A stretch of 64,000 bases of DNA, taken from the NCBI GenBank assembly GCA_964407105.1, contig CAYOUG010000001.1, forward strand, positions 96,227-160,226, written 5' to 3'. The translations under genes were made by a program, and so were the position numbers. Of the stretch, positions 1 to 64,000 are shown in pieces. Position 1 is the first letter of the stretch. The number at the start of each line of letters is the position of its first letter. The stretch is from an uncultured Candidatus Saccharibacteria bacterium (GTDB lineage: Bacteria; Patescibacteriota; Minisyncoccia; Phycocordibacterales; CALRHW01). Below the pieces are notes generated by a model, which worked only from the letters and a program-made list of their open reading frames with translations, did no database searches and was not told the DNA's origin.

Positions 1-1
1 T

Positions 2-772
2 TTCCCTTATCTTTCAAAAGAATGGAAGAAAAATTGTGAAAAAGAACGATTACTTGGTGTTTCCATTACCGGCCAGTGGGATTCAGAAAAAGTACGCGAT
101 CCAAAAATTCTTGAAAAAATGAAAGCGGCCGCGATTGAAACTAATAAAAAATATGCAAAACGTTTTGGTGTTGGAGCATCAACATGTATAACATGTGTCA
201 AACCCTCAGGAACTGTTTCTCAAACCGTTGATTGTGCAAGTGGAATGCACCCTCGTCACTCACCATTTTATATCCGTCGCATTCGCATCGCAGCTACCGA
301 CGCTTTATTTAAAATGTTAAAAGATCAAGGAGTTCCCTACTATCCAGAGGTTGGTCAAACTCTCGAAAATGCAACCACATTCGTACTCGAATTTCCAGTC
401 AAAGCGCCGGAAGGTGCAATATGCAAAGACGATGTTGACGCAATTGCCCAACTAGAACATTGGAAAGTAGTAAAAAAACACTACACCGAACATAATCCAT
501 CTGTAACAATTTCTGTGGGTGATGATGAGTGGCTCAAAGTTGCACATTGGATTTTTGAAAACTGGGATTTGGTTGGAGGCCTTTCATTTCTTCCACGATC
601 AAATCATGTGTACCAGCTAGCCCCTTACGAACCAATCACCAAAGAAAAATATGAAGAGATGAAATTGCGTCTCGGTAATTTGGATTTTTCAAAAATTGTT
701 ACTTACGAAAGAGATGATGAAACAGAAGTAAAACGCGAACTTGCTTGTGTTGGTGGTTTGTGCGAAGTATAA
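2..772 (+). CDS. nrdJ: ribonucleotide reductase, class II (adenosylcobalamin-dependent)-like, C-terminal part; 5' end lies outside the window
   Basis: The frame is open from the window edge. It contains 'GVSITGQWD', 'KPSGTVSQTVDCASGMHP' and 'FYIRRIRI' (the RNR YxRR motif), plus a C-terminal Cys pair 'ACVGGLCEV'. It is followed by a cobalamin adenosyltransferase gene. Confidence 0.65.
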   Translation, partial: FPYLSKEWKKNCEKERLLGVSITGQWDSEKVRDPKILEKMKAAAIETNKKYAKRFGVGASTCITCVKPSGTVSQTVDCASGMHPRHSPFYIRRIRIAATDALFKMLKDQGVPYYPEVGQTLENATTFVLEFPVKAPEGAICKDDVDAIAQLEHWKVVKKHYTEHNPSVTISVGDDEWLKVAHWIFENWDLVGGLSFLPRSNHVYQLAPYEPITKEKYEEMKLRLGNLDFSKIVTYERDDETEVKRELACVGGLCEV

Positions 773-776
773 TTTT

Positions 777-1346
777 ATGCTTTACACTCGAAAAGGAGAC
801 AGCGGGACAACAAAACTATTTGATTGTCCTCAAGGAACACGCGTAAGTAAATCCGCTTTTATTTTTGAGGCGTTAGGAACATTAGACGAACTAAATTCTT
901 CGCTCGGATATTCAAAGGTTCTATCAAAAAAATCAAAAAGTGTGATTGCGATGAAAACTCAGTATATTTCCTATGAAGAAATATTAGAGAGGTTTCAGAA
1001 TAATTTATTTTGTATTCAAGCAGAACTCGGAGGATCAAAAATGCATGCAACAAAAAATCACATTCTATATATTGAAAAAATTATCAAAAAAATAGAGGAA
1101 TTATTGCCTCCTATCAAATCATTTATTGTCCCGGGGGGTGGAGAAACTGGAGCTTATTTAGATATAGGAAGAACTATTGCTAGAAAAGCGGAACGTCAAG
1201 TGATATTGCTTCGCGAATCAAAAGAGCGAATTATTCATGACAATAGCATTATTTTTCTAAACCGACTTTCTAGTGCTTTATATGCACTGGCACGTTTTGC
1301 AAATTATCAAGAGGGGTATTCTGAAAAAAAACCCGAGTACAATTAA
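777..1346 (+). CDS. ATP:cob(I)alamin adenosyltransferase, PduO type
   Basis: The N-terminus 'MLYTRKGDSGTTKL' matches the PduO-type 'YTKTGDxGxTSL' signature. The gene is about 190 aa. The ATG at 777 sits inside the longer ORF from the track. Confidence 0.75.
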   Translation: MLYTRKGDSGTTKLFDCPQGTRVSKSAFIFEALGTLDELNSSLGYSKVLSKKSKSVIAMKTQYISYEEILERFQNNLFCIQAELGGSKMHATKNHILYIEKIIKKIEELLPPIKSFIVPGGGETGAYLDIGRTIARKAERQVILLRESKERIIHDNSIIFLNRLSSALYALARFANYQEGYSEKKPEYN

Positions 1347-1427
1347 ACTCTTTACTTTCATCAAATTTTGCCATATACATATATTGGAACAACCCTCAAC
1401 CCAAACCCCCAGCCAGGAGCACAAACT

Positions 1428-2141
1428 ATGTCTGAAAAACAAATCTTGATGCTAGACTTTGATAACGTCGTAACACTGGATCCAAAAACTGGAATTGGTT
1501 CGGAAGAAATCAAAAGAAATGCTTGGCTTGATGTTTTCAGTGATGTCAAACTAGACCCCCTAAAGCATGCGTTGGTAACGGCTCATGAAAGAATAAGGGG
1601 TGGAGGAGATCGTAAAGATATTGCGCGATTCATCCTGAAAGAGCTACGAATGTGCAACGAGAAATTAGAAGATGAGGTGACTTCTCGGTGTAAGACGTTT
1701 GAAGATCGTGCACAAGTAGGAATCAGAATGATGACGATTCCTAAAAACACCCGAAAAGCTCTTGCGCAACTTTCAAAACACACTCGACTTTACCTCAACA
1801 CAGCTACCCCAACAGAAGCGGTGAAGATATCTCTAAGGGCACTTGATCTTGAAAAGTATTTTCTTGGGGTGTTTGGAAGACCCGCTAGCAAAATTCACAA
1901 CATTCGATTGGTTGCCGAACGAGAGGGCTTAAATCCGGAATCCACAAAAATGATGCACGACAGGGTTGTTTTTGTGGACGACCAAGCAGCTGGATTAGAT
2001 ACAGCACACAAAATCGGCTGTAGATTTGTCGCAATGAGAACACGAAACAACAGTGACTGGTTGAAAAATGCTACATTTCCAGTAATCAATTCACTCGATG
2101 AGCTATGGCCACTGTTATCTTTTTTCCGGCCTGACCAATGA
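1428..2141 (+). CDS. HAD-superfamily hydrolase
   Basis: It has HAD motif I 'LMLDFDNVV' (DxDxV) and a late 'VVFVDD' motif. AGGAG lies 7 nt upstream of the ATG at 1428. Confidence 0.65.
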   Translation: MSEKQILMLDFDNVVTLDPKTGIGSEEIKRNAWLDVFSDVKLDPLKHALVTAHERIRGGGDRKDIARFILKELRMCNEKLEDEVTSRCKTFEDRAQVGIRMMTIPKNTRKALAQLSKHTRLYLNTATPTEAVKISLRALDLEKYFLGVFGRPASKIHNIRLVAEREGLNPESTKMMHDRVVFVDDQAAGLDTAHKIGCRFVAMRTRNNSDWLKNATFPVINSLDELWPLLSFFRPDQ

Positions 2142-2161
2142 AACATTCACGCAATCAAATG

Positions 2162-2198
2162 GCCGGATCGCACCAAGGCGATCCGGCTTTACTTTTTT
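2162..2198 (+). terminator. rho-independent terminator after the HAD gene
   Basis: GCCGGATCGC-ACCAAG-GCGATCCGGC is a perfect 10-bp stem, followed by a T-run. Confidence 0.7.
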
Positions 2199-2252
2199 AA
2201 ATACAATATCTCAGTAGAAGACCTTTTTTTTGTTTTAGATATACTATATACA

Positions 2253-4403
2253 ATGGATAAAAATTCAGCTTTAAAAGAAGAACTTCGTTTAAATGACTTT
2301 CAAAATAAAGCCCTAAAAAAGCTTGGAATTACCACCGTCGAAGATCTTTTATACTATTTCCCAGTTCGCTATGGTGATGTAGCTCAATCTCGAGAAATTT
2401 CAAGCTTAAAAAAAGATGATGTGGTGGCCATTTACGGAAAAGTAAGCGGTCTGAAAACCAAAAAAGCTTTCCATAAAAAAATAGCAATGTCAGAAGCAAC
2501 CATAGAAGACGAAACCGGTACCATTAAAGCCGTTTGGTTTCACCAACCATACATTGCAAAAATGATTCAAGATGGTGCGTTTGTAAAAGTAGAAGGAAAA
2601 GTGAGTGAGCGCAAAGAAGTGCTTTCTTTTATAAATCCAGAAATTGAAAGCATCTCAACACTTCCAACCGGAGTTGGTAATTCACTTTTTGGAAAGGAAG
2701 ATCATAGTTTTGCCTATCCTGTGTATGCTGAAAGTAAAGGTGTCACTTCACGTTGGTTTTATCATGCACTACAAAAAATTTTTAAATCGGGTGTACTTGA
2801 TACAATACAAGATCCTATTCCTACAAACATTTTGGAACACTACAATCTTCCCTCTTTAAAAACAGCTCTGATTTGGATTCATACACCAAAGAAAAAAGAA
2901 GACAGCGTTTCAGCGCGCAAACGTTTTGCTTTCGAAGAAATTTTTATCATTCAACTAGAAAAATTTAAAGAGAGAAAAGAATATGAAACATTGCAGTCTT
3001 TTGCGATAAAAGATGATAAGGGTGATGTTGATAAATTTATTAAACGTTTTCCTTTTAAAGCCACCGAGGCGCAAGAACAAGCGGTTGAACGTATCCTTGA
3101 GGATTTCAAAAAACCTCATCCAATGTCACGTCTTCTGGAGGGAGATGTTGGTTCAGGAAAAACAGCTGTTGCGGCAGCAACAGTCTTTGCTGTAACCACT
3201 ACCCCACCACAAAATCACGAATACGGAAATCTACAAACCGCATACATGGTTCCTACAGAAATTTTAGCTGAACAACATTTTGAATCTTTCATTCAATATT
3301 TTTCTTATCTCGGTATAAATATTGGCCTTATTACTTCAAGTGGGTGTAAAAAATTTCCTTCAAAAATAAATCCAACAAAAGCAACAGACATTTCTCGCAC
3401 TCAACTTTTAAAATGGGTTGCTGAAGGTACAATTCCGATTCTTGTAGGTACACACTCGCTTATTTCAAAAACCGTTAAGTTCAAAAATCTTGCGTATATC
3501 ATTATTGATGAACAACATCGTTTTGGTACAGCGCAACGTAAAGCATTGCGCAGAAAGGATAATGTTGTACCCCACCTACTTTCAATGACCGCAACGCCCA
3601 TCCCGCGCACGCTCGCCCTCACGGTGTATGGCGACCTTGATCTTACGCTCCTCGACCAGATGCCACACGGACGAAAACCAGTAATCACGGAAATCATCCT
3701 TCCACATAATCGCGATGCAGTGTATGAAAAAGTGCGAGCCGAAATTATCTCGGGCAGACAAGCTTATGTCATTTGCCCACGTATCTACGAGCCTGACCCC
3801 CAAAAAGAAACTGCTATCAACGCAAAATCAGTGACAGAAGAAGCACGCCGACTCAAAACGGTAGTATTCCCCGAGTACGAAATCGGCGTGCTTCACAGCA
3901 AAATGAAACCGACAGAAAAAGATAGAAGCATGCTTGATTTCAAAAATGGCAAAACACATATTCTTGTTGCTACATCAGTGATTGAGGTTGGAGTAAATGT
4001 GCCAAACGCGACCACTATTATTATCGAAGGTGCTGAACGTTTTGGTCTCGCCCAACTTCATCAACTTCGTGGACGCGTTATACGAAGCAATCATCAAGCA
4101 TACTGCTACGTTTTCGCTGACAGTAAAACAGAAAAAACTCTCGAACGACTAAGGGCACTCAAAACAGCAAAAAATGGTTTCGAGCTTGCCGAGTTTGATT
4201 TGGTCCAACGTGGCGCCGGTGAGCTTTACGGCAAAAAACAGTGGGGTATCTCCGACCTCGCCATGGAAGCAATAAAAAATATTAAAATGGTAGAAGCTGC
4301 ACGCCATGAAGCACAGCTTTTAATTGAAAAAGATAGAAATCTTTTGAATTATCCTATTCTTAAAAACAAAATTCTACAGTCAGAAAAAATTCACTTCGAA
4401 TAA
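2253..4403 (+). CDS. recG: ATP-dependent DNA helicase RecG
   Basis: It has an N-terminal wedge-like 'FPVRYGD', Walker A 'GDVGSGKTAVA', 'DEQHRFG', 'SMTATPIPRTLAL' and helicase C motifs 'QLRGRVIRS'. Confidence 0.9.
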   Translation: MDKNSALKEELRLNDFQNKALKKLGITTVEDLLYYFPVRYGDVAQSREISSLKKDDVVAIYGKVSGLKTKKAFHKKIAMSEATIEDETGTIKAVWFHQPYIAKMIQDGAFVKVEGKVSERKEVLSFINPEIESISTLPTGVGNSLFGKEDHSFAYPVYAESKGVTSRWFYHALQKIFKSGVLDTIQDPIPTNILEHYNLPSLKTALIWIHTPKKKEDSVSARKRFAFEEIFIIQLEKFKERKEYETLQSFAIKDDKGDVDKFIKRFPFKATEAQEQAVERILEDFKKPHPMSRLLEGDVGSGKTAVAAATVFAVTTTPPQNHEYGNLQTAYMVPTEILAEQHFESFIQYFSYLGINIGLITSSGCKKFPSKINPTKATDISRTQLLKWVAEGTIPILVGTHSLISKTVKFKNLAYIIIDEQHRFGTAQRKALRRKDNVVPHLLSMTATPIPRTLALTVYGDLDLTLLDQMPHGRKPVITEIILPHNRDAVYEKVRAEIISGRQAYVICPRIYEPDPQKETAINAKSVTEEARRLKTVVFPEYEIGVLHSKMKPTEKDRSMLDFKNGKTHILVATSVIEVGVNVPNATTIIIEGAERFGLAQLHQLRGRVIRSNHQAYCYVFADSKTEKTLERLRALKTAKNGFELAEFDLVQRGAGELYGKKQWGISDLAMEAIKNIKMVEAARHEAQLLIEKDRNLLNYPILKNKILQSEKIHFE

Positions 4404-4404
4404 T

Positions 4405-7101
4405 CTAGAATAAAGAGGAAACAAGGTTTACCACCCAACCAATACTATTAATTAGAGAATCAACAAAAGCTTGGAAACCACCACTTACTGCGGTCCATGC
4501 ATTCGCATACAAATGCGAGCTATCTGTTTGAGCATAAGCAACAATTGGATTTGGTGCGCTAGCATTCTGAATAATCCATAATCCTTGTTGAGAAACTGGG
4601 TTAGCAGGAGTATAAATTATTGCATTTTCGAAAGTAATAGTGTCACCTCCAGCAGAAAGAACCACTGAAGATGTGCCATCTGAACTTCCAGAATTTACTA
4701 TAATATTTGAAAGAGTTTGACCACCAGAAAGTTTTGGGGTAAATCGCCACACGTTGTGGTCGCCCACATTAGCACCGGTGTACATATAATCTGTATACCA
4801 ATCAGAAATATCATTATCTATCATTTCTACATTTTCATAACCAAGCATCAAATTTATTTCAGTAAGAACACTATTTAAAAGTGGTGCTCCATTTGATCCA
4901 TCTCCTGTCCAATAAATAAATTGATCGTTATTTGCAAGTGCGACATGCATAAGCATTTCTTGGTACAAATCAGAAGAAGCAACCTGACTTCCGGGGTACG
5001 CTTTATCAGTAACCCAAGTATGAAGATGTGCGCTGTTAGATAAGGCGGCAGATTTTGCCCAATTTGCATACAAACGGAAAGAATTGAAAGCATTCGGTGT
5101 ATAGTTTGGCAAACCAGCAGAATTCATTTGAGACGCTGATGCATTTAAATCTCCATAAGCAAACGGGCCTTGATGTGTACCTGGGTGTGCACCATTACCT
5201 GTTTTATATATATCCCAAGATCCACCATACGGAACGTTATAATTATCATTCCAATGAAGAAATCCGTACGAAGACATTTTTACATCTGGAAAATAATTTG
5301 TAGCAACATCAAAAATTGCTTCGTCCATATAACCAGCCATTCTATCAAATAGCCAATCATCATAAACACGAATATTCTCAAGAAAATCATTGAAATTTTG
5401 ACCTGTAGAGGTACAAACTTTTTGAACAAAATCATTTGGAAAAGGAAAATCTTCTGGTGGAAAACGTAGATCAGCCACTATTGCTTCACACCAACTTACT
5501 GGGCAATTTGCTCTATCGGCAACACACTTTGTTTGTATTCCAGCAAGATTCCATCCACCCTGTCCAGCAACTGGCTCATCATCATTAACAATAACATCAA
5601 TTTTTTTACCGGCATTTTTTATACCCAAAAAGAATGCCGTTAACCAATTTTGAGTAAAGTTTTTTCCTTCATCCCACCACAAACACGGCATTGGAGCATC
5701 AACAATACCAGCAGGAACTCCTGGGGAGGGTTGAACATGAGGAAGATTTGCGGCTGAAGTACCAGTAAGATCTAGATGCATTATTTGTGGCTCACCGGTA
5801 GTAGGATTCAAACACATATCTTTCCATGTATTTGTAGATAAGTCTTTGTAACTAAAGAGCCAATCTTCTACGTTTCTAAAACGTACAACTTTATGTCCTT
5901 CTGGTTGGTTTGCAATGAAATCGATGGTTTTAGTAATAGCACCATCAACCGGATTTGAAACATTTCCTCCACCAGCACCAACCCAATAGAAAGTAAACAC
6001 ATTCGTATATTGACCAGGAGGTATATCTGGCCACGAATACGCATAAATTTTTCTAGAAGCCACGTCCGTAGGTGGCCACGAAAGTGATCCTGTTATAGAT
6101 GATCCCACCTGTACGTCAGGACAATCTTTTTCATCTATATTGTTTATCGTCACTGACGCACTTTTAAGACCACTAGTTGAATATGTTTTAGTAACAGATG
6201 AAGCTGAACCCGAAAGTCCATCACTTCCATCCCATGAGTAAGTATATGGTGGTGTACCTCCACTTACTGTGGTGGAGTATGTTACAGAGCCGCCCACTGA
6301 TATTTGCGTAGCAGAAGCAGAACATGAAATATTGTAATTTAGAGCCGGGTTTTCATTTACCGTTACAGCACTTGAACATGGAATTGAAACACCGTTTATT
6401 TTTACTGTTGCATTTTTGTTGCCTTCTGAATTATATATCTTAGTAACAGATGAAGCTGAACCAGAAAGATTGTTGGTACCGCTCCATAAATATGTGTAAG
6501 AACCGATTCCACCACTTACACTTGCTGTCCATGTTACAGATTGGCCCTGAATAATTGTTGCAATAGACGGACTACATGATCCAGTAACACCACCTGGAAG
6601 TGGAACTGGAAGTGCTGGTGCCAATGGAAGCGCGGGGGTAGTTGGTCCACCACAAGAAAGAGATTGTATTTTTGCACGTGTTGCTGGACCGGCTACACCA
6701 AAACCATTGGTAGCTGGAGTACCTCCAGACACTAAACCTACACGTGCTTGAAATTTTTGTAATGCGCTTTGTGTGGCTGCACCAAAAAAACCGGTGATTG
6801 TAGGATATGTATAATCTCCCTGTGCTTTTAAAAACTTTTGTAATTTAGACACTTGTCCACCAGTCGATGCATCATTAAGACCTATATACAAATTTTGGGT
6901 CAGAACAAGACATGAGGCTTGTTGACTAAGTAGAGTAGAGAGTTGTTGTTGAAGTTGAGTAATAAGCACAAGTAAGGCTTGGATTTGAGCTTGTTCGGAG
7001 GCTGTTGTTGCAGAAGATGTGCGAGGAGAAAAAGAAATGGAGAAAATAAGTGTTCCCAAAAGCACCAAAATACACAGAAAAGAGATAACTATTTTTTTCA
7101 T
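4405..7101 (-). CDS. large secreted protein with a signal peptide, a peptidoglycan-binding-like domain, two PKD-like repeats and an uncharacterised W/Y/N-rich C-terminal domain of about 550 aa
   Basis: The N-terminal hydrophobic signal is 'MKKIVISFLCILVLL'. 'VSKLQKFLKAQGDYTYPTITGFFGAATQSALQKFQARVGL' fits PG_binding_1. The repeats are 'GGIGSYTYLWSGTNNLSGSASSVTK' and 'GGTPPYTYSWDGSDGLSGSASSVTKTYS'. Confidence 0.65.
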   Translation of the reverse strand: MKKIVISFLCILVLLGTLIFSISFSPRTSSATTASEQAQIQALLVLITQLQQQLSTLLSQQASCLVLTQNLYIGLNDASTGGQVSKLQKFLKAQGDYTYPTITGFFGAATQSALQKFQARVGLVSGGTPATNGFGVAGPATRAKIQSLSCGGPTTPALPLAPALPVPLPGGVTGSCSPSIATIIQGQSVTWTASVSGGIGSYTYLWSGTNNLSGSASSVTKIYNSEGNKNATVKINGVSIPCSSAVTVNENPALNYNISCSASATQISVGGSVTYSTTVSGGTPPYTYSWDGSDGLSGSASSVTKTYSTSGLKSASVTINNIDEKDCPDVQVGSSITGSLSWPPTDVASRKIYAYSWPDIPPGQYTNVFTFYWVGAGGGNVSNPVDGAITKTIDFIANQPEGHKVVRFRNVEDWLFSYKDLSTNTWKDMCLNPTTGEPQIMHLDLTGTSAANLPHVQPSPGVPAGIVDAPMPCLWWDEGKNFTQNWLTAFFLGIKNAGKKIDVIVNDDEPVAGQGGWNLAGIQTKCVADRANCPVSWCEAIVADLRFPPEDFPFPNDFVQKVCTSTGQNFNDFLENIRVYDDWLFDRMAGYMDEAIFDVATNYFPDVKMSSYGFLHWNDNYNVPYGGSWDIYKTGNGAHPGTHQGPFAYGDLNASASQMNSAGLPNYTPNAFNSFRLYANWAKSAALSNSAHLHTWVTDKAYPGSQVASSDLYQEMLMHVALANNDQFIYWTGDGSNGAPLLNSVLTEINLMLGYENVEMIDNDISDWYTDYMYTGANVGDHNVWRFTPKLSGGQTLSNIIVNSGSSDGTSSVVLSAGGDTITFENAIIYTPANPVSQQGLWIIQNASAPNPIVAYAQTDSSHLYANAWTAVSGGFQAFVDSLINSIGWVVNLVSSLF

Positions 7102-7198
7102 ACTATATATTTGTAGATTATACTATAGATATATTTAATTGAAAAAGGACTACAATTAGGATATCATCAAGGAATTACGGTAATTCAAAAACCGCAAT

Positions 7199-7271
7199 GC
7201 ACGTGTAGCTCAGTTGGTAGAGCGGTCGTCTTATACACGACTGGTCCCAGGTTCGAGTCCTGGCACGTGCA
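7199..7271 (+). tRNA. tRNA with anticodon UAU (isoleucine, AUA-decoding); CCA not encoded
   Basis: I folded it by hand. The acceptor GCACGTG/CACGTGC has 7 bp, the D-stem is GCTC/GAGC, and the anticodon stem is GTCGT/ACGAC with loop CTTATAC. The variable region is 5 nt. The T-stem is CCAGG/CCTGG with loop TTCGAGT, and the discriminator is A. Confidence 0.75.
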
Positions 7272-7401
7272 CAATGAGCAGGGCGAATTGTGCACGTGAG
7301 CAAGTGCCCAATGGCACTTGCGAACAGGACGAGAAAGGCTTTTCGTTATCGAGAGAGCGTACTCGCTTTCGAGATCGAAAAGTACCCGCGGCGGTAGCCG
7401 A

Positions 7402-7421
7402 GAGTCCTGGCACGTGCACCA
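7402..7421 (+). repeat. second copy of the tRNA 3' end plus CCA: the T-loop 3' half, T-stem and acceptor 3' strand, 'GAGTCCTGGCACGTGCAC'
   Basis: There is an 18-nt identical direct repeat of tRNA positions 57-73 lying about 130 nt downstream of the tRNA. Only this copy is followed by CCA. The spacer is GC-rich and hairpin-rich. Confidence 0.6.
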
Positions 7422-7433
7422 TTAAAAAACAAT

Positions 7434-7499
7434 AAAAAAGACCTTCCTCACTAAAGCGCTTCGCTAACTCGTTCGGAAGGTCTTTTTTATTGTTTTTAT
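7434..7499. terminator. bidirectional rho-independent terminator between the tRNA and ftsH
   Basis: The arms AAGACCTTCC...GGAAGGTCTT are flanked by an A-run and a T-run. Confidence 0.65.
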
Positions 7500-7509
7500 T
7501 AATACCCAC

Positions 7510-9459
7510 TTAACTTGAGTGCTCTATATCCAGTTTGTTTTTTAGTGTAATTCCATTCGCAACAATAATCTGCTCGTATTCTGCACGTTCGATAGATTCG
7601 ACTTCAATAAGTCGCTTTGCAATAATATCAAGAAGTTTTCGATGTTTTGTAATAATTTCCTCGGTCTTCTGATACGCCTCTTTCATAATTTTTGAAACTT
7701 CGGCATCAATCATTGCGCTCACATGCTCTGAATATTCTTTATCTTCTACGCCACGACCAAAAAGTGGACGTCCACCAGAACCCTCAAGAGCAATGGGGCC
7801 AACTGTTTCAGACATTCCATATTTAGTCACCATATCTCGAGCAAGTGCCGTTGAAACCTGAAGGTCGTTTGAAGAACCAGTCGTAAAATCACCAAAAATA
7901 TTTTTCTCTACAACATATCCACCAAGTGACACCGCAATATCATCAAGAAATTCTTTTTTCGATTGCATTTTTTTGTCTTCAATCGGTAATTTGAGTGTGT
8001 AGCCAGCCGCACGTCCTCGAGAAATGATAGAAATTTTATGTACTGGATCAGCATACGGAAGAACTGAAGCAACGAGGGCATGACCCGCTTCATGATACGC
8101 AGTAATTTCTTTTTCTTTTTTAGAAAGAATATGACTACGACGCTCAGGACCAAGCATCACTTTTTCAATAGAACGAATAAGGTCGTACTGCGATACTGTT
8201 GTGCGATTTTCTCGCGCCGCCAAAATAGCACCTTCGTTCATAAGTGAATATAAATCTGCTCCAGAAAATCCTGGCGTACGCTCTGCGATCACAGACAAAT
8301 CCACATCTTCAGCAAAAGGTTTTTCTTTTGAATGAATTTCCAAAATTTCTTCACGATCTTTTCTGTCTGGAAAATCAAGAGTAACACGACGATCAAAACG
8401 GCCTGGACGCAAAAGTGCGGGATCGAGCACGTCTGGTCTGTTTGTAGCAGCCATTACAATCACTTTTTCGTTGGGCTCAAAACCGTCCATTTCTACAAGT
8501 ATTTGATTGAGTGTTTGTTCTCGCTCATCATTTCCCCCACCAGCACCAACCCCTCGCACACGTCCCACCGCATCTATTTCATCAACAAAAATAATTGCTG
8601 GAGCATTTTGTTTTGCTACCTTAAAAAGATCTCGTACACGCGAAGCTCCAACACCCACAAACATTTCCACAAACTCTGATCCCGAAATAGAGAAAAACGC
8701 AACACCAGCTTCACCTGCAACAGCACGCGCAAGGAGTGTCTTTCCGGTACCCGGAGCGCCCATGAGCAAAATACCTTTTGGAATACGCGCACCAATATCC
8801 AAAAACTTTTTTGGATTACGCAAAAAATCCACAATTTCAACAAGTTCTACTTTTGCTTCTTTTACACCAGCCACATCTTTAAATGTTACGCGTTGTTTTT
8901 TATCGTCAGGAGAAATCATGCGCGCTTTTGATTGACCAAAAGTAAAAGCTTGCATACCTGCACCCTTTACCTGTCTTGTCATAAACCACAAAAATCCAAG
9001 AATAAACAAAATCGGCAAAATAATTGGCGCGAGATTAAACGCCCAATACCAAAAACCACTCTGACTCTTTATTTCAATATTTACTCCAGCGAGTTTTTCT
9101 GGAGAAACACCATAGTTGGTGAGAGTTTCAGAAAGTGCAGCGTCATCTTCTTTTGAAGAAAATTTTTCTTCGCCACTCACATAAGTAATATCTAGAGAAC
9201 CGCTTTTTACAACAATACCAGATACCTTTCCAGCATTAATGTCTTTTGAAAGTTCGGTGAGAGAAATTGTGGTTGTATCTTTTTTTTGTCCAGAAAGTAA
9301 TCCGTAAAGACCAATTACCAAGAAAAAAATAAGAAAAGCGGTAAGAATGTGTCTTAAAATTCGTCCTCCACCCTCGGGAGCCGATGCATTCTTTTTTTGT
9401 GGTGCTTTTTTAAGCACAAATCGTACACGTTTTTTATCCTTTGAATTAAATAGTTTCAT
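7510..9459 (-). CDS. ftsH: ATP-dependent zinc metalloprotease FtsH
   Basis: It has an N-terminal TM region, Walker A '[19 protein letters not shown]', SRH '[19 protein letters not shown]' and the zinc motif 'HEAGHAL'. The start was chosen at MKLFNS. Confidence 0.95.
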
Positions 9460-9802
9460 GGGTGGATTATACAATATATTTGAATTTAGCAATAGAAAAA
9501 ACCGCCCTGTGTGATGGGCGGGGGTTAGAGGTAGGCTCCAAACCATGACTTGGACAAGAGCGATCTGCTCTTTTTGTTTGTCCTTCTAACAAACAAACGG
9601 TGTGGAGCACGAAAACGAAAAAACATTTGATCGACAGCTCGATACAACTGAACTGTCGTCAACAAAAACAGGAAAAAAAGTGCCAACAAATAGTAAACCA
9701 ACAAACAAACCTCCTTTTGAACGATTTGCGATATTATCACAAAAAAAGGCATTTTTGGCAATGGTATTATCAAACAAAAGCTAAATTTGGTATAGTACAA
9801 TC

Positions 9803-10246
9803 ATGAGTTTAATCAGAAACAAAAAAGCTTCATTTGATTATGAAATCAGCGAAAAATTCACTGCCGGTATGGAGCTTTTTGGTTTTGAAGTAAAATCCTT
9901 GCGCGCCGGACAAGGTGCACTTGAAGGATCATACGTTACTGTGCGTGGTGGCGAAGCATATATTATCGGCATGCACATTCCCCCATTTCAACCCAAAAAT
10001 ACTCCAGATGATTATGATCCGCTACGCAATCGTCGACTTCTCCTAACAAAAAAAGAGCTTGAAACCCTCGCTGAAACAGAAAAAAAGAATGGTTTGACAA
10101 TAGTACCGATTTCAGTGTATAATAGCAAACGCAAGCTAAAAATAGAGCTTGGTATAGCACGCGGAAAAAAGAAATTTGATAAACGTGAAACGATTAAAAA
10201 ACGTGACACTGAGCGTGAGATACGACGAACATTGAAAAACATTTGA
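9803..10246 (+). CDS. smpB: SsrA-binding protein SmpB
   Basis: The protein reads 'KKASFDYEI...GFEVKSLRAG...YIIGMHIPPFQ' and has a basic C-terminal tail. Confidence 0.9.
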   Translation: MSLIRNKKASFDYEISEKFTAGMELFGFEVKSLRAGQGALEGSYVTVRGGEAYIIGMHIPPFQPKNTPDDYDPLRNRRLLLTKKELETLAETEKKNGLTIVPISVYNSKRKLKIELGIARGKKKFDKRETIKKRDTEREIRRTLKNI

Positions 10247-10255
10247 TTTACATAC

Positions 10256-10660
10256 GGGGATGATCGGCCTAGACAGGATATCAAATCATATATGTGCAAC
10301 GTAGAGCTTGAATACCTCTTAAAACTTTTCAAAATTCTAAGTGCAAACAACTTAGTTACAAAAGCAAAGTCAGTTGTCTCTCCATATTTTGGAGCAAAGG
10401 ATTTTACTTTCGCTTACGCAATAGCCTAAGCGACGTCACGTGAGCTGTTGTTCGATTGGCTCATTGTGGTGTTATATCATCGAAATAGAATGTGTGGTGT
10501 TTCGACACACATTTGAAATTAATTGAAAATAGGAGTGTGGCGGTTTTGTCTGTTTCATACGCCCCATTCCGAAATCGCCGTTAGGCGAAGAAACTTTCTA
10601 CACGTTGTAGACTCATATGTGATCATGTTCTGCACGGCGGTTCGATTCCGCCCATCTCCA
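10256..10660 (+). ncRNA. ssrA: tmRNA (ssrA); resume codon GCA at 10343; tag reading frame 10343..10429, encoding ANNLVTKAKSVVSPYFGAKDFTFAYAIA
   Basis: The 5' end is GGGGAUGAUCGGCCUAGACAGGAU. The 3' T-arm is GGCGG-UUCGAUU-CCGCC, and the acceptor 3' strand CAUCUCC plus A pairs with the 5' end, including the G3:U70 alanine identity pair. 'UAAGUGCAAACAAC' resembles the E. coli resume context, and the frame ends at UAA. The gene lies immediately downstream of smpB. Confidence 0.8.
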
Positions 10661-11264
10661 CTAGACACGAATTTTGAGCCTCTGGGAGGGTAAATACTCT
10701 TAGGGGTAGCGACAGAATAGCGGTTTCAAACCCGCTATTTTTGTTGTATGCCAACAGTTCCTGAAATACAAGCCTTAAAACCAGTCTTTTTTGGTGAATA
10801 TTACCTTTTTTCCATTTATCTAAAGGGTTCTTCAGAAAATCAAAAACAATATCTAATGCGGTTTCAATGTTTGGTTTGAGTGAATCAAAAGACACGATAG
10901 AACTTTTTAAAACCATTTCTTTTTCTGCGATCTCACTCAATCGTTTCTCATAAACAGTCACCACGTTATCATCCACAGCTCTTGTAAGCCTTCCTAGCAA
11001 TCGGTTACGCTCGATTTCGAGTTCCGCCAACTCATCAAAAATTTGTCTTTTCTTGGCGGCAATTCCTTTCTCTTTACTTTGCCAAACATCTTCAACAATT
11101 TTCTTTGTAAGACTTAATACCGTCTTGCTTGGTTTAATTCTCCATAAGATATCTAAAAACTTCTTTTCCATTACATCTCTATGAATACTTTTATTTCTCT
11201 GGCTACAGCCAGTTTGATTACATCGAAAGTAGGGCTTTTTATGCCTCAATAGCACTATAACCAA
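10623..11264 (-). pseudogene. large serine recombinase, C-terminal fragment only (zinc ribbon, coiled-coil and C-terminal subdomain); the catalytic resolvase domain is missing
   Basis: 'LLRHKKPYFRCNQTGCSQRNKSIHRDVMEKKFLDIL' resembles the LSR zinc-ribbon region. 'KRQIFDELAELEIERNRLLGRLTRA' is coiled-coil, and 'KRLVLRLVFQELLAY' resembles the LSR C-terminus. The frame has no upstream ATG or catalytic domain. Its last 13 codons overlap the tmRNA 3' end. Confidence 0.5.
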
Positions 11265-11329
11265 TTTTCCTTCCTGAATTTTCTCTATACCCCCCTCATT
11301 GTTTGATAAGAATCAATTAGGGAAAAATG

Positions 11330-12148
11330 TTACTCACAGTATTGAATAATTTGATAATTAGTTGTTGTGAGCTGAGCATCCAGCGCATTCATCACACCTT
11401 GATAACGATCATTTTCGTTTTGGATTTCCGTCTCTAATACGCCACCGAACGTCCCCCCAGAATTTTGTTGAATCTGTGAAAGTTTGACGTTATGTTCAGT
11501 TAATGCCGCTTCTTTTTGTTGAGCTATGGACACGGCTTTTGATTTTGATTCTGCACACCAATCTTCCTCTATCGCAGGAACAGAAATACTTTCTGCTTCT
11601 TTTTTTACAAGAATAGGACAACCAATATCCTTATTGTAAGCATCAACTTTTCTAACAACACTTACTAAGATATTTTTTTGCCCAACGTCGTGTATAGAAA
11701 ATACCGCTTTATTGTTATCAATTTGATTTGTGAGATATTTTTTATCCCATTTAATTTCATAATTGGAAATATCATCGAATGGTATGTATATCTCCGCTTT
11801 TACCGAATCTCCATTAAACATTTCGTTTTTTGAAAGATTACATTGAGCAGTAAAGTCTTTTGGCATTGTAGGCGTTGGTTTTATTGGCTGAACAATTTTT
11901 GATGTAGGTATACTTGTTCCGTGTGATTCATTCACTGTTGGAGCCACAACTTCTTGTGTGGTTTTACTTTCACTTTCAAGTTTTTTTTCAAGTTCTTGTA
12001 TTCTATTTTCTAGTATATGAGTCTCGGTATCGTTTTTGTGGAAATTCCAGCTATCAAACCAAGATAAAGGATTCCACCAAGCGGCAGAGACCACTTGTGG
12101 GACTAGAATTGTAACCAGTAATAACATAACAAAGATTATTTTTTTCAT
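11330..12148 (-). CDS. secreted hypothetical protein with a signal peptide and a coiled-coil
   Basis: The signal peptide is 'MKKIIFVMLLLVTILVPQVVSA'. I recognised no domain. Confidence 0.5.
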   Translation of the reverse strand: MKKIIFVMLLLVTILVPQVVSAAWWNPLSWFDSWNFHKNDTETHILENRIQELEKKLESESKTTQEVVAPTVNESHGTSIPTSKIVQPIKPTPTMPKDFTAQCNLSKNEMFNGDSVKAEIYIPFDDISNYEIKWDKKYLTNQIDNNKAVFSIHDVGQKNILVSVVRKVDAYNKDIGCPILVKKEAESISVPAIEEDWCAESKSKAVSIAQQKEAALTEHNVKLSQIQQNSGGTFGGVLETEIQNENDRYQGVMNALDAQLTTTNYQIIQYCE

Positions 12149-12169
12149 ATAATAAGAATTGAATAATGA

Positions 12170-12565
12170 TTATAACCAACTATCGACTCCACCATGATGT
12201 GAACACGTTCCTTTTCTAGATTGACTAAAACTGTAAGTGTCGTCTCGACATCTAGCAGAAGCTCCTATTGGAATAGAATTATCTTGTGTATATGTTGGAG
12301 AATGCACCGAGTTACCGTAAGTATTGGTGTAGTAATTATCATTTGATAGCTCGGGGGTTTTTTGGGAAGTTGGTACTACTTTCTGAACGGTGTTTTGTGC
12401 ATTGACTTGGAACTGACTTGCAGGAGCTACTACTTGTGTCCCCTGAGTATATTGATTTGTGTTGTCACCCTGAAGACCACCCATACCCATCACGGCAACT
12501 GCTGCAACAGAAGCTAATATGTAGCGTTTCTTCTTATACCAAGGACGAGGGCTGTTTGGGTTCAT
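12170..12565 (-). CDS. membrane-anchored DUF3761-like protein
   Basis: It has an N-terminal TM anchor and the C-terminal 'CRDDTYSFSQSRKGTCSHHGGVDSWL', which matches the DUF3761 signature (CSHHGGV..W). Confidence 0.55.
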   Translation of the reverse strand: MNPNSPRPWYKKKRYILASVAAVAVMGMGGLQGDNTNQYTQGTQVVAPASQFQVNAQNTVQKVVPTSQKTPELSNDNYYTNTYGNSVHSPTYTQDNSIPIGASARCRDDTYSFSQSRKGTCSHHGGVDSWL

Positions 12566-12633
12566 ATACTTGAAGACTACACCCTTTCCTATCCTAATTC
12601 AATTCCCATAATGTGATTACAAAGTCCACCAAT

Positions 12634-12670
12634 AAAAAAACCGCACCCTAAGCTTACGCTACAGGTGCGG
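12634..12670 (-). terminator. rho-independent terminator for the 12704..13417 gene
   Basis: On the minus strand CCGCACC...GGTGCGG is followed by T7. Confidence 0.6.
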
Positions 12671-12703
12671 AGGTTCATTCACATCAACTTGTCAACTCCG
12701 TGT

Positions 12704-13417
12704 TCACCGACGACGTCTATATGTGAACATTCCAAGAACAAACAAACCGAGTGCTGATGGACCAGGAACTGTCGAACCGACTGAATCGATCCAGACTTCA
12801 CCTGACCCCATATTGAAATTTACAAAACCGATCGTATCAAAACCCGTAAACGATGGACCCCCATAGAAAGCGATCCAACTGGTCCAGGAGCCTTCATTCA
12901 ATCTGTATCGAGCCGATGCGTCTTGAGAACGCCACTCGATAGTGACGAGGTTCCAGATGTTGTCGGTATAGTCATCGAAACCAACATAAACATCCAGAAC
13001 AGGGTCAATGTAGGCGACCTGACCGCTTTTCATGAACGCCAAAGTCGCTCTCGACGGACCGTCCCACGAATCCTGAAAGAGACCGAGCTGAAAATTCTCG
13101 CCGATGCTGTAGTCTCCCCATTCAGAGTGGTTCACTGTCCGAACGTAAAACGACTGACTCCCATCTGCCAGTGAAACATCACCAGTCTTGGTAATGACAC
13201 TGTCGGCAAATTGATTGCTGCTTCCGATGGCTTCAGTCCCATCAATGCCGATGCCGTCCTGAACCAACCAGGTTTCACCATTGGCCCGATCGAACCAGTC
13301 TCCCTGCCCCACTACTGGTCCACTGACGTAGGAATTGAAATTATCCACGACAATGGAAGCTTGAGCATTCGTAGCCAAAAGAAAAAGCCACATAACGACA
13401 ATCACAATCATTTTCAT
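12704..13417 (-). CDS. secreted protein with a C-terminal PEP-CTERM-like sorting signal, in a GC-rich gene
   Basis: The signal peptide is 'MKMIVIVVMWLFLLATNAQA'. The extreme C-terminus 'VPGPSALGLFVLGMFTYRRRR*' has a Pro-rich motif, a hydrophobic helix and an Arg cluster. GC is visibly higher than in the flanks. Confidence 0.5.
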   Translation of the reverse strand: MKMIVIVVMWLFLLATNAQASIVVDNFNSYVSGPVVGQGDWFDRANGETWLVQDGIGIDGTEAIGSSNQFADSVITKTGDVSLADGSQSFYVRTVNHSEWGDYSIGENFQLGLFQDSWDGPSRATLAFMKSGQVAYIDPVLDVYVGFDDYTDNIWNLVTIEWRSQDASARYRLNEGSWTSWIAFYGGPSFTGFDTIGFVNFNMGSGEVWIDSVGSTVPGPSALGLFVLGMFTYRRRR

Positions 13418-13513
13418 TACAATTCTCCTATTTGAAGGTGCTTGAAAAAACCCATATCACTATACAATAAATCAATAACTAGTCAATGACACCTGGTTGA
13501 AAGTTCTTCTGTA

Positions 13514-13906
13514 TTAAATCTTCACAGCAATACTGCTTTCTTCAATCAAATAAGATTTGAAGATTTTGTAAGCTATCAACGTATTAAATATTACGAAAAG
13601 AACATACCATTGTTGACCAAGAATAATAAAATTATAGATAGAAATCAGTAAAACAATACTCGTGATAGTCAAAGCGGCCCCTTTCTTAGCCTTAAATTTA
13701 TTTGAATACAAGACTGCGGCAAAATAAATAGCCAATATACTTAGAATTGATCCGATTAACGAGTAGTTAGATGAAACCATCTCAATTCTTTCAGAAATCA
13801 CGGTGAGTATAACAACCGCTACATACTGAAACAATATTATCATTCCCATTACAATAATCACTGTTACCCAGATTGGTAAAACCTTTTTATAATCACCTCG
13901 GTTCAT
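13514..13906 (-). CDS. multi-pass membrane protein with about 4 TM helices, hypothetical
   Basis: Hydrophobic segments run through the whole protein. Confidence 0.45.
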   Translation of the reverse strand: MNRGDYKKVLPIWVTVIIVMGMIILFQYVAVVILTVISERIEMVSSNYSLIGSILSILAIYFAAVLYSNKFKAKKGAALTITSIVLLISIYNFIILGQQWYVLFVIFNTLIAYKIFKSYLIEESSIAVKI

Positions 13907-14102
13907 ATATACACTAATTTAACTCCAAACACTGTAATAAGTCCAATATTATTCAATTCCCTTCATGTGATCCAAAATATATTTGCACCCAAGGAAATAT
14001 TAAGTTTTCTTAAGTTATACAACCCCTAAAATCGCTTCAGACGACTCGAAAACCCAAGAATGTAGTTGGTTCCAATTTTCACTCACTAAGTCCACATCAA
14101 AT

Positions 14103-14130
14103 ACAAAAACCGTCCTTACTGGGCGGTTTT
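14103..14130 (-). terminator. rho-independent terminator after the beta-lactamase-like gene
   Basis: ACCGTCC-TTACT-GGGCGGT is flanked by A and T runs. Confidence 0.6.
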
Positions 14131-14133
14131 TGT

Positions 14134-15117
14134 TTACTTATTTTGTTTTTCCACTTCTGTGTACACAATACGTGACACTTCTGATATCACTTCAAGAAGA
14201 GAATCAAAACTGCTACCCCGAGTCATCACACAAAGCAAGTAAGGATCTTTTGGAAAATAGACAATACCGCAGTCGTGAAGTTGTTTAAGATTTTCTCCCT
14301 CAACAATATGCTCACCAAACTTGTGAGCCACCAACACATCAGATGGTACACCTCGCACCAAACCATCTTTAAAGTCAGTTTGAGAAAGTAAAGACAGAGC
14401 GGCATCAGAAAATGGCTTTTCTAAATAAGATGCATTGTAGAGAATTCTGAAAAAAGAACTGTAATCTTTTGCACTCATAAAATCTACATCATCATTTCTC
14501 ACCTGAAAACCAAGATCCTTATAAACTTCTATCGTATGATCAGGGCCTATTTTTTTAGATAGTAAAAGGGCTGCATCATTATCAGAATATATAATCATAC
14601 GTTCTGCCAACTCTCTCAAAGTATATTGTGAACCAACCTGTATACGTTCTTTGGGTGGAAAATTGAGGTCGTATTTAATATCAGAACCAGAAAACTCAAT
14701 AGTCTCTTCTGAAAATTTTGATCTCTCCTCTACCAACTGAAGAAAAGAAATAAGTAATGGAACCTTGAGCATGCTTGATGGCAAAAATTCTTCGCGCTCA
14801 TCAATACCAAACCATGGACCGTTATTGAGATTTCGATAATACACAGCTATATCAGAAACTTTTCCTTGTTGTTTTGTGGAATCAACATAATTTTGAACAG
14901 CGGGCTTAAAATTACTTGTGTTGTGTTGCAACATCTCACCCTGATCACACTGAAGTAATGGGTTTATAAACTTATATTGATTGTCTAATTCATGGGTCTC
15001 ATTGAAATCATCACTAATTCCTGAAACCGGTCTATAAATATGAGAATATGATAGAAACCCAGCAACAAAGGAGAGGGCAAAGAAAACACAAACAAAGACT
15101 CTCTTACACATTTTCAT
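14134..15117 (-). CDS. class A beta-lactamase-related serine hydrolase
   Basis: The SxxK motif is 'SSMLKV'. The SDN loop 'YSDNDAALLLSKKIGPD' parallels TEM 'MSDNTAANLLLTTIGGP'. The KTG position is degenerate ('KFG'). The N-terminus is a signal or TM segment. Confidence 0.55.
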   Translation of the reverse strand: MKMCKRVFVCVFFALSFVAGFLSYSHIYRPVSGISDDFNETHELDNQYKFINPLLQCDQGEMLQHNTSNFKPAVQNYVDSTKQQGKVSDIAVYYRNLNNGPWFGIDEREEFLPSSMLKVPLLISFLQLVEERSKFSEETIEFSGSDIKYDLNFPPKERIQVGSQYTLRELAERMIIYSDNDAALLLSKKIGPDHTIEVYKDLGFQVRNDDVDFMSAKDYSSFFRILYNASYLEKPFSDAALSLLSQTDFKDGLVRGVPSDVLVAHKFGEHIVEGENLKQLHDCGIVYFPKDPYLLCVMTRGSSFDSLLEVISEVSRIVYTEVEKQNK

Positions 15118-15162
15118 GTAGACTTACTATAACTCCAACGTACAAAAAAGCAACGAGTGTTT

Positions 15163-15729
15163 TTAATACTTTCTAACCACACCTTTTACTACAGCCGCAA
15201 TACGAAAACTTTCGCGTGGATATATCGGTTTATAATTTTTATTAGCGGGTTCGAGCCATATTTTTCCAGCCTTAATACGATAAAATTTCATTGTCCACCC
15301 ACCATCTACTTCTGCAATGACAATATCGCCGTCGCGCGCATATTCACGTTTCTCCGCAACCACCATGTCTCCTTCTCGTATTCCCTCTTCTATCATTGAG
15401 TCTCCCTTTACTTCAAGTAAATATGTATTACCTTGATCTTCAATAAGTAACTCATCGAGACTCAATGTATCGAGTGCTTCTGCTTCTGCAACAGAAGGAA
15501 TACCAGCTTCCACCAAACCAAGGACAGGAACTTGGTCAAACATATGCTTTGGAATAATTTTTCCACGGTCGTCTTTTTCAACAACACCTGCGTCGACAAG
15601 TTTGTTGATGAGCTTATAAACAGCATTTTTAGATTTGAAACCAACAAGAGACATGATCTCTTGATAGCTCGGCATACGCCGATGTTTTTTATAAAATGCT
15701 GTAATTTTTTGGAAATACTCCTCTTGCAT
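15163..15729 (-). CDS. lexA: LexA repressor
   Basis: It has an N-terminal wHTH, the cleavage-site region 'VEAGIPSVAEA', and the S24 Ser/Lys dyad ('KGDSM' ... 'MKFYRIK'). Confidence 0.9.
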   Translation of the reverse strand: MQEEYFQKITAFYKKHRRMPSYQEIMSLVGFKSKNAVYKLINKLVDAGVVEKDDRGKIIPKHMFDQVPVLGLVEAGIPSVAEAEALDTLSLDELLIEDQGNTYLLEVKGDSMIEEGIREGDMVVAEKREYARDGDIVIAEVDGGWTMKFYRIKAGKIWLEPANKNYKPIYPRESFRIAAVVKGVVRKY

Positions 15730-15747
15730 TAATTATGTTTTAAATCT

Positions 15748-15942
15748 TTACAAAAATGATACGAAACCAAATGATCGAGCGAGCCACGCACTGCGACGCA
15801 CCTGAGAAATCTGGCTACGAAGCTTTCTGTGTAAACGTGCTTCTTTTGCATATGATTGACCTTTTATAATCTTAAAATCTATTTGTTCGTTGAGTCTTTT
15901 AAGCTCATCGTGAATGGAATACACTAATTTGTTTTTACTCAT
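15748..15942 (-). CDS. small basic protein encoded upstream of, and presumably co-transcribed with, lexA; hypothetical
   Basis: It is 64 aa and sits between the LexA-box promoter and lexA. I recognised no family. Confidence 0.35.
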   Translation of the reverse strand: MSKNKLVYSIHDELKRLNEQIDFKIIKGQSYAKEARLHRKLRSQISQVRRSAWLARSFGFVSFL

Positions 15943-15997
15943 ATTATGGTGGGTTTAAATAAGTATTTGTTATGACCTTTGTATGTATACAGTATAG

Positions 15998-16013
15998 GTG
16001 AACTATCGTTCAC
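15998..16013. promoter_or_regulatory. LexA (SOS) box of the GAAC-N4-GTTC type inside the -35/-10 spacer of the lexA-operon promoter
   Basis: The box is GTGAACTATCGTTCAC, with perfect 6-bp arms. On the minus strand TTGACT precedes it by 1 nt and TATACT follows, 18 nt apart. A degenerate second box, CAACATATGTGC, lies near 16059-16070 on the divergent side. Confidence 0.6.
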
Positions 16014-16120
16014 TAGTCAATGTGGATAACATATCTGCAGAATAAAAATTTTTTACCGTCAACATATGTGCTAGAATATATAAATACAGGTCGATATATT
16101 ACAAGATATTTTGAATACAT

Positions 16121-16357
16121 ATGAACAACGAACACAACAACACCTGTACAACATGCACCGAAGGAAAAACATGTATAAAATGTTGTCAGTGCATACACCA
16201 CAGTATCATTCCAATATTGATGATTTTGTTTGCAACAACATTTCTACTTGGTTATCTAGGATATTTCGATATGCAAACAGTAAATACGATTTGGCCAATA
16301 CTTGTTGGTATCGCCGGCATTGCAAAACTTGGAGATCACAAATGTAAGTGTTGCTAA
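16121..16357 (+). CDS. small Cys/His-rich membrane protein, divergent from the lexA operon
   Basis: The N-terminus is 'CTTCTEGKTCIKCCQCIHH'. Two TM helices follow, and the protein ends with 'HKCKCC'. A terminator hairpin lies at 16369-16400. Confidence 0.45.
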   Translation: MNNEHNNTCTTCTEGKTCIKCCQCIHHSIIPILMILFATTFLLGYLGYFDMQTVNTIWPILVGIAGIAKLGDHKCKCC

Positions 16358-16368
16358 CTTTTTTCTCA

Positions 16369-16400
16369 AAAAACCAGTTCCTCAGTGGGCTGGTTTTTTG
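16369..16400 (+). terminator. rho-independent terminator
   Basis: AACCAG...CTGGTT is followed by T6. Confidence 0.55.
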
Positions 16401-16418
16401 CTAGACTAATATACATAC

Positions 16419-17495
16419 ATGGAAGAAAAAGTACTAAAATTTTTTACACAATCAGACACTGCGTGGGAAGCTATGCTTGAAGCTTGCGAAAAAGCTACGG
16501 TGTCCATAGATATGGAACAGTATATTTTTACCAATGACAGTATCGGCAAACGTTTTCTTGAAATTTTCATAAAAAAAAGAAAGGAGGGTGTGGCTATCAG
16601 ATTGTTGTGTGATACCGTGGGCAGTTATTATTTTTATAATTCAATAGTACCGGAAGAACTTCAGATTCTTGGCATTGAAATACGTTTTTTTAATATCATC
16701 GATCCGTGGCGTATTGGCAACTTTTTTTCTTGGTATTTTAGAGATCATAGAAAAATACTCGTGGTAGACGGTATGGTGGGTATTATTGGTGGCGTTGGTA
16801 TTCGCGAAGATATGGCTTTTTGGCGAGATACTTGTGTACAAATGAACGGTGAGGGTGCACAAGAAATGCAACACACATTCAACGATATGTGGAGACTTTC
16901 TGCGCGAAAAAATATTTTTGAACGTATCAAACAATCAAGAATTGTGACAAAAAGTAAATATGTTGTCACCAATGCCCCCTACCCTCGCCGACGTTTTTTG
17001 TATCGCCAACTTATTAATACTATTCGTGGAGCAAAAAAATCTGTATTACTCACAACGCCATATTTCGTGCCAAACCCACATCTTGTTTGGGCACTAAAAT
17101 TTGTAGCGAAACGTGGTGTCGACGTGCGCATCATTGTTCCACATACTTCGGATAATATTCTAGTAAATCGTGCTTCCCACAGTTTCTTTTTTGATTTGTT
17201 ATCGAGCGGTATACGTATTTATGAATATTCTGGAAATTTTATTCATACAAAAACAGCTATTGTAGATGGACGATGGTGTACATTTGGAAGTTTAAATTTT
17301 GATAATCTCAGTTTCACTTATAATCACGAAGCAAATATTATTTCCACAAACAATATTTTTGTAAACACACTTACAGAACATTTTGAAAATGATTTAGAAA
17401 AATGTAATGAGGTACATATTGATGATTGGATTAAACGACCTTTTTCATGGAAATTTCGAGAGTTTTTAATTCTTCCTTTTAGACGTTTTTTATAA
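16419..17495 (+). CDS. phospholipase D family protein (cardiolipin synthase-like, two HKD motifs, no TM segment)
   Basis: The first HKD motif is 'RDHRKILVVDG' and the second is 'FIHTKTAIVDGRW'. 'GSLNFDNLS' follows. Confidence 0.8.
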   Translation: MEEKVLKFFTQSDTAWEAMLEACEKATVSIDMEQYIFTNDSIGKRFLEIFIKKRKEGVAIRLLCDTVGSYYFYNSIVPEELQILGIEIRFFNIIDPWRIGNFFSWYFRDHRKILVVDGMVGIIGGVGIREDMAFWRDTCVQMNGEGAQEMQHTFNDMWRLSARKNIFERIKQSRIVTKSKYVVTNAPYPRRRFLYRQLINTIRGAKKSVLLTTPYFVPNPHLVWALKFVAKRGVDVRIIVPHTSDNILVNRASHSFFFDLLSSGIRIYEYSGNFIHTKTAIVDGRWCTFGSLNFDNLSFTYNHEANIISTNNIFVNTLTEHFENDLEKCNEVHIDDWIKRPFSWKFREFLILPFRRFL

Positions 17496-17572
17496 AAATA
17501 TAAAAAAGCCGATCGCACAAACATGCGAACGGCTTTGGGTGATGCGGAGTGTTTTTTCAATTACACCGCACC

Positions 17573-18025
17573 CTAGATTTTGTGAGGTTCGCCGTGATTG
17601 CGGCAAGGACTATGTGGTGAATGACCACCACAGTCACAGGTATTTGATCGGCCGAGATTACGACAGGAACCGAGTTTCTCACAATCACAGGTATGTGGTC
17701 GACCAAGATGTGATCCGTCTTCATGTGTCGCACCACCATGCGCGTTGTTTGCCGATGGTTGGCGACATGACAAGTCATCGAACAACGGAGTCTCTTGGAT
17801 CTCTGTGGTTGCAGCGAGTAGAGTCCCCGCCGCTTTAAATAGAGCCCGATTCAATTCTTCTGAACTCCCTTCGGCGATCTGTCTGAGTTCTTCTGGGGTG
17901 GCCCGTCTTGACGCTAGCGCCACCAAAACCCGCCTAGCAATCAATAGTCCCCAAAACGCCATCTCGCAACTCTCAGCTCTTTGCTTTGGCATTTTGTTAA
18001 GCTCAACACTATCACTACCGCCCAT
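17573..18025 (-). CDS. Cys/His-rich hypothetical protein in a GC-rich island
   Basis: AGGAGG lies 6 nt upstream of the ATG at 18025. The C-terminus is 'HTCDCEKLGSCRNLGRSNTCDCGGHSPHSPCRNHGEPH'. The region is clearly GC-richer than its neighbours. Overlapping ORFs on the opposite strand look less gene-like. Confidence 0.4.
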   Translation of the reverse strand: MGGSDSVELNKMPKQRAESCEMAFWGLLIARRVLVALASRRATPEELRQIAEGSSEELNRALFKAAGTLLAATTEIQETPLFDDLSCRQPSANNAHGGATHEDGSHLGRPHTCDCEKLGSCRNLGRSNTCDCGGHSPHSPCRNHGEPHKI

Positions 18026-18190
18026 CAGACACCTCCTGCCCCTTTTAAGGGCAAAAAAGAAACTGAGGAACAAATTTCATCTATATGTATAACACAAAAA
18101 ACCCTTATTTGATATGTCTCAGACCACTTGCTCTATTTTCAAAACAATGCTATATTTTCTTGACGTTATTAGGTTATTTTTATACACATA

Positions 18191-18700
18191 TTGAGTACCA
18201 AGGTTAGAATAAATCATCAGATAAAAGCACCTGAGCTTCGGGTTATTGGTCCTGAAGGTGAAAATTTTGGGGTTATTTCCCTAGAAGAAGCCTTGAAAAG
18301 GGCCACAGAAGCTGGGTTTGATCTGATCGAAATATCACCAAACGCCGTTCCTCCGGTCGCAAAGATCATGGACTATGGCAAGTACCAATATGATGACAAC
18401 AAAAAAGCTAAGCTTGCAAAAGCAAAAGCTCATGTTGTGGAGGTAAAAAATATCCAAGTAAAAGTGGGTACAGGAGATCATGACTTGGCGCTAAAAGCAA
18501 AAAAGGCTTCAGAGTGGCTCGCCGAAGGAAACAGAGTAAAAATTGATCTATTTCTTCCAGGCAGAACAAAGTACATGGATCTAAATTTTCTTAAGGAGCG
18601 AATGGATAGAGTTCTTAAACTTATCACGATAGAATACAACATCGCCGATACGCCAAAGAAAAGCCCAAAAGGACTTACAACACTCATAGAAAGAAAATAA
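18191..18700 (+). CDS. infC: translation initiation factor IF-3
   Basis: The protein reads 'INHQIKAPELRVIGPEGE...' and has an IF3 C-terminal domain. The start is non-canonical, either TTG at 18191 or the in-frame ATA at 18188, as is typical of autoregulated infC. Confidence 0.9.
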   Translation: MSTKVRINHQIKAPELRVIGPEGENFGVISLEEALKRATEAGFDLIEISPNAVPPVAKIMDYGKYQYDDNKKAKLAKAKAHVVEVKNIQVKVGTGDHDLALKAKKASEWLAEGNRVKIDLFLPGRTKYMDLNFLKERMDRVLKLITIEYNIADTPKKSPKGLTTLIERK

Positions 18701-18720
18701 CTGTGTAAAACATAAAAAAT

Positions 18721-18906
18721 ATGAAAACAAACAAATCATTTACAAAAAGATTAAAACTCACTCGAACTGGCAAGATTATTGCTCGTAAGACGGGTCAAAA
18801 TCATTTCAATTCAAAAGAAAGCGGTCGAAGTCAAATTTCAAAAAAACGATCTACGGTGTTTATCATGAACAACAAGATAAAAAGCCGATACATGGTCAAT
18901 CAATAA
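18721..18906 (+). CDS. rpmI: 50S ribosomal protein L35
   Basis: It is a small basic protein of 'MKTNKSFTKRLKLTRTGKIIARKTG' type and sits between infC and rplT. Confidence 0.85.
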   Translation: MKTNKSFTKRLKLTRTGKIIARKTGQNHFNSKESGRSQISKKRSTVFIMNNKIKSRYMVNQ

Positions 18907-18940
18907 CAGTAAAACTGAAAATCATATTTAATTAAAAAAC

Positions 18941-19285
18941 ATGACAAGAGTAAAAAAAGGAGTTAACGCTCTAAAAACAAGACGAAACGTTTTAAAACAA
19001 GTAAAAGGATACCGTTTTGGTCGTAGTACCAAAGAACGAGAGGCGTACGATGCTATCGCTCACGCTGGAGCATATGCGTTTGCACATCGACGAGACAAAA
19101 AAAATGATTTCCGCAAACTTTGGACAGTGCGCATAAACGCAGCACTTGAAACTCACGGACTTTCATACAGTAAATTTATGGGCGCTCTCAAAAAGAAAGG
19201 TATTGCTGTAGATCGAAAAATTCTTGCAACACTCGCGGCACAAAATCCAGAATCATTTGAACGAATTGTGAACAGTGCCAAATAA
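18941..19285 (+). CDS. rplT: 50S ribosomal protein L20
   Basis: The N-terminus is 'MTRVKKGVNALKTRRNVLKQVKGYRFGR'. Confidence 0.95.
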   Translation: MTRVKKGVNALKTRRNVLKQVKGYRFGRSTKEREAYDAIAHAGAYAFAHRRDKKNDFRKLWTVRINAALETHGLSYSKFMGALKKKGIAVDRKILATLAAQNPESFERIVNSAK

Positions 19286-19332
19286 GATCTCGAAATAGTC
19301 CACCAGAAAAACACCGTCAAAAACATTGATAA

Positions 19333-19368
19333 AACGCATCAGTCATTCAATTGATCGATGCGTTTTTC
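19333..19368 (+). terminator. rho-independent terminator after rplT
   Basis: AACGCATC...GATGCGTT has 8 bp and is followed by a T-run. Confidence 0.6.
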
Positions 19369-19434
19369 GTTGACTAATAAATAAATAAAAGATAATGTGA
19401 GCGGGGCCCCAACAGAACATTTTGGAGAGAAAAG

Positions 19435-19605
19435 ATGTGTTGTAATAAAGATCACTGCAATCACAAACCATACACCTCACGTGAAATAATCATCGCAATC
19501 ATCTTCATGGCAATAGCCGTCTCGATCATTTTCTTTTTCAGGACTCAAATTGAAGAGAAAAAGCTTGAGATACAAACATCAACCACAAAAGCACCGGCCT
19601 CATAG
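19435..19605 (+). CDS. unlisted 56-aa Cys-rich single-TM peptide, MCCNKDHCNHKPYTSREIIIAIIFMAIAVSIIFFFRTQIEEKKLEIQTSTTKAPAS
   Basis: GGAGAG lies 5 nt upstream of the ATG. It has one strong TM helix, and a hairpin plus T6 follow the TAG. It was not in the ORF track because it is under 60 aa. Confidence 0.35.
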   Translation: MCCNKDHCNHKPYTSREIIIAIIFMAIAVSIIFFFRTQIEEKKLEIQTSTTKAPAS

Positions 19606-19693
19606 GCGGTGTTTTTTCATTTATACTCCATAATTTTCAGCACATCACAAAAAATAAAGTCTGTTATCAAATAATATAAGTGGAAACAAAAAA

Positions 19694-21064
19694 CTAACAA
19701 GGCAGATCATAAGCTTTTCCGCGCTCAGGATACATTGCATTAACATTCAAATAATCGCGTAAACGCTGTACCAAAAAAAGTCCTGCTTTTGGCTCACCGA
19801 GTACCACAAAAACTTTTTTCACACTTTTACTTGTGTGTTCAACAAACTCAACGAGATGATCTGAGTCTTTGTGTGCAGAATATCCAGAAAGCATTTCAAC
19901 ACGTGCACGCACTGGCACATTTTCACCGTTTATAAAAAGTGGATTTACACCATCTTGAAGTTTTCGTCCCATCGTACCAAGCCCCTGATAACCTATAAGT
20001 AAAATGGTGTTATTTTTGTCTGGTAAATAATGTGCTTCGTGGTGTACCACTCGCCCACCATTGGACATTCCTGAACCTGCAATAATTATTTTAGGGTTTG
20101 CGGTGTGCACAATAGCGCGTGAATCTTGACCCCTCATAACATTTTTTAATTTGGGAAAATTAAAAATATGATCTCCGCCAGCAATATCTTTTTGAGTGGT
20201 TTCATTAAATTGATTTTGAGAAGCAAAACGATTGTAAATTTCGGTAATTTTAATAGCCAACGGAGAATCTAAATATACGGGTATAGAACCCACCACACCG
20301 TCTTCTATCATATTGTTTATCTTATAAAGCATAATTTGTGTACGCTCCAAAGAAAAAGACGGAATAACAAGTACACCTTTTCTAGAAATAGTATCTTTAA
20401 TTACTTGCACTAGTTTTGCGTCAGAATCTTGAATACTTTCGTGGTTTCTATCGCCATATACACTGTCAATAATTAAATAATCGGCATCTGTAATAAACTC
20501 CGTATCCTTTAAAAGCATCGCTGGTGAGTGCCCCAAATCGCCACAGAAAACGATGTTTTTGCCATTGTATGTCAGTTTAATAATAGAAGAGCCGAGCACA
20601 TGGCCAGCGTCACTTAAATACACGTCAAAATCATTCGATACTGCTTTTTTTTGATGATAAGGAATTGTCTGCCACAAAGAAAACGCTTCGCGCACGTGAG
20701 TATCAAAATAAAGCGGTTCTTTACCTTTTTCTTTTGATTCAAGCTCAAGTATCTTTACTGCATCTTCGAGCATTAAATGAGCAATTTCTTTTGTTTCTGG
20801 TGTTGAATAAATAATACCCTTGAAACCATCACGAACAAGCTTTGGAATACGACCGATATGGTCGATATGTGCATGCGTTACAAAAAGCATGTCTATTGAG
20901 GCAGGATTGTAATCAAATGCTTTTTTATTTTCTTCTTCTGCATACTGACTCCCCTGCATTAATCCACAATCTACCAAAATTTTTGTCTGCGGACTTTCCA
21001 ATAAAAAATTGGCGCCAGTCACCGTGCCTACCCCAGTACAAAATGTGAGTTTTAAAGATTGCAT
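19694..21064 (-). CDS. MBL-fold beta-CASP family ribonuclease (RNase J/TTHA0252-like)
   Basis: It has 'VTHAHIDHIG' (HxHxDH) and downstream beta-CASP His/Asp motifs. It is 456 aa. Confidence 0.75.
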   Translation of the reverse strand: MQSLKLTFCTGVGTVTGANFLLESPQTKILVDCGLMQGSQYAEEENKKAFDYNPASIDMLFVTHAHIDHIGRIPKLVRDGFKGIIYSTPETKEIAHLMLEDAVKILELESKEKGKEPLYFDTHVREAFSLWQTIPYHQKKAVSNDFDVYLSDAGHVLGSSIIKLTYNGKNIVFCGDLGHSPAMLLKDTEFITDADYLIIDSVYGDRNHESIQDSDAKLVQVIKDTISRKGVLVIPSFSLERTQIMLYKINNMIEDGVVGSIPVYLDSPLAIKITEIYNRFASQNQFNETTQKDIAGGDHIFNFPKLKNVMRGQDSRAIVHTANPKIIIAGSGMSNGGRVVHHEAHYLPDKNNTILLIGYQGLGTMGRKLQDGVNPLFINGENVPVRARVEMLSGYSAHKDSDHLVEFVEHTSKSVKKVFVVLGEPKAGLFLVQRLRDYLNVNAMYPERGKAYDLPC

Positions 21065-21067
21065 TTA

Positions 21068-21538
21068 TTATATTTGGGTTTTATAAAATTTATCATCAGC
21101 ATCAAGATCTTTTGGAGAAAGAATATCTTTTTTTCCAAGTACTAAAATGTATTTATGTAAAAAAAGCGCAGATACAAAACCACCCACACCGTCCATAATG
21201 ATATCAAGTATAGTATCTGCAACATAATTGTTTACTGTGAAAGTAATACCTGTAAAATATTCGAAAATTTCCCAAGCCACCCCAATACCAAGCGCACTTA
21301 AAAGCGCAATAAAAAGTACTGAGGAAAACTTTGAGTTATTGGGCACTTTCACATAATCAGAAAAAAAGAAAAACCATACTGCCACAAACCCAAACCAAAA
21401 ACCACCCAAAAAATGCATCATAATATCAAACCAACCAAAAATCCAATACAGATCAAGTTGCATGGCGATTGTCTGCAATACCGCAACTACAAAAATGAAA
21501 ATAAATAAAAATAGGAAAAAGGGTTTTTTTAGTATCAT
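21068..21538 (-). CDS. integral membrane protein, possibly VanZ-like
   Basis: It has 4-5 TM helices. 'DTILDIIMDGVGG' resembles the VanZ-like conserved region. Confidence 0.4.
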   Translation of the reverse strand: MILKKPFFLFLFIFIFVVAVLQTIAMQLDLYWIFGWFDIMMHFLGGFWFGFVAVWFFFFSDYVKVPNNSKFSSVLFIALLSALGIGVAWEIFEYFTGITFTVNNYVADTILDIIMDGVGGFVSALFLHKYILVLGKKDILSPKDLDADDKFYKTQI

Positions 21539-21879
21539 ATCTTCTTAAATACCGATCACTTTAAGCTCACATAATCATATCGTCTTTCATTACAAATTAA
21601 AACATCCGCTTGCGCGGATATTTTAATCAGGGCTACCTGGGTATATTGCCCTAGTGTTAAAACTAGGTGGGTGCCCGAATGTTGTACTACAAGAGCGCAA
21701 CACAATCTAAAGCTCCCTGAATATTACTTTAATCTAGATAATATCCCAAATAACCCCACGTTAATTATATGCCTTCAAAACTCTTTTTCAACTTTTTTGG
21801 GCTACTGTGATACACAATACTTCAAGACGCAATAAGAGAAAGAAAAAAAGCCTTATATTTGGTCACTTAAAAATTGTAT

Positions 21880-22491
21880 TTATTCTAAAATACCATCAAG
21901 ATTTACATCGTACAAAATTTCCTCTTGTATATTTCGGTAATCAATTACTTCCTTTGGAGAAAACCAATGAATGATTTCTTTTTCTGCTTCATCAACGGTT
22001 CCCGAGGCGTGCACTAAATTACGAATAGCTCGACTGTCTGTATCAGACATTGTATATGAATCAAGAACAAAGTCGCCACGAATAGTACCAACATCAGTGT
22101 TTAGAGGCTCGGTACCACCTGTAATTTTTCTCACAATAGACACGGCGTGCGCACCCTCCCAAACCATACACACAACAGGACCGCTCGTCATATACTTCTT
22201 TAAACGTTCGAGTACAAGTCTTGTGATCTCAAGCGGGTCTTCTGACATTGGCGCTTCTCCTCGTGCTTTTGCGGCCTTAATACTCTTTTCACCAGTGATA
22301 CGTCGCCATTCTGGATCTAGGGTGTAATGTTGTTCAATATGCTCTGCAGTAGGAACACACATTTTTAAAGCGACAAGTTTTAAACCGACTCTTTCATATC
22401 GTCCCACAATTTCTCCAATGAGTGATCGCTGAATGCTGTCTGGTTTTAAAATAACAAGTGTTCGTTCCTTTTTGGGATGTTTTTTATTCAT
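21880..22491 (-). CDS. ndk: nucleoside diphosphate kinase (long variant)
   Basis: It has 'ERTLVILKPD' and the catalytic His region 'RNLVHASGT'. At 203 aa it has insertions relative to canonical Ndk. Confidence 0.8.
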   Translation of the reverse strand: MNKKHPKKERTLVILKPDSIQRSLIGEIVGRYERVGLKLVALKMCVPTAEHIEQHYTLDPEWRRITGEKSIKAAKARGEAPMSEDPLEITRLVLERLKKYMTSGPVVCMVWEGAHAVSIVRKITGGTEPLNTDVGTIRGDFVLDSYTMSDTDSRAIRNLVHASGTVDEAEKEIIHWFSPKEVIDYRNIQEEILYDVNLDGILE

Positions 22492-22546
22492 ATTTTTTTA
22501 TTTATTTCGTTAGTATACCAATTTTTTCACTTCAAGCAATAAAAAA

Positions 22547-23317
22547 TTATTTTGTAAGAATGATAGGCTCACCTTCTGTAATGGCAATCGTATGTTCAAA
22601 ATGCGCACTACGTTTTCCGTCACGTGTGCGAAAAGTGTAACCATCTTGATCAAGTTTGATGTTTCCTGTACCCAGATTTAACATTGGTTCTATAGCAATC
22701 ACCATACCTGGTTTTAATGTAATACCCGTCCCCTTTTTTCCAGTGTTTGGCACATAAGGATCTTCATGCACACGATAACCCACACCGTGTCCAGCCAAAC
22801 CTTCAGCATGAGAAAATCCATATGGTTTGACAAATGTTTCTATCGCAAAACCAATGTCTCCAATTTTATTTCCTCCTCGTGCAACATTAATACCTTTAAA
22901 AAGAGCTTCTTTAGTAACACGTAAAAGTTCACGTGCCTCTTCATCAATTTTTCCCACAGGCACAGTAATGGCAGAATCTGTAATAAGGCCTTTATGCACA
23001 ATTCCCATATCTAAACCCACAATATCTCCTTCTTTTAACTCTCTTGGGTGTTCATTTGGAATGCCGTGCACAACCTCATCGTTTATAGAAACACACAAGC
23101 TGGCTGGATACGGTCGACTCGCACCATCTGGTTGATAATTTAAAAAAGACGGCTGATCTCCATTTTCATAGGAAAGATTACGCGCAACATCATCTAGTTC
23201 TTTTGTGGTAATGCCGGGTTTTACCATTGATGCAAGAGTATTCAATATAAAAGCCAAGCGAGCACCGCCTTCTTTAAGAATTTCTATTTCTTCTGGAGTT
23301 TTAATAGTAACCGCCAT
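22547..23317 (-). CDS. map: methionine aminopeptidase type I
   Basis: It has 'EHPRELKEGDIVGLDMG' and 'GHGVGYRVHEDP' metal-ligand motifs. Confidence 0.95.
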   Translation of the reverse strand: MAVTIKTPEEIEILKEGGARLAFILNTLASMVKPGITTKELDDVARNLSYENGDQPSFLNYQPDGASRPYPASLCVSINDEVVHGIPNEHPRELKEGDIVGLDMGIVHKGLITDSAITVPVGKIDEEARELLRVTKEALFKGINVARGGNKIGDIGFAIETFVKPYGFSHAEGLAGHGVGYRVHEDPYVPNTGKKGTGITLKPGMVIAIEPMLNLGTGNIKLDQDGYTFRTRDGKRSAHFEHTIAITEGEPIILTK

Positions 23318-23329
23318 TTCGTATCTGAA

Positions 23330-23926
23330 TTAAAAAAATGTTATTTTTTTTATTATCTCTTCATGAACAAGGTCTTTGTCTTTCTCCCCACTTACTTCTA
23401 TTAGATTGTATCTTGAATTATTTTTAAAATGATCTATTGCGGGCATCGCATCTCGATCAAACCAATCGAGACGTTTATTGATCTTTTCAAGTGTCGCATC
23501 ATCAGATCGTCCACGAGCAATGAGTCTTTTTAAAGACCAATCTCGACTTACGCTGAGATATATCACATTAGCCTTTCGGCCATAAAAATCAAGTGCGGTG
23601 TCTAAGGTGAGAGCTTCAGGAAGAGAACGTGGTGTGCCGTCTACGACGATATGCTCTTGGCCATTAATATGTTCTATAAACAAGTTTGACCACATCCAAA
23701 TGGCCAAAAAATCTGGTTGTCGTTCATCGTTTTCATATATTTTTTTAGAAAGTGTACTTGAATATGATGAACCTTTTATAAAATCTCTAAATCGTGCTCC
23801 AGACTCAAGATAAAAAATAGGTCGTGCTGATGATTCTTGATTTTTTAAATATGTCATAAGCAAATCAGCCTGTGTTCCCTTTCCACAACCCGATCGCCCG
23901 ATAAATATAAATGTTTGAGGATTCAT
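23330..23926 (-). CDS. adk: adenylate kinase (divergent P-loop 'GRSGCGKGTQA')
   Basis: It has a P-loop followed by GKGTQ, and sits in the conserved secY-adk-map context. Confidence 0.8.
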   Translation of the reverse strand: MNPQTFIFIGRSGCGKGTQADLLMTYLKNQESSARPIFYLESGARFRDFIKGSSYSSTLSKKIYENDERQPDFLAIWMWSNLFIEHINGQEHIVVDGTPRSLPEALTLDTALDFYGRKANVIYLSVSRDWSLKRLIARGRSDDATLEKINKRLDWFDRDAMPAIDHFKNNSRYNLIEVSGEKDKDLVHEEIIKKITFF

Positions 23927-23972
23927 GAATTAATTATAACCCAAAAACAAAAAACCGGCCGTAGCCGATTTT

Positions 23973-25244
23973 TTAGTACTCACGAATAGAAAGCTGTGCG
24001 TCGGTTTTTTTGATTAAATCAATTACCACAGACACTACGATAAGAAGCGCCGTACCGCCCACAGAGAAAGCTGTAATACCTGTACCCGCTTTCATTATCA
24101 AAGGAAGCACAGCAATAATTCCAAGGAAAAGTGCTCCAAATAGTGTCAAACGAGTTAGGATACGGGCGATGTATTCTGATGTTGGCTGACCCGGACGTAC
24201 CCCAGGAATAAACGCTCCGCCTTTTTGCAAGTTGGTTGAGATTGAATCTGGATCAAAAGTAACCGCGGTGTAAAAGTATGTAAACACAAACACAAGAAGG
24301 AAATAAAGAACAGCGTGAATCCATCCGTTATTCAGAACGTTTAGAATTGATGCTGCGATATTTTTAAATCCTGCTCCACCAACATTTTTCAAGAAACTAA
24401 AAATCATTTGAGGAAAAAGCAAAATAGATAGAGCAAAAATAATTGGAATTACTCCAGCTTGATTGAGTCGAAGTGGAAGATATGTGGAAACACCACCATA
24501 CACCTTGCTACCACGCACACGTTTTGCATATGTAATAGGAATTGGTCGTTCCGCTTCGGTAATTACTACCACAGCTCCGATAACAACAAGTGTAATCGCA
24601 AAAAATAGAAGATAAACAGGAATTTGCGCTACATCGAACACAAATTGAAGTTGTGCAATACCTCTCGGCAATCCAGCTACGATACCAGCAAAAATAATAA
24701 GAGAAAGACCGTTGCCTATACCATATTCTGTAATAAGCTCACCAATCCACATAAGAAGTATCGCTCCACCCGTAATGATAGCCACGTTTACTATTTGTTC
24801 TGGCCAAGTCATTATTGCAAGTACTCCGCTTGATCTAAGAAGTGCAAGGAAACCAAAAGATTGAATGATGGCAATAGGTACAGTGACAATACGAGAATAC
24901 TGACTAAACTTTTTTCTTCCAGCGTCTCCCTCCTCCTGATAGAGCGCCTTAAGACGAGGAGACATAATGGTAAGCAACTGCATAATGATAGACGCTGTAA
25001 TGTATGGACTTACACCAATCATCACAATAGATAAATTTGAAAATCCACCTCCAGAAAATATATTAAAAAGATTTAGAAAATCATTGCCAGAAAAAAGAGC
25101 CTGCAAACGACTTACGTCTACGCCCGGTATAGGAATAGCGGCAAAAGCCCGAAACACAATAAGCGCTCCGAGTGTAAACAAAATTTTCTTTCGAAGGATT
25201 CGATCCTGAAAGATTGTAGAAAGTGTATTAAAAATTGTTTTCAT
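23973..25244 (-). CDS. secY: preprotein translocase subunit SecY
   Basis: It has 10 TM helices and sits directly after rplO. Confidence 0.95.
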   Translation of the reverse strand: MKTIFNTLSTIFQDRILRKKILFTLGALIVFRAFAAIPIPGVDVSRLQALFSGNDFLNLFNIFSGGGFSNLSIVMIGVSPYITASIIMQLLTIMSPRLKALYQEEGDAGRKKFSQYSRIVTVPIAIIQSFGFLALLRSSGVLAIMTWPEQIVNVAIITGGAILLMWIGELITEYGIGNGLSLIIFAGIVAGLPRGIAQLQFVFDVAQIPVYLLFFAITLVVIGAVVVITEAERPIPITYAKRVRGSKVYGGVSTYLPLRLNQAGVIPIIFALSILLFPQMIFSFLKNVGGAGFKNIAASILNVLNNGWIHAVLYFLLVFVFTYFYTAVTFDPDSISTNLQKGGAFIPGVRPGQPTSEYIARILTRLTLFGALFLGIIAVLPLIMKAGTGITAFSVGGTALLIVVSVVIDLIKKTDAQLSIREY

Positions 25245-25245
25245 A

Positions 25246-25680
25246 TTATTTTGCTACAGTTCCACCAGCTTTTTCTATTTTTGCTTTTGCTGATGCAGAG
25301 ACAAGACAACCAGACACAGTAAGTTTTTTGGTAAGTTCACCTCCTCCAAGAATTTTAACAAATAATTTTGCTCCTTTGTGAGAAGTTATAAGACCTTTTT
25401 CTGCAATTACTTTTGGGGTTATGCTGTCTCCATTTGAAAATGCCTTTTCAAACATACCGACATTTATCGCTGTAGATTTTGCATAAATACTTTTTGCACT
25501 ATAACCACGAAGTTTTGGAAGTCGTTTAATAAAATCTCGTACTTCTGGACGAAGCTTTCCTCCAGCTCGCGCTTTCTGACCTTTTGTCCCACGGCCTGAA
25601 GTTTTGCCACGCTTTCCACCACGACCTACAGACTGTGATCGTTTATTTTTTGTTTTTCTTTTTATATTGTGAATCTGCAT
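25246..25680 (-). CDS. rplO: 50S ribosomal protein L15
   Basis: It has a Gly/Arg/Lys-rich N-terminus 'GRGGKRGKTSGRGTKGQKARAGG'. Confidence 0.9.
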   Translation of the reverse strand: MQIHNIKRKTKNKRSQSVGRGGKRGKTSGRGTKGQKARAGGKLRPEVRDFIKRLPKLRGYSAKSIYAKSTAINVGMFEKAFSNGDSITPKVIAEKGLITSHKGAKLFVKILGGGELTKKLTVSGCLVSASAKAKIEKAGGTVAK

Positions 25681-25690
25681 GGTCTTTGTA

Positions 25691-26320
25691 TTATGCTTTT
25701 ACTCTTGTCTTTCGCTCTTTTAATTTACCAAGTGCATCAAGAGCAGCCTTTGCATTGTTAAGCTGATTTTTACTTCGTGAGAAAATTTTTGCTCCCGCGT
25801 TTTTGATACCAGCAAGCTCAAGTACAGGACGAACAGAGCTTCCTGCGATAATACCCTTTCCTGGAGCCGGCATAATGAGTACACGAGAACCACAATATTT
25901 AGATTCTACATCGTGTGAAATAGACATGTCTTTTGTGAGGCGTACGGTAATCATGTGTTTTTTTGCGTTTCGAAGCGCTTTGTCTATAGCAAGAGAAGTG
26001 TCTCCTGCTTTTCCAATACCCACACCCACAAGACCTTTTCGGTTGCCAGCAACAAGAGCCACGCTAAATGCAAATCGTCGACCTCCTGTTACCACACGAG
26101 TTACGCGACGAATGCTAATAATTTTCTGATCAAACTCAGGTTTTGCACGAGGTTCTCGTCTTGGACCTTGTTTGCGAGGATTTTTTTGAAATCCACCTCT
26201 AGAATCACGACCAAACGGCACTCGTGCATCTCTAGGTTTTTGTAAAGCAGGAGAAACAGCAATCACTTCTGGTTGTGTTGTTTCTGTTACTGTATCAATT
26301 GTTGTTGTATCTTTTTCCAT
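25691..26320 (-). CDS. rpsE: 30S ribosomal protein S5 (N-terminal extension of about 55 aa)
   Basis: It has 'RVTRVVTGGRRFAFSVALVAGN' and 'GVGIGKAGD'. Confidence 0.9.
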   Translation of the reverse strand: MEKDTTTIDTVTETTQPEVIAVSPALQKPRDARVPFGRDSRGGFQKNPRKQGPRREPRAKPEFDQKIISIRRVTRVVTGGRRFAFSVALVAGNRKGLVGVGIGKAGDTSLAIDKALRNAKKHMITVRLTKDMSISHDVESKYCGSRVLIMPAPGKGIIAGSSVRPVLELAGIKNAGAKIFSRSKNQLNNAKAALDALGKLKERKTRVKA

Positions 26321-26323
26321 ATA

Positions 26324-26674
26324 TTAAAATTGTAAACCTGCTTCTCTGGCACTTTCTGCTACCGCCTTTATCTTTCCCGTGTACACAAATCCACCACGGT
26401 CAAATACGACAGATTTTAATCCAGCCTTTAGTGCTTTTTCTGCAATATCTTTTCCTGCCTCTCTGGCGCGCTCTATGCCGGTCTTGCCTTTTGTATCTCG
26501 AGTAGAAGACGCTACAAGTGTTTTTCCAGACTCGTCATCAATGAGTTGCAAATAAATTGCTGTGTTTGTTTTTGAAACTGAAAATCGAGGACGGTTTGCA
26601 GTGCCAGAAATAACACTTCGGATTTTTTTGTGTCTTCGGATTCTTTTTTCTGTTTTGTTTTGGCTAATACTCAT
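26324..26674 (-). CDS. rplR: 50S ribosomal protein L18
   Basis: It has 'RPRFSVSKTNTAIYLQLIDD'. Confidence 0.9.
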   Translation of the reverse strand: MSISQNKTEKRIRRHKKIRSVISGTANRPRFSVSKTNTAIYLQLIDDESGKTLVASSTRDTKGKTGIERAREAGKDIAEKALKAGLKSVVFDRGGFVYTGKIKAVAESAREAGLQF

Positions 26675-26684
26675 GTTTGTATTT

Positions 26685-27215
26685 TTATGCAGCTTTCTTA
26701 CCCTGCTTTCGACGCACTATTTCATCTGAATATCTAATACCCTTACCTTTATATGGTTCGGGTTTTTTCCAAGATCGAACCTCTGCCACAAATTGACCAA
26801 CTTTTTCTTTATCTATACCAGAAACAGTAATAGTATTTTTGTCTGTACTTACCTTAAGACCGTTTGGAATGGACATTTTTACTAAATGAGAAAAACCCAA
26901 ACTCATCACAAGGTCTGTTCCTTTTACTTCGGCTTTATATCCAATACCTTCAATAATAAGTTTCTTTTCGTAAGCTTTGTTTACACCAGCAATCATATTC
27001 ATAACATGAGATGCAACGGTACCCCACAGTGCTGGGTTTGTATTATTTTTTGTAGGAACAACAGTGATATTGCCATCTGCCACTGTAAAAGAAACACCAG
27101 ATGCAAATGATCGAGAGATCTCACCTAAAGATCCTTTCACTGTCACAGAAGAGCCAGAAGCTGTTACTTCGGTTTTTTCAGGAATTGCTATTATTTTTTT
27201 TCCAATTCTTGACAT
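26685..27215 (-). CDS. rplF: 50S ribosomal protein L6
   Basis: It reads 'MSRIGKKIIAIPE...VKGSLGE' and has the two-domain L6 pattern. Confidence 0.9.
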   Translation of the reverse strand: MSRIGKKIIAIPEKTEVTASGSSVTVKGSLGEISRSFASGVSFTVADGNITVVPTKNNTNPALWGTVASHVMNMIAGVNKAYEKKLIIEGIGYKAEVKGTDLVMSLGFSHLVKMSIPNGLKVSTDKNTITVSGIDKEKVGQFVAEVRSWKKPEPYKGKGIRYSDEIVRRKQGKKAA

Positions 27216-27221
27216 ATTTTA

Positions 27222-27611
27222 TTACCAAATCTTAAAAAGTAATTCTCCGCCCACCTTTTCTTTCTTCGCATCTCTGTTTGTCATAATTCCTTTTGGGGTT
27301 GTAAGAATCATCAAACCAGTTCCATATTTTACTGATCGAAGATCTTTTGCTTTCTGATAAACTCGCTTTGAAAGTTTTGATACACGCGCAACACCTTGCA
27401 CTTTTGGAGAACCGTCTGCTTCATAGACAAGCTCGGCTTCAATAAACTTAGTTATTTTTTTACCCTTTTTTGAAACAGATTTAAGAAAGCCTTCTTTTTC
27501 AAGAAGTGTTGCAATTTCAAATTTAATTTTTGAATACGGAAAAATAACAGACTCTTTTTTTACGTCTTGAGCATTCTTTATACGTGTGATCATGTCAGCG
27601 ATTTGGTCCAT
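27222..27611 (-). CDS. rpsH: 30S ribosomal protein S8
   Basis: It has 'ADMITRIKNA' and the C-terminal 'GGELLFKIW'. Confidence 0.9.
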   Translation of the reverse strand: MDQIADMITRIKNAQDVKKESVIFPYSKIKFEIATLLEKEGFLKSVSKKGKKITKFIEAELVYEADGSPKVQGVARVSKLSKRVYQKAKDLRSVKYGTGLMILTTPKGIMTNRDAKKEKVGGELLFKIW

Positions 27612-27620
27612 ATTTTTTTA

Positions 27621-27806
27621 TTACCAAGAAGATTTCTTTACTCCTGGGATTTTTCCTTCATTAGCAAACTCACGAAAACAGATTCGGCAAAGGTCAAAGT
27701 CTCGCATATATCCTCGTTTTCGACCGCATCGAAAACATCTTCGAACTATACGGGTCGAGAATTTTGGTTTCTTTAATGCTCTTGCTTTTACTGATGTTTT
27801 TGCCAT
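27621..27806 (-). CDS. rpsZ: 30S ribosomal protein S14 type Z (zinc-binding)
   Basis: It has 61 aa and a CxxC...CxxC motif ('[23 protein letters not shown]'). Confidence 0.9.
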
Positions 27807-27895
27807 TTCTGGTTTTTATCTTAATTTATTGAAACAAAAAAAGCTTCAAAAAGCTTGCGCTTCATACTAGCAGGAAGGTATACCATTGTCAAAGC

Positions 27896-28468
27896 TTACT
27901 TTTTTGCCTTACCCTTACTCTTTTCTGCCTCCTCCCCCTTTTTAAACGGAAAGCCAAGGTGATCTAAAAACGCCTTTGCTTCGGTGGCATTTTTTGCTGT
28001 AGTTACAACAGTCACCGCCAAACCAAAGATGTCTTTAAGTTCTTCATCACTCGTTTCAGGGAAAATGCTATGTTCTCTGATACCAAGGGTATAATTACCC
28101 ATTGCATCAATCGCTTTTGAAGAAATGCCACGAAAGTCTTTTGTACGAGGAAGCGCGATGTTTACAAGTTTGTCGATAAAATCGTACATGCGTTTACCTC
28201 GAAGAGTAACCTGAAGGCCCACAGGATCACCTTGACGAACCTTAAAAGCGGCAATAGAAACTTTTGCTCCTTTCTTTGATGCTTTCTGACCGGTAATTTT
28301 TGTGAGGCGATCTTCTACTAGATCAATTTTTTTCTTGTCTTTAAAAGAACCGACACCAGCAGATATTACCACTTTTACCAAACGCGGTGCTTGCATTGGG
28401 TTTGTATATTTTTGTGATTCTTTGAGCGCCGTGAATGCTCCGTCATTTTTTTCTTTAATCGTTTTCAT
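27896..28468 (-). CDS. rplE: 50S ribosomal protein L5
   Basis: It has 'PRLVKVVISAGVG' and 'FRGIS...GNYTLGI'. Confidence 0.9.
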   Translation of the reverse strand: MKTIKEKNDGAFTALKESQKYTNPMQAPRLVKVVISAGVGSFKDKKKIDLVEDRLTKITGQKASKKGAKVSIAAFKVRQGDPVGLQVTLRGKRMYDFIDKLVNIALPRTKDFRGISSKAIDAMGNYTLGIREHSIFPETSDEELKDIFGLAVTVVTTAKNATEAKAFLDHLGFPFKKGEEAEKSKGKAKK

Positions 28469-28485
28469 ACGTGTGTATTATATCT

Positions 28486-28791
28486 TTAGAGTGTTGTTCC
28501 GCTTTTTTTAGAAATACGTATCTTTTTTGCACCATCTTTTTTAATGCCGACACGAGATGGTTTGTTTGTTTTTGGATCAACAATCATCACGTTTGAAATG
28601 TGAATTGGCATGGTTTTATCTACAATCTGACCCTTCTGACCGCTTTTGCGTCCACGTTCGTGTGTTTTTCTTACATTCACACCGGCCACAATTACTTTGT
28701 TTTCTTTAGGAAAAGACTTCACAACCTTTCCAGTTTTGCCTTTATCTTTTCCAGAAATCACTATTACATTGTCATCTTTGCGAATTTTCAT
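28486..28791 (-). CDS. rplX: 50S ribosomal protein L24
   Basis: It reads 'MKIRKDDNVIVISGKDKGKTGKV' and has a KOW motif. Confidence 0.9.
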   Translation of the reverse strand: MKIRKDDNVIVISGKDKGKTGKVVKSFPKENKVIVAGVNVRKTHERGRKSGQKGQIVDKTMPIHISNVMIVDPKTNKPSRVGIKKDGAKKIRISKKSGTTL

Positions 28792-28796
28792 GATGT

Positions 28797-29168
28797 TTAT
28801 ACTACTTCGGGTGCCTTAGAAATGATTGTTTGAAAACCAAACTCTCCGAGTTCTCGTGGAATTGGCCCGAAAATACGACCCGCAACAGGCTCGTCTTTTT
28901 CTTTTTCCAAAATCACTACTGCGTTTTCATCAAAACGAATATATGATCCGTCTTTTCGACGAAATGCTGCTTTTTGTCGCACCACCACCGCTCGAAGCAC
29001 GTCTTTCTTTTTTATAGTCTTTCGAGGAGCTGCTTTTTGAACCGAAAGAATGATGGTGTCACCAATACAAGCATATCTTTTCTTTGAACTACCGAGCACT
29101 TTGAACACTCGTCCGATTTGCGCTCCGGAGTTATCTGCTATTTTAATAATTGATCGTGGCTGAATCAT
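28797..29168 (-). CDS. rplN: 50S ribosomal protein L14
   Basis: It reads 'MIQPRSIIKIADNSGA'. Confidence 0.95.
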   Translation of the reverse strand: MIQPRSIIKIADNSGAQIGRVFKVLGSSKKRYACIGDTIILSVQKAAPRKTIKKKDVLRAVVVRQKAAFRRKDGSYIRFDENAVVILEKEKDEPVAGRIFGPIPRELGEFGFQTIISKAPEVV

Positions 29169-29174
29169 AAAAAT

Positions 29175-29417
29175 TTATAAAACTTTAAAATGCTTATCTT
29201 TTGAAATTGGTCGTGTTTCCTCAATGGTTACCACTTCCCCTATTTTTTTTGTATTACCAGCATCATGTGCCTTAAACTTTTTGTGAATATGAACAAATTT
29301 TTGATACTTTGGATGCTTAACATATCGTTCAACACGAACAACTATAGTGTCTTTCATTTTGTCTGACACCACAATTCCCTTTAGGGTTCGTTTTGCTTTT
29401 TGTATCTTTTTTTCCAT
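29175..29417 (-). CDS. rpsQ: 30S ribosomal protein S17
   Basis: It has 'KGIVVSDKMKDTIVVRVERYVKHPKYQK'. Confidence 0.9.
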   Translation of the reverse strand: MEKKIQKAKRTLKGIVVSDKMKDTIVVRVERYVKHPKYQKFVHIHKKFKAHDAGNTKKIGEVVTIEETRPISKDKHFKVL

Positions 29418-29418
29418 A

Positions 29419-29601
29419 TTATTTTACTCGTGATTGAAGCTCTGTAAGTATTCGAGCAATTTCTCGCTTGAGCTCACGTCCTTCTTTTACGTTTCGCACC
29501 TTACTTCCTGCAATACCAAATCTAAAATTTTTAAGCGCCACTCGCTTGTCTTGGAGTGTTTTCTGCAATTCTTGTTCTTTTGTGTTTTTTAGATCTGACA
29601 T
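29419..29601 (-). CDS. rpmC: 50S ribosomal protein L29
   Basis: It is a 60-aa helical protein in the position between L16 and S17. Confidence 0.85.
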   Translation of the reverse strand: MSDLKNTKEQELQKTLQDKRVALKNFRFGIAGSKVRNVKEGRELKREIARILTELQSRVK

Positions 29602-29644
29602 AACAATTTGTGTATAGTATCTTTTTTATGACTTAAGTCAACGT

Positions 29645-30070
29645 TTATGCCATTCCTCGGGCAATTATTTTTGATTTAAGAGGAAGTTTTGTTCCAGCTT
29701 TTCGAAGTGCTTCACGAGCAATTGCTTCATCCACTCCATCAACCTCAAAAATAACACGTCCTGGTTTTACAGGTACCTGATAACCCTGAAGATCTCCTTT
29801 TCCTTTTCCAAGCTTTACTTCAGCTGGCTTTGCGGTAAAAGGCATGTCTGGGAAAATACGTATCCAAATACGACCATTTTTACCAAGTGCACGAGAAAGA
29901 GTTTTTCGAGCAGCTTCGATTTGATTTGATCTGACACGCTCGTATGTAAGTGCCTTAAGTCCAAATGATCCAAAAGCAATAGTTGTGCCTCTAGTTGCAA
30001 CACCAATTTTTTTTGGGTTTTCTCGGAAAGTGTGCCACTTTCGATATTTAACTTTTTTAGGCATTAACAT
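29645..30070 (-). CDS. rplP: 50S ribosomal protein L16
   Basis: It has 'MLMPKKVKYRKWH' and 'RIWIRIFPD'. Confidence 0.95.
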   Translation of the reverse strand: MLMPKKVKYRKWHTFRENPKKIGVATRGTTIAFGSFGLKALTYERVRSNQIEAARKTLSRALGKNGRIWIRIFPDMPFTAKPAEVKLGKGKGDLQGYQVPVKPGRVIFEVDGVDEAIAREALRKAGTKLPLKSKIIARGMA

Positions 30071-30084
30071 GGTGGTAATTTAAA

Positions 30085-30756
30085 TTATGCTTTCTTGAGA
30101 TCCTTACTAAAAATATCTCCTTTATAAATCCAGACCTTAATACCGATTTTTCCGTATGGCAAATATGCTTCATATTTACAATAATCAACGTCTGCGCGAA
30201 GTGTTTGAAGTGGAACGCGTCCTTTTTTCATCTTTTCTGTTCGAGACATTTCTGCACCACCAAGACGTCCTGAAAGTTCAAGTTTTACACCAAGTACTTC
30301 ACGATTGGCCATAATTTTTTCTACCATCTGTTTCATCACGCGACGAAATGGCATTCTTTTCTCAAGACCCTCTGACACCATTTGTCCCACGATAGCAGCA
30401 TTTGCTTCTGGATATCGTACTTCTTTTATATCTATTTTTAATTCTTCTTTTCCAAGCATGTCTCTTTTTGAGAGCATAGCTATAAGATCGTTGCGAAGTT
30501 TTGTCATTCCCTCTCCATTTCGACCGATAATAGCTCCTGGTCTTGATGTTTCAATGATTACTCGAAGAATTTTTGCACCACGTTCTATTTCAATATTACT
30601 TATATATTGTCCACGAAGTTTCTTTTCTAGATATTCTCTAATAGTGATATCCCCTTTTAAAAGAATTTTGTATTGACCTTTTACACCAAACCAACGACTT
30701 TTCCAGTCTTTTATGATGCCAAGTCTATGTGAATATGGGTGTACTCTGTGTGACAT
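30085..30756 (-). CDS. rpsC: 30S ribosomal protein S3
   Basis: It has a KH domain ('RPGAIIGRNGEGM') and 'GRLGGAEMSRTE'. Confidence 0.95.
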   Translation of the reverse strand: MSHRVHPYSHRLGIIKDWKSRWFGVKGQYKILLKGDITIREYLEKKLRGQYISNIEIERGAKILRVIIETSRPGAIIGRNGEGMTKLRNDLIAMLSKRDMLGKEELKIDIKEVRYPEANAAIVGQMVSEGLEKRMPFRRVMKQMVEKIMANREVLGVKLELSGRLGGAEMSRTEKMKKGRVPLQTLRADVDYCKYEAYLPYGKIGIKVWIYKGDIFSKDLKKA

Positions 30757-30757
30757 G

Positions 30758-31174
30758 TTATTTTTTAATTGTTTTTGTTTTTGTAGTTTTTACAGAAACA
30801 GCTTTTTTAACTTTCTCTATTTTTTCTTTTTCTGTCTTAGCGATTTTTTCACCAAGCACGATAACTACAGAACTTGTACGTTTTCTAATAGGAAAAGCAC
30901 GTCCTCGTGCCATAGGCATTTGACGATAAAGTATTGCGCCACCATTAACACTTATATTTTTTATTACAAGATTTTCTATATCAAGATTTAAATTTTTTGC
31001 ATTTGATACTGCAGAATCGAGAAGTTTTTCTATAGGAAGTGCAGCTTTTTTGTCTGCAAAAGCAAGTGCGGCCTTAGCGGCATCTACACTTTTACCTCGA
31101 ATGAGATTTGCTACGAGTCGCACCTTTCTTGGTGATTGTCGGTAATTATTGAGTTGTGCGGTAGCAGTATTCAT
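30758..31174 (-). CDS. rplV: 50S ribosomal protein L22 (Lys-rich C-terminal tail)
   Basis: It has 'SPRKVRLVANLIRGKSVDAA'. Confidence 0.9.
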   Translation of the reverse strand: MNTATAQLNNYRQSPRKVRLVANLIRGKSVDAAKAALAFADKKAALPIEKLLDSAVSNAKNLNLDIENLVIKNISVNGGAILYRQMPMARGRAFPIRKRTSSVVIVLGEKIAKTEKEKIEKVKKAVSVKTTKTKTIKK

Positions 31175-31182
31175 GGCAAATA

Positions 31183-31527
31183 TTATTTCTTAGCGGTATC
31201 GCCAGTTGTTTTTGCAGATTGAGCAGCAGCAATTTCACCCTCCTTCTTTTTAATTTCAAGATCTTTCTGCATTTTTCCTCCGTGTTTAATAAACTTTCGA
31301 GTATGAGAAAATTCACCGAGACGGTGTCCTACCATGTCTTCGGTTACAAGAACCTCTATGTGTTCTCGGCCGTTGTGAACGCCGAAAATAAAACCTACCA
31401 TTTCAGGAGCTATTTGACTGTCTCTTGCCCATGTTTTTATAACACCGGTTTCAAGCGGTTTTTTGCCCTCAATTTTTTTGAGAAGCTTTTCATAAACATA
31501 TGGACCTTTTTTAAGTGATCGTGTCAT
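31183..31527 (-). CDS. rpsS: 30S ribosomal protein S19 (C-terminal extension)
   Basis: It has '[11 protein letters not shown]' and '[31 protein letters not shown]'. The start was chosen inside the longer ORF. Confidence 0.9.
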
Positions 31528-31636
31528 TTTTAGACAGTTTTTTAGTCGTTTTTCGACTAGTTTAAATAAAAACAGCGCACCAGAACGCGTAGAGACCATC
31601 ATAGCCAAACGGCTAACAATAGTCAACCCTCTAACA

Positions 31637-32476
31637 CTACTGCTTACCTACCTTTCGACGGCTCACAATAAGGCGATTTGAGTACTTCTTTGGAGTACGT
31701 GACTTCTGGCCTTTTCCTGTAGGCTTGCCCCATCGGCTCTTTGCACGTCGAGTACCACGTCCTTGTCGTCCTTCTCCTCCACCGTATGGATGATCTACTG
31801 GGTTCATGGCAGTACCACGCACTGTAGGGCGAATACCAAGCCATCGGCTTCGTCCTGCTTTTCCTACAACAACAAGACGATTTTCTTCATTCGACACTTC
31901 ACCCACGCTCGCCCAAGCTGTTTCCTCTACTTTTCTCACCTCAGAAGAAGGCATTTTTAAATCTACATATCCACCGTCTTTTGCCACTACTTCAGCAAAG
32001 CTTCCTGCAGATCGTACCATTTTAGCACCGCCACGAGGCTTGATTTCAATATTGTATACAAATGTTCCTACGGTAATATTTCGCAAAGTAAGACGATTAC
32101 CGGGTTTTATTTCAGCTTTTTCTGAAGTGATGAGTGTGTTGCCCACTTTTACTCCCTTTGGAAGTAGTACGTAACGCTTTTCACCGTCTCGATAAAACAC
32201 AAGTCCAATAAAACCAGATCGATTTGGATCATATTCAACAGTTTTAACTGTGTATGGAATATCTAATTTTTCGTATCTAAAATCTATTTCACGGAAAAGA
32301 CGTTTGTGACCACCTCCTTTGTGTCGAGTAGTAATGCGTCCACGATTGTTGCGTCCCATTGGTCTGTGAAAACCTTTTGTGAGAGCTTTTTCTGGATCAT
32401 TTACGGTTATAAAATCACCGTATGAAATGGTTGTGAGTTGTCGACGACTTGGTGATGTTGGTTTATATCTTTTCAT
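31637..32476 (-). CDS. rplB: 50S ribosomal protein L2
   Basis: It has '[19 protein letters not shown]' and '[12 protein letters not shown]'. Confidence 0.95.
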
Positions 32477-32484
32477 GTTGGTGA

Positions 32485-32754
32485 TTATATAATCTCAATT
32501 TTATCTCCTTCTTTGAGATATACGTACGCTTTTTTTATTGAAGCAGTTTTACCTCGTTTACCACGAACAAGTACTTTTTTTGCAGGAGTTGTGGTGATAT
32601 TCACAAATTTTGGACGAACTTTGTAATCCGCGAAAATAGCGTTAGCAACGTCATGTTTGTTGGCGTTTTTATGAATTTCAAAAACATATGCATGTTTTTC
32701 TGTTTGCATTGTTGCTTTCTCTGTTATTCGAGGTCGTATAAGTATGTGTGTCAT
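32485..32754 (-). CDS. rplW: 50S ribosomal protein L23
   Basis: It has 'IRPRITEKA...YVFEI'. Confidence 0.85.
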   Translation of the reverse strand: MTHILIRPRITEKATMQTEKHAYVFEIHKNANKHDVANAIFADYKVRPKFVNITTTPAKKVLVRGKRGKTASIKKAYVYLKEGDKIEII

Positions 32755-32755
32755 A

Positions 32756-33520
32756 TTATTTTTTTACAACTTTTTTCACAGTTTTGGTTTTTGTGGTCTT
32801 TTTTGCAACCTTTTTTGTTTTTTCTTTCGCAACAACCTTTTTGACTGACGCCACCCCCGCTGTTTCTCCACGAAGCAAAGCTTTTACAGATTCTTCTGGA
32901 TCTGCAAATATTACAAACTTTGAGTTCACAAGGTGAAGTGGATTAATATTTCGTGTTTCGCTCACCTCAATATTTGAAAAATTACGAAAACTTTTTTCAG
33001 TAGCTGAATTTTTTGTAGCAAACGCAAGAAGTGCAGCATTTGTTTTCTTTTTTGAAATTGCCTCAAAACCCTTGATAGAAGCAAGGGCGTTTATCACCAC
33101 TTTTGCATCTTTTGTTTTTGGAACACCAAAAGAAAGAGAATCTATGAAAAGTATTTCACCGTCTTTATATTTGCGAGACAAAATAGTGAAAAGTGCTTTT
33201 GTCTTCATCTTTTTATTTACCTTTCGGTCAAAATTTTTGTCGTTGCGAGGACCATGAGTGATACCTCCACCTACCCATATTGGAGATCGAGAAGAGCCGT
33301 GTCGAGCGCGACCGGTTCCTTTTTGCTGCCAAGGTTTTTTTCCTCCTCCACGTACTTCACCACGGGTTTTTACGTGCGCTATTGGAAAACGAGCTGAAGA
33401 AGTAAGAGATGTAATAACTTGATGCACAAGATCAGAATTCCAAGGTAAACCAAAAACATTTTCTGGAAGTGTTATGTTTCCGACGCTGTCACCTTTTTGG
33501 TTGTATACTTTTGATTCCAT
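32756..33520 (-). CDS. rplD: 50S ribosomal protein L4 (Lys-rich C-terminal extension)
   Basis: It has 'KKPWQQKGTGRARHGS'. Confidence 0.9.
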   Translation of the reverse strand: MESKVYNQKGDSVGNITLPENVFGLPWNSDLVHQVITSLTSSARFPIAHVKTRGEVRGGGKKPWQQKGTGRARHGSSRSPIWVGGGITHGPRNDKNFDRKVNKKMKTKALFTILSRKYKDGEILFIDSLSFGVPKTKDAKVVINALASIKGFEAISKKKTNAALLAFATKNSATEKSFRNFSNIEVSETRNINPLHLVNSKFVIFADPEESVKALLRGETAGVASVKKVVAKEKTKKVAKKTTKTKTVKKVVKK

Positions 33521-33534
33521 AATAAAATAAATAT

Positions 33535-34155
33535 TTATGCGGTGCGGACTTCTACAAGCGTGCCCCTTCTTCCCGGAATAGCACCTTTCACTAGAATCAT
33601 GTTGTGTGCCATGTCGATATCTACAATTTGTAGGTTTTGCACAGTAATACGATCGCCTCCCATTCGGCCGGCCATACGCATATTTTTTGGCACACGTCCT
33701 CCATTTCTATTTCCTCCTGAAATAGAACCTGGTTCGCGTTCTGAATGTTTCTGACCGTGACTTCGGGGTCCTCCACGGAAACCGTGTCTTTTTACCACAC
33801 CCTGAAAACCCTTTCCTTTTGATGTAGAAGAGATTACTACATTGTCCCCTTTTGCAAAAGTACTAGCATCGATAGTGTCGCCTACTTTTAGAGCACTCTC
33901 CTCACTGTCGAGTCGGAACTCTTTTGTGTACATAAAATTACCAAGTGTTTTAAAGTGGCCTTTTTGTGCTTTTGCAATATTTTTTTCCTTTCGAGCACCA
34001 AAGCCTACTTGCACAGCTTTATATCCATCTTTTCCTCCGTCTTTTACTTGTGTCACCACTATAGGACCGGCTTCGACTACGGTTACAGGAACAACAAGAC
34101 CTTGTTCATCAAAGACTTGTGACATTGTTACTTTTTTTCCGAGAATGAATTTCAT
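33535..34155 (-). CDS. rplC: 50S ribosomal protein L3
   Basis: It has 'GKGFQGVVKRHGF' and 'GGNRNGGRV'. Confidence 0.95.
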   Translation of the reverse strand: MKFILGKKVTMSQVFDEQGLVVPVTVVEAGPIVVTQVKDGGKDGYKAVQVGFGARKEKNIAKAQKGHFKTLGNFMYTKEFRLDSEESALKVGDTIDASTFAKGDNVVISSTSKGKGFQGVVKRHGFRGGPRSHGQKHSEREPGSISGGNRNGGRVPKNMRMAGRMGGDRITVQNLQIVDIDMAHNMILVKGAIPGRRGTLVEVRTA

Positions 34156-34173
34156 GCTGTTTTTATATAATAC

Positions 34174-34215
34174 GAGGCCTCGTGGGTGGGGGTTTAACCC
34201 ACCCCAAGAGGCCTC
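34174..34215. repeat. GC-rich compound hairpin between rpsJ and rplC
   Basis: GAGGCCTC-GT-GGGTGGG-(GGTTTAA)-CCCACCC-CAAG-AGGCCTC gives an 8+7 bp stem with an internal loop. No adjacent T-run exists on either strand. Confidence 0.5.
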
Positions 34216-34224
34216 ATACTAGCC

Positions 34225-34581
34225 TTACATTATCTTTACGTCAATATTTACACCTGAAGGCAAGCTTAGATTTGTGAGAGACTCAATAATCTTTGGGCTT
34301 GGATTTAAAATGTCGATGAGACGTTTGTGAATGCGCATCTCAAACTGCTCTCGAGCATTTTTGTATACGAACGCCGCGCGATTGACTGTATACTTTTTTA
34401 TTTCTGTTGGAAGAGGAATTGGTCCAAGTACCGTTGCGTCGTATCGAATAGCTGTATCAATAATTTGTTTTACCGACAAATCGAGTACTTTGTATTCGTA
34501 CGCCTGCACCCGAATACGAAGTTTTTGAATGGTATCTCCAGTTTTCTTTGGTGCTTTTTTTGTTACGGTTGCTTTGGTCAT
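34225..34581 (-). CDS. rpsJ: 30S ribosomal protein S10 (short N-terminal extension)
   Basis: It has 'IRIRVQAYEYKVLD' and 'GPIPLPT'. The start was chosen at MTKATV, because the longer ORF overlaps the tuf 3' end. Confidence 0.9.
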   Translation of the reverse strand: MTKATVTKKAPKKTGDTIQKLRIRVQAYEYKVLDLSVKQIIDTAIRYDATVLGPIPLPTEIKKYTVNRAAFVYKNAREQFEMRIHKRLIDILNPSPKIIESLTNLSLPSGVNIDVKIM

Positions 34582-34615
34582 GTTCCTTTTTAATGTACTA
34601 CTTTCTTTAATAGAG

Positions 34616-35812
34616 TTAAGCGATAATTTTTGTGATAACTCCCGCTCCCACCGTTTTACCTCCTTCTCGAATAGCAAATCTTTGTTTTTCTTCAAGAGCA
34701 ACTGGTGCTACAAGCTTTACTTTGAAAGTCACTGTGTCTCCTGGCATAACCATTTCAACACCCTCTTTTAGAGTCACATCTCCTGTAACGTCTGTTGTTC
34801 GGATATAGAATTGTGGTTTGTATCCTGAGAAGAAAGGAGTGTGTCGTCCACCTTCTTCTTTCTTTAGAATGTAAACTTCTGATTCAAACTCTGTGTGAGG
34901 TGTTACTGATCCTGGTTTTGCAAGAACCTGTCCTCGAGAAATATCTTCTTTTTTAAGACCTCGAACAAGAATTCCGGCATTGTCTCCAGCCATACCCTCA
35001 GAAAGTGATTTGTTGAACATTTCGATACCAGTCACAACAGTCTTTGCAATAGGTTTTAGACCAACAACTTCTACCTCTTCACCCACTTTTATAACACCGC
35101 GTTCGATACGTCCGGTTACCACTGTTCCACGACCTTCGATTGAGAAAATGTCCTCAACTGGCATAAGAAATGCCTTTTCAAGATCACGAGCTGGAATTGG
35201 AATGTATGTATCAAGAACGTTTGCGAGTTCAAGAATCTTTTGTGCCCATTCATCACTATTATCTTTTGCTTCAAGTGCTTTTAGACCAGAACCACGAATC
35301 ACAGGAGCGTTTGCGCCATCATATTCATTTTTTGTAAGGAGTTCACGCACTTCTTCTTCCACAAGGTCAATGAGTTCTTTATCAGGAACCATGTCACACT
35401 TGTTTAGAAAAACAACAACCTTTGGTACTCCAATCTGTCGAGCCAAAAGAATATGTTCGCGAGTTTGTGGCATAACACCGTCTGTAGCAGCCACCACAAG
35501 AATAGCACCGTCCATTTGAGCGGCACCGGTGATCATGTTTTTAATATAGTCGGCATGGCCCGGAGCGTCGATGTGAGCGTAATGACGAGTTGGTGTTTCG
35601 TATTCGTTGTGAGAAAGCGCAATGGTAATACCACGAGCTTTTTCTTCAGGGGCTTTATCAATACCGTCGATACCCACAACCTTTGCACTAAAACCTGTGC
35701 CTTGTCGTGATAGAACCGCAAGAATAGCTGCTGTTAATGTGGTCTTTCCATGATCAACGTGGCCGATAGTTCCTACGTTTACATGGGGTTTTGATCGATC
35801 AAAATCTGTCAT
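34616..35812 (-). CDS. tuf: elongation factor Tu
   Basis: It has '[23 protein letters not shown]', 'DAPGHADY' and 'NKCD'. Confidence 0.97.
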
Positions 35813-36004
35813 GTTTTTAATGTTAGCCCGACACACAGTGTGGTCGAGGGGTTATAAATAAATTACTGCTTTATTTCGTTTTGTATGATGTTTTTTGAAG
35901 ACAACAAAACAAAAACGGCGCAAAAAGCGATAGTGCTCATATTAGCAAACGATGTGCAATAGTCAAGCAGACACGGCTTGAACAACAATTATCATTTGTT
36001 GGAC

Positions 36005-36034
36005 TTGACATGGTCACTAAAAATATGCTATTGT
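36005..36034 (+). promoter_or_regulatory. sigma70-type promoter (TTGACA, 18 nt, TGcTATTGT extended -10) for the 36080 gene
   Basis: I read it directly. AAGGAG lies 7 nt before the ATG at 36080. Confidence 0.5.
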
Positions 36035-36079
36035 GTGAGCGAGGTTACTGTCTTTTCGCCACCTTAAAGGAGACCTATA

Positions 36080-36334
36080 ATGGCTGAAACAAAAGACTAC
36101 GGTATTCAAATGCCCACTTCACGCGGCGGTTTCATGTTCTTTTTTTACGTGTTCTTTGCGGTAATGGGGCTCATCTCGTGGAATTTTGGCTTAACAGGAG
36201 CTCATGTGTTTTTGTTTGTTGTTTCGCTTGTTCTTTTGATTATATTATCAATGAGTGACTGTCCATTGTCTTTAATAGGTTGTGTGGGAGTGGTGGCTAT
36301 TACGTTACTAGTCCTACTACGATTAACTCTTTGA
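36080..36334 (+). CDS. small membrane protein (3 TM helices), hypothetical
   Basis: It has a strong promoter and SD, and hydrophobic helices. It is inserted between tuf and fusA. Confidence 0.55.
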   Translation: MAETKDYGIQMPTSRGGFMFFFYVFFAVMGLISWNFGLTGAHVFLFVVSLVLLIILSMSDCPLSLIGCVGVVAITLLVLLRLTL

Positions 36335-36518
36335 GGTGAAATAGGGTGTCACGTAAAGTCTAAGTCTTTTTCTTCACAATCGAAGCGATCAATTCTGGTC
36401 GCTTTTTCTTTTGACAATTTACAAAAATCTCTAAAAAAGAATACCAATATTGGGTTTTAGATTTAAAAAAGAAAGCCCCGACGAGAATTGTTGGGGCAGT
36501 GAAAACAAGTGGAGCTGG

Positions 36519-37091
36519 TCACTTGGATGTGTCAGCTTGGTCCAGTGAGCGGTCCAACTCTTCTCGCGCGGCCTTCTGCGAAGCTTGGAGCCAATCCGTC
36601 CAAGATGTCCACTGCGAAGATGGGAGCGGTGGCTTGAGAACAAGCAGTTTGTCGCCCCCTAGTCGCTTCGCGGTGGAACCGGTCAACACCATCACCACAT
36701 AACGCACCGGGTGATGATTCAGCTCTTCAAGCATGCTCCCCGTATTGCGCGGAGACATTTTACACCTGGTCATATGACTCCACGGCTTCCAGAAAACTGG
36801 CGGTCGAACCATCTCAAGATCAGAATTAAGCCACACATCACTCTTCCCCACCAGCAGTACTCCAAGTACAGCGTGATGACCCAGCTCGTGGAAACCCGCA
36901 GGGCGCACATACATATCCGACAAGGTTGCCGGTCGCACCTTGATTGAGCGGATCTTGTTGGGATAGAAAGCAAGCCATGGTAGCCTTGCCCTATATCCCT
37001 CCAGACCAGTCCCAGAAAGAGGTTCGAGTTCGTATATCTCATTGAACATTTTCTCGATTTCTGGTGAAAAAAAATACTCTGGGTAAATCAT
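36519..37091 (-). CDS. HExxH zinc metallopeptidase-like protein (possibly ImmA/IrrE-M78-like), in a GC-rich gene
   Basis: The motif is 'YVRPAGFHELGHHAVLGVLL'. AAGGAG lies 8 nt upstream of the ATG at 37091. A TTGACA-containing promoter lies upstream. GC is markedly higher than in the flanking str-operon spacer. Confidence 0.5.
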   Translation of the reverse strand: MIYPEYFFSPEIEKMFNEIYELEPLSGTGLEGYRARLPWLAFYPNKIRSIKVRPATLSDMYVRPAGFHELGHHAVLGVLLVGKSDVWLNSDLEMVRPPVFWKPWSHMTRCKMSPRNTGSMLEELNHHPVRYVVMVLTGSTAKRLGGDKLLVLKPPLPSSQWTSWTDWLQASQKAAREELDRSLDQADTSK

Positions 37092-37291
37092 TCCAAATCT
37101 CCTTCGTGGCACAGCCACTTTGTAGAAGCGCACAGCACTTCATAAGTAAAGAACGGGTAAAGCACGGCTTTACCGCCAAAAACATAATATAACAAAAGTA
37201 TATTTTGTCAAATAGAATTACCGCCGGTATCACGAGGTTTCTTTATAACTTCTTTAGGGAAACTTTAGGAAATATATGATTCTATTTAGGG

Positions 37292-37825
37292 ATGAAAAAC
37301 AATAATACACAAGATTCAATTGAAGTTGTTTTAAGTGAAAATGTACAAAATAAAATTTATATGATTAGAAATGAAAAGGTTATGCTCGATTTTGATTTGG
37401 CTGCACTTTACAAGATAAAAACCCAAGCTCTTAATCAAGCCGTTAAAAGAAACCTGAAAAGATTTCCTTCTGATTTTATGTTTCCCCTAAGTAAAGACGA
37501 GGAGAAAATTTTGATATCACAAATTGTGATATCAAAATCAGGCGGTAGACGAAAACCTGTCTTCGCCTTTACCGAGCAAGGCATAGCAATGCTCTCAAGC
37601 GTTCTAAAAAGCGACCGCGCTATTGCGGTAAACATTCAAATAATAAGAACATTCACCCAGCTAAGGCGCATGCTTTCAACCCACAAAGAACTCCGAGAGA
37701 AAATTGAGGAGCTTGAGAAAAAGTATGATGGAAAATTTGAAATCCTCTTTAAAACGATTCGGCAAATTTTAACAGAACAAGAAGAACCTAGAGAAAAAAT
37801 TGGGTTTAAAAATCAAAATCTATAA
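37292..37825 (+). CDS. ORF6N-domain (KilA-N-related, phage-associated) DNA-binding protein
   Basis: 'IRNEKVMLDFDLAALYKIKTQALNQAVKRNLKRFPSDFMF' and 'GGRRKPVFAFTEQGIAMLSSVLKSDRAIAVNIQIIRTF' match the ORF6N signature. Confidence 0.65.
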   Translation: MKNNNTQDSIEVVLSENVQNKIYMIRNEKVMLDFDLAALYKIKTQALNQAVKRNLKRFPSDFMFPLSKDEEKILISQIVISKSGGRRKPVFAFTEQGIAMLSSVLKSDRAIAVNIQIIRTFTQLRRMLSTHKELREKIEELEKKYDGKFEILFKTIRQILTEQEEPREKIGFKNQNL

Positions 37826-37857
37826 ACAAAAAACCGCCAGAGGCGGTTTTTTGTTTT

Positions 37858-40002
37858 CTACTTTCGACTCTCCACAATCGTCTTCTCCACGTTTGGAGGC
37901 ACAATATCGTAGTGATCAAATTCCATTCCAGCGTTTCCGCGACCTTCGGTCATTGAGCGGAGTTGTGTGGTAAATCCAAACATTTCAGAAAGAGGCACCA
38001 TCGCTCGAATTACTTTTATGCCTCCTGGGCGATCTTCAAAACCTTCTATTGTTGCGCGTTTTGATGAAAGACTTCCTGTAATGTCTCCGAAGAATTTTTC
38101 AGGGACGGTCACTTCAAGTTTCATAATTGGCTCAAGAATAACTGGTCGAGCTTTCTTTGCAGCTTCTTGAAACGCTTGAGACGCAGCAATTTTATAAGCA
38201 ATTTCAGATGAATCCACGTCGTGATAAGAACCGAAAGTGAGCTCACAAGATACGTTTACCATTTTGTATCCAGCCACAATTCCACGATCCATTGCTTCTT
38301 TTACTCCTTTTTCTACTGCAGGAATAAACTCCTGAGGAATAACCCCTCCCTTAATTGAATCCACGAATTCAAATCCGTCGTATCGTTTTACGTTTTTAGG
38401 AATTTTTGCTCCCTCTTCGATTTTTTCAAGTGGTTTGATATTCAATTTTACGTGACCGTACTGACCCTTTCCTCCAGATTGCTTGATGTATTTGTGTTCT
38501 GCTTCTGCGGTTCCTGTGATTGTTTCTTTATAAGACACTTGAGGTTGGCCAACGTTTGCTTCCACGGTAAATTCTCGCTTCATTCGGTCTACCATAATTT
38601 CAAGGTGAAGCTCTCCCATTCCTGAAATAATTGTTTCGCCAGTATCTGAGTTTGAACTAATTTTAAATGTTGGATCTTCGTCAGAAAGTTTTTTGAGAGC
38701 CATTCCCATTTTTTCACTGTCTGCTTTTGTTTTTGGTTCGATACGCAAAGACACAACGGGTTCAACGAATTTAATTGGATCAAGAATAATCGGCTGATTT
38801 TCATCACAAAGAGTATGGGATGTTCTGGCACTTTTTAAACCCACCGCCGCCGCGATTTCTCCAGCAAAAACTTTTTTTACTTCTTCACGTTTGTCGGCCT
38901 GAAGTCGCACAATACGACCGAGTCGCTCTTTTTCGCCAGTTGTGGAGTTATAAATATAGGTTCCAGCTTCGATTGTTCCTGAATACACGCGGAAAAACGT
39001 AAGCTGCCCAACAAATGGATCGTTTTGGAGCTTGAAAGCAAGCGCCGCAAAAGGTTCATCATCTGACGCGTGTCGTGTAATGGTGTCTCCTGTTTTTGGA
39101 TCAAGACCGGTTACTGGAGGAATATCAAGTGGAGACGGAAGATACTCTACAACACCATCAAGTACAAGCTGAACACCTTTATTTTTCAACGCAGAACCAG
39201 CAAACACTGGAATAAGTTTTACCGCGAGTGTGGCTTTTCTAAGTGTTGCTTTTAATGCAGACATTTCAGGCTCTTTACCATCAAGATACATAGACATGAG
39301 CTCATCATCTTGTTCAACAATTTTTTCAATAAGTGTCGCTCGATGTTTTTTTGCTTCTTCTAAATATTCTGCAGGAATTTCTGCTTCTCGAATTTCAATA
39401 CCCATCGTTCCTTCAAAATAATATGCTTTCATTTTGAGTAAATCGATAACGCCTTCAAAATGTTCTTCAAGACCAATAGGAATTTGGAGACGTACAGCGT
39501 TTGGATTTAGTCTGTCGACAATAGATTTAAATGATCGTTCAAAACTCGCACCCATACGATCGAGTTTGTTGATAAAACATACTCGAGGCACTTTTCCATC
39601 ATCAGCATATCGCCAATTTGTTTCAGATTGAGGTTCTACTCCAGCCACGCCGTCGAAAACCACCACCGCACCGTCGAGTACTCGTAGAGAGCGCTTTACT
39701 TCAGCAGTAAAATCAATGTGTCCGGGAGTATCAATAATATTAAAACGAAACATTGCGCTTTTTTCTTTTGGCGCATATGTAGGATTCCAAAAACAAGTAA
39801 TGGCCGCAGCGGTAATGGTGATACCACGTTCTCGTTCCTGCTCCATCCAGTCAGTGGTAGTATTTCCTTCATGCACTTCACCTATCTTGTGACTCATTCC
39901 TGTGTAATACAAAACGCGCTCTGATGTGGTTGTTTTCCCAGCATCAATATGCGCAATAATTCCAAAATTTCTTGTTTTTTCTAATGGGTAGTCGCGGTTC
40001 AT
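37858..40002 (-). CDS. fusA: elongation factor G
   Basis: It has 'RNFGIIAHIDAGKTTTSERVLYYTG' and 'DTPGHIDF', and is 714 aa. Confidence 0.97.
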   Translation of the reverse strand: MNRDYPLEKTRNFGIIAHIDAGKTTTSERVLYYTGMSHKIGEVHEGNTTTDWMEQERERGITITAAAITCFWNPTYAPKEKSAMFRFNIIDTPGHIDFTAEVKRSLRVLDGAVVVFDGVAGVEPQSETNWRYADDGKVPRVCFINKLDRMGASFERSFKSIVDRLNPNAVRLQIPIGLEEHFEGVIDLLKMKAYYFEGTMGIEIREAEIPAEYLEEAKKHRATLIEKIVEQDDELMSMYLDGKEPEMSALKATLRKATLAVKLIPVFAGSALKNKGVQLVLDGVVEYLPSPLDIPPVTGLDPKTGDTITRHASDDEPFAALAFKLQNDPFVGQLTFFRVYSGTIEAGTYIYNSTTGEKERLGRIVRLQADKREEVKKVFAGEIAAAVGLKSARTSHTLCDENQPIILDPIKFVEPVVSLRIEPKTKADSEKMGMALKKLSDEDPTFKISSNSDTGETIISGMGELHLEIMVDRMKREFTVEANVGQPQVSYKETITGTAEAEHKYIKQSGGKGQYGHVKLNIKPLEKIEEGAKIPKNVKRYDGFEFVDSIKGGVIPQEFIPAVEKGVKEAMDRGIVAGYKMVNVSCELTFGSYHDVDSSEIAYKIAASQAFQEAAKKARPVILEPIMKLEVTVPEKFFGDITGSLSSKRATIEGFEDRPGGIKVIRAMVPLSEMFGFTTQLRSMTEGRGNAGMEFDHYDIVPPNVEKTIVESRK

Positions 40003-40062
40003 AATTGTTTAATTAATAATTTTTAGTATTGAAATTCGTCAGAAATTATTGAGTAAGTGTGT

Positions 40063-40185
40063 CCGAAAATTATTTCAGCGTAGCTTTTGAGGGGGGGTCT
40101 CGAGCGCGACGGCGCGAGAGCTTCAGGATTTTTTAAGCTTCAAAAAATCCGTACCCCACAAAAGCTATGATGAAATAATTTTCGG
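40063..40185. repeat. 123-bp element with roughly 27-bp imperfect terminal inverted repeats enclosing GC-rich nested hairpins (MITE-like or structured intercistronic RNA)
   Basis: The left arm is CCGAAAATTATTTCAGCGTAGCTTTTG. The right arm's reverse complement is CCGAAAATTATTTCATCATAGCTTTTG, matching at 24 of 27 positions. The interior has GGATTTTTT-aagcttc-AAAAAATCC and GC-rich GAGCGCGACGGCGCGAGAG. Confidence 0.5.
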
Positions 40186-40197
40186 AAACCCAACAAC

Positions 40198-40668
40198 TTA
40201 CCACGCAAAGTGAGCAAAAGCCTTGTTTGCTTCGGCCATTTTGTGTGTGTTTTCTCTCTTCTTCACAGCTTCACCTTCGTTTTTACTTGCGGCGATAATT
40301 TCATCGGCAAGTCGCACGTGCATAGGAGAGCCCTTTTTTGCTCGAGCGGCTTCGATAATCCATTTCATAGAAAGTGCGAGACGTCGTTCTGGTCGAACTT
40401 CTCGAGGAATCTGATAATTTGCTCCACCAACACGTCGTGATCGCACTTCCATAAGAGGACTTGTGTTTTTAAGTGCCATATCAAGAATCTCAATAGGATC
40501 AGTTACTTTTGCTTTTTCTTTTAATTGTTCCATAGCAGCATACACAACCTTTTGAGCGGTTTGCTTTTTACCATCGTTCATCACGTAGTTTATAAGTTTG
40601 CCGATTTTTGTAGATTCATATACAAAATCTGGTCCTACGATATTTCTGTTTTTTACTTTTCGTCTCAT
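40198..40668 (-). CDS. rpsG: 30S ribosomal protein S7
   Basis: It has 'GKKQTAQKVVY' and 'VGGANYQIP'. Confidence 0.95.
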   Translation of the reverse strand: MRRKVKNRNIVGPDFVYESTKIGKLINYVMNDGKKQTAQKVVYAAMEQLKEKAKVTDPIEILDMALKNTSPLMEVRSRRVGGANYQIPREVRPERRLALSMKWIIEAARAKKGSPMHVRLADEIIAASKNEGEAVKKRENTHKMAEANKAFAHFAW

Positions 40669-40683
40669 AGATCAGTCTGATTA

Positions 40684-41094
40684 TTATTTCTTAGGTTTTT
40701 TAGCTCCGTACACGCTTCGGCTTGTCATTCGCTTGTCTACACCAGTAGCATCGAGCACGCCACGCACAATAGTGTATCGAAGACCAACGTCCTTTACACG
40801 TCCACCTCGAATCATGACCACTGAATGCTCTTGGAGATTGTGACCGATACCTGGAATATATGCAGTAACTTCCATACCATTTGAAAGACGCACACGAGCG
40901 ATTTTTCGAATAGCAGAATTAGGTTTTCGAGGGGTTTTTGTGGTTACTTTTGTACAAACACCTCGCTTGAAAGGGGCGGCAAAATATACTGGGCGATTTT
41001 TAAGAACGTTAAAACCACGAGAAAGAGCGACAGCTTTTGACTTTCGTTTTGTTTTGCTTCTTTTTCGTTTTACTAGTTGATTTATCGTTGACAT
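40684..41094 (-). CDS. rpsL: 30S ribosomal protein S12
   Basis: It has '[12 protein letters not shown]' and '[17 protein letters not shown]'. Confidence 0.97.
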
Positions 41095-41166
41095 ATATAA
41101 ACCGCTTACCGTTTAAAAAGGATACGACATACTCTAATATGTAACCATAAAAAATGCAAGCAGGCG

Positions 41167-41823
41167 CTATAAGCTAAAACCTGTAATAAGCCAAAATATT
41201 AATCCGATAATCGGAGAAAGTACTGGCCAAAGAAAGAAAATGAAAATAAGCACAAGAAAAAATCCATACATCTCAAGAAAGTTACGAACCTTGCGCATAT
41301 GATAAGGCAGAATGGCAAATAAAATTTTTGAACCATCGAGAGGTGCGATTGGCACAAGATTAAACACTGCAAGTAAAATGTTGATGAACACAAGCGAAGC
41401 GGAGATGGTTATTACATCTGTAGAAAGAAGTCCTGCGGGCACAGCAAAACGAATTATGAGTCCGAAAAAAACAGCAATAACAATATTAGATAATGGTCCA
41501 GCCCCAGCCACTATAGCTTCTCCCCACTTACCACCACGCTGAAAATTGTATGGGTTATATGGCACTGGTTTTGCCCAACCAAATACAAAACCAGCTTTTG
41601 TGATTACTAGAAGAATCGGAAGAATAACAGAACCAAAAATATCTAAGTGTTTTAAAGGATTAAGTGTCAGTCTGCCTTCATTTTTTGCTGTTGGATCACC
41701 AAGTATGTACGCAGCATAACCATGCGACACCTCGTGCACCACGACAGACATGATCAAAAGAATGATTTGAAACAGTGTATCCATACTTGCTAAATATAGA
41801 CCATATGATAGCATACAGAACAT
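41167..41823 (-). CDS. site-2 protease (M50) family membrane metalloprotease
   Basis: It has 'VVVHEVSHGYAAYILGD' (HExxH in a TM helix) and is polytopic. The start is uncertain. Confidence 0.65.
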   Translation of the reverse strand: MFCMLSYGLYLASMDTLFQIILLIMSVVVHEVSHGYAAYILGDPTAKNEGRLTLNPLKHLDIFGSVILPILLVITKAGFVFGWAKPVPYNPYNFQRGGKWGEAIVAGAGPLSNIVIAVFFGLIIRFAVPAGLLSTDVITISASLVFINILLAVFNLVPIAPLDGSKILFAILPYHMRKVRNFLEMYGFFLVLIFIFFLWPVLSPIIGLIFWLITGFSL

Positions 41824-41845
41824 TCAATACGAATAGTTTACTAAC

Positions 41846-42088
41846 ATGGCAAAAATTTGCGCAATAACAAAAAGAGGTTCTATTGTAGGTGGTGGTTATA
41901 GCAACCGTACTCGTGCAACCCAGTTTAATCCAACGGGTAAAACACGAAAATACTTAAACCTACAAAGAAAAAAGATTTATGTGCCTGAACTTAAAAAGCA
42001 TATTATTTTAAGCGTTTCTACTAGAGCACTCAAAACTATAAATAAAAACGGAGCGTTTGCTACTCTAAAAAAAGCAGGGCTTATTTAA
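41846..42088 (+). CDS. rpmB: 50S ribosomal protein L28
   Basis: It reads 'MAKICAITKRGSIVGGGYSNRTRATQ' and is 80 aa. Confidence 0.8.
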   Translation: MAKICAITKRGSIVGGGYSNRTRATQFNPTGKTRKYLNLQRKKIYVPELKKHIILSVSTRALKTINKNGAFATLKKAGLI

Positions 42089-42172
42089 AAAATAATCCTA
42101 AAAAAACAAAAAGCCCGAAAGGGTTTTTTGTTTTACAAAATAAAGATCCCCCAACGCCGTTGCGAAAGAGGA

Positions 42173-42784
42173 TCAGGTGCTCTGTTGAGAGAAAGAGGTT
42201 TCATCAACAGCCACGAAAAGTTGATACCGACCAAACCGCCAGAATGGATCATGGAAAGTGCCGGAGTTTACACTCCAACCACCAAACCATCCCGGACGCC
42301 AAAACACAAAAACCGGGCAAAGCACACCTGCGTGGTTTAACACAGGAAAGATGTTCAGATCACCATTTGTTCTGAGAACACCCGCCTTACCCTTTCTTTG
42401 CGCTTTCATCAAAAAGTAGACCTGAGCAAGGCCGGTGCGGTGGTTTTCTCCCAAAACAACGGGTTCGTTGGTCTCAGGAAGTGGTTTGGACACAAAGCAA
42501 ACGAGAATACTCGCCTGACTTGGTTCTTCTACCACCCCTCCAAAGTTTGCAACAAAACGCTTGCCTCGGTCTACAATTTTGACTCCCGTGAAGAGATTCC
42601 GCCCCCGCACGAAATTGCGCCTAACAACAAACTCTTCTTTGATTCTCGGTACCACAACCGGAGACAGATCTCTTAGGGTAATTGGTTCCGAATTCAAAGA
42701 TGCTGTTTTTGGCACAGTCTGATTATCAGACACTGAACGCAGGAATTCGCGCCACGAGCGCAGATCTCCAATACTCATACTCAT
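42173..42784 (-). CDS. hypothetical protein in a GC-rich island
   Basis: AAAGGAGGTG lies upstream of 'MSMSIGD'. The start was placed by ORF-track arithmetic, with an uncertainty of about 3 nt. I recognised no domain. GC is higher than in the neighbours. Confidence 0.4.
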   Translation of the reverse strand: MSMSIGDLRSWREFLRSVSDNQTVPKTASLNSEPITLRDLSPVVVPRIKEEFVVRRNFVRGRNLFTGVKIVDRGKRFVANFGGVVEEPSQASILVCFVSKPLPETNEPVVLGENHRTGLAQVYFLMKAQRKGKAGVLRTNGDLNIFPVLNHAGVLCPVFVFWRPGWFGGWSVNSGTFHDPFWRFGRYQLFVAVDETSFSQQST

Positions 42785-42887
42785 TTTCCACCTCCTTTCT
42801 TTTTGTGGATGAATTTTAGTATGTTCTAATATAGGAGTATACACGATAAAGAATCATTTAAAATGGGTAGGTGTGAATATGAAATAA

Positions 42888-43802
42888 TCAGAATATTCGT
42901 CTAAAAATTTCTCCATTAGATTTAAACATCACCGTCCCCTCTTTAAAAGTAACTAATGTAGAGATATCACTTTTTGAAAGCCGACCAAGTACATCTTCGT
43001 GAGGATGTCCATAGCGATTATTTTCCCCCGCAGAAATAACAGCAACATCCGGAGATACAGCTTTAATAAAGATTTCACTTGTTGATGTTTTTGAGCCGTG
43101 ATGTGCCACCTTTAATATATCGCTATCAAGAAAAAACATGCCGGACAAAGCTTGGCTAAATTTTTTGTGTGAAAATTCATCAAGCTCAACCAAATATCCC
43201 TCCATATCATCTGTAGTATCCCCCGTAAGCATCACTGAAGTATTTTTATAAACAAGTTTCGCTACTATCGAGCCATCGTTTGTAGAAAACGTAGAGACAT
43301 CACGGTCCGGAAAAAGAATAATGAGATGCACCTCATTATCAATTTTAAAATCCATACCCCGTCGAGCAATAATCTTTTTTGTACCAACCCCTTTTACCTC
43401 TTCATCAATCTTTTTTTCTAATTCTTTGTAAACCGCTGTTTCTGGCATTGTGCCCGGCTCAACAACAGCACCAACTTCGTATTTTTCTAACACATCAATA
43501 AATCCAGCTATATGATCTTTATCTGGATTTGTCACAAATATCATATCTATAGAGTTATCAAAAAGAGGCATTAATTTTGCGAGATGTTGAGAAATAGAAT
43601 TATCTGGCCCACCATCTACAATAATTTGATTACCATTTGGAGTTTCAATGAAAATCGCATCTCCTTGACCAATATCCAAAAAAGCGACAAAAAGCTCATT
43701 GCTTGGCCTAAAATCTAGCACTTCTCGCCAAACAAAAAACAATCCGATAATAAAAATTATTAAAAGTGAAATTTTTGGATATGTAAAAACGCGTTTTAAC
43801 AT
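42888..43802 (-). CDS. membrane-anchored MBL-fold hydrolase, stand-alone ComEC C-terminal domain
   Basis: It has an N-terminal TM segment and 'FLDIGQGDAIFI', 'KVAHHGSKTS' and 'GENNRYGHPH'. Confidence 0.75.
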   Translation of the reverse strand: MLKRVFTYPKISLLIIFIIGLFFVWREVLDFRPSNELFVAFLDIGQGDAIFIETPNGNQIIVDGGPDNSISQHLAKLMPLFDNSIDMIFVTNPDKDHIAGFIDVLEKYEVGAVVEPGTMPETAVYKELEKKIDEEVKGVGTKKIIARRGMDFKIDNEVHLIILFPDRDVSTFSTNDGSIVAKLVYKNTSVMLTGDTTDDMEGYLVELDEFSHKKFSQALSGMFFLDSDILKVAHHGSKTSTSEIFIKAVSPDVAVISAGENNRYGHPHEDVLGRLSKSDISTLVTFKEGTVMFKSNGEIFRRIF

Positions 43803-43827
43803 TACATTTGTGATATATTAGTTAGAT

Positions 43828-44427
43828 ATGAAACCATACACAGAAAAACAATTTAATATCGGGGATCTCGTGGGTATTTCAAAGAAAAATATCGAAGAAC
43901 ATCTAAAACTTTATTCTGGTTATGTAAAAAACACTAACCTGATTTTTCAAAAACTCGACGAATTGCGAACTGATAGCGAAAAAAATACATTTGTTATAGG
44001 TGAATTACAGCGTCGACTCGGTTTTGAATTTGATGGAATGCGTAACCATGAATATTATTTTCATAGTTTTGAAGGTGGTTCACAAACTTTAAATAGCGAT
44101 AACGCATTTGCTATGGCAATTTCTTCTCAATTTGGAAGTTTTGATGCGTGGCTTTCGGTTTTTAAATCTATCGCACTCACGCGTGGTGTGGGCTGGGCAA
44201 TTCTTTATTATGACAATCAAACCGGCCAATTCGTAAATACTTGGGTTGAAGAACAACATCTTGGACATCTCACTGGACTGCAACCAATACTTGCTCTTGA
44301 TATGTGGGAACATGCATATGTTTACGATTTCCCTACTTCTGAAAAGAAAAAATATGTTGAAGCATTTTTTGCGAATCTAAATTGGAGCGTGATTGAAGAA
44401 AATTTTAAAAAAGCAAAAGATTTGTAG
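43828..44427 (+). CDS. sodA: Fe/Mn superoxide dismutase
   Basis: It has 'HLKLYSGYV' and 'LALDMWEHAYVYDF'. Confidence 0.9.
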   Translation: MKPYTEKQFNIGDLVGISKKNIEEHLKLYSGYVKNTNLIFQKLDELRTDSEKNTFVIGELQRRLGFEFDGMRNHEYYFHSFEGGSQTLNSDNAFAMAISSQFGSFDAWLSVFKSIALTRGVGWAILYYDNQTGQFVNTWVEEQHLGHLTGLQPILALDMWEHAYVYDFPTSEKKKYVEAFFANLNWSVIEENFKKAKDL

Positions 44428-44520
44428 AAACTCTCGCAGACAACAAAAATAATACTTAAGGCGAATTAATAAAAGCATGTGATTTTTTACTATGCATGGT
44501 TTTGATTTATGCGATATATT

Positions 44521-46041
44521 TCAAACATCATTTTTGTTGTTTGTAATTAAACATTTGTTATACAAAAGCCAACCCAACACAACAATATAAACCACCAATA
44601 CAATCCATACAGAAAACACCACAAACTCTCTGTAAGCAAAAGGTATTTTCACAGAAATTCGAACAACACTAAATATATAATCGAGTAAAATATAAGCAAT
44701 GTAAGCTGGAAAAATTGCCAAAAAAACCGATACGAATCCAAATAAACCAGAAATAAAACTCATAAGCATTGCAATGGGTATGATCGCAATCACAAGAAGA
44801 TTTGTAAAAATAGAAACAAAAGAAACCATACCGGTCATAAAGACAAGCATGGGTAACAAAAAAAGCTGGGTAGAAAGTGTAGAAGCAACACACGATCGTA
44901 TTTGAAACTTTTTTGGCAACCACCACAAACGATGTTCCATAGCTGGTACAAATGCAATCAGTGCAAAAGTAGCCATACACGAAAGTTGAAAAGACGGATC
45001 AGAAAGTAAAATGTGTGGGTTGTAAAAAACCATTGCGCACGAAGCTACAGCAAGTGCACGCAATACATCATAAGTACGGCCAGTAAGACGGGCTATGAGT
45101 AAAAGAAGTGACATAATAGATGCACGCACCACAGTTGCTCCCCCACCGGTAAGTATTGCAAAACAGAAAATACCAAGTGCACCAAAAGCACCCGCCCATA
45201 CTTTTGGCAAAAAAGAAAAAAGATGAATCATAAAATCTGCGACAATCGTAACGTTGTATCCGGACAAAACCACCACGTGTATGAGTCCAGCTTTTCTAAA
45301 ATCGTCTTGCAAATCTTTACCAAGTGAATGTTTTGTACCAAGCAAAATACCGCCCGCAAGCGAAGCGTGTGGTTCTCTAATAACACGAGAAATACTTTGC
45401 ATAAACGCACTTTTTATACGAAGCATAAAACTTTTTAAAATATTTCCGTGTCCACCAGATACAAAATTTATTTGTGGTTGGAATATTTGATAAACAACAT
45501 CGTCTTTTTTCAAATACGAAACATAATCAAATTCTCGGCCGGTGTTTGTTTTAAAATTTTCTGGTTTTTCAAGTGGACCCACGACAGAAACAATGTCTCC
45601 ATAAGAAAAATTTTGATACAAAGAAGTAATAAGAATAATTTTTTCATCTCCAGACGGTTTGTTTGTTTCAACATCTACCGGAAGTACAGTAAGACGTATT
45701 GAGGACTCTCGCACATCTGGTTCTTCTGTAATACGTGCAAAAAACTCTACGTCTCTACCCACACGCGCCTTTAAAAATTCATTTTCTTTAAATAATTCGT
45801 GTGTATAAGAATAACGAAGTGTCCCGATACTCATAGAAAAAACACATAATACAAAAAGAAAAAATATCCGCACAACAAAAATGTGCTTTTTTATTTTTGT
45901 CACATAAAACATAAAAAGCAGAAAAATTGCAGAAAGCACAAAAAACCATATCGCAAGAAAAAGAGAAAAAACATAAAAAGAACCCAGTATAATTCCAAAT
46001 AAAAATCCAACAACTATTGTGTACAATGTCGAACCATTCAT
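44521..46041 (-). CDS. comEC: ComEC/Rec2 competence channel (DUF4131 plus competence domain; MBL domain encoded separately)
   Basis: It is polytopic and has 'GLIHVVVLSGYNVTIV'. It lacks a C-terminal MBL domain. Confidence 0.75.
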   Translation of the reverse strand: MNGSTLYTIVVGFLFGIILGSFYVFSLFLAIWFFVLSAIFLLFMFYVTKIKKHIFVVRIFFLFVLCVFSMSIGTLRYSYTHELFKENEFLKARVGRDVEFFARITEEPDVRESSIRLTVLPVDVETNKPSGDEKIILITSLYQNFSYGDIVSVVGPLEKPENFKTNTGREFDYVSYLKKDDVVYQIFQPQINFVSGGHGNILKSFMLRIKSAFMQSISRVIREPHASLAGGILLGTKHSLGKDLQDDFRKAGLIHVVVLSGYNVTIVADFMIHLFSFLPKVWAGAFGALGIFCFAILTGGGATVVRASIMSLLLLIARLTGRTYDVLRALAVASCAMVFYNPHILLSDPSFQLSCMATFALIAFVPAMEHRLWWLPKKFQIRSCVASTLSTQLFLLPMLVFMTGMVSFVSIFTNLLVIAIIPIAMLMSFISGLFGFVSVFLAIFPAYIAYILLDYIFSVVRISVKIPFAYREFVVFSVWIVLVVYIVVLGWLLYNKCLITNNKNDV

Positions 46042-46247
46042 ACATTAAATATACAAATTAAATCTCAAGAACTTATAAAAAAAAGATAAAGTAATTTTAT
46101 TGACTTTTTTATTTTTTGTATTACTTTATAGAAAGAATCGCTGACTCGACAGCTTTCTGTACATGAAGTATCTCGAGTGGACCTGAAATCCATTTGAGAT
46201 GGAGACTGACCTCCTTTGTACAAAATTCGAGCAAAAGGAATGGTTAA

Positions 46248-46913
46248 ATGACCAAACTTGAACGCCTGTTCTTTGATGGTAGGGTGTCACCACTACTCTT
46301 GAGATTGTGGTGCCCAATAGATGGTCACAAAATGGTGAAGATGTGGTACAAGAACAGAAATGAGGGGGCGTTCTTCTCAATCATCTTCTTGTTTTGTACG
46401 GCTTTCTTTGTTTTCAAGTACATTACAACTTCTACTATTTTTTGGCACAACGGTGATTTTGGCACCTCCAGCATCAGCCTGCTCGAATTGGGGTTGATCT
46501 GTATCCCTTACGCCATGTTTGGTTTTTCTGGACTTTTCGTGTTCAAAATGCTTTTACGCAACCTCCACTACAAAACAGATCCATTCGAAGACGTAAGCAA
46601 ATTCCCTGATACTAAATTCTTTGACGCCTGCGACAGGCTAGCAGAGATTTTAGAAATTAGCACCGCAGGATACGCGAGCAAGGAGTGGATCAGACAAGCA
46701 GTAGACACACATCTCGTAAGAATCGGTCGACATGTGGTCGATGAAGAAAAGAGTGGAGTAAGAGACTCTGAAACATTAGAAGAAAACCGAAAAAAAATGA
46801 GAGAAGATCACAGCTTTCTGGTAGATAATTTTCCAGCGGTTGTGGACGGAACCTTCAATAGATATTACCAAATAGCAGAAGAAAAATGGGCTGAGGAAAA
46901 CAGCCCAACTTAA
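46248..46913 (+). CDS. membrane protein (2 TM helices), hypothetical, in a moderately GC-richer gene
   Basis: AAGGAA lies upstream of the ATG. A terminator lies at 46946-46982. Confidence 0.45.
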   Translation: MTKLERLFFDGRVSPLLLRLWCPIDGHKMVKMWYKNRNEGAFFSIIFLFCTAFFVFKYITTSTIFWHNGDFGTSSISLLELGLICIPYAMFGFSGLFVFKMLLRNLHYKTDPFEDVSKFPDTKFFDACDRLAEILEISTAGYASKEWIRQAVDTHLVRIGRHVVDEEKSGVRDSETLEENRKKMREDHSFLVDNFPAVVDGTFNRYYQIAEEKWAEENSPT

Positions 46914-46994
46914 CTGTTCATCCGTTCGATCACCCGTCTCTCCAGCGCCTCACACCCCCTTGGTGTTGTGGGCGCTTTTTTTATAAATCTAAAA

Positions 46995-47741
46995 TTACAT
47001 TTTCCACTGCGCAATAATGATTTTCTCCTCTGATTCATTTAACGCCTTCTTAAATTTTGCACCAGAAATACCATTCACGCGACGTTCACATTCTTCCCAT
47101 GTTTTATGTGTTTCTATTTTTCCATTTACCATACTCAAATATGAATAAGCCTTAGAGCGAGAACGACTTTTTGAAGTACTTTTTTCTTTTTTTTGTTCTG
47201 TATTAAAAGAAATATTTGAGATATCAAAATTATAATCTGCACGATTTCCTAAAAAAAGTTTTTGAGTTTGACCTTCTGCAAAATTAGAAGCTATTTCATC
47301 GACCCTTTCATTACCCACAATGCCAATATGTCCACCAACATACTTCCAAGAGATTTTTGTATCAAAAAACTTAATGTTTTCAACAGCATTATCGAGTCTC
47401 TCCCACAAATCCTTATTTATTACATCTTCTTTTTGTAGGGTTTTCCATTGACGCTTTTTCCATCCAGCAATCCATTTTGTGATACCGTTTATTACATAAT
47501 TTGAATCAGTGTAAAGTGTAATTGGTAACTTTGATAATTCTGGCTCACCGTTCATATTTTCCACGACAATTTCTAGTGCTTTTATTGCACCCATAAGCTC
47601 CATTCTATTATTTGTTGTGTGCGTCTCTTTTCCACCAAGTTCAACTATTGTATCGCCCAAAGATACAATCGCTCCCCAACCACCCGGCCCAGGATTACCT
47701 TTCGATGCTCCGTCACTGAAAATTATTATCTCTGATTTCAT
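46995..47741 (-). CDS. rnhA: ribonuclease HI with a C-terminal hybrid-binding (Cauli_VI-like) domain
   Basis: It has 'IFSDGASKGNPGPGGWG...TNNRMELMGAI...YTDSNYVINGITKW'. The C-terminal 'KTWEECERRVNGISGAKFKKALNESEE' matches the HBD signature, which is normally N-terminal. Confidence 0.8.
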   Translation of the reverse strand: MKSEIIIFSDGASKGNPGPGGWGAIVSLGDTIVELGGKETHTTNNRMELMGAIKALEIVVENMNGEPELSKLPITLYTDSNYVINGITKWIAGWKKRQWKTLQKEDVINKDLWERLDNAVENIKFFDTKISWKYVGGHIGIVGNERVDEIASNFAEGQTQKLFLGNRADYNFDISNISFNTEQKKEKSTSKSRSRSKAYSYLSMVNGKIETHKTWEECERRVNGISGAKFKKALNESEEKIIIAQWKM

Positions 47742-47834
47742 ATTTTGATAATTATATACATAAAACTAAAAACGGTCTTCAAACAAATTAGCAAAAAATT
47801 ATAGAGTGTTTAGATTTAATAATTTTTTCTTTTT

Positions 47835-49577
47835 TTAAACAATAATATCAACAATTCTTAATCGTAATTCTGGATAATTTTTAAACATAGATTTTTCAAG
47901 TGTCGCTACAAGATTAATGCTCATACCCGATTTAAGCTGTTCACGAGTGTGAGCTGAAGCAAAAAAAGCTATTGCTGAAACCGGTTTGCTTTCGCTTGTG
48001 ATAAAACGTAATTCTAAATGATTTTTTTCCTTACCAAATAATTTACATTCTTTAATCACAATCCGTTCAAACATAAAAAGAGGTTTCGGATTGCCCACGC
48101 CAAACGGCGCAAGTTGTTCAATAATTTTGTATGTATTCCAATTTACATCATCAAGACTAAGTTTTTTGTCTATCATCACTGGTTCTATGCCTATCCCCAG
48201 CCCCTTCTCCGCAAGAATAGAATGTGCAGACACAAGCACGTCTTCAAGTGTGTGAATTTTTTCGTGAGACACAGAAAAACCGCCGGACATTTTGTGACCA
48301 CCGTATGCAATAAAAGAATCTTTTGCGCCGTGCATAATATCTACCACACTCAGAGTTCCGTCGGAACGACACGAACCTTTTATCACCGAACCATCTTCTC
48401 TTCCCCAAAGAAACACACTGCAACCATAATCATCTTTTAATGTATTTGCTACAAGTCCCAAAAGAGATGGTTTCCAATCTGGATTGCCGAGCACAATAAC
48501 TTTTTTCATCGTTCCTCCACTAATGCGATGCTCTATCGTTTTTTTTATTTCTTTTACCATTGACGCCACAATTCCCTTTCGTTCGTCGTTTATAGCGTGC
48601 AAATGTTCACTGAGCATTCCAGCTTCTACCTCATCTTTTGTTGAAAGTAATTTAAAAGCATCAAGTGGTACACCCATTCTAGAAGCGGCGTTGATGCGCG
48701 GAGAAATCATAAAACCAATATCATCTTCGGTAATATATCGCTGATTAGTTTTTACTTTTTTTAAAAGCTTCATAAGTCCAACGCGTGGAGAAATACGAAG
48801 CACTTTCAAACCATAATACGCAAAAACTCTGTTTTCACCCACAAGTGGCACCATGTCTGAAAGAGTTGCAAGGCCCACCATATCCAAAAGCCATTTTTCC
48901 CAACCATAAGTAATATCTTTCACAATCTCTCTTTGACGCGCCGTGTGCACAAGCGCCTGCACAAATTTAAAAATAACCCCCGAACCACAAAGAATTTTTT
49001 CTGGATACTGACAATCTGCTTGTTTTGGATTGAGAATCGCATAAGCCGGTGGAATTTCAAGACCGGTTTCGTGATGGTCTGTAATAATCACATCGATACC
49101 AAGATCATTTGCACGACGCACAGGCAAAACATCAGCAATTCCACAGTCAATCGTGATAATAAGTTTAGCTCCATCACGCGCAAATTCTTCCACGGCTTCA
49201 ATATTTAAACCAAAACCCTCTTCGGTACGATGTGGAATATAATTTTCAAAATTTTCAAAAGCGATTTTTTTAAAAAAATCATGAAGCACCACCGCTCCCG
49301 GAATACCATCTGCGTCATAATCGCTATAAATGATTATTTTTTCGTTGTTTTTTATTGCTTTCAATGCTCGCTCTACCGCACGCTCCATGTCTTTCATACG
49401 ATACGGATGATGATTGTCGCGGTCATAATCTGGATTTAAAAATTGTTCCGCCGTTTCTTTTGTTGTAAAACCACGCGATTTAAGAAGAGACTGCATGAGT
49501 TCCGGATACACCGCAAGATCGTCTTGTGTTGGTAATGCTGTGTGTTCTCGAACCACATAACTATTCATGCGATACAT
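47835..49577 (-). CDS. recJ: single-stranded-DNA-specific exonuclease RecJ
   Basis: It has DHH motifs 'IITDHH' and DHHA1 'GGHKMSGGF'. The start is uncertain, between 49568 and 49622. Confidence 0.85.
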   Translation of the reverse strand: MYRMNSYVVREHTALPTQDDLAVYPELMQSLLKSRGFTTKETAEQFLNPDYDRDNHHPYRMKDMERAVERALKAIKNNEKIIIYSDYDADGIPGAVVLHDFFKKIAFENFENYIPHRTEEGFGLNIEAVEEFARDGAKLIITIDCGIADVLPVRRANDLGIDVIITDHHETGLEIPPAYAILNPKQADCQYPEKILCGSGVIFKFVQALVHTARQREIVKDITYGWEKWLLDMVGLATLSDMVPLVGENRVFAYYGLKVLRISPRVGLMKLLKKVKTNQRYITEDDIGFMISPRINAASRMGVPLDAFKLLSTKDEVEAGMLSEHLHAINDERKGIVASMVKEIKKTIEHRISGGTMKKVIVLGNPDWKPSLLGLVANTLKDDYGCSVFLWGREDGSVIKGSCRSDGTLSVVDIMHGAKDSFIAYGGHKMSGGFSVSHEKIHTLEDVLVSAHSILAEKGLGIGIEPVMIDKKLSLDDVNWNTYKIIEQLAPFGVGNPKPLFMFERIVIKECKLFGKEKNHLELRFITSESKPVSAIAFFASAHTREQLKSGMSINLVATLEKSMFKNYPELRLRIVDIIV

Positions 49578-49636
49578 TTTATCACGAAAGATTTTTTTGT
49601 AAGGAAAAATTCGCACGAACACACAAGAATGTTACA

Positions 49637-50008
49637 ATGTCACTTATGGAAAACTGTATTTTTTGCAAAATAATAAGTGGTGATGTGCCATCACACAAAA
49701 TATACGAAGATAATGATTTTTTAGCGTTTTTAGATATCAATCCCCGCTCACCCGGACACACTCTTGTAATCCCAAAAAAACATTATCGTTGGGTGTGGGA
49801 CGTACCGAACGTTGGAAAATATTTTGAAATAACAAAAAAAATCGCTCTCGCGCAACAAAAATCATTTGGAACAGAAATGATCCTTTCAAAAATAGTTGGA
49901 GAAGAAGTGTCTCACGCACACATTTGGGTGTTTCCTCAACCAGAAACCGCTCAGGGTGACAAAAAAGCATTTGAAGAAAATGCTAAGAAAATAAAAGCCT
50001 GTATGTAG
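49637..50008 (+). CDS. HIT-family (histidine triad) protein
   Basis: It has 'CIFCKI', 'RSPGHTLVIPKKH' and the triad 'HAHIWV'. Confidence 0.8.
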   Translation: MSLMENCIFCKIISGDVPSHKIYEDNDFLAFLDINPRSPGHTLVIPKKHYRWVWDVPNVGKYFEITKKIALAQQKSFGTEMILSKIVGEEVSHAHIWVFPQPETAQGDKKAFEENAKKIKACM

Positions 50009-50057
50009 CGACGCACAGCTTTCCTTCTGCGCCAAGTACTCTATCCACACCAACATT

Positions 50058-51182
50058 CTACTTTTTCAACACTTCAATCCCTGGCAACGTACCGTTTGCG
50101 AGAAAATCCAACATTGCCCCTCCTCCAGAAGACACGAAACTAAATTTATCTTCAATATGAAGCTCGGCAATAGCAGAGAGTGTGTCGGCGCCGCCGATCA
50201 CCGACTCGGCGGTGCTTTCTGCAATTTTTTTTGCAAGCTCAAGTGTTCCACCCTTAAAACCAATTTCAAAGTTTCCCAGCGGACCATTCCATAAAACATA
50301 TTTAGAAGAATCCACAATTTCACCAAGCGCCCCAAGAGCACTAGGGCCAGCATCTAAAATCATATCGTCGTCTGTTACGTTTGTCGGCAACTTTACTTCT
50401 ATTGTCTCTCCCCTTTTTACCACCACATCAATTGGTAATATAATTTTTTTATTTTCCAAAAGTTTTTTTAGTTCAAAATTTCCATCTGAAACAACAGATG
50501 CGCCTACGTTATATCCCATTTCCTTAAAAAAATTGTTAGCAAGTGCACCACCCACAAAAACAGTGTCTGCAATTTCTAAAAATTTTGTTATGAGAGGAAT
50601 TTTTGTATCAAACTTTGCACCGCCAAGAATAAACAAGAAAGGATGTGGTGGATTAAAGGTTTTTGATAAATTTTCTACTTCATTTTCAAAAAGTAAGCCG
50701 GCGTAAGAAGGAATAATTGATGGAATACCCACAACAGAAGCATGTTTTCTATGAGAAACAGAAAAAGCTTCATTCACATAAATATCCGCAAGAGAAGCAA
50801 GCAATCGAGCAAACTCAGGGTCATTTTCTTTTTCTCCTGGATACTGGCGAAGATTTTCGAGAAGTAACATTTCTCCTTCAGCAAGGGCACTCACAGCAGA
50901 AACGGTTGCATCATCTACATATTTTTCAACAAAAGAAATTGGCAACGTGCGTTTTAAATATTCAAATGGAATTTTCAAAGACGTAAGCTCTTTTCCTTCA
51001 CAATGACTGATAATAATAATTTTTGCTCCTGCATTACGTAACCATTCTATGGTTGGCATCGACTTTCTAATACGAAAATCATCAGTAATAACTCCGTCTT
51101 GCACGGGCACATTTAAATCAAGTCGAAGTAAGATTTTTTTACCGCGAATATCCCCCGCGTCTTTTATTGATCGTAATTTCAT
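50058..51182 (-). CDS. pgk: phosphoglycerate kinase
   Basis: It has 'KKILLRLDLNVP' and 'GGGA' motifs, and is 374 aa. Confidence 0.93.
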   Translation of the reverse strand: MKLRSIKDAGDIRGKKILLRLDLNVPVQDGVITDDFRIRKSMPTIEWLRNAGAKIIIISHCEGKELTSLKIPFEYLKRTLPISFVEKYVDDATVSAVSALAEGEMLLLENLRQYPGEKENDPEFARLLASLADIYVNEAFSVSHRKHASVVGIPSIIPSYAGLLFENEVENLSKTFNPPHPFLFILGGAKFDTKIPLITKFLEIADTVFVGGALANNFFKEMGYNVGASVVSDGNFELKKLLENKKIILPIDVVVKRGETIEVKLPTNVTDDDMILDAGPSALGALGEIVDSSKYVLWNGPLGNFEIGFKGGTLELAKKIAESTAESVIGGADTLSAIAELHIEDKFSFVSSGGGAMLDFLANGTLPGIEVLKK

Positions 51183-51193
51183 AAATATTTTCT

Positions 51194-51967
51194 CTATGCC
51201 TTTGCTACAATACTGATAATTTCTCCGAAATTTACCGCTTCCAAGCTTTGTCGCCCCACAAGAAATCCATCTATTTGTCCTTGTTCAGCAATGTCTCTTG
51301 CGTTTATCGGTGCCACAGATCCACCGTATAAAATTAGTGTTTGTGCAGATTCATCTTTACCATAAGAATCAGCAAGGATTTTTTTAATGAAAATAGAGAT
51401 CTCCTGCACATCTTTTCCTGCCATTGCATTATTATAATTTTTACCCACCGCCCACACCGGCTCATAAGCAACCACGATTTGTTTAATTGTTTTTTTATTC
51501 ACTTTCGCAAGTGATTCGGTTATCTGATTTTTTAAAAAGGTTAAATATTCTCCGTTTTGATCGCGTTCTTTTTCACCAACACACACGATAACTTTTAGTC
51601 CTTCTTTTAAGGACGACTCAATTTTTCTTGCTACCACCTCATTTGTTTCTCCCATCGCTCGCTTTTCCGAATGACCAATAATGACATACTCACAACCTAC
51701 AGCACGAAGCATTTTTGCACTAACTTGACCAGTAAAAGAGCCGGATTCTTCTTCAAACACATCTTGCGCACCCATATGCACAGGCTCAACAGACCTTGAA
51801 AGTGTTTGTATAAACGGATACGGCGGACACACCGCCACTTCTACCCCACTATTTTTTACAGAAACTCTTTTAATACCTCTAAAAATTTTCTTCGCCTCCT
51901 CTAACGTTGACGGATTCATTTTCCAATTTCCCACCACCAATCTCTTTCGTTTTGCTCCATTTTTCAT
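51194..51967 (-). CDS. tpiA: triosephosphate isomerase
   Basis: It has 'VVGNWKMN', 'AYEPVWAVG' and 'YGGSV'. Confidence 0.93.
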   Translation of the reverse strand: MKNGAKRKRLVVGNWKMNPSTLEEAKKIFRGIKRVSVKNSGVEVAVCPPYPFIQTLSRSVEPVHMGAQDVFEEESGSFTGQVSAKMLRAVGCEYVIIGHSEKRAMGETNEVVARKIESSLKEGLKVIVCVGEKERDQNGEYLTFLKNQITESLAKVNKKTIKQIVVAYEPVWAVGKNYNNAMAGKDVQEISIFIKKILADSYGKDESAQTLILYGGSVAPINARDIAEQGQIDGFLVGRQSLEAVNFGEIISIVAKA

Positions 51968-52002
51968 AGGTTTATTTTACCACAACAAAAAACTAAAGAT
52001 TT

Positions 52003-53511
52003 TTATGATTCAACCTCTTCCCAAGACAAAATCTCATATTGATCGGACGTCAAAGGAAAACTTGGTGGTGGACCATAAAGCAAATTGGCATCATAACTAA
52101 TATTTCGAGTACAATATCCACTTCCAATCTGACCGATAGAACCACCGCAATTAAAACTGCTTCCGGTGTAAGTAAATCCATAACGTCCATAAGTACCAAT
52201 CATTCCATAAAGATTGATCGAATTTCGATGCCACCACGAAGTACCACTATTTGTACAACTTGTATTGTAATAATATCTTCCCACGCGACCGTTTTGTGCC
52301 ATAAGTGCGGCGTCTATATCAAGATTATCGTCACTAAATAATCCAATATTAATATTGTTCTGGGCAATTAATGCAATAACATCAGTTCCGTCGGTATTTG
52401 TGTAATTTAAATCATTGTTTACCGTTATACTTGTTCTGGTAGAAGGATTGTCAGGAAACTTTCCTGAAGCTACAGTCACACGAGTATTACTAATAGTGCC
52501 TTCCACCCACACATGGTCTTCCACAAAAATAAGACCGTTTGCGGGAACGTTGTATGTACCAACAAGAGTTTGTGATCCACCAGTTGTACCAATACTCCAC
52601 GTGCCCCACCCTGTCTGATTTTGACTATTTGTACAACCGCTCGGCGCTGAACGAAGTGTGTTTACTTTATACACCGACACAGTATCAGTACCGTTTATTG
52701 GATTAAATAAAAGACGATAACCAAGAGCTCCTGACGGTGCTAGATATTTACCGTTTGCCTGTGCGTCTGTTTTAATTTCTGCTAAATCAGAAGCAATACC
52801 CACAAAATCTACTGCTGGTACTGGAAACTGTCTTCCAGCTTCAAATACATCAAAATGACTTGGTACCGCAGCTGGTGGCAGTGGATCTGTGGGGCTAACG
52901 TGCGTATGGACAGCAAATTCTAATGGGTCTGTGCCTGATTCATCATGATCAGGATCATCATAGCTTGTAAGGGCACTTGAGACTATGTTGTGAGCTAAGC
53001 CATCAAAACGAATTCCACCGTTTGAATGAATCGGACCGAAAACTTCAGTACCTGCACCAAAACGCATATCGCTACTTGAAACAAAAGCAAATTTTGCAAA
53101 AGACGCAATAGCAAGACGAGATTCTACTTTGCGTGAGATTGACGGATCAGCAAGCACGGTACCTTTAGATGAAATTTTTACGATTGTTGATCCAATCGGC
53201 GGTGGTGTAATGGTAAGAACAAAACTTCCAATATCAACACCGTCTTTGTCTGCAAAATTATGTGTATATGGCCCAGGTTGTCCCGTACCATCTTGAAAAT
53301 CTTGTGGTGAATGCGCTAAGTGCCATCGATAATAATCTATCCCCGCCTCAGCAATCTGTATTGCCTGTTCTCTGTACGCCGCCCGCCTCGATAATTTTAT
53401 ATTTGTACTACCCCACATTATTAAGCCACCCATAATAACAACAGCGATAGACGCAAAAACAAGCGCTTGGATAACAATAAAACCTTTTGTCTTGTTTTGG
53501 TGCGTGATCAT
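52003..53511 (-). CDS. PilX-like large minor pilin
   Basis: The N-terminus is prepilin-like, 'KGFIVIQALVFASIAVVI'. 'LSRRAAYREQAIQIAEAGIDYY' resembles the PilX N-terminal domain. It overlaps the upstream gene by 4 nt. Confidence 0.6.
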   Translation of the reverse strand: MITHQNKTKGFIVIQALVFASIAVVIMGGLIMWGSTNIKLSRRAAYREQAIQIAEAGIDYYRWHLAHSPQDFQDGTGQPGPYTHNFADKDGVDIGSFVLTITPPPIGSTIVKISSKGTVLADPSISRKVESRLAIASFAKFAFVSSSDMRFGAGTEVFGPIHSNGGIRFDGLAHNIVSSALTSYDDPDHDESGTDPLEFAVHTHVSPTDPLPPAAVPSHFDVFEAGRQFPVPAVDFVGIASDLAEIKTDAQANGKYLAPSGALGYRLLFNPINGTDTVSVYKVNTLRSAPSGCTNSQNQTGWGTWSIGTTGGSQTLVGTYNVPANGLIFVEDHVWVEGTISNTRVTVASGKFPDNPSTRTSITVNNDLNYTNTDGTDVIALIAQNNINIGLFSDDNLDIDAALMAQNGRVGRYYYNTSCTNSGTSWWHRNSINLYGMIGTYGRYGFTYTGSSFNCGGSIGQIGSGYCTRNISYDANLLYGPPPSFPLTSDQYEILSWEEVES

Positions 53512-54125
53512 AAATTATCTTTAAGATTTCGAAGTGATACTTGAGATGTAGATGTAATAGCTCCTGGCGGACGATTTGTATCTGTGTCTATTATAACCGT
53601 AACTTTTACAAGACGCACAGAAAGAGTATTGATGGGTAAAGAAAGTGGAGATGTTGTACCACTATATGATGAATTGTAATAATCAAAAACAGGAGTGGTG
53701 GTTCCATTTCGCACATATTGAATGAGTGATTTTATTTGCTCGGTGCCAGTGTATACCACAGGACTCCCTGTAGGCTCAATAACACCCCTCTTCAAGGTTT
53801 GATTATCCAAATAATATCTCACTTTTTCTTTTTGTCCGTCGTTATCAATATCTCCATAAAAAGTAATCGTACTTGTCGCGGCTTGAGCAATAGGATATGC
53901 ACCAGCCCCAGATGGTGACATTGAACGCATTTCACTTATCATGGTTTTAAGTACACGACCCGCCTGAAATTGCGCATTAAGACTTCCCTGCAAAGAAGTA
54001 TTGAGTGAAAATATATCTTTTTGAAATGTGGTAAGTGCGATAGCAATTGTAGAAAAAATGGTTATTGTAACCAGCACTTCTACAAGTGTTAATCCTCCTC
54101 TTTTTTTGTAAAAAAGATTTTGCAT
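53508..54125 (-). CDS. type IV pilin / pseudopilin
   Basis: It has the class III signal 'KKRGG|LTLVEVLVTITIF'. Confidence 0.75.
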   Translation of the reverse strand: MQNLFYKKRGGLTLVEVLVTITIFSTIAIALTTFQKDIFSLNTSLQGSLNAQFQAGRVLKTMISEMRSMSPSGAGAYPIAQAATSTITFYGDIDNDGQKEKVRYYLDNQTLKRGVIEPTGSPVVYTGTEQIKSLIQYVRNGTTTPVFDYYNSSYSGTTSPLSLPINTLSVRLVKVTVIIDTDTNRPPGAITSTSQVSLRNLKDNL

Positions 54126-54126
54126 T

Positions 54127-55917
54127 TTATTCTGGTAGCAAAGTTATTTCATAACTTTGCCAATCAAGTAATACCGGCGCTATTACCTCAACCGTTTCAT
54201 AACCCTCTTTAGATATTGTGAGTGTGTATGGGCCGGTACTTAAACCAGAAAAAAGAGCTTGCCCTGGAGGAATACATTCAGAGGTATATGTAAAAGAAAT
54301 TTGTGCAAGATTTGGTGTTAAGGTTGTGCTTGCGGTATTAAAAAGTAATTTATATCTTAAATATCTATCACCGTTATGTACCGAACTTATATTTGCATTA
54401 GAGGTTGTATAATATGACCCTGCTGTACCGTCTGGTCCCAAAAATGTCCAAGGGCTGGATGTGCTGTTGTTTGTGGCAACCTGAAAACGAACGTTGTCTG
54501 ACCCCGTTTCTGGTTGTTGACTTACTGGTTCCCACACAAGATTATTGAAATTACTTGTAGTGCCTGTATCAAAAGTAGAGCTTGTAAGAATTCCATCTGT
54601 TACATATTCACCAAACACATTACGTAAACGAAGTTCTCCGGCGGGGTTGTTGGTATCAATATTTCCATCAGAAGAGAAAAATTTAGTTTCATCGTCTGCA
54701 AATTCAACCTGTCCACTTCCACCCGACCAATCACTTTGCGTATAAAAACCTTGTCCAGTAATACGTTCTTCTGTAGAGCCAGCGGAATATTCAAGTTTGG
54801 CTTTAGCGCCAGACAATGGCAATTGAGTACTTGCATCTTTTACTGATACAAGTGCACTCTTAGGATTTTTTGGTGCAACAATTAAATCAACATCCTGCGT
54901 ACTGTTTGCAACTATATTAAATGGGTTTTGTGGATTCATACCCACAAATTCGTATGCACTATCGGTAAGTTCTAGAGAATATGAATCCCACTCAATATCT
55001 GAAATTGTTTTTTTACCACTACCATTCGTTACGTGATTGGCAACATATTTTTTTACATCTGGATTAATCCCAATAAGTTTTGAGCCTTCTAGAGAAAAAT
55101 CTACCGAACCCACTGGTCCACAAGAAGGCGTAATACTAGAAACCTTAATCGTACTTACTTTGTCTATCACAAAAGTAATTTGTGTTACCTGTTGAATTGC
55201 CACTGTGGCGTCAGGCTTTAATGGATTTGGATTGGCTGGATCACCCGGAGTATAAGTTTTATCTGTTGTGTATCCATCTTTTGTCACTACAATTTCATAT
55301 GCATTTACACCTGGTGGCACATCTACAATCTGAAGCATTCCCAATGTGTTTGAAACATCATCTATTACAAGCGCTGGATTTGGTTGATTATTCTCAATAT
55401 GTACATCAGCGTCTTCCACGGGTTCTCCATTAGCATCAAGAACTTGAACAAAAAGTGCTCCATTAGTAGAAGCTGTTTCAAGATTTTTTGGTGCAACACG
55501 AGAAGTTACTTTCATTGCAGAAAAATTTTTACAAGTATCACAGGTTACCTCTACTTCAGCAAGTTTGTAATCTGCTGGAGACAAATCGTTTGGAGATCCA
55601 CCGATGGTACCGTCAAAAGGATCATCAACGTTTCGAACGGTTGTGATCACATTAAAAGAAATTCCATCTCTTATAAGTGTTTGCTCATGATCAAGTAATC
55701 CAGATGGAATAGAGTTTAAAATACCCACATCTGCGTACTCAAGATTACGTATTATTTCAAATTGTTCGTTGATAAGATTTGCTGCGGTAATTTTTACACG
55801 CGCGACACTCACAACACCATAAATGGAAGAGTAACCACCATAAACACTTATAGCAATAAGTAAAAAGAGTGCGACACCGACTACAACTTCGACCAATGTA
55901 AGACCTTTTTTATTCAT
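54127..55917 (-). CDS. large prepilin-type protein with CarboxypepD_reg-like/Ig-like domains (putative tip adhesin)
   Basis: The N-terminus is 'MNKKG|LTLVEVVVGVALF'. It has 'VTKDGYTTD' and 'ISKEGYETVEV' beta-sandwich motifs. Confidence 0.65.
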   Translation of the reverse strand: MNKKGLTLVEVVVGVALFLLIAISVYGGYSSIYGVVSVARVKITAANLINEQFEIIRNLEYADVGILNSIPSGLLDHEQTLIRDGISFNVITTVRNVDDPFDGTIGGSPNDLSPADYKLAEVEVTCDTCKNFSAMKVTSRVAPKNLETASTNGALFVQVLDANGEPVEDADVHIENNQPNPALVIDDVSNTLGMLQIVDVPPGVNAYEIVVTKDGYTTDKTYTPGDPANPNPLKPDATVAIQQVTQITFVIDKVSTIKVSSITPSCGPVGSVDFSLEGSKLIGINPDVKKYVANHVTNGSGKKTISDIEWDSYSLELTDSAYEFVGMNPQNPFNIVANSTQDVDLIVAPKNPKSALVSVKDASTQLPLSGAKAKLEYSAGSTEERITGQGFYTQSDWSGGSGQVEFADDETKFFSSDGNIDTNNPAGELRLRNVFGEYVTDGILTSSTFDTGTTSNFNNLVWEPVSQQPETGSDNVRFQVATNNSTSSPWTFLGPDGTAGSYYTTSNANISSVHNGDRYLRYKLLFNTASTTLTPNLAQISFTYTSECIPPGQALFSGLSTGPYTLTISKEGYETVEVIAPVLLDWQSYEITLLPE

Positions 55918-55923
55918 GTGTAA

Positions 55924-57147
55924 TTAAATTGCGTCTGCAAGTGAATACATTGGGCCGAGCATAGAAATAGCAAAAAATCCAACAGCTATTCCGATAATCA
56001 CCATCAAAAACGGCTCAATAATAGTCGACATATCTTTTGTTTTTTGTTCAACCTCATCTTCATAAAATTCGGCGACATTTGAAAGCATTGCGGACAATTT
56101 GCCTGTTTCCTCACCAATATTTACCATTTCTCCCACAAAAACCGGATAAAGTTTTTCGTTTGTTAAAAAAATATTTGAAATCGGATCGCCTTTTTCAACA
56201 TTTTTTTCCGCCTGCTGAAGCACATTTTTATAATATGAATTTTGGATAACATCACGAGTAATACGCATAGCCACAAGCACATCAACACCAGAAGAGAGAA
56301 GTGAAGAAAGTGTGCGTGCGGTACGTGCTGAGTTTACATTTTTTACGATACCAGAAATAAGTGGAATATGTAAAATGATAGTGTCAAACGTTCTTTTACC
56401 ACGCGAGGTTTTTAAAAATATTTTAAGACCAATTCCCACCACAACAATAAAAATCAAACTCACTAAAATATTATTTTTCAAAAAATCAGAGAAAAAGATG
56501 ACAAGCTTTGTAGATACTGGCAAATTAACATTTAACTCACGAAATGTAGCAGTAAGTGTTGGTACAAGATAAATAAGCATGAGTACACCAATCACAACCA
56601 TAATAGAAATAATGATGATTGGATAAATAAGTGCTCCACGAATTTTCTTTGTAAGAGAGTGGGCTTTTTCGAGCTGTGAAGCAACTATTTTTAATGCTCC
56701 AGTAACACCACCACTTTCCTCGCCAGACTTAACCATTGAAACAAAAAGAGAAGAGAATACATCTGGATGTTTTGCCATAGCTTCACTAAGCGCACTTCCC
56801 TTTCCAATATCAGCGTTAATTGTAGACACGACCGATTTAAGTTTTTTACTTTTTGATTGTCGTTCAAGTACAGAAAGTGCTCGCGCCATAGGCAAACCAG
56901 CCTCTATCATGGTGCCAAGATTTTTGGCAAACATAATCTTGTCTACCATTTTTACTTTTCCAAATAAATTACGAAAACTAAAACCACTACCAAACCCAGT
57001 TTTTTTGTTTCCTTTTTCCTCCGCAAAAATAACCGTGTCACCCTCAAGCTTTATCTGCTGATAAAGCGCTGATTTACTTGCAGCTTCACGTGCACCCTCG
57101 TATGTTTCACCTGTTGATTTTGTGGCTTTGAAATTAAAAATTGGCAT
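55924..57147 (-). CDS. pilC: type IV pilus assembly platform protein PilC (GspF family)
   Basis: It has two T2SSF repeats and 3 TM helices, and is 407 aa. Confidence 0.85.
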   Translation of the reverse strand: MPIFNFKATKSTGETYEGAREAASKSALYQQIKLEGDTVIFAEEKGNKKTGFGSGFSFRNLFGKVKMVDKIMFAKNLGTMIEAGLPMARALSVLERQSKSKKLKSVVSTINADIGKGSALSEAMAKHPDVFSSLFVSMVKSGEESGGVTGALKIVASQLEKAHSLTKKIRGALIYPIIIISIMVVIGVLMLIYLVPTLTATFRELNVNLPVSTKLVIFFSDFLKNNILVSLIFIVVVGIGLKIFLKTSRGKRTFDTIILHIPLISGIVKNVNSARTARTLSSLLSSGVDVLVAMRITRDVIQNSYYKNVLQQAEKNVEKGDPISNIFLTNEKLYPVFVGEMVNIGEETGKLSAMLSNVAEFYEDEVEQKTKDMSTIIEPFLMVIIGIAVGFFAISMLGPMYSLADAI

Positions 57148-57161
57148 ATATTTTTTTCACA

Positions 57162-58916
57162 TTATTCTGATACCACACGCAAAATTTCTTCTATTGTTGT
57201 GTGACCTTGTACCGCTTTAAACATTCCGTCTTCAATCATAGTAAGCATACCTTCTTCTTTGGCGACCTTTTCTATTTCTTTGTCTGTTTTTCCTTGCATC
57301 ACAAGCTCTTTTATAGCGGGTGACATTTTAAATACTTCATAAATTCCTACACGACCAGAAAAAGCTTCATCTGTATCCATTCCAGCTTTTGGTCTATAAA
57401 GAGGAATTTTGTCCCACGTTACTTTGCCCTCAACGATTTTTTCATCTTTCAAAAACTTAAGCACACGATCAAGATCAATGGTTTTTTTGAGAGTTTCGAT
57501 TTCAGCTGAAGAAAGAAAATATTTTTCTTTCTTTTCGGTTAATTTTCGCACGAGACGTTGAGCGATAACGATACTGACTGTTGAAACAATCAAAAACGGT
57601 TCGACCTTCATATCCATAAGTCTAGGAATGGCACCTGCTGCACTATTTGTATGAAGAGTTGAGAGCACCAAATGTCCAGTAAGTGATGCATTCACCGCGA
57701 GAGACGCTGTTTCATTGTCACGAATTTCACCCACCATAATGATGTCTGGATCTTGACGCACGAGTGTTCGCAAACCGTTGCTAAAAGTGAGACCTATTTC
57801 AGATTTTACTTGTGTTTGATTTACACGTTCCATCTGATACTCCACAGGATCTTCAATAGTAGAAATATTTACGTCTGGTGTATTTAAAATATCCAAAAGA
57901 GTATAAAGTGTGGTGGTTTTTCCAGAACCAGTAGGACCGGTGGTAAGAATCATACCGGTTGTAAGACTTGATGCTTTATGAATTTGTTCTAAAGCTTCTC
58001 CATGAAAACCAAGAACTTCCAAAGTAAAACCGGAAGCAGATTCTCGAAGTAAACGCATCACTATTTTTTCACCATAATAAATTGGAAGTGTTGAAACACG
58101 AAACGACACTTTTTCACTATTCATATCAGTTTTAAAACGTCCGTCTTGTGGTAAACGCTTTTCATCAAGTTTAAGATTTGAAAGAACCTTAATACGCGCG
58201 CTAATACTTGGACCAATATTTTTAGGCAGTGTCATGGCATCATGAAGCATACCGTCTATTCGATAGCGTACCACCACCTGATTTTCAAGTGGCTCGATAT
58301 GGATATCAGATGCATTTTGAATAATGGCGTGCTTTAAAAGAGTGTCCACAATACGCACCACCGGCATATCTTCTGCAAGTTTTTTTAGATCGCCCTCAGA
58401 AATATCTTCGCCCAAATCTCCTTCAGCAACAGTTTTAAGTGATGTCGCCTCTTTTTGAATAATGTCTCCAAATTCCGCTTTAAGACTTTTTTGATACTGC
58501 AAAAGTGCACTTTTCATTGACTCGCTGTCGGTCAAACGTGGCAAAATTTTTAACCCAACTTTCTTTTTAACAAAATCAATAGTGGTGAGATTGGCGATAT
58601 CGAGCATGGCTACCTCGAGGCCTGCAGAAGTTTTTTTGAAACTCACAACATTGTGATTGCGAGCAATCGGCTCAGGAATAAGAGCAAGTACATCAAAGTC
58701 AAGTTTTTGTCCTTTGAGATCAACAAAAGGAATACCTAAAATGTGTGCGTGAATACGACGTAAATCATCTTCACTTATTTTTCCATTACTTACTAGAATT
58801 TCACCAATACTTTGTTCATTTTTTTCAGATTCTTTTTCTGCTTCAGCTAAATCAGCTTTGGATACAAGTCCGGCGTCGATTATAAAATCTTTAAATTGTT
58901 TTTCTTCAATGTGCAT
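57162..58916 (-). CDS. pilB: type IV pilus assembly ATPase PilB (GspE family)
   Basis: It has a GSPII_E N-domain, Walker A 'TGPTGSGKTTTLY' and Asp/His boxes. Confidence 0.9.
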   Translation of the reverse strand: MHIEEKQFKDFIIDAGLVSKADLAEAEKESEKNEQSIGEILVSNGKISEDDLRRIHAHILGIPFVDLKGQKLDFDVLALIPEPIARNHNVVSFKKTSAGLEVAMLDIANLTTIDFVKKKVGLKILPRLTDSESMKSALLQYQKSLKAEFGDIIQKEATSLKTVAEGDLGEDISEGDLKKLAEDMPVVRIVDTLLKHAIIQNASDIHIEPLENQVVVRYRIDGMLHDAMTLPKNIGPSISARIKVLSNLKLDEKRLPQDGRFKTDMNSEKVSFRVSTLPIYYGEKIVMRLLRESASGFTLEVLGFHGEALEQIHKASSLTTGMILTTGPTGSGKTTTLYTLLDILNTPDVNISTIEDPVEYQMERVNQTQVKSEIGLTFSNGLRTLVRQDPDIIMVGEIRDNETASLAVNASLTGHLVLSTLHTNSAAGAIPRLMDMKVEPFLIVSTVSIVIAQRLVRKLTEKKEKYFLSSAEIETLKKTIDLDRVLKFLKDEKIVEGKVTWDKIPLYRPKAGMDTDEAFSGRVGIYEVFKMSPAIKELVMQGKTDKEIEKVAKEEGMLTMIEDGMFKAVQGHTTIEEILRVVSE

Positions 58917-58952
58917 AAAATAAATTTAGAATGTACGTACATTTAGTATAGC

Positions 58953-58990
58953 AAAAAAAAATACGTATCTGTGTGGATACGTATTTTTTT
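58953..58990. terminator. bidirectional rho-independent terminator
   Basis: The perfect 9-bp stem ATACGTATC / GATACGTAT is flanked by an A-run and a T-run. Confidence 0.7.
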
Positions 58991-59009
58991 ATTTAAAATT
59001 TTTATTTAA

Positions 59010-59942
59010 TTAAATTGCTGAACCGTTGACTTGAATTGAGGAGTTTAATTCTGAAAGTATCGGTTGTATATTGGTTGTGTCAAAAGTACTGGAAGCACCA
59101 CCAGCTAACGATGCATTCGAATAAGCTTTTGGCGCGTATCCGGTTCGTGTAAACGTACCTTCACTAGCATCAGCACCAACTGGAATTCCAGACACAGAAA
59201 GATCAACATAAATCTTTATAGGAGAACTTGTTAGGTTTGTTACTCTATATTGATGCCCAGAACCACCACCAGAAGATGAAACACCTATATATGTTATAGA
59301 AAAAATAGAAGGTGTACCACCGATACTATTGGTTGGGCTAGCTGGCTGAACACCACTAAAGTTTGACATTGTTGCAAATTGTAAACCGCCAGAAGGCCAA
59401 ACAGTACGACAATCAACAACTCCTCCAGGAGCCATACAAAGACCTGTTCCTTGCACCTGTCCTTCTGCTATAACCTTTCCATTGGCTTCATAAAGCATAG
59501 AATTACCAAGTGTGGCTGTATTCGTAAACTTTGCAATTCTATTTACTGTTCCAGATCCACCCATTCCTCCACTGCCTCCGGTAGGCCAACCAGTAATACA
59601 AGGATCTGTTCCAATACAAAAACCTGAAGCTCTAACATTGCCGCTCACATGAACTTTTTCTGTTGGAGCTAAAACACCAAAACCAATACGGCCTGTTGGA
59701 ACATAAAGAGCCATATCAGTTGCCGTGACACCTGAACCAACAATCAAACCTCCGAGTTTAGTTTGAGCTGATCCGCCCACATGAAGTGGTGCATCACAAC
59801 CCGAAGTTCCTGTTGGACAATCAGGAGGTGAACCTGGTGGATTCGTCCACGCAGAAATAGTGGTAATGCCAGCGCTTAGTATGAGCGCGAGTATTAATAT
59901 TTTTAGATTGTTGATTATGTGGTTTTTTGTAAATGTGTTCAT
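59010..59942 (-). CDS. secreted Gly/Ser/Thr-rich protein, hypothetical
   Basis: It has a signal peptide. It also has 'RIGFGVLAPTEKVHVSGNV', reminiscent of the tail-fibre-like 'VGIGTxxPxxKLxVxG' motif. Confidence 0.5.
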   Translation of the reverse strand: MNTFTKNHIINNLKILILALILSAGITTISAWTNPPGSPPDCPTGTSGCDAPLHVGGSAQTKLGGLIVGSGVTATDMALYVPTGRIGFGVLAPTEKVHVSGNVRASGFCIGTDPCITGWPTGGSGGMGGSGTVNRIAKFTNTATLGNSMLYEANGKVIAEGQVQGTGLCMAPGGVVDCRTVWPSGGLQFATMSNFSGVQPASPTNSIGGTPSIFSITYIGVSSSGGGSGHQYRVTNLTSSPIKIYVDLSVSGIPVGADASEGTFTRTGYAPKAYSNASLAGGASSTFDTTNIQPILSELNSSIQVNGSAI

Positions 59943-59977
59943 GATATTGATATGTTTGTAATAAATTTATTGTAACA

Positions 59978-60298
59978 TTATTTTGCACTCATTGACTCTT
60001 GTAATTTCACACTTTGCTCTGGCGACAACACACTTTTACCTTTTGCCGTCATTTCTTTCTCAAGCTGTTTCTTTTGTTCATCAGTAATTACCGATGGACC
60101 TTTTGCAGACATGCTTTCCAAAAGAAGCTGTTCTGAAGATGGGACATTTTGATCTACAACATCCTGCTTCTTTTTAAACACCGTCACCAAAGCGATAATA
60201 ATAATAAGACAAGCAATAAACACAAGAATCCACTTTATCTTGTGATGATCTAGTGGCGCTAGTGTAGGAGTAAGAGAATTGTTATTTGTATAATCCAT
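59978..60298 (-). CDS. small membrane-anchored protein with three tandem repeats of about 17 aa
   Basis: It has a TM anchor followed by 'EQLLLESMSAKG', 'EQKKQLEKEMTAKG' and 'EQSVKLQESMSAK'. Confidence 0.45.
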   Translation of the reverse strand: MDYTNNNSLTPTLAPLDHHKIKWILVFIACLIIIIALVTVFKKKQDVVDQNVPSSEQLLLESMSAKGPSVITDEQKKQLEKEMTAKGKSVLSPEQSVKLQESMSAK

Positions 60299-60309
60299 AA
60301 TTTCTTTAA

Positions 60310-62418
60310 TTAAAATTCAATAATGTTGGGTTGAACCACTACCGTAACCTGAGGAGCACAGTCCACCGTCTTTACTTGTTGTGGTACCGAACTGTCTCTA
60401 ATGGTTACAGATGCTATTTTATTTCCTGTTGTTGAATATGTTTTTGTAACAGATGCTGAAAATGCATCTTCTCCCAAATTATCTGTACCATCCCATGTGT
60501 AAGAAAATGGTGCCAGACCACCAGAAGTGATCGAAGCTGTCCACGTAACAAATTTGTTTACTAAATACGGTGCCTGCCCACTTGGCACACAAGAAGCCAC
60601 AATAGGAGGATAGACAGGAGACGGCACGGTTACACCAACGTTAACCTCTTCTACGTCACCCTGTACATCATCTGGCGCACCAGTAACACGAAGGGTGTAT
60701 AGTGCTGACTGCGCATTTGCTGGTACAGAAACAGAAATAATACTTGAGCAGTTTGGGCTACAAGTAGCATTAGACAAAATCGAAGCACTTGGAATAAATC
60801 TGAAACCATTTGGATTAAGAATTGTGGCAGTGATTTTTACTGGTTTTGTAGCTCCCATATCAAGTATTCTGGTAACTGTGGTGGTATTACTTTGACCTTT
60901 TTCTATTGTTAGATTTAAAGGATTTGCAGAGAGATGATAATCAAATGTAGTAGAAGGCGCTCCGTATGTCACGGTGTGATTTTCGCCACTAAAATTTAAC
61001 CAACCGAGCACTTCTCCTCCCCACGCCCAACCCACCAAACGTGCTGTTGGAGGGTGGTAAGTCACACCCTTAGAACCATCTATATATGCCGCACCAGAAG
61101 GATTGTTGGCACCAGAAAGACTGATCCAACCATCAAACCCTGGAGTAAGATCACCAGTAAGAATTTTTCCCCAACCCTTAAATGTTCCACTCGTAGGAGT
61201 AAGACTGGTCAACTCTGCATTTCCACTAAAAGTACCATTTCCTGTTGGAAAATTAGAAAGTCCACCAAATTTAATCCAACCAAGATGATCATTCCACGCA
61301 CTACCAGTCATGGTACCAGCACCGGCTGGTACATTTGCATTATTATTATTGTTTGTATTATTTATTCGCACACCATAAGAGGTCGTTTCACAGCTTCCTA
61401 AGTCTGGTAAACCATCGAGTGGCGCCACATCAGAACAACTATTCATTTTTATCCAGCCAACATTAGAAGACCAAGCCCAACCGTATACGTTGCCCACTTC
61501 TGGTACCGATACAGGTATACATGCGCCGTTTGAAAATGTATATCCAGAATTACAAGTATATTCACATTTTGGCGCTCCACATGATGCTACAAGTGTTTTT
61601 GCTGTATCTACTGTGAGTCCAGCATCGTCATTAGTACAAAGTCCGGAGTTGGCAGGAGTAGCACCAAAACAAGAGAAATTTCCGGGTGGTGTCTCTGGTG
61701 GGTTTACGGGAGATAATTCACGCCAAGGACCATATATACCCTGGCAATTATCATAGTTTCTCACACCAACCTTTACAGGCTGAGGACTTCCTGAACCAAA
61801 AGAAATATTAAATGGTCCTGTTATTGTGGCATTTGAGAGTGGGAAATAACCATCAAAAAGAGCATAATTTGGTATTATTTCGTTATCAAGATCTTGGGTT
61901 GCAAGCACAACTCGCAAATTGTGATGATCTCCAAAACCATTTTTGGGTGGTGCAGGAATCGTAACATTTATGGTGTCACCATCAATAAAATAACCCTCTA
62001 GAAAGTATGGTGGAGCAGGAACTTCGTTTGTACAATTCATATCAAGACACACACCGTACGCTGGACACCCCAAACCAGGATCTACCATGGTGCACACAGT
62101 ACTTCCAAATGGATCACAGTCTAAATTATCATCACACTCAAAATCATGGTCTATACAAGCTGGCGGCATTGGCTGACATGTACCAAAATGACCTTGAGAA
62201 CAAGTACCGTCTCCACCAACACAATTACCAGATTGACAATCTAGGTCAGAACCACAAAGAGCACCGTTAAATCCCCCATAATAACATCCGAGTTTTATTT
62301 GAGCCGTAACATTTGGGGTAGAAAAAATAACGGCAAAACCAATTAAAGAAAAAGCTAAAACAATCGAAAGAAAAAGATGGAGTTGATTTCTAGTAATTTT
62401 TTTTAAAATATTAAACAT
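60310..62418 (-). CDS. large secreted protein with a Cys-rich N-terminal module and a C-terminal PKD-like repeat
   Basis: It has a signal peptide and about 30 Cys in 'CYYGGFNGALCGSDLDCQSGNCVGG...CPAYGVCLDMNC'. The C-terminal 'PFSYTWDGTDNLGEDAFSASVTKTYSTTGNKIASVTI' is shared with the 4405..7101 protein. Confidence 0.65.
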   Translation of the reverse strand: MFNILKKITRNQLHLFLSIVLAFSLIGFAVIFSTPNVTAQIKLGCYYGGFNGALCGSDLDCQSGNCVGGDGTCSQGHFGTCQPMPPACIDHDFECDDNLDCDPFGSTVCTMVDPGLGCPAYGVCLDMNCTNEVPAPPYFLEGYFIDGDTINVTIPAPPKNGFGDHHNLRVVLATQDLDNEIIPNYALFDGYFPLSNATITGPFNISFGSGSPQPVKVGVRNYDNCQGIYGPWRELSPVNPPETPPGNFSCFGATPANSGLCTNDDAGLTVDTAKTLVASCGAPKCEYTCNSGYTFSNGACIPVSVPEVGNVYGWAWSSNVGWIKMNSCSDVAPLDGLPDLGSCETTSYGVRINNTNNNNNANVPAGAGTMTGSAWNDHLGWIKFGGLSNFPTGNGTFSGNAELTSLTPTSGTFKGWGKILTGDLTPGFDGWISLSGANNPSGAAYIDGSKGVTYHPPTARLVGWAWGGEVLGWLNFSGENHTVTYGAPSTTFDYHLSANPLNLTIEKGQSNTTTVTRILDMGATKPVKITATILNPNGFRFIPSASILSNATCSPNCSSIISVSVPANAQSALYTLRVTGAPDDVQGDVEEVNVGVTVPSPVYPPIVASCVPSGQAPYLVNKFVTWTASITSGGLAPFSYTWDGTDNLGEDAFSASVTKTYSTTGNKIASVTIRDSSVPQQVKTVDCAPQVTVVVQPNIIEF

Positions 62419-62541
62419 ATTTAATTATCAATATTAATACCTGCCGTGTTAAGCACTGTTAGTAAATTTAGTATAACACAAGAAAAATTCGTGCTCATTT
62501 TTACATACACAAAAAAGTGGATAAGAACAGCTAAAATATCG

Positions 62542-62570
62542 AAGTATTGACTTTTTACTGTTTTTGGTAT
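62542..62570 (+). repeat. promoter module copy 1 (AAGTATTGACTnnnnnACTGTTTTTGGTAT, followed by TATAAT)
   Basis: It is near-identical to 63197-63225. TTGACT is followed 17 nt later by TATAAT. Confidence 0.55.
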
Positions 62571-62642
62571 ATAATTGTAATAGTAGATAGTTTGTTCGTT
62601 GTCGTCACTTTTGTCTTTTTTTCTCTTTTCTAGGAGATACTC

Positions 62643-63089
62643 GTGCTTTCGAGAAATAGAAAAATTGGTCTGTGGTGTTGGTTTGTGACGGTGATTTTTA
62701 CCGTCACATTTTTTTCCGTAACGCTGTGGATCATCGATATCCACAAGCCTCACCCAGCACAGAAAATCGTCGGAAACGACGCGGGAGGGTTTCTGACATT
62801 GGTCAAAACCCACGGAACACGGTACGAAGGAACGTACCTGTTCAAGGAAGGGAAAGAGTTCAGCGAGATTGTCTTAAGAATCGAGGGTGGGTATGTTCCC
62901 AACCCAGAACAGATCAGTACGATCTGTTTCGACGAATTCTCTAAAGCTTCCCTGAAATCTTTCTCTCCAGCCTGGATTGAAATCGTTTTTAAGGACGATG
63001 GAAATCCATCGATCACCACATCGATGACGGTGCCGGACTCCAACCCAATACCCGACGGCGAAAGAAGAAAGCTCATCATCGGAAAGTGA
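62643..63089 (+). CDS. small TM-anchored/secreted protein, hypothetical, in a GC-richer gene
   Basis: It has a GTG start with AGGAG 7 nt upstream and an N-terminal TM segment. Confidence 0.5.
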   Translation: MLSRNRKIGLWCWFVTVIFTVTFFSVTLWIIDIHKPHPAQKIVGNDAGGFLTLVKTHGTRYEGTYLFKEGKEFSEIVLRIEGGYVPNPEQISTICFDEFSKASLKSFSPAWIEIVFKDDGNPSITTSMTVPDSNPIPDGERRKLIIGK

Positions 63090-63096
63090 TGGAACG

Positions 63097-63152
63097 GTGC
63101 TGAATACCACCTTAAACTATTCACAAGCCTGCGTAACAACGTGGGCTTTTTT
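63097..63152 (+). repeat. 3' UTR/terminator module copy 1 (GTGCTGAATACCACCTTAAACTATTCACAAGCCTGCGTAAC... hairpin, T6)
   Basis: A 41-nt identical stretch is shared with 63794-63834. Confidence 0.6.
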
Positions 63153-63196
63153 GTTACAAAAATTAATAAAAAATGATTAAAAAATGCAAACAGTAA

Positions 63197-63225
63197 AAGT
63201 ATTGACTAATTACTGTTTTTGGTAT
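63197..63225 (+). repeat. promoter module copy 2
   Basis: It reads AAGTATTGACTaattACTGTTTTTGGTAT. Confidence 0.55.
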
Positions 63226-63281
63226 CTATTTGTATGAGTAATTCGGCAGTTCTTCGTTTCATCACAAACCCAGGAGAAAAC

Positions 63282-63770
63282 ATGCGTCTCAATAAAATCT
63301 TGGTTGGTTTGGTTTTTGTGTTGGGTACACTGTTGGCCGGCAACATTCTTACAAGTCACAGTTTTCTTTGGAATAAACAAAAACGCCCAGAAAAGATGTT
63401 AGCTGCAAGTGGCGAGGGGGTCTTGTTTCTCTGTAAATATACCAATCCCGTTTGGGGTGATTCTTGGGAAGGATTCTTTTTTTTGCAGAAGGGATGGGAA
63501 TCATTTGATGTGTTAGTAGAAACTAACGGCCAAAACATCAAAACAGGAAGCAAAAAGGTTGGCTATGTAGAGTCCTTAAACCTTCATGAGGTTTGCTCAA
63601 CAGAGCTCGAAAAAGCAACGGGGGTCGAAGAAAAAGTTGTTTGGATAAAAATCAGGTTAACCGAAGAAACAAAATATTCGGTAATCACAGCAACAAGAAA
63701 AAAGGATGTTCCACCAAACGGTCCATTACCACCAACAATCATCACAGAGAGATCTGATTTAACGCCTTGA
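63282..63770 (+). CDS. small TM-anchored/secreted protein, hypothetical
   Basis: AGGAGAAAAC lies upstream of the ATG at 63282. It has a signal/TM segment 'MRLNKILVGLVFVLGTLLAG'. Confidence 0.5.
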   Translation: MRLNKILVGLVFVLGTLLAGNILTSHSFLWNKQKRPEKMLAASGEGVLFLCKYTNPVWGDSWEGFFFLQKGWESFDVLVETNGQNIKTGSKKVGYVESLNLHEVCSTELEKATGVEEKVVWIKIRLTEETKYSVITATRKKDVPPNGPLPPTIITERSDLTP

Positions 63771-63793
63771 GATTTCAATAATCAAAGATTGTT

Positions 63794-63847
63794 GTGCTGA
63801 ATACCACCTTAAACTATTCACAAGCCTGCGTAACGACGCAGGTTTTT
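63794..63847 (+). repeat. 3' UTR/terminator module copy 2 (perfect CCTGCGT-AACG-ACGCAGG hairpin, T-run)
   Basis: It has the same 41-nt module as copy 1. Confidence 0.6.
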
Positions 63848-63896
63848 CTTTTTATTGTGATATCATAGATTTTATATAATTATTAACATTGACTAT

Positions 63897-64000
63897 TATG
63901 CAATTTAAAAGAACAACCTATTTATTATTCGTATGTGTTGGTTTCATTGTAGTATCTTCTCTTATTACCGGTTCAAATAATGTAAATTATTTGACATCGA
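63897..64000 (+). CDS. 5' part of a third small secreted-protein gene (signal peptide MQFKRTTYLLFVCVGFIVVSSLITG...); runs off the window
   Basis: An ATG is followed by a hydrophobic signal sequence. A TTATTG...TATAAT promoter lies upstream. Confidence 0.4.

Follow-up and report, generated by a model that had tools for sequence, protein, structure and literature searches.

In Bacillus subtilis the LexA operator is the 'Cheo box', CGAAC-N4-GTTCG, and autoregulation of lexA through a GAAC-N4-GTTC core is already known, being a textbook arrangement that has earlier been analysed for Patescibacteria, the SOS network of which was reportedly described in 2017 by Sanchez-Osuna, Barbe and Erill in Environ Microbiol (PMID 28618189). 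In several monoderm bacteria lexA also lies adjacent to the gene of an SOS division inhibitor, namely YneA (B. subtilis), SosA (S. aureus), DivS (C. glutamicum) and ChiZ/Rv2719c (M. tuberculosis), all of which are single-pass membrane proteins encoded divergently from lexA. A further relevant arrangement is found at the E. coli SOS promoters of uvrB, recN and dinJ, which are under joint DnaA and LexA control (PMC6015884). The lexA locus of the window, i.e. the whole 64-kb stretch of DNA that was analysed, resembles the B. subtilis type in having a palindromic GAAC-N4-GTTC core within the promoter of lexA itself. It differs in the flanks of the operator, which are GT...AC (GTGAAC-N4-GTTCAC) rather than the C...G of the Cheo box, in that at each locus the operator leaves no part of the -35/-10 spacer free, and in that lexA was always paired with a small ORF in the loci examined. 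On the basis of sequence comparison, lexA is read as the second of two genes in a minus-strand operon, the first being that of the small protein, and positions 15748-16029 as comprising this first gene and the region that controls the operon. What is new at this locus, as predicted for uncultivated Paceibacteria, is the constant operon partner of lexA together with a canonical DnaA box in the lexA promoter.

The lexA gene (15163..15729, minus strand) encodes a 188 aa product with a winged-helix DNA-binding domain and an S24 autopeptidase domain. Matches were obtained to Pfam S24 (PF00717; 2.2e-26), to LexA_DNA_bind (PF01726; 23.7 bits, exactly at the cut-off) and to the NCBIfam equivalog TIGR00498 (126.2 bits; cut-off 110.95), and the product aligned over its full length with the LexA structures of T. 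maritima and E. coli (3k2z, 7b5g). Residues VEA75-G76, GDS111M and TMK148 align with A84-G85, S119 and K156 of the E. coli protein, and the Ala75-Gly76 cleavage site and Ser111/Lys148 dyad are retained, as is characteristic of known LexA proteins, with their S24 autopeptidase domain, Ala-Gly site and Ser/Lys dyad. The assignment of the product as a bona fide LexA repressor (TIGR00498 / COG1974) was confirmed at the level of sequence.

The promoter of the operon is of the sigma-70 type, TTGACT-N18-TATACT, with the -35 hexamer TTGACT at 16020-16015 and the -10 hexamer TATACT at 15996-15991 on the minus strand, and its whole spacer is taken by the 16-bp GTGAAC-N4-GTTCAC element. In the window this element is the perfect palindrome GTGAAC-TATC-GTTCAC (GTGAACTATCGTTCAC; 15998-16013), present as a single perfect copy in the 64 kb. 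The preliminary description had placed a LexA box between TTGACT and TATACT elements driving a small ORF plus lexA, and this placement holds, with a 16-mer at 15998-16013 and a spacer of 18. The same promoter and operator were recovered in all 25 related species loci compared (approximately 8 kb each; small-protein identity 38 to 83% across the 25 species), with exactly one perfect copy of the operator per locus, always 5' of the operon, while the central N4 varied freely. Across the 26 loci the order of -35, operator and -10 was identical (26/26), the palindrome lay between the -35 and the -10 of the orthologous lexA promoters (26/26), TATA(C/A)T started 0-1 nt past the operator (26/26), and a -35 of consensus TTGaC.G directly abutted it, with one-base variants per locus such as TTGCA and TTGTTG. 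The operator region was also unchanged in a 92%-identical strain (L052). These observations support autoregulation of the lexA and small-ORF operon by a predicted LexA box within its own promoter, and the case for the autoregulatory layout is stronger than in the earlier account because it draws on comparative footprinting across loci. By itself the LexA box is an ordinary, textbook feature, to which this locus adds one clean example.

There was no second operator site in the 64-kb window. Thirteen window sites had three or fewer mismatches to the 12-nt conserved operator versus 27 expected by chance, the short core GAAC-N4-GTTC was not enriched (two occurrences in 64 kb versus 0.93 expected), and the flanks of the second occurrence of this core, at 46260, differ from those of the operator. 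The recG and recJ genes of the window have no operator site, and recA, uvrA and dinB do not occur within the window. In 352 kb of related DNA, in which approximately 0.8 near-perfect sites would be expected by chance under a uniform-base estimate, the only other near-perfect site was a one-mismatch operator 5' of an ATP-cone NrdB-like gene in locus L010, which is not kept in L008. Viral contigs were scanned twice for the operator plus promoter pattern; one scan gave no matches and the other gave 27, mostly within coding sequence of one phage group, which were unaccompanied by lexA or small-ORF homologues and were uninformative. GC-rich segments beside the locus were also considered as RNA genes and rejected, there being no Rfam match at gathering or at E<=1, while the fold z-score was weak (-2.9); ORFs inside these segments had no Pfam, NCBIfam or PHROG match.

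Immediately abutting the -35 hexamer is a 9-mer, TTATCCACA (16021..16029, minus strand), which is identical to the consensus DnaA box and matches TTATNCACA, occurs once in the 64-kb window, and may constitute a second regulatory input. A DnaA-box-like 9-mer lies 5' of the -35 on the same strand in 25/26 loci (18 exact and seven with one mismatch) versus 0.011 expected per locus. Its distance from the -35 is mostly near whole helical turns, 22 of the 26 loci having a spacing of 0, 9-10 or 20 nt, and the spacings of the other four (-2, 6, 7 and 7 nt) fall outside this helical phasing. The element can additionally be seen translated, as YPQ or IHK, in the mis-called N-terminal extensions of distant members of the small-protein family. 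From its agreement with the canonical DnaA box, the putative binder of the 9-mer is DnaA. As at E. coli uvrB, recN and dinJ, the promoter region combines a LexA box with a DnaA box of consensus sequence (PMC6015884); unlike at those genes, the promoter here is that of lexA itself, and a single box 5' of the -35, mostly in helical phase, is conserved throughout one class of CPR bacteria. That the 9-mer instead serves a different regulator as its operator, with the small protein as one candidate, or is an upstream promoter element peculiar to this operon, is considered unlikely. Most loci have one 9-mer rather than a cluster, and the strongly basic character of the small protein would be compatible with nucleic-acid binding, both of which would fit such a role. 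Against these points stand the agreement with the canonical sequence at all nine positions in 18/26 loci and at eight of nine in seven more, the tandem pair of copies in L021, the single occurrence in 64 kb, by which the 9-mer is no general promoter feature, and the wide conservation of DnaA box recognition among bacteria. DnaA remains the preferred candidate binder.

The first gene of the operon (15748..15942, minus strand) encodes a 64-aa protein, very basic, with a predicted helical-hairpin structure and a short hydrophobic C-terminal tail. It adjoins lexA in 25/25 species loci and also in L026 and L048-L053, mostly with a gap of 0-25 nt. The family alignment has a core of ELxxLNEQIDxKIIxGxxYxxEARRHKxL that is conserved at the amino-acid level, and clustering of the family gave 359 clusters at 50% identity, all of them small stand-alone proteins, and at least 249 when the threshold was 90%. 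The family has a median pI of 10.6 and a net charge of +8. There was no match to Pfam, NCBIfam, PHROG or PDB, and the family is, as judged from these comparisons, an unannotated Paceibacteria family that is linked to lexA in every locus checked. No domain fusions were found, the long database entries being the result of mis-called starts, with translation running across the promoter. The AF2 model (pLDDT 85.6) predicts helices at residues 3-27 and 32-61. A membrane-spanning tail was rejected, as the longest C-terminal uncharged run (median 7, maximum 12 residues) falls short of the length of a TM helix, and a strongly amphipathic tail was likewise rejected, the tail being weakly amphipathic.

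The brevity of the ORF, its position 0-25 nt ahead of lexA in most loci and its absence from the annotation of every library would all suit a mere leader peptide or regulatory upstream ORF of lexA, or no real gene at all. This reading is hardly credible and is refuted in practice by the strong amino-acid conservation, which extends to members of 38% identity and leaves the polar core invariant, the reversed order in L020 and L022, where the ORF lies 3' of lexA, the insertion of a diverged paralogue of the 64-aa protein in L014 and L023, the confidently predicted fold, and the span of the family over 359 clusters at 50% identity. The 64-aa ORF is accordingly treated here as a protein-coding gene, and its position behind the operator in every locus suggests that it is under LexA control.

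In being small, lineage-specific, tied to lexA and predicted to be LexA-controlled, with no cross-phylum sequence conservation, the 64-aa gene is comparable to those of YneA, SosA, DivS and ChiZ. It differs in its predicted placement within the lexA operon rather than divergently from lexA, and its product, which has no similarity to any of the four, is predicted to be soluble and basic, with an uncharged tail of approximately 7 residues and no membrane-spanning segment. The protein may take part in the LexA response, as effector or as partner, through protein-protein contact, which is the weakest step of the interpretation; any function is guessed from the position of the gene, because an informative sequence or fold relative was looked for and none was found. 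A checkpoint-type inhibitor of division or replication is one possibility, though less likely than not, and a modulator of LexA or RecA is a less probable one. A related alternative is that the protein is a stoichiometric partner of LexA, acting as co-repressor, stabiliser or modulator of RecA-dependent cleavage rather than as a downstream effector. Its inclusion in one operon with lexA in every locus examined, mostly across a gap of 0-25 nt, is a pattern typical of complex-forming proteins, and a leaky autoregulated lexA promoter would presumably make a division inhibitor costly. However, known LexA proteins do not need a partner, and such a role would leave the hydrophobic C-terminal tail unexplained. 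A partner role of this kind is rated as rather improbable.

Taken from established LexA biology, the proposed mechanism is that a LexA dimer on the operator would block RNA polymerase and so repress its own operon, and that DNA damage would lead to RecA-stimulated self-cleavage of LexA, which would free the promoter, whereupon the small protein and new LexA would be made together. By analogy with established DnaA biology, DnaA could add an input from replication status by binding the 9-mer, the centre of which lies near -40, -50 or -60. The combination of a two-gene operon, LexA autorepression, DnaA input, a role for the small protein and an independent Cys-rich gene on the other strand (see below) is considered a probable overall explanation of the locus. 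A more specific proposal, to which we would give slightly less than an even chance, is that the 64-aa protein is an unrecognised, obligatory component of the Paceibacteria SOS response, serving as damage and replication checkpoint effector or LexA partner. It would never be produced without LexA, and the shared promoter would respond both to damage, via the LexA operator, and to replication-initiation status, via the DnaA box. Although the genomes of this large, uncultivated class are tiny, lexA was never alone, and was in an operon with one small unannotated protein in every locus examined. Strict linkage of this sort in reduced genomes usually reflects a functional dependency and, if it does so here, would point to a missing component of the CPR SOS response, or of the connection between replication and damage signalling. 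The protein is short and easily synthesised and, together with a 45-bp DNA fragment, would provide convenient material for a test.

On the opposite strand, a gene at 16121..16357 (plus strand) encodes a 78-aa Cys/His-rich membrane protein with nine Cys, two predicted TM helices, an N-terminal CxCxHH motif and a C-terminal CxCC motif, ending in CKCC. Its description as small, Cys-rich, twice membrane-spanning and ending in a CKCC tail proved accurate, and the ORF is conserved, its homologues keeping the CxCxHH and CxCC termini. A role in the SOS response had also been proposed for it, on the basis of a half-conserved box, CAACATATGTGC (16060..16071), over its promoter. This element has mismatches at 4/12 positions of the conserved operator and is for that reason missing from the list of sites with three or fewer. 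It carries two substitutions in the 92%-identical L052, where the true operator is invariant, and it is absent 5' of the orthologous gene in L002-L005 and L048. A second LexA box at 16060-16071 was rejected on these grounds; the right end of the sequence is the TG of an extended -10 (TGcTAGAAT; 16069..16077, plus strand) that belongs to the gene's own promoter and is conserved upstream of its orthologues, a TGnTAnAAT-type element being found in L002-L005 and L048 as well as in numerous loci from metagenomes.

The idea that the protein is a toxin or division inhibitor of the SOS response, with LexA repressing it from CAACATATGTGC or the shared main box, would be in keeping with the divergence of the gene from lexA in the window (start codons 178 bp apart), the divergent position of yneA, sosA, divS and chiZ in Firmicutes and Actinobacteria, and the overlap of CAACATATGTGC with the -10 region. 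In addition to the poor and unstable match described above, there are several observations to the contrary. A terminator T-run precedes the -10 of the Cys-rich gene in L002-L005 and L048, 500-650 bp of variable DNA separate the gene from the lexA promoter in relatives, and in the closest relatives, where this segment is approximately 650 bp, a terminator and the gene's own promoter also intervene. Among the metagenome loci with a Cys-rich homologue, lexA or the box lay within 4 kb in 1/22, and L001 and L006 have no Cys-rich gene. Further, the centre of the true LexA box lies approximately 79 bp 5' of the transcription start expected from the conserved -10, a distance probably beyond the range of steric repression. 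The toxin reading is very improbable and largely refuted, and with it falls the suggestion of the preliminary description that this is an SOS-regulated divergent gene. The 'SOS-induced Cys-rich membrane toxin' is a false lead, and the protein belongs to a separate CxCxHH/CxCC family. Its gene is best described, from the comparison of loci, as an independent one that has a promoter and, apparently, a terminator to itself and lies outside the LexA circuit.

The leader of this independent gene contains a GGTCGA motif (16089..16094, plus strand) approximately 27 nt 5' of the start codon. An exact GGTCG, mostly as GGTCGA, was found 24-34 nt 5' of the ATG in 11/22 loci listed; GGTCGA is also present in the window and L002-L005, and three other loci have the variant GGCCGA. 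As there was no consensus structure, the leader was rejected as a structured RNA, and a scan of the window rejected both ACAGGTCG and a -10 followed by AGGTC as general promoter features. Comparison with L052 gave nine synonymous and four non-synonymous changes in the gene, with every Cys retained.

The AF2 model of the Cys-rich protein predicts helices at residues 29-46 and 51-71, and the K+R value is 0.07 for the loop versus 2.0 and 2.7 for the termini, both of which are predicted to be cytoplasmic. The window protein has an additional, lineage-specific Cys-rich N-terminal extension. It falls below the cut-off of 27 against Pfam LiaI-LiaF-like_TM1 (PF18917) and LiaF-TM (PF22570), at 26.5 and 22.1 bits, respectively. 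At E<=0.01, 26/28 relatives match LiaF-TM and 19/28 match LiaI-LiaF-like_TM1, and one relative (P0007) carries both in its precomputed annotation. The protein is like the LiaI/LiaF-type domain in its small size and its predicted hairpin of two TM helices, approximately 40 residues long, and unlike LiaI or LiaF in its CxCxHH and CxCC termini. MerF-type proteins, which are small, metal-handling and membrane-bound, have vicinal cysteines, and in MerF the Cys pairs near both ends face the cytoplasm; the Cys pairs at the predicted cytoplasmic ends of the Cys-rich protein are similar by analogy only. Most likely, these predicted cytoplasmic Cys/His termini enable the protein to coordinate a thiophilic metal or provide it with a redox or Fe-S site. 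There were no mer, cop or lia genes near the Cys-rich gene. Its most frequent conserved neighbour is instead a cardiolipin-synthase-like PLD enzyme (16419..17495, plus strand in the window), which matches Pfam PLDc_2 at 3e-42 and the NCBIfam cardiolipin synthase models below their cut-offs, and which lies directly 3' of the Cys-rich gene in the window, L002-L005, L026, L027, L035, L040 and L048.

The window (about 38% G+C) carries a ribosomal-protein cluster, tmRNA and SmpB, FtsH, RecG, RecJ and type IV pilus genes, and its proteins have close relatives in MAGs that bear the labels Candidatus Paceibacterota, Parcubacteria, Zambryskibacteria or Vogelbacteria; gene content and labels together mark it as chromosomal DNA from a Paceibacteria (CPR/Patescibacteria) bacterium. 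It also encodes a tRNA-Ile with anticodon UAU (tat) at 7199-7272, an uncommon way to read AUA in bacteria. On the minus strand, a 64-aa ORF (15942-15748) precedes lexA (15729-15163, 188 aa) with an 18-nt gap between them. The lexA product is solidly identified as LexA. Profile searches gave 2e-26 for S24 peptidase, a score at the cut-off for the LexA DNA-binding domain and 126 bits (cut-off 111) for the NCBIfam LexA equivalog; when the protein is aligned with LexA structures from T. maritima and E. coli, the Ala-Gly cleavage site A75-G76 and catalytic Ser111 and Lys148 prove to be conserved.

The promoter upstream of the small ORF and lexA (16029-15991, minus strand) reads TTATCCACA-TTGACT-a-GTGAACGATAGTTCAC-c-TATACT and scores 10/12 as a sigma-70 promoter, its 18-nt spacer being almost all palindrome. 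An operator so placed, within the -35/-10 spacer, is the classical arrangement by which a repressor sterically blocks its own promoter. The preliminary description had placed a LexA box between TTGACT and TATACT and proposed lexA autoregulation; the placement stands, but the short core used to define the box, GAAC-N4-GTTC, is not enriched (2 occurrences against 0.93 expected). Among 25 loci of about 8 kb from different species, retrieved through the small ORF, a perfect GTGAAC-N4-GTTCAC (15998-16013 in the window) was found exactly once in every locus, always 26-190 nt upstream of the operon and with varying central four bases. The consensus of these loci and the window has TTGaC.G directly 5' of the palindrome and TATA(C/A)T 0-1 nt 3' of it. 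The 64-kb window has a single copy of the operator 16-mer and no excess of weaker matches (at three or fewer mismatches, 13 were counted where chance predicts 27). This comparative evidence for the operator above chance is decisive, and the putative operator is a phylogenetic footprint occupying the whole spacer; the textbook LexA box with lexA autoregulation is thus probably correct, backed by the footprint across all 26 loci.

Box and autoregulation are of a known kind, resembling the Gram-positive-type system of GAAC-N4-GTTC operator and LexA autoregulation, and a Patescibacteria SOS network has already been described (PMID 28618189, as cited in PMC8565304). The variant features of the locus are the invariant GT...AC flanks, the spacer-filling operator, the obligatory small partner gene and a conserved DnaA-box-like element, and the locus yields a testable new component. 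In five loci the start codon, of the small ORF (L008, L010, L017) or of lexA (L020, L022), lies just 6-8 nt past the -10 hexamer, so that the operon mRNA is probably leaderless there. No Shine-Dalgarno sequence precedes the small ORF, lexA or the divergent Cys-rich gene in the window. An AAAGGTC follows the -10 of the lexA operon in the window's clade, L014 and L023, and resembles a GGTCG(A) motif in the leaders of Cys-rich genes.

Alignment of the promoters brought out TTATCCACA (16021-16029, minus strand), which is the canonical DnaA box sequence. Of the 26 loci, 25 have it upstream of the -35 and in the same orientation (18 exact, seven with one mismatch), against a background expectation of 0.011 per locus; the window has no other copy, and L021 has two in tandem. 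The box abuts the -35 in the window's clade (0 nt), stands 9-10 nt from it in most other loci and is 20 nt away in L017; these common spacings come close to whole helical turns, which fits a factor that has to face RNA polymerase. Four loci depart from the pattern (-2, 6, 7 and 7 nt). DnaA would be the likely binder in the lexA-operon promoter, and E. coli uvrB, recN and dinJ offer an experimental precedent for SOS promoters under both DnaA and LexA (PMC6015884).

Of potential regulon members, recA, uvrA and dinB lie outside the window, and no operator site was found at its recG and recJ. The sole single-mismatch operator in 352 kb of Paceibacteria DNA, GTGAACTAGTGTTCAG (L010, 7080-7095), stands 35 nt upstream of an ATP-cone NrdB-like (ribonucleotide-reductase beta-like) gene; a uniform-base estimate predicts about 0.8 such sites by chance, and the site is not kept in the 89%-identical orthologous region of L008. 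Ribonucleotide reductases were reportedly placed in the patescibacterial SOS network by a 2017 analysis from the Erill lab, and the NrdB-like gene is a lead as an SOS member. One group of phage contigs (L061, L065, L067, L072, L078, L079) carries TTTGGT-GTGAAC-N4-GTTCAC-CTATAAGT in an apparent intergenic promoter, which could be a LexA-type or CI-type operator.

The small ORF adjoins lexA in all 25 species loci. Two of them, L020 and L022, have lexA first behind the same operator, a reversal that rules out a mere leader peptide. L014 (4198-4425) and L023 (4164-4370) have an extra diverged paralogue between the two genes, forming a three-gene operon and sharing the helix-plus-hydrophobic-tail design. 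The family comprises at least 249 clusters at 90% identity and 359 at 50%, all of 48-147 aa and none with a name or Pfam domain. Its members share the invariant polar core ELxxLNEQIDxKIIxGxxYxxEARRHKxL, which is followed by a basic linker that differs in length and by a short hydrophobic tail at the C-terminus; median pI is 10.6, net charge +8, and the uncharged tail (median 7 residues) is too short to span a membrane. Longer database entries are not longer proteins; they have mis-called starts that read through the promoter, and the operator (translated as GE..FTY or VN..S), often together with the 9-mer (as YPQ or IHK), can be read in their N-terminal extensions, so the same promoter is present in still more distant members. 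AlphaFold confidently predicts a helical hairpin (pLDDT 85.6, helices 3-27 and 32-61), and fold and sequence searches returned generic hairpins only. By its position the small protein would be co-induced with LexA, and a checkpoint-type effector or a LexA or RecA partner are the highest-ranked readings.

The preliminary description had also assigned the divergent Cys-rich gene to LexA control through a degenerate second box (16060-16071). This proposal is refuted, as neither the box nor the linkage to lexA is conserved. The second box mismatches the operator at four of 12 positions; in a 92%-identical strain (L052) the site reads CAATATGTGTGC, and the stretch that spans the -10 to the DnaA-like box is unchanged. 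The corresponding positions in L002-L005 and L048 hold a terminator T-run and then a conserved extended -10, TGnTAnAAT, whose TG is the supposed right operator half. In all close relatives that have the Cys gene, it is set apart from the lexA promoter by 500-650 bp of non-homologous, G+C-rich sequence containing orphan ORFs and a terminator, and the gene is missing from L001 and L006. That the two lie directly side by side in the window, as two independent assemblies confirm, is a derived state. Only one of 22 metagenome loci with a relative of the gene, that of the close relative L026, shows lexA, the small ORF or a box within 4 kb, and the commonest recurring neighbour is a downstream cardiolipin-synthase-like PLD gene (16419-17495, plus strand, in the window). 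The likely Cys-gene start lies about 79 bp downstream of the centre of the true operator, which would be too far for steric repression. The product is an unrelated neighbour of the lexA circuit, of independent, modest interest.

The ORF itself (16121-16357) is a real gene, with seven database homologues and relatives encoded in the 22 metagenome loci. Its product has no identical entry in the protein collection, and it was left uncalled in two assemblies of the same or closely related species. CxCxHH before the first of two predicted TM helices and CxCC at the C-terminus are nearly invariant, and the product resembles the LiaI/LiaF two-helix domain at a near-threshold score. Both Cys/His clusters should be cytoplasmic, because K and R are nearly absent from the loop (0.07, compared with 2.0 and 2.7 for the two termini). 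Relative to the 92%-identical strain there are nine synonymous and four non-synonymous changes, with all Cys kept. The additional CxxC...CxxCC stretch noted earlier is one of several independent N-terminal Cys-rich expansions, others being in L028 and L042; that of L042 is very long (12 Cys in the whole protein). The gene is tandemly duplicated in L040 (3723-3947, 3974-4177) and L042 (2878-3183, 3711-3959). GGTCG(A) (16089-16094 in the window) occurs 24-34 nt before the start codon in about half of the checked Cys-family loci (L026-L048) and the window's clade, in an otherwise A+T-rich leader after the extended -10, and is replaced by GGCCGA in three loci; no consensus RNA structure was found for this leader.

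The segment between the lexA promoter and the Cys or PLD gene is hypervariable in relatives (L001 3356-4000, L002 3296-4000, L003 3403-4000, L004 3382-4000, L005 1523-2177, L026 2873-3692, L048 3340-3960) and lacking at that spot in the window. In most it is G+C-rich, locally up to 55-60% against about 38%. Its orphan ORFs share no homology between close species, and several have a Cys-rich tail at the end (CCGKGHCDGKC, CSGKKCGHCVEC and CGGDNCGKCPMC are examples) with a terminator behind it. Two G+C-rich window ORFs (53-55% locally; 237 and 204 aa) at 12704-13417 and 36519-37133 (minus strand) are similar to these orphans and matched nothing in Pfam or PHROG. A unique G+C-rich island of the window (17496-18130, about 52%), without Rfam, Pfam, NCBIfam or PHROG matches, separates the PLD gene from infC. 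In its ORF on the minus strand (17573-18073) an internal ATG is preceded by a strong AGGAGG site; the C-terminal tail is rich in Cys and His, and there is a terminator. The insert that L048 carries at this position is different and shorter.

Follow-up and report, generated by a model that had tools for sequence, protein, structure and literature searches.

Probable accumulation of accessory genes between fusA and tuf in an uncultured Patescibacteria genome

Insertions of several genes are known to separate operons of the translation machinery; the described examples concern junctions between operons in Proteobacteria, whose tufA shares a transcript with fusA (Brandis, Cao and Hughes 2019, PMC6735719). 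In the stretch of 64,000 nucleotides that was analyzed here (the window), accessory genes likewise split conserved translation-apparatus operons in a lineage-specific pattern, but it is the str operon in its classical form that is broken internally, with fusA and tuf on either side, and not a junction between operons. The genes found at this position invite comparison with other described systems. As in the ImmR/ImmA pair of ICEBs1 and the DdrO/IrrE pair, a gene whose small cytoplasmic product contains an HExxH string (orf190) adjoins a gene for a DNA-binding protein. However, orf190 gives no M78 match and the HExxH is absent from the sole homolog found, its neighbour encodes an ORF6N-domain protein instead of an HTH (XRE/cI-type) repressor, and a mobile-element backbone is lacking. 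The neighbour itself resembles the stand-alone ORF6N proteins of the PDC-S05 group, with a full-length profile match, coverage of the whole Pfam model and a length of ~175 amino acids, although its gene is located antisense between fusA and tuf and outside any recognisable defence island or prophage. Finally, the conserved flanks, promoter and leader around a divergent orf190 coding sequence, in strains with 97-99% identity elsewhere, are reminiscent of strain-variable cassettes at fixed chromosomal hotspots, where defence or immunity genes lie between core genes. Unlike these, orf190 is a single orphan, represented by two alleles and devoid of a known defence or immunity domain, and a recombinase or cassette-exchange machinery for it was not found.

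The gene for EF-G (fusA, a 714-aa ORF at 37858..40002 on the minus strand) is the last gene of an rpsL-rpsG-fusA unit and the gene for EF-Tu (tuf, 34616..35812, minus strand) is the first of a tuf-rpsJ-rplC... unit. The two are separated by 2,045 nt (35813-37857) that hold three well-formed small genes, in agreement with the original prediction of a separation of about 2 kb with three genes. A Logan contig from another run (L082), and hence an independent assembly, is 100% identical over 35561-40122, so the gap region is not an assembly artefact. Among the matches listed, the EF-G is 74-82% identical to the EF-G of Paceibacteria-type MAGs, and the EF-Tu is 84% identical to the best MAG match listed. 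The nearest other species among the matches listed is represented by L086, which was reached only by exact-protein look-up and whose EF-Tu and EF-G are 88.7% and 89.4% identical to those of the window; the tuf start aligns with the MADFDRSK of this contig.

In the classical str operon, rpsL-rpsG-fusA-tuf are co-transcribed, and tuf follows fusA directly without an intervening terminator or promoter; here, the 2,045 nt contain a predicted terminator as well as a promoter-like site. The former, at 37824..37856, consists of a perfect stem of 15 bp that has a T-run on each strand, and would act bidirectionally, for fusA (minus strand) and for the ORF6N gene (plus strand); an equivalent GC-rich hairpin is present at the same place in L086. 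The latter, a putative promoter of tuf itself that was recovered in a promoter scan (TTGACT-16-TAATAT with TG, 35939..35966, minus strand), lies within a block (35721-35970) that is 73% identical to L086, with the hexamers kept. Promoters and terminators are throughout predictions from consensus, and each of the three gap genes (tm84, orf190 and the ORF6N gene) has a separate predicted promoter and terminator. The terminator-like hairpin 3' of fusA and the promoter-like site 5' of tuf, both also found in L086, would make this an ordinary gap between transcription units. The locus is probably a permissive gap in which accessory genes, possibly related to phage defence, gather between two apparent transcription units; taken together, the data are best explained by neither one foreign block nor a mobile-element control module.

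The original prediction considered a split between fusA and tuf unusual, an idea that does not survive comparison with relatives. The median distance between the two genes was 961 nt in the Patescibacteria relatives (n=25, among the matches listed) versus 81 nt in other bacteria (n=23), and in 22 of these 25 relatives a stretch of at least 400 nt with unrelated genes separated the two. The contents of these gaps included response regulators, a histidine kinase, a FIST protein, an alanine racemase, giant orphan proteins, Phd/YefM-like small proteins and a DUF805 protein. In two relatives (L017 and L036) the gap has GC-rich ORFs, which neither resembled orf190 nor matched Pfam, and the gap sequence of the window was absent from the 80 GTDB relatives retrieved. 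Judged from these gene orders, the fusA-tuf break seems to be the usual arrangement among the sampled Patescibacteria relatives. Adjacency of fusA and tuf is thus an unsafe assumption in Patescibacteria, where the junction is usually filled by unrelated genes.

The gene at 37292..37825 (plus strand, antisense to the operon) encodes a 177-aa protein whose predicted ORF6N domain, that of a phage-associated family of DNA-binding proteins, was borne out by the HMM search: residues 20-104 match PF10543 over the whole model (1-86/86) with E=4.4e-32 and 110.6 bits (cutoff 27.8). The PADLOC profile PDLC04856 of PDC-S05, a candidate family of single-gene phage defence, matches the protein in full length (6-176 of 177, E=1.7e-55); two more PDC-S05 profiles give matches with values of 1e-52 and 7e-37, and PHROG 4792 ('anti-repressor') is matched at 3e-25. 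The protein has at least 7,992 homologs, many of them in Patescibacteria, and has the typical size of ~175 aa and a conserved helical region at the C-terminus; within alignment A3, P0014 is its closest homolog (78%). The gene is host-like in composition (GC3 0.30). In L086-L091 the order is tuf, antisense ORF6N gene and fusA, and considering that site and orientation are those of the window, the gene is older than the species of the window. The non-coding blocks that flank it are likewise conserved between the window and L086, and include an upstream region (37240..37285, plus strand) that is 80% identical to L086 4916-4961. The common position could also reflect two independent insertions; equally similar homologs (P0011, P0006 and P0022) occur in unrelated contexts. 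In a small clade, the classical str operon seems to harbour a stably lodged ORF6N/PDC-S05 gene in antisense. Its surroundings do not resemble a defence island, the neighbours being fusA, tuf and two orphans, all without a PADLOC match. The protein presumably acts as a KilA-N-type DNA-binding protein and, judged from its family, its role would most likely be in phage defence, or in phage sensing/control. In E. coli, a PDC-S05 representative lowered the plating of T7 and T5 ~1,000-fold and that of T4 ~10-fold (10.1101/2024.09.26.614923 = PMC12881386); the proposed defence role follows from family membership, and the PDC-S05 protein that was tested is described as a RhuM-domain protein and may belong to another subfamily.

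The two remaining genes have a different distribution. The match between L086 and the window runs to 35970 and resumes at 37240, with ~25 nt between the two parts in L086, which therefore lacks a segment of 1.27 kb (35971..37239) that carries tm84 and orf190 in convergent orientation and whose right edge is the ORF6N upstream region. The comparison shows that this lineage-specific segment was in all appearance added later, between the promoters of tuf and the ORF6N gene. In the comparison with relatives, which the original prediction had proposed as a check, the spacer falls apart into a portion shared with L086 (the ORF6N gene), which partly counts against that prediction, and a lineage-specific portion (35971-37239), which agrees with it. 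As predicted, tm84 (36080..36334, plus strand, antisense to the operon) encodes an 84-aa protein with three hydrophobic segments in its hydropathy profile, and is preceded by a strong putative promoter (TTGACA-18-TATTGT with TG, 36005..36034, plus strand; 10 of 12 consensus positions) and the Shine-Dalgarno sequence AGGAG. A 10-bp stem followed by a T-run constitutes its predicted terminator (36382..36405, plus strand). The GC3 of tm84 is 0.39; the protein had no family match in Pfam, NCBIfam, PHROG or PADLOC, was seen only in the identical contig L082 and has no relative in IMG/VR. According to Pfam, none of the three gap genes encodes an integrase-like or transposase domain, and a tRNA is absent from the gap. 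The search for att-like repeats at its flanks yielded nothing convincing, just short, low-identity and AT-rich repeats. A repeat at the edge of the insert, CACGGCTT at 35972 and 37163, was rejected as chance, being short and having its second copy within the conserved leader of orf190.

The supposed peptidase gene, orf190 (36519..37091), lies on the minus strand like fusA and tuf, and is opposite only to tm84 and the ORF6N gene, and not to the operon as originally stated. The promoter, Shine-Dalgarno sequence and structured 5'UTR that had been assigned to it were all recovered. The promoter (TTGACA-16-TATTAT, 37184..37211, minus strand) agrees with 11 of 12 consensus positions, and the 5'UTR (37092..37177, minus strand) contains three predicted hairpins and AAGGAG (37104-37099), located 7 nt ahead of the ATG at 37091. 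The predicted fold has an MFE of -29.6 kcal/mol (z=-2.3), and 6 of 200 shuffles folded as well. A terminator-like hairpin with a T-run 3' of the gene (36464..36497, minus strand), recognized by eye as GCCCCAAC...GTCGGGGC then TTTCTTTTTT, was missed by the terminator scan, probably on account of one stem mismatch. The claim of a foreign-looking composition holds for this gene only: orf190 has 52% GC and values of 0.57/0.43/0.56 for GC1/2/3, as against a GC3 of 0.24-0.30 in core genes, and is the only compositionally atypical gene of the gap, while the ORF6N gene (0.30) is host-like and tm84 takes the value given above. A raised GC3 (0.42-0.51) was also observed for other orphan genes of the window.

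Searches for the origin of orf190 returned little. At E<=1 there was no Pfam, NCBIfam, PHROG or PADLOC family, save one irrelevant weak PHROG match, and at E<=10 no sequence match in the PDB. In two large protein searches, among 5.8 billion proteins and among 1.84 billion representatives, only the protein itself was recovered, and a profile built from the two alleles discussed below gave no further homologs. The exhaustive HMMER search produced one non-self match, P0002, a repeat protein of 530 aa with a score summed over five repeats, which was discarded as chance; it reads FEDLNH where orf190 has HExxH. Neither the IMG/VR scan nor a tblastn search of GenBank phages gave a relative, and the conserved leader DNA was not matched in the IMG/VR scan either. 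The AlphaFold2 single-sequence model (mean pLDDT 47, residues 42-118 below 50) was too poor for a fold search.

A homolog was found in a sister strain (runs DRR783867 and DRR783855), while run SRR12487045 contains the allele of the window. In L081, where the copy ends at 91 aa with the contig, 45 of 91 residues are identical (~49%) and the allele is in frame. The promoter differs by one spacer base and the 5'UTR is kept almost entirely, bar a 5-nt insertion, and the similarity stops directly 3' of the Shine-Dalgarno sequence. Past the start region the alleles align without gaps, and both have a Shine-Dalgarno sequence and an ATG. For these two alleles pN is 0.33 versus a pS of 0.73, and dN/dS is about 0.15. 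Given the GC pattern over codon positions, the in-frame allele with pN below pS, and the translation start signals in both alleles, orf190 is shown to be a genuine protein gene. The HExxH, which appeared by chance in ~1% of shuffles of the orf190 protein composition, is not kept: the L081 allele reads YTAPGLH at the place of FHELGHH, between conserved flanks (VRPAG...VLGV). This comparison of alleles shows that orf190 is not a conserved HExxH peptidase. At the DNA level the strains are 97-99% identical in the background, 99-100% in the ORF6N gene, 80-87% in fusA and ~55-69% in the orf190 coding sequence. Exact-protein look-ups gave no record for EF-Tu (398 and 406 aa) and L3, and for L23 no contig that extends to the gap.

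These data bear on several other readings of the locus. The original prediction proposed a mobile-element control module, in which an ImmA/IrrE-type (M78) peptidase encoded by orf190 is paired with an ORF6N/KilA-N regulator and has recently entered the str operon. The presence of FHELGHH together with the low chance expectation of an HExxH motif, the divergent transcription of the two genes, the atypical GC of orf190 and the annotation of ORF6N relatives as phage anti-repressors agree with such a module. On the other hand, the M78/DUF955 search, like that for any other peptidase HMM, found no match at E<=1, and the gap contains no HTH repressor partner, integrase-like domain, tRNA or convincing flanking repeats. 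Moreover, the ORF6N gene is host-like and occupies the same site in another species, and no relatives of orf190 and tm84 turned up in IMG/VR and GenBank phages. Because there is no HMM match, the two large protein searches gave no homolog and the HExxH is replaced in the only homolog found, we regard a peptidase-regulator module as extremely improbable; an HExxH string next to a DNA-binding gene is insufficient to call an ImmA-like control module. The gap could instead have been acquired as a whole, in a single recent transfer from one foreign donor, which would fit its absence from the GTDB relatives retrieved and the foreign-like GC3 of orf190. In that case one would not expect GC3 to differ among the genes (0.30, 0.39 and 0.56), nor the ORF6N gene and its flanks to be common to L086 while tm84 and orf190 are not. 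The parts of the gap also have different histories, as the orf190 alleles are synonymous-saturated between near-identical flanks, and we thus consider a single transfer very unlikely.

It has also to be considered that the GC-rich part (36440-37180) represents a structured non-coding RNA in which the 190-codon frame is incidental. This segment has 54% GC versus 39% for the genome, possesses its own promoter and terminator, folds better than shuffles on both strands (z about -4, 20 shuffles) and lacks protein homologs in the databases. Nevertheless, the folding excess is equal on both strands, which fits an effect of composition better than a strand-specific RNA, and Rfam was blank for the segment, even at E<=10 (a search of the whole window at gathering thresholds, and of the gap at E<=10, returned terminator look-alikes only). 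Together with the start signals and gapless alignment of the alleles, the excess of pS over pN and a GC minimum at codon position 2 that resembles coding DNA, this leaves hardly any room for an RNA gene. More room, though not much, is left for the idea that the ORF6N gene, orf190 and tm84 belong together as a single new system of phage defence or abortive infection, with a DNA-binding sensor/regulator, a hypervariable specificity/effector protein and a small membrane effector. The ORF6N protein falls within PDC-S05, orf190 diverges between strains in the extreme manner of conflict genes with promoter and leader conserved, and transcription of the two genes diverges from a region of 158 nt. A homologous membrane protein of ~155 aa comes after close ORF6N homologs in two other genomes. 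Tm84 is unrelated to that partner, however, and PDC-S05 is a single-gene candidate in the usual sense of its 'S' code. In L086 the ORF6N gene stands alone at the site, each of the three genes has a predicted promoter and terminator of its own, and orf190 and tm84 have no homologs elsewhere that could reveal co-occurrence. Such a system is therefore judged unlikely.

In the reading that we favour, a permissive gap with accessory genes, replacement of alleles by recombination at the conserved leader would keep orf190, and perhaps tm84, variable in the manner of a conflict-type accessory. The low identity of its alleles, which diverge directly 3' of the ribosome-binding site, makes orf190 a candidate conflict gene in organisms about whose defence against phages little is known. 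In a bolder version, which we consider quite unlikely, the fusA-tuf junction is a conflict-gene slot throughout the Paceibacteria-type Patescibacteria, filled in this species by a new defence-type module: the conserved antisense ORF6N/PDC-S05 gene, a hypervariable orf190 cassette swapped by recombination at the conserved promoter and structured leader, and tm84 as small membrane partner. Outside the gap, a sister strain has an additional 224-aa gene between rpsG and fusA.

The genome to which the window belongs is a member of the Patescibacteria, of the Paceibacteria type; among the matches listed, the EF-Tu of MAGs labeled Zambryskiibacteria, Kaiserbacteria, Yonathbacteria, Adlerbacteria and 'Saccharibacteria' reaches no more than 84% identity to its own. 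The translation cluster lies on the minus strand in the order rpsL (41094-40684), rpsG (40668-40198), fusA (40002-37858) and tuf (35812-34616), followed by rpsJ, rplC, rplD, rplW and rplB. The original prediction had placed the gap between fusA and tuf exactly (35813-37857, 2,045 nt), and both the gap and its three small genes are real: contig L082, which comes from an independent run, shows 100% identity to the window across 35561-40122, so an assembly artefact can be ruled out. The first element past fusA in the direction of the operon is a predicted bidirectional terminator with a perfect 15-bp stem (37856-37824), followed by an ORF6N gene that runs antisense to the operon (37292-37825, plus strand). 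Then comes orf190 (190 codons, 37091-36519), which had been assigned to the opposite strand and in fact shares the minus strand with fusA and tuf. The promoter, Shine-Dalgarno sequence and structured 5' UTR proposed for this gene were all recovered, as a predicted near-consensus TTGACA-16-TATTAT promoter (37211-37184, minus strand) and a leader of 85 nt, predicted to form three hairpins, with AAGGAG 7 nt ahead of the ATG (37091); a hairpin and T-run follow on the 3' side (36497-36464). The third gene, tm84 (36080-36334, plus strand), encodes an 84-aa protein with three hydrophobic segments and is, like its predicted promoter (36005-36034) and terminator (36382-36405), antisense to the operon. 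Upstream of tuf a promoter-like TTGACT-16-TAATAT site is found (35966-35939, minus strand).

The orf190 product had been taken for an ImmA/IrrE-like peptidase because of its HExxH sequence. At E<=1 the protein matches nothing in Pfam, NCBIfam, PHROGs and PADLOC apart from one weak and irrelevant PHROG, and it matches none of the PDB sequences. When 5.8 billion proteins were searched by word seeding, solely the window's own protein came back; exhaustive HMMER against 1.84 billion representatives gave this self match and one repeat protein, which was rejected as a homolog since its score is a sum over its repeats. Decisive here is a sister strain (contigs L081 and L083, run DRR783867), in which promoter and leader of orf190 barely differ from those of the window and similarity collapses directly past the Shine-Dalgarno sequence, to continue as a diverged, truncated in-frame allele (45 of 91 residues identical; pN 0.33, pS 0.73 and saturated, dN/dS ~0.15). 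This allele reads YTAPGLH where the window has FHELGHH, with conserved residues on either side, which shows that HExxH is not a conserved catalytic motif; by chance, HExxH appears in ~1% of shuffles of the protein's composition. Given the lack of a family match and the replaced motif, the peptidase assignment is not supported. Because the GC-rich segment folds better than its shuffles on both strands (z ~ -4), a structured RNA was first entertained, and it was rejected on the coding evidence: the diverged in-frame allele with its low dN/dS shows orf190 to be a genuine protein-coding gene, which fits the GC content at codon positions 1/2/3 (0.57/0.43/0.56). AlphaFold2 run without an alignment yielded an unusable model (pLDDT 47).

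The ORF6N domain had been called correctly, as the product matches PF10543 over the entire model (E=4.4e-32). It also matches PHROG 'anti-repressor' families and, over its full length, PDC-S05 (E=1.7e-55), a single-gene candidate phage-defence family of PADLOC. One PDC-S05-type representative cut T7 and T5 plating in E. coli ~1,000-fold (PMC12881386), but since this protein was described with a RhuM domain (PMC12881386), similar protection by the window's gene can only be inferred. At least 7,992 homologs were recovered at E<=1e-10, many of them Patescibacterial and the closest ~70% identical. The family as a whole moves around, since equally similar homologs occupy unrelated contexts in other organisms and none of the 80 more distant metagenomic loci listed adjoins fusA or tuf. 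The copy in the window, with a GC3 of 0.30 against 0.24-0.30 in the ribosomal-protein and translation-factor genes measured, is host-like and looks inherited within its small clade. Three close homologs (~69% identical) in unrelated contexts (L092 5001-6011, L093 533-1543 and L174 34-1108) each precede a gene in the same orientation for a protein of ~155 aa with two predicted membrane helices, identical between L092 and L093 and 40% identical to that of L174; the pair may form a conserved two-gene module, of which the partner is absent from the window. Within the ORF6N gene, a perfect 15+15-nt palindrome (37508-37538, plus strand; ATTTTGATATCACAA-T-TTGTGATATCAAAAT), far longer than expected by chance, codes for part of the LISQIVIS motif that is conserved across the family. 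It could serve as a binding site or hairpin, or simply result from the repetitiveness of the encoded peptide.

A split str operon, considered unusual in the original prediction, is not so among relatives. Among the matches listed, 22 of the 25 relatives with an EF-Tu at least 70% identical have a gap of at least 400 nt (median 961 nt, range 113-6,254), against a median of 81 nt for the 23 other bacteria, where three of the four large-gap outliers are also Patescibacteria. The gap contents are unrelated from genome to genome, including response regulators, a histidine kinase, a FIST protein, alanine racemase, orphan proteins of more than 1,000 aa, secreted orphans, small Phd/YefM-like proteins and DUF805 and DUF5663-like proteins, and none is related in sequence to the gap of the window. 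In other lineages, operons of the translation machinery are known to be separated by insertions (PMC6735719). Six more distant relatives (L022, L023, L027, L028, L037 and L039) carry an ORF of 83-124 aa in the gap on the operon strand, several of these being mutually homologous and one weakly matching Phd/YefM antitoxins (E=0.003); in L001-L003 the position directly upstream of tuf is instead taken by a shared DUF5663-like gene of 95 aa. GC-rich islands of ~600 nt, 10-15 points above their locus, occur in the gaps of L017 (7400-8000) and L036 (9100-9700), with ORFs of ~200 codons (in L036 on both strands) that have neither a Pfam match nor similarity to orf190.

The nearest other species found (contigs L086-L091; EF-Tu 88.7% and EF-G 89.4% identical) has a gap of 825 nt in which an ORF6N homolog, likewise antisense, occupies the same site; it is the closest to that of the window in our alignment, and tm84 and orf190 are absent. 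Aligned to L086, the tuf start and upstream region to 35970 with the promoter-like site, positions 37240-37285 upstream of ORF6N, the ORF6N gene and the terminator are conserved, whereas 35971-37239 is specific to the window's lineage. As only ORF6N is shared, the gap would consist of at least two layers, an older ORF6N and a younger 1.27-kb segment with tm84 and orf190. Judging from these comparisons, this arrangement is typical of the phylum, and one part of it goes back to the ancestor of a small clade. Of the ~2 kb thought to be foreign-looking, only orf190 is atypical in composition (GC3 0.56; tm84 is intermediate with 0.39), and even this reflects a gene class of the genome rather than a unique island, since several further orphan genes in the window have a raised GC3 (0.42-0.51). 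A mobile-element module of peptidase and regulator is likewise not supported: the three gap genes contain no integrase-like domain, the gap holds no tRNA or convincing flanking repeats, and the phage and viral collections searched contain no relatives of orf190 and tm84. A predicted terminator follows fusA and a promoter-like site precedes tuf, in the neighboring species as well, so that the two genes look like separate transcription units in this lineage, which would make the gap a permissive place for gene gain. We consider it likely that the gap serves as a slot for accessory genes between what appear to be two transcription units, with the ORF6N/PDC-S05 gene as resident and the strain-variable orphan pair tm84 and orf190 as a later acquisition. 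Any specific function of the gap genes is far less certain.

Identity between the sister strain and the window is 97-99% over 8.5 kb, with three patches departing from this background. The ORF6N tract (~37095-37990) is 99-100% identical (dS 0.02), most of fusA only 80-87% (dS ~1.1) and the orf190 coding sequence ~55-69%, a pattern that amounts to a recombination mosaic. The deviating fusA adjoins a gene of 224 aa that sister strains carry between it and rpsG (L081 3406-4080, minus strand; L083 8541-9215; also in L085) and that the window lacks; its product is hydrophobic at the N-terminus and matches nothing in Pfam or PADLOC. The low identity of fusA next to it suggests an imported recombination tract. 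Of all features of the locus, the most interesting is the very divergent orf190 allele that follows an almost unchanged promoter and leader. Replacement of alleles of a conflict gene (e.g. against phage) would fit the two alleles, one of them truncated.

Elsewhere in the window, raised GC3 (0.43-0.51) was observed for genes at 12704-13417 (minus), 42173-42844 (minus) and 46248-46913 (plus). The first two have no Pfam match; the first encodes 237 aa with a signal-peptide-like start and a PEP-CTERM-like end (PGPSALGLFVLGMFTYRRRR), and the second is also more divergent between strains (86-91%). A GC-rich patch of ~500 nt (17551-18090, 51% GC) upstream of infC (18191-18700) carries long open frames on either strand, lacks a clear codon-position pattern and matches neither Pfam nor, at E<=0.1, Rfam; it may represent an RNA not yet recognised or one more orphan gene. 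A single tRNA gene is present in the window, for tRNA-Ile with anticodon TAT (UAU; 7199-7272, plus strand), an uncommon bacterial route to AUA, for which most bacteria use a TilS-modified tRNA-Ile(CAU). The tmRNA gene (10256-10663, plus strand; Rfam 117.6 bits) has an unusually long predicted tag peptide, ANNLVTKAKSVVSPYFGAKDFTFAYAIA.

Follow-up and report, generated by a model that had tools for sequence, protein, structure and literature searches.

Two consecutive genes at the downstream end of a 64-kb stretch of DNA (hereafter the window, meaning the whole stretch that was analyzed) encode small proteins, P1 and P2, and both are enclosed by the same non-coding sequences. A sequence-only reading of the locus had described it as a modular array, in which constant promoter and 3'UTR modules surround unrelated exported proteins. 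The locus thus raises the question of whether the two genes are cassettes set between ready-made flanks, or copies of a single ancestral unit whose flanks have outlasted its coding sequence.

Two adjacent units carry the same non-coding modules

In the 64 kb there are exactly two copies of the 41-nt block GTGCTGAATACCACCTTAAACTATTCACAAGCCTGCGTAAC, at positions 63097-63137 and 63794-63834 of the + strand, against a chance expectation of 0 (100 shuffles), and no third copy was found in the window at up to three mismatches. Its recurrence behind both genes, as originally described, is exact and non-random. The promoter block, of 29 nt in total, is also present in two copies, at 62542-62570 and 63197-63225, with no further copies in the window. 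Its length and its two occurrences had been given correctly, but the gap within it had not: the pattern with five free nucleotides has no match, and the block reads AAGTATTGACT-N4-ACTGTTTTTGGTAT. The two units are adjacent, lie on the + strand and extend from 62542 to 63154 and from 63197 to 63851, and both 41-nt copies sit at homologous positions behind paralogous genes. Alignment of the units showed that the promoter, parts of the 5'UTR, the AGGAGA ribosome-binding site and the 3' element match; across the coding regions the identity is about that of random sequences, and it then rises abruptly to 41/41 at the 3' block. Searches with k-mers from the modules (a 22-mer and a 21-mer) gave 0 matches in genome, metagenome and viral contig collections.

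The window itself is ordinary chromosome of a member of the Patescibacteria (Paceibacteria/Parcubacteria-like), with genes for EF-G, SmpB with tmRNA, ComEC, RecJ, PGK, TIM, LexA and FtsH. A type IV pilus cluster (PilB, PilC, pilins) ends just upstream of the P1/P2 locus. The gene for a 702-aa secreted protein, which has no relatives in the metagenome contig collection, is transcribed divergently from P1, and the locus has a large surface-protein neighbor. A phage or plasmid origin was considered and rejected, there being no match in phage or plasmid collections.

P1 and P2 are divergent paralogues

The P1 coding sequence (62643-63089, + strand) starts with GTG, encodes 148 aa and ends with TGA, with its AGGAGA ribosome-binding site at 62632-62637. 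That of P2 (63282-63770, + strand) starts with ATG, encodes 162 aa and also ends with TGA, with AGGAGA at 63272-63277. With a ribosome-binding site and an N-terminal hydrophobic helix in each case, both are genes of the small TM-anchored type, as had been proposed. The proposal that the two proteins are unrelated, on the other hand, is contradicted by the comparison of their sequences. P1 and P2 match in BLASTP with E=1e-6, sharing 23% of their residues across 121 aligned columns that exclude the TM segment, and the Smith-Waterman score of their ectodomains is 76, compared with 27.3±4.8 for shuffled sequences, none of which reached 76 in 2000 trials. The amino-acid identity between the two proteins is about 23-30%, and their N-terminal regions differ. 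The AlphaFold models, which are of modest confidence (pLDDT 69 for P1 and 61.5 for P2) and were built from a common shallow alignment, have matching topology, with a TM helix followed by beta4-alpha-beta2 in both and, in P2, one more short helix and an additional strand at the C-terminus. P1 and P2 are divergent paralogues; paralogy had been named beforehand as the sign that would mark the locus as an ordinary tandem gene duplication, and this is what was found.

The family appears to be confined to these two members. Neither protein has a match in Pfam, and fold searches gave no functional assignment. Homologue searches with P1, P2 and the third gene of the locus (gene 3, see below) returned only the queries themselves or near-identical strain variants, in the case of P1 and P2 among 5.8 billion clusters. 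A HMMER profile of P1 and P2, run against 1.84 billion representatives, gave strong scores for P1 and P2 alone (E 3e-84 and 3e-68). A third profile match, to a repeat protein of 2832 aa (E 9.5e-9), consists of 15 short repeat matches and was regarded as spurious.

The flanks were held constant while silent sites were randomized

Synonymous positions were used to compare the age of the duplication with the identity of the flanks. Among the 40 identical residues in the alignment of P1 and P2, the same codon is used at 17, compared with 18.8 expected from local codon usage, and in the 135 aligned codons 27% of the third positions are identical. Silent sites between P1 and P2 are fully randomized, i.e. 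saturated, and the identity of the flanks (41/41 in the 3' block, 25/29 positions in the promoter block) therefore cannot be neutral. Whether both coding regions are long resident or one of them was imported, the flanks have been held constant through a divergence that erased the similarity of silent sites. We infer selection as the cause, from a conservation record of two block copies and two or three strains, while gene conversion or a recent recombination junction would also fit the unbroken 41/41 identity.

We consider it probable that an entire transcription unit underwent an ancient tandem duplication and that its regulatory flanks are under constraint. The ancestral unit would have encoded a small membrane-anchored or secreted orphan protein beside the type IV pilus cluster and the large surface-protein gene, and the complete unit (promoter, 5'UTR, ORF, 3'UTR and terminator) would have been copied in tandem long ago. 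The exposed protein domains would since have diverged freely, with purifying selection keeping the promoter and the 3' end of about 60 nt. Of the cassette idea, duplication is retained in its plain sense, as the tandem copying of a transcription unit from promoter to terminator, whereas the shuffling of unrelated ORFs is not.

The promoter block contains a candidate shared operator

In unit 1 the promoter occupies 62542-62575 on the + strand, with the conserved block at 62542-62570, a -35 hexamer TTGACT at 62547-62552, a 17-nt spacer and a -10 hexamer TATAAT at 62570-62575. This TTGACT-17-TATAAT arrangement agrees with the sigma-70 consensus at 11 of 12 positions. The promoter of unit 2 (63197-63230, + strand; conserved block 63197-63225) has the same -35 hexamer, at 63202-63207, and the same spacer, with TCTATT (63225-63230) in the place of the -10 hexamer. 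All 25 fixed positions of the promoter block are identical, i.e. 25 of its 29 nucleotides. Beyond the block, conservation continues as a mosaic through the -10 and start-site region (...GGTAT-TA-TTGTA--AGTA), and such short blocks with interspersed changes are the pattern of selection, not of a single conversion tract. The conserved spacer sequence ACTGTTTTTGGTAT together with the start-site region is probably a shared operator, a candidate suggested by conservation, through which both genes would be switched together. Predicted pairing between the 5'UTRs of the units and their own 3' blocks was no better than that of shuffled sequences.

The 41-nt block is fused to an intrinsic terminator

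The 3' element of unit 1 extends from 63097 to 63154 and that of unit 2 from 63794 to 63851, both on the + strand. Within each 41-nt block a 6-bp hairpin, UGAAUA/UAUUCA (63101-63123 and 63798-63820), closes an 11-nt loop, CCACCUUAAAC, which is the same in both copies. The second fold of each copy is a 10-bp terminator hairpin (63125-63148 and 63822-63845) followed by a T tract; a terminator scan recovers both, in agreement with the original description of blocks that run into terminator hairpins. The folding z-scores of the two 60-nt segments, relative to shuffles, are -2.3 and -3.7.

The 41-nt block contributes only the 5' arm of the intrinsic terminator. The 3' arms differ between the copies (ACGTGGGC in one and ACGCAGG in the other), and both pair with the invariant 5' arm, in copy 1 with the use of two G-U pairs. 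G-U pairs exist only in the RNA of the + strand, which points to the + strand transcript as the object of selection. A conserved block that lies directly upstream of an intrinsic terminator and is fused to it has the layout of a 3'UTR element. Among the families of Rfam 15, none scored above its gathering threshold; the best, Leu_leader, reached 24 bits against a gathering threshold of 50, a score that reflects resemblance to a terminator only. The suggestion that the conserved 3'UTR contains a functional site is viable, given its 41/41 identity despite saturated synonymous sites. Most likely, the 3' end with its small hairpin, fixed loop and terminator acts at the level of RNA, as a shared element of 3'-end stability or of regulation.

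A different reason for the identity of the block would be that it is translated. Both copies contain a small ORF that starts at the GTG opening the block (MLNTTLNYSQACVTT...); it has 27 aa in copy 1 and 24 aa in copy 2, with the same 15 residues at its N-terminus. It is not preceded by a conserved Shine-Dalgarno sequence, and the 7 nt upstream vary freely; its C-terminal halves differ between the copies; and it crosses the terminator hairpin and the T tract, so that terminated transcripts would be without a stop codon. We give a coding function of the block hardly any credence.

Unit 2 is present in one strain and missing in another

Exact-protein look-ups with P1, with P2 (as 162 and as 178 aa) and with three neighbor proteins identified only two short Logan contigs, L001 (SRR12487045) and L002 (DRR274965); P2 is carried on an NCBI contig of 284 kb. 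The organism is rare in public data. L001 is 100% identical to the window from 58889 to 63126. It breaks off at 63126, exactly where an assembler working at k=31 would have to stop if two different sequences led into the block in that sample.

L002 is about 2% divergent from the window (65 mismatches in 3167 nt), and its divergence is patchy, with 47 mismatches in 60898-61762 and 1 in the next ~940 nt. After P1, this contig has a single 41-nt block, with gene 3 immediately behind it. Past the block, L002 matches the window sequence after copy 2 at 207 of 207 positions, which comprise the terminator arm of copy 2 and gene 3. Of the 7 nt that separate the stop codon of P1 from the block, 4 have undergone transitions, and the block itself contains 0 changes. 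The segment present in the window strain and missing in L002 (63138-63834, + strand) measures 697 bp and is bounded by the 41-nt direct repeats, its register being arbitrary. Strains thus differ precisely in whether they carry unit 2, and the breakpoints lie within the 41-nt repeat, as read from a short de Bruijn contig, in which the loss of both unit-2 branches at low coverage could mimic the join through an assembly shortcut across the repeat. Since the divergence of P2 is much too great for a recent duplicate, a deletion in the L002 lineage is the simplest history, and we infer deletion rather than insertion. As a by-product of an old duplication with constrained flanks, identical direct repeats 697 bp apart would recombine, so that the whole unit could be lost or restored between strains.

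Recombination of this kind could also have created the identity of the flanks. Gene conversion or unequal crossing-over may have homogenized them without any function, the blocks being then merely a promoter and a terminator. The 41-nt identity is indeed contiguous and sharp-edged, recombination is evidently active in the population, as judged from the patchy divergence of L002, and the unit indel demonstrates recombination between the repeats. Conversion, however, has to initiate in flanking homology, and the blocks are bordered on either side by randomized sequence. Nor would a single tract leave the promoter conserved in an interrupted way, element by element, or the 3' arm of the terminator diverged with its RNA pairing kept. 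Concerted evolution without function is in our view unlikely, although it is the weightiest of the alternatives to a duplicated unit with constrained flanks.

The base composition of the two genes brings in another alternative. The sequence-only reading had noted ORFs of differing GC, and this was borne out: P1 has a GC of 0.47 and a GC3 of 0.57, P2 a GC of 0.41 and a GC3 of 0.38, and the window mean of GC3 is 0.28 (sd 0.07). For a long-resident gene a GC3 of 0.57 is unusual, and it hints at a possible import of the coding part of P1. P1 and P2 could accordingly be imagined as divergent alleles of a variable surface locus, two of which came to stand in tandem with their flanks as homology arms, the coding part of P1 coming from a donor of higher GC. 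Such allele stacking would fit, besides the composition, the presence or absence of the unit between strains, their mosaic divergence and the pilus and surface-protein genes that adjoin the locus. Against it, no third allele or homologue appears in the 5.8 billion clusters or the 1.84 billion representatives; L002 carries the same P1 allele, with 98% identity; and several other GC3-rich orphan genes lie in the window without such flanks. We regard it, too, as unlikely, next in weight after conversion.

Relative to L002, the + strand frame of P1 contains 7 synonymous and 3 non-synonymous changes. Two ORFs antisense to P1, at 62421-62813 and 62750-63139 on the minus strand, were predicted by a gene caller on L001. 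They have no counterpart in unit 2, the substitutions favor the + frame, and we judged these ORFs to be a by-product of the high GC3 of P1.

A unit that consists of an ORF and a structured 3' repeat, and whose presence or absence is delimited by breakpoints in that repeat, also resembles an integron cassette, and the 41-nt block with its hairpins could then be the attachment site of a recombinase. Integron cassettes are normally promoterless: a common promoter, Pc, drives their expression, intI lies adjacent, and the 3' end of each cassette carries an attC site, which is a long imperfect palindrome with R''/L''-L'/R' cores. Here, in contrast, each unit has its own strong promoter, and the copies have no attC-like long imperfect palindrome in common, the pair GTAACAA/TTGTTAC being found in copy 1 only. 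Among the 38 ORFs of the window that were scanned there is no recombinase, integrase or transposase, the contents of the units are homologous to each other, and plasmid and phage collections contain no match. A site-specific cassette system of the integron type is very improbable, and ranks behind allele stacking and ahead of a small ORF in the block.

The series comprises two units in the available sequence

The third gene of the proposed array starts at 63898 (63898-64000, + strand) with ATG, has a hydrophobic N-terminus as described and runs off the window; with the help of L002, which extends 234 nt past position 64000, 112 residues can be read. It does not, however, belong to the series. 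No promoter block precedes it, and its product has no similarity to P1 or P2 in Smith-Waterman comparisons; the available sequence therefore contains two units.

The survey of relatives covered 79 Patescibacteria loci anchored on PilB (1.24 Mb), in which PilB identity does not exceed 79%; among species-representative genomes the closest PilB is 78-79% identical. In these 79 loci we found no P1/P2 homologue (tblastn), no 41-nt block (blastn-short) and no match to the covariance model. One marginal covariance-model match, in locus L073, is a plain terminator and was discarded. A dispersed extragenic repeat of the REP or MITE type would occur in many copies in unrelated intergenic regions; the 64 kb contains two copies, both behind paralogues, and the 1.24 Mb of related loci contain no similar element. 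With two paralogous ORFs, a third gene outside the series and no more modules in the 64 kb or in the 79 related loci, the picture of constant flanks around unrelated ORFs is not upheld.

A bolder interpretation would make the promoter and the 41-nt block portable modules of a lineage-specific surface-repertoire system, with units for divergent exposed proteins acquired, lost and exchanged among strains through recombination at their flanks and more of them elsewhere in the genome, and with the 3' hairpin and terminator released as a two-copy regulatory RNA derived from the 3'UTR. We consider this improbable. To our knowledge, neither such a module system nor such a two-copy RNA has been described in Patescibacteria, and a literature search found nothing specific to this arrangement in the group.

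Relation to known systems

In its general features the locus corresponds to a co-regulated pair of tandem paralogues: the two units lie side by side and share one orientation, the proteins, the promoter, the remnants of the 5'UTR and the terminator are homologous, and copy number shifts by recombination between repeats. It differs from ordinary tandem duplicates in the extreme contrast between saturated synonymous sites in the coding regions and non-coding identity of 41/41 and 25/25, and in belonging to an orphan family with two known members.

Variable surface-protein families with constant flanks offer a second comparison. Examples are vsp/vlp/vsa of Mycoplasma and pilE/pilS of Neisseria, the latter with a 3' Sma/Cla repeat. 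As in these families, tandem paralogues for exposed proteins combine near-identical flanks with very divergent coding parts, the content of units varies by strain, and here pilus genes adjoin. In contrast to vsp/vlp and pilS, both units have a promoter and a ribosome-binding site, so neither is a silent copy, the N-terminal signal region is not conserved, and we saw no internal coding repeats and no recombinase or inversion sites. P1 and P2 also differ from the products of pilE/pilS in not being pilins, as they are without the N-methylation motif.

The 3' element invites comparison with small RNAs derived from 3'UTRs. CpxQ and DapZ of enterobacteria are such RNAs and use the intrinsic terminator of the mRNA, and FarS of Vibrio cholerae is reportedly a small RNA from the 3'UTR of fabB. 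Like these, the 41-nt block is fused to a Rho-independent terminator and is better conserved than the ORF that precedes it, and the order of a small hairpin, a single-stranded stretch and a terminator is the same. Unlike them, it occurs in two copies behind paralogues and not at one conserved locus, it is a candidate element known from its sequence alone, and it was not found outside the lineage, in the 79 related loci or in the contig collections.

Implications

The result is chiefly a correction, in that the supposed modular array of unrelated exported proteins is a tandem pair of paralogues with two members. The locus is a clean natural case of cis-regulatory sequence outlasting coding sequence, with a 3' element that is notably sharp and uncharacterized in a unit that is polymorphic between strains. 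We know of almost nothing on gene regulation in Patescibacteria, and the locus marks in this group a candidate functional RNA element at the 3' end and a candidate operator. It also points to strain-level gain or loss of a surface-protein gene by way of a 41-nt repeat, beside a pilus and surface-protein region of the kind thought to mediate host contact in epibiotic Patescibacteria.

Candidate regulatory structures around P1 and P2

The -10 regions of the tandem transcription units that carry the divergent paralogues P1 and P2 (units 1 and 2, respectively) are flanked by an imperfect inverted repeat, AAGTATTGACTAATTACT / AGTAATTCGGCAGTTCTT, located at 62542-62599 in unit 1 and at 63197-63254 in unit 2. 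The complementarity of the two arms is 78% in unit 2 and, as counted by hand, about 61% in unit 1. The conserved TTACT...AGTA cores are candidates for an operator bound by a dimeric regulator. The window also encodes a LexA homologue (15163-15729), but a canonical SOS box is absent.

A strong terminator-like structure was also observed within the P1 coding sequence (62684-62715, +), approximately 40 nt past the coding start. It comprises an 11-bp stem, TGTGACGGTGA-TTT-TTACCGTCACA, followed by T7, and spans codons 14-25 of the transmembrane segment of P1. The surrounding 53-nt stretch folds at -17.2 kcal/mol (z -3.9 vs shuffles), and the C62707T difference in L002, a Logan contig (DRR274965) from a strain about 2% divergent, retains the affected stem pair as G-U. 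No counterpart of this structure is present in P2. It could be an attenuator or a premature-termination site, or could arise as a side effect of the palindromic VTV...TVT coding.

Antisense and high-GC3 open reading frames

Two antisense ORFs of 130 and 129 aa (62421-62813 and 62750-63139, both -) together overlap all of P1. On Logan contig L001 (SRR12487045), which is identical in sequence, the gene caller picked both of them instead of P1, and this preference is probably why P1 has no exact-protein match. We judged the two antisense ORFs to be artefacts of the high GC3 of P1 and rejected them as genes.

Unusually high GC3 values (0.42-0.56, vs a window mean of 0.28) were also found for the orphan ORFs at 12704-13417 (-), 36519-37133 (-), 42173-42844 (-), 46248-46913 (+) and 17573-18025 (-), which are dispersed amid core genes; the gap separating the EF-Tu-like gene from the EF-G gene is one such place. 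Pfam gave no match for any of the five, and they show no relationship to P1, to P2 or to one another. The protein predicted from 12704-13417 has a PEP-CTERM-like tail at its end, in which RRRR comes after a hydrophobic stretch. The orphans and P1 (GC3 0.57) may form a class of imports, or some of them may not be genuine genes.

Genomic surroundings and strain divergence

Elsewhere in the window lie a tRNA-Ile gene with anticodon TAT (7199-7272, +) and, at 9803-10661 (+), the SmpB gene with a 406-nt tmRNA gene directly behind it. The tag peptide specified by this tmRNA (ANNLVTKAKSVVSPYFGAKDFTFAYAIA) is unusually long, at 28 residues.

The P1/P2 locus is situated in a surface-protein-rich region adjoining type IV pilus genes. 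The genes for two large secreted proteins with PKD-like domains, of 702 aa (60310-62418, -) and 898 aa (4405-7101, -), have in common a DNA repeat roughly 55 nt long (family D1; 60401-60455 and 6146-6452), with 64-76% identity. The 702-aa protein contains repeated GWAW..GWIK motifs, and a GAWDWDG motif occurs in gene 3 (ORF from 63898, +) as well.

Comparison of L002 with the window over 59974-63140 revealed strongly patchy mismatches: 47 in 60898-61762, 1 in 61763-62706, 14 in 62707-63096 and 0 across the 207 nt past the 41-nt 3' block. Within the 702-aa gene, 43 changes were synonymous vs 4 non-synonymous. The patchy divergence looks like a recombination mosaic inside the population.
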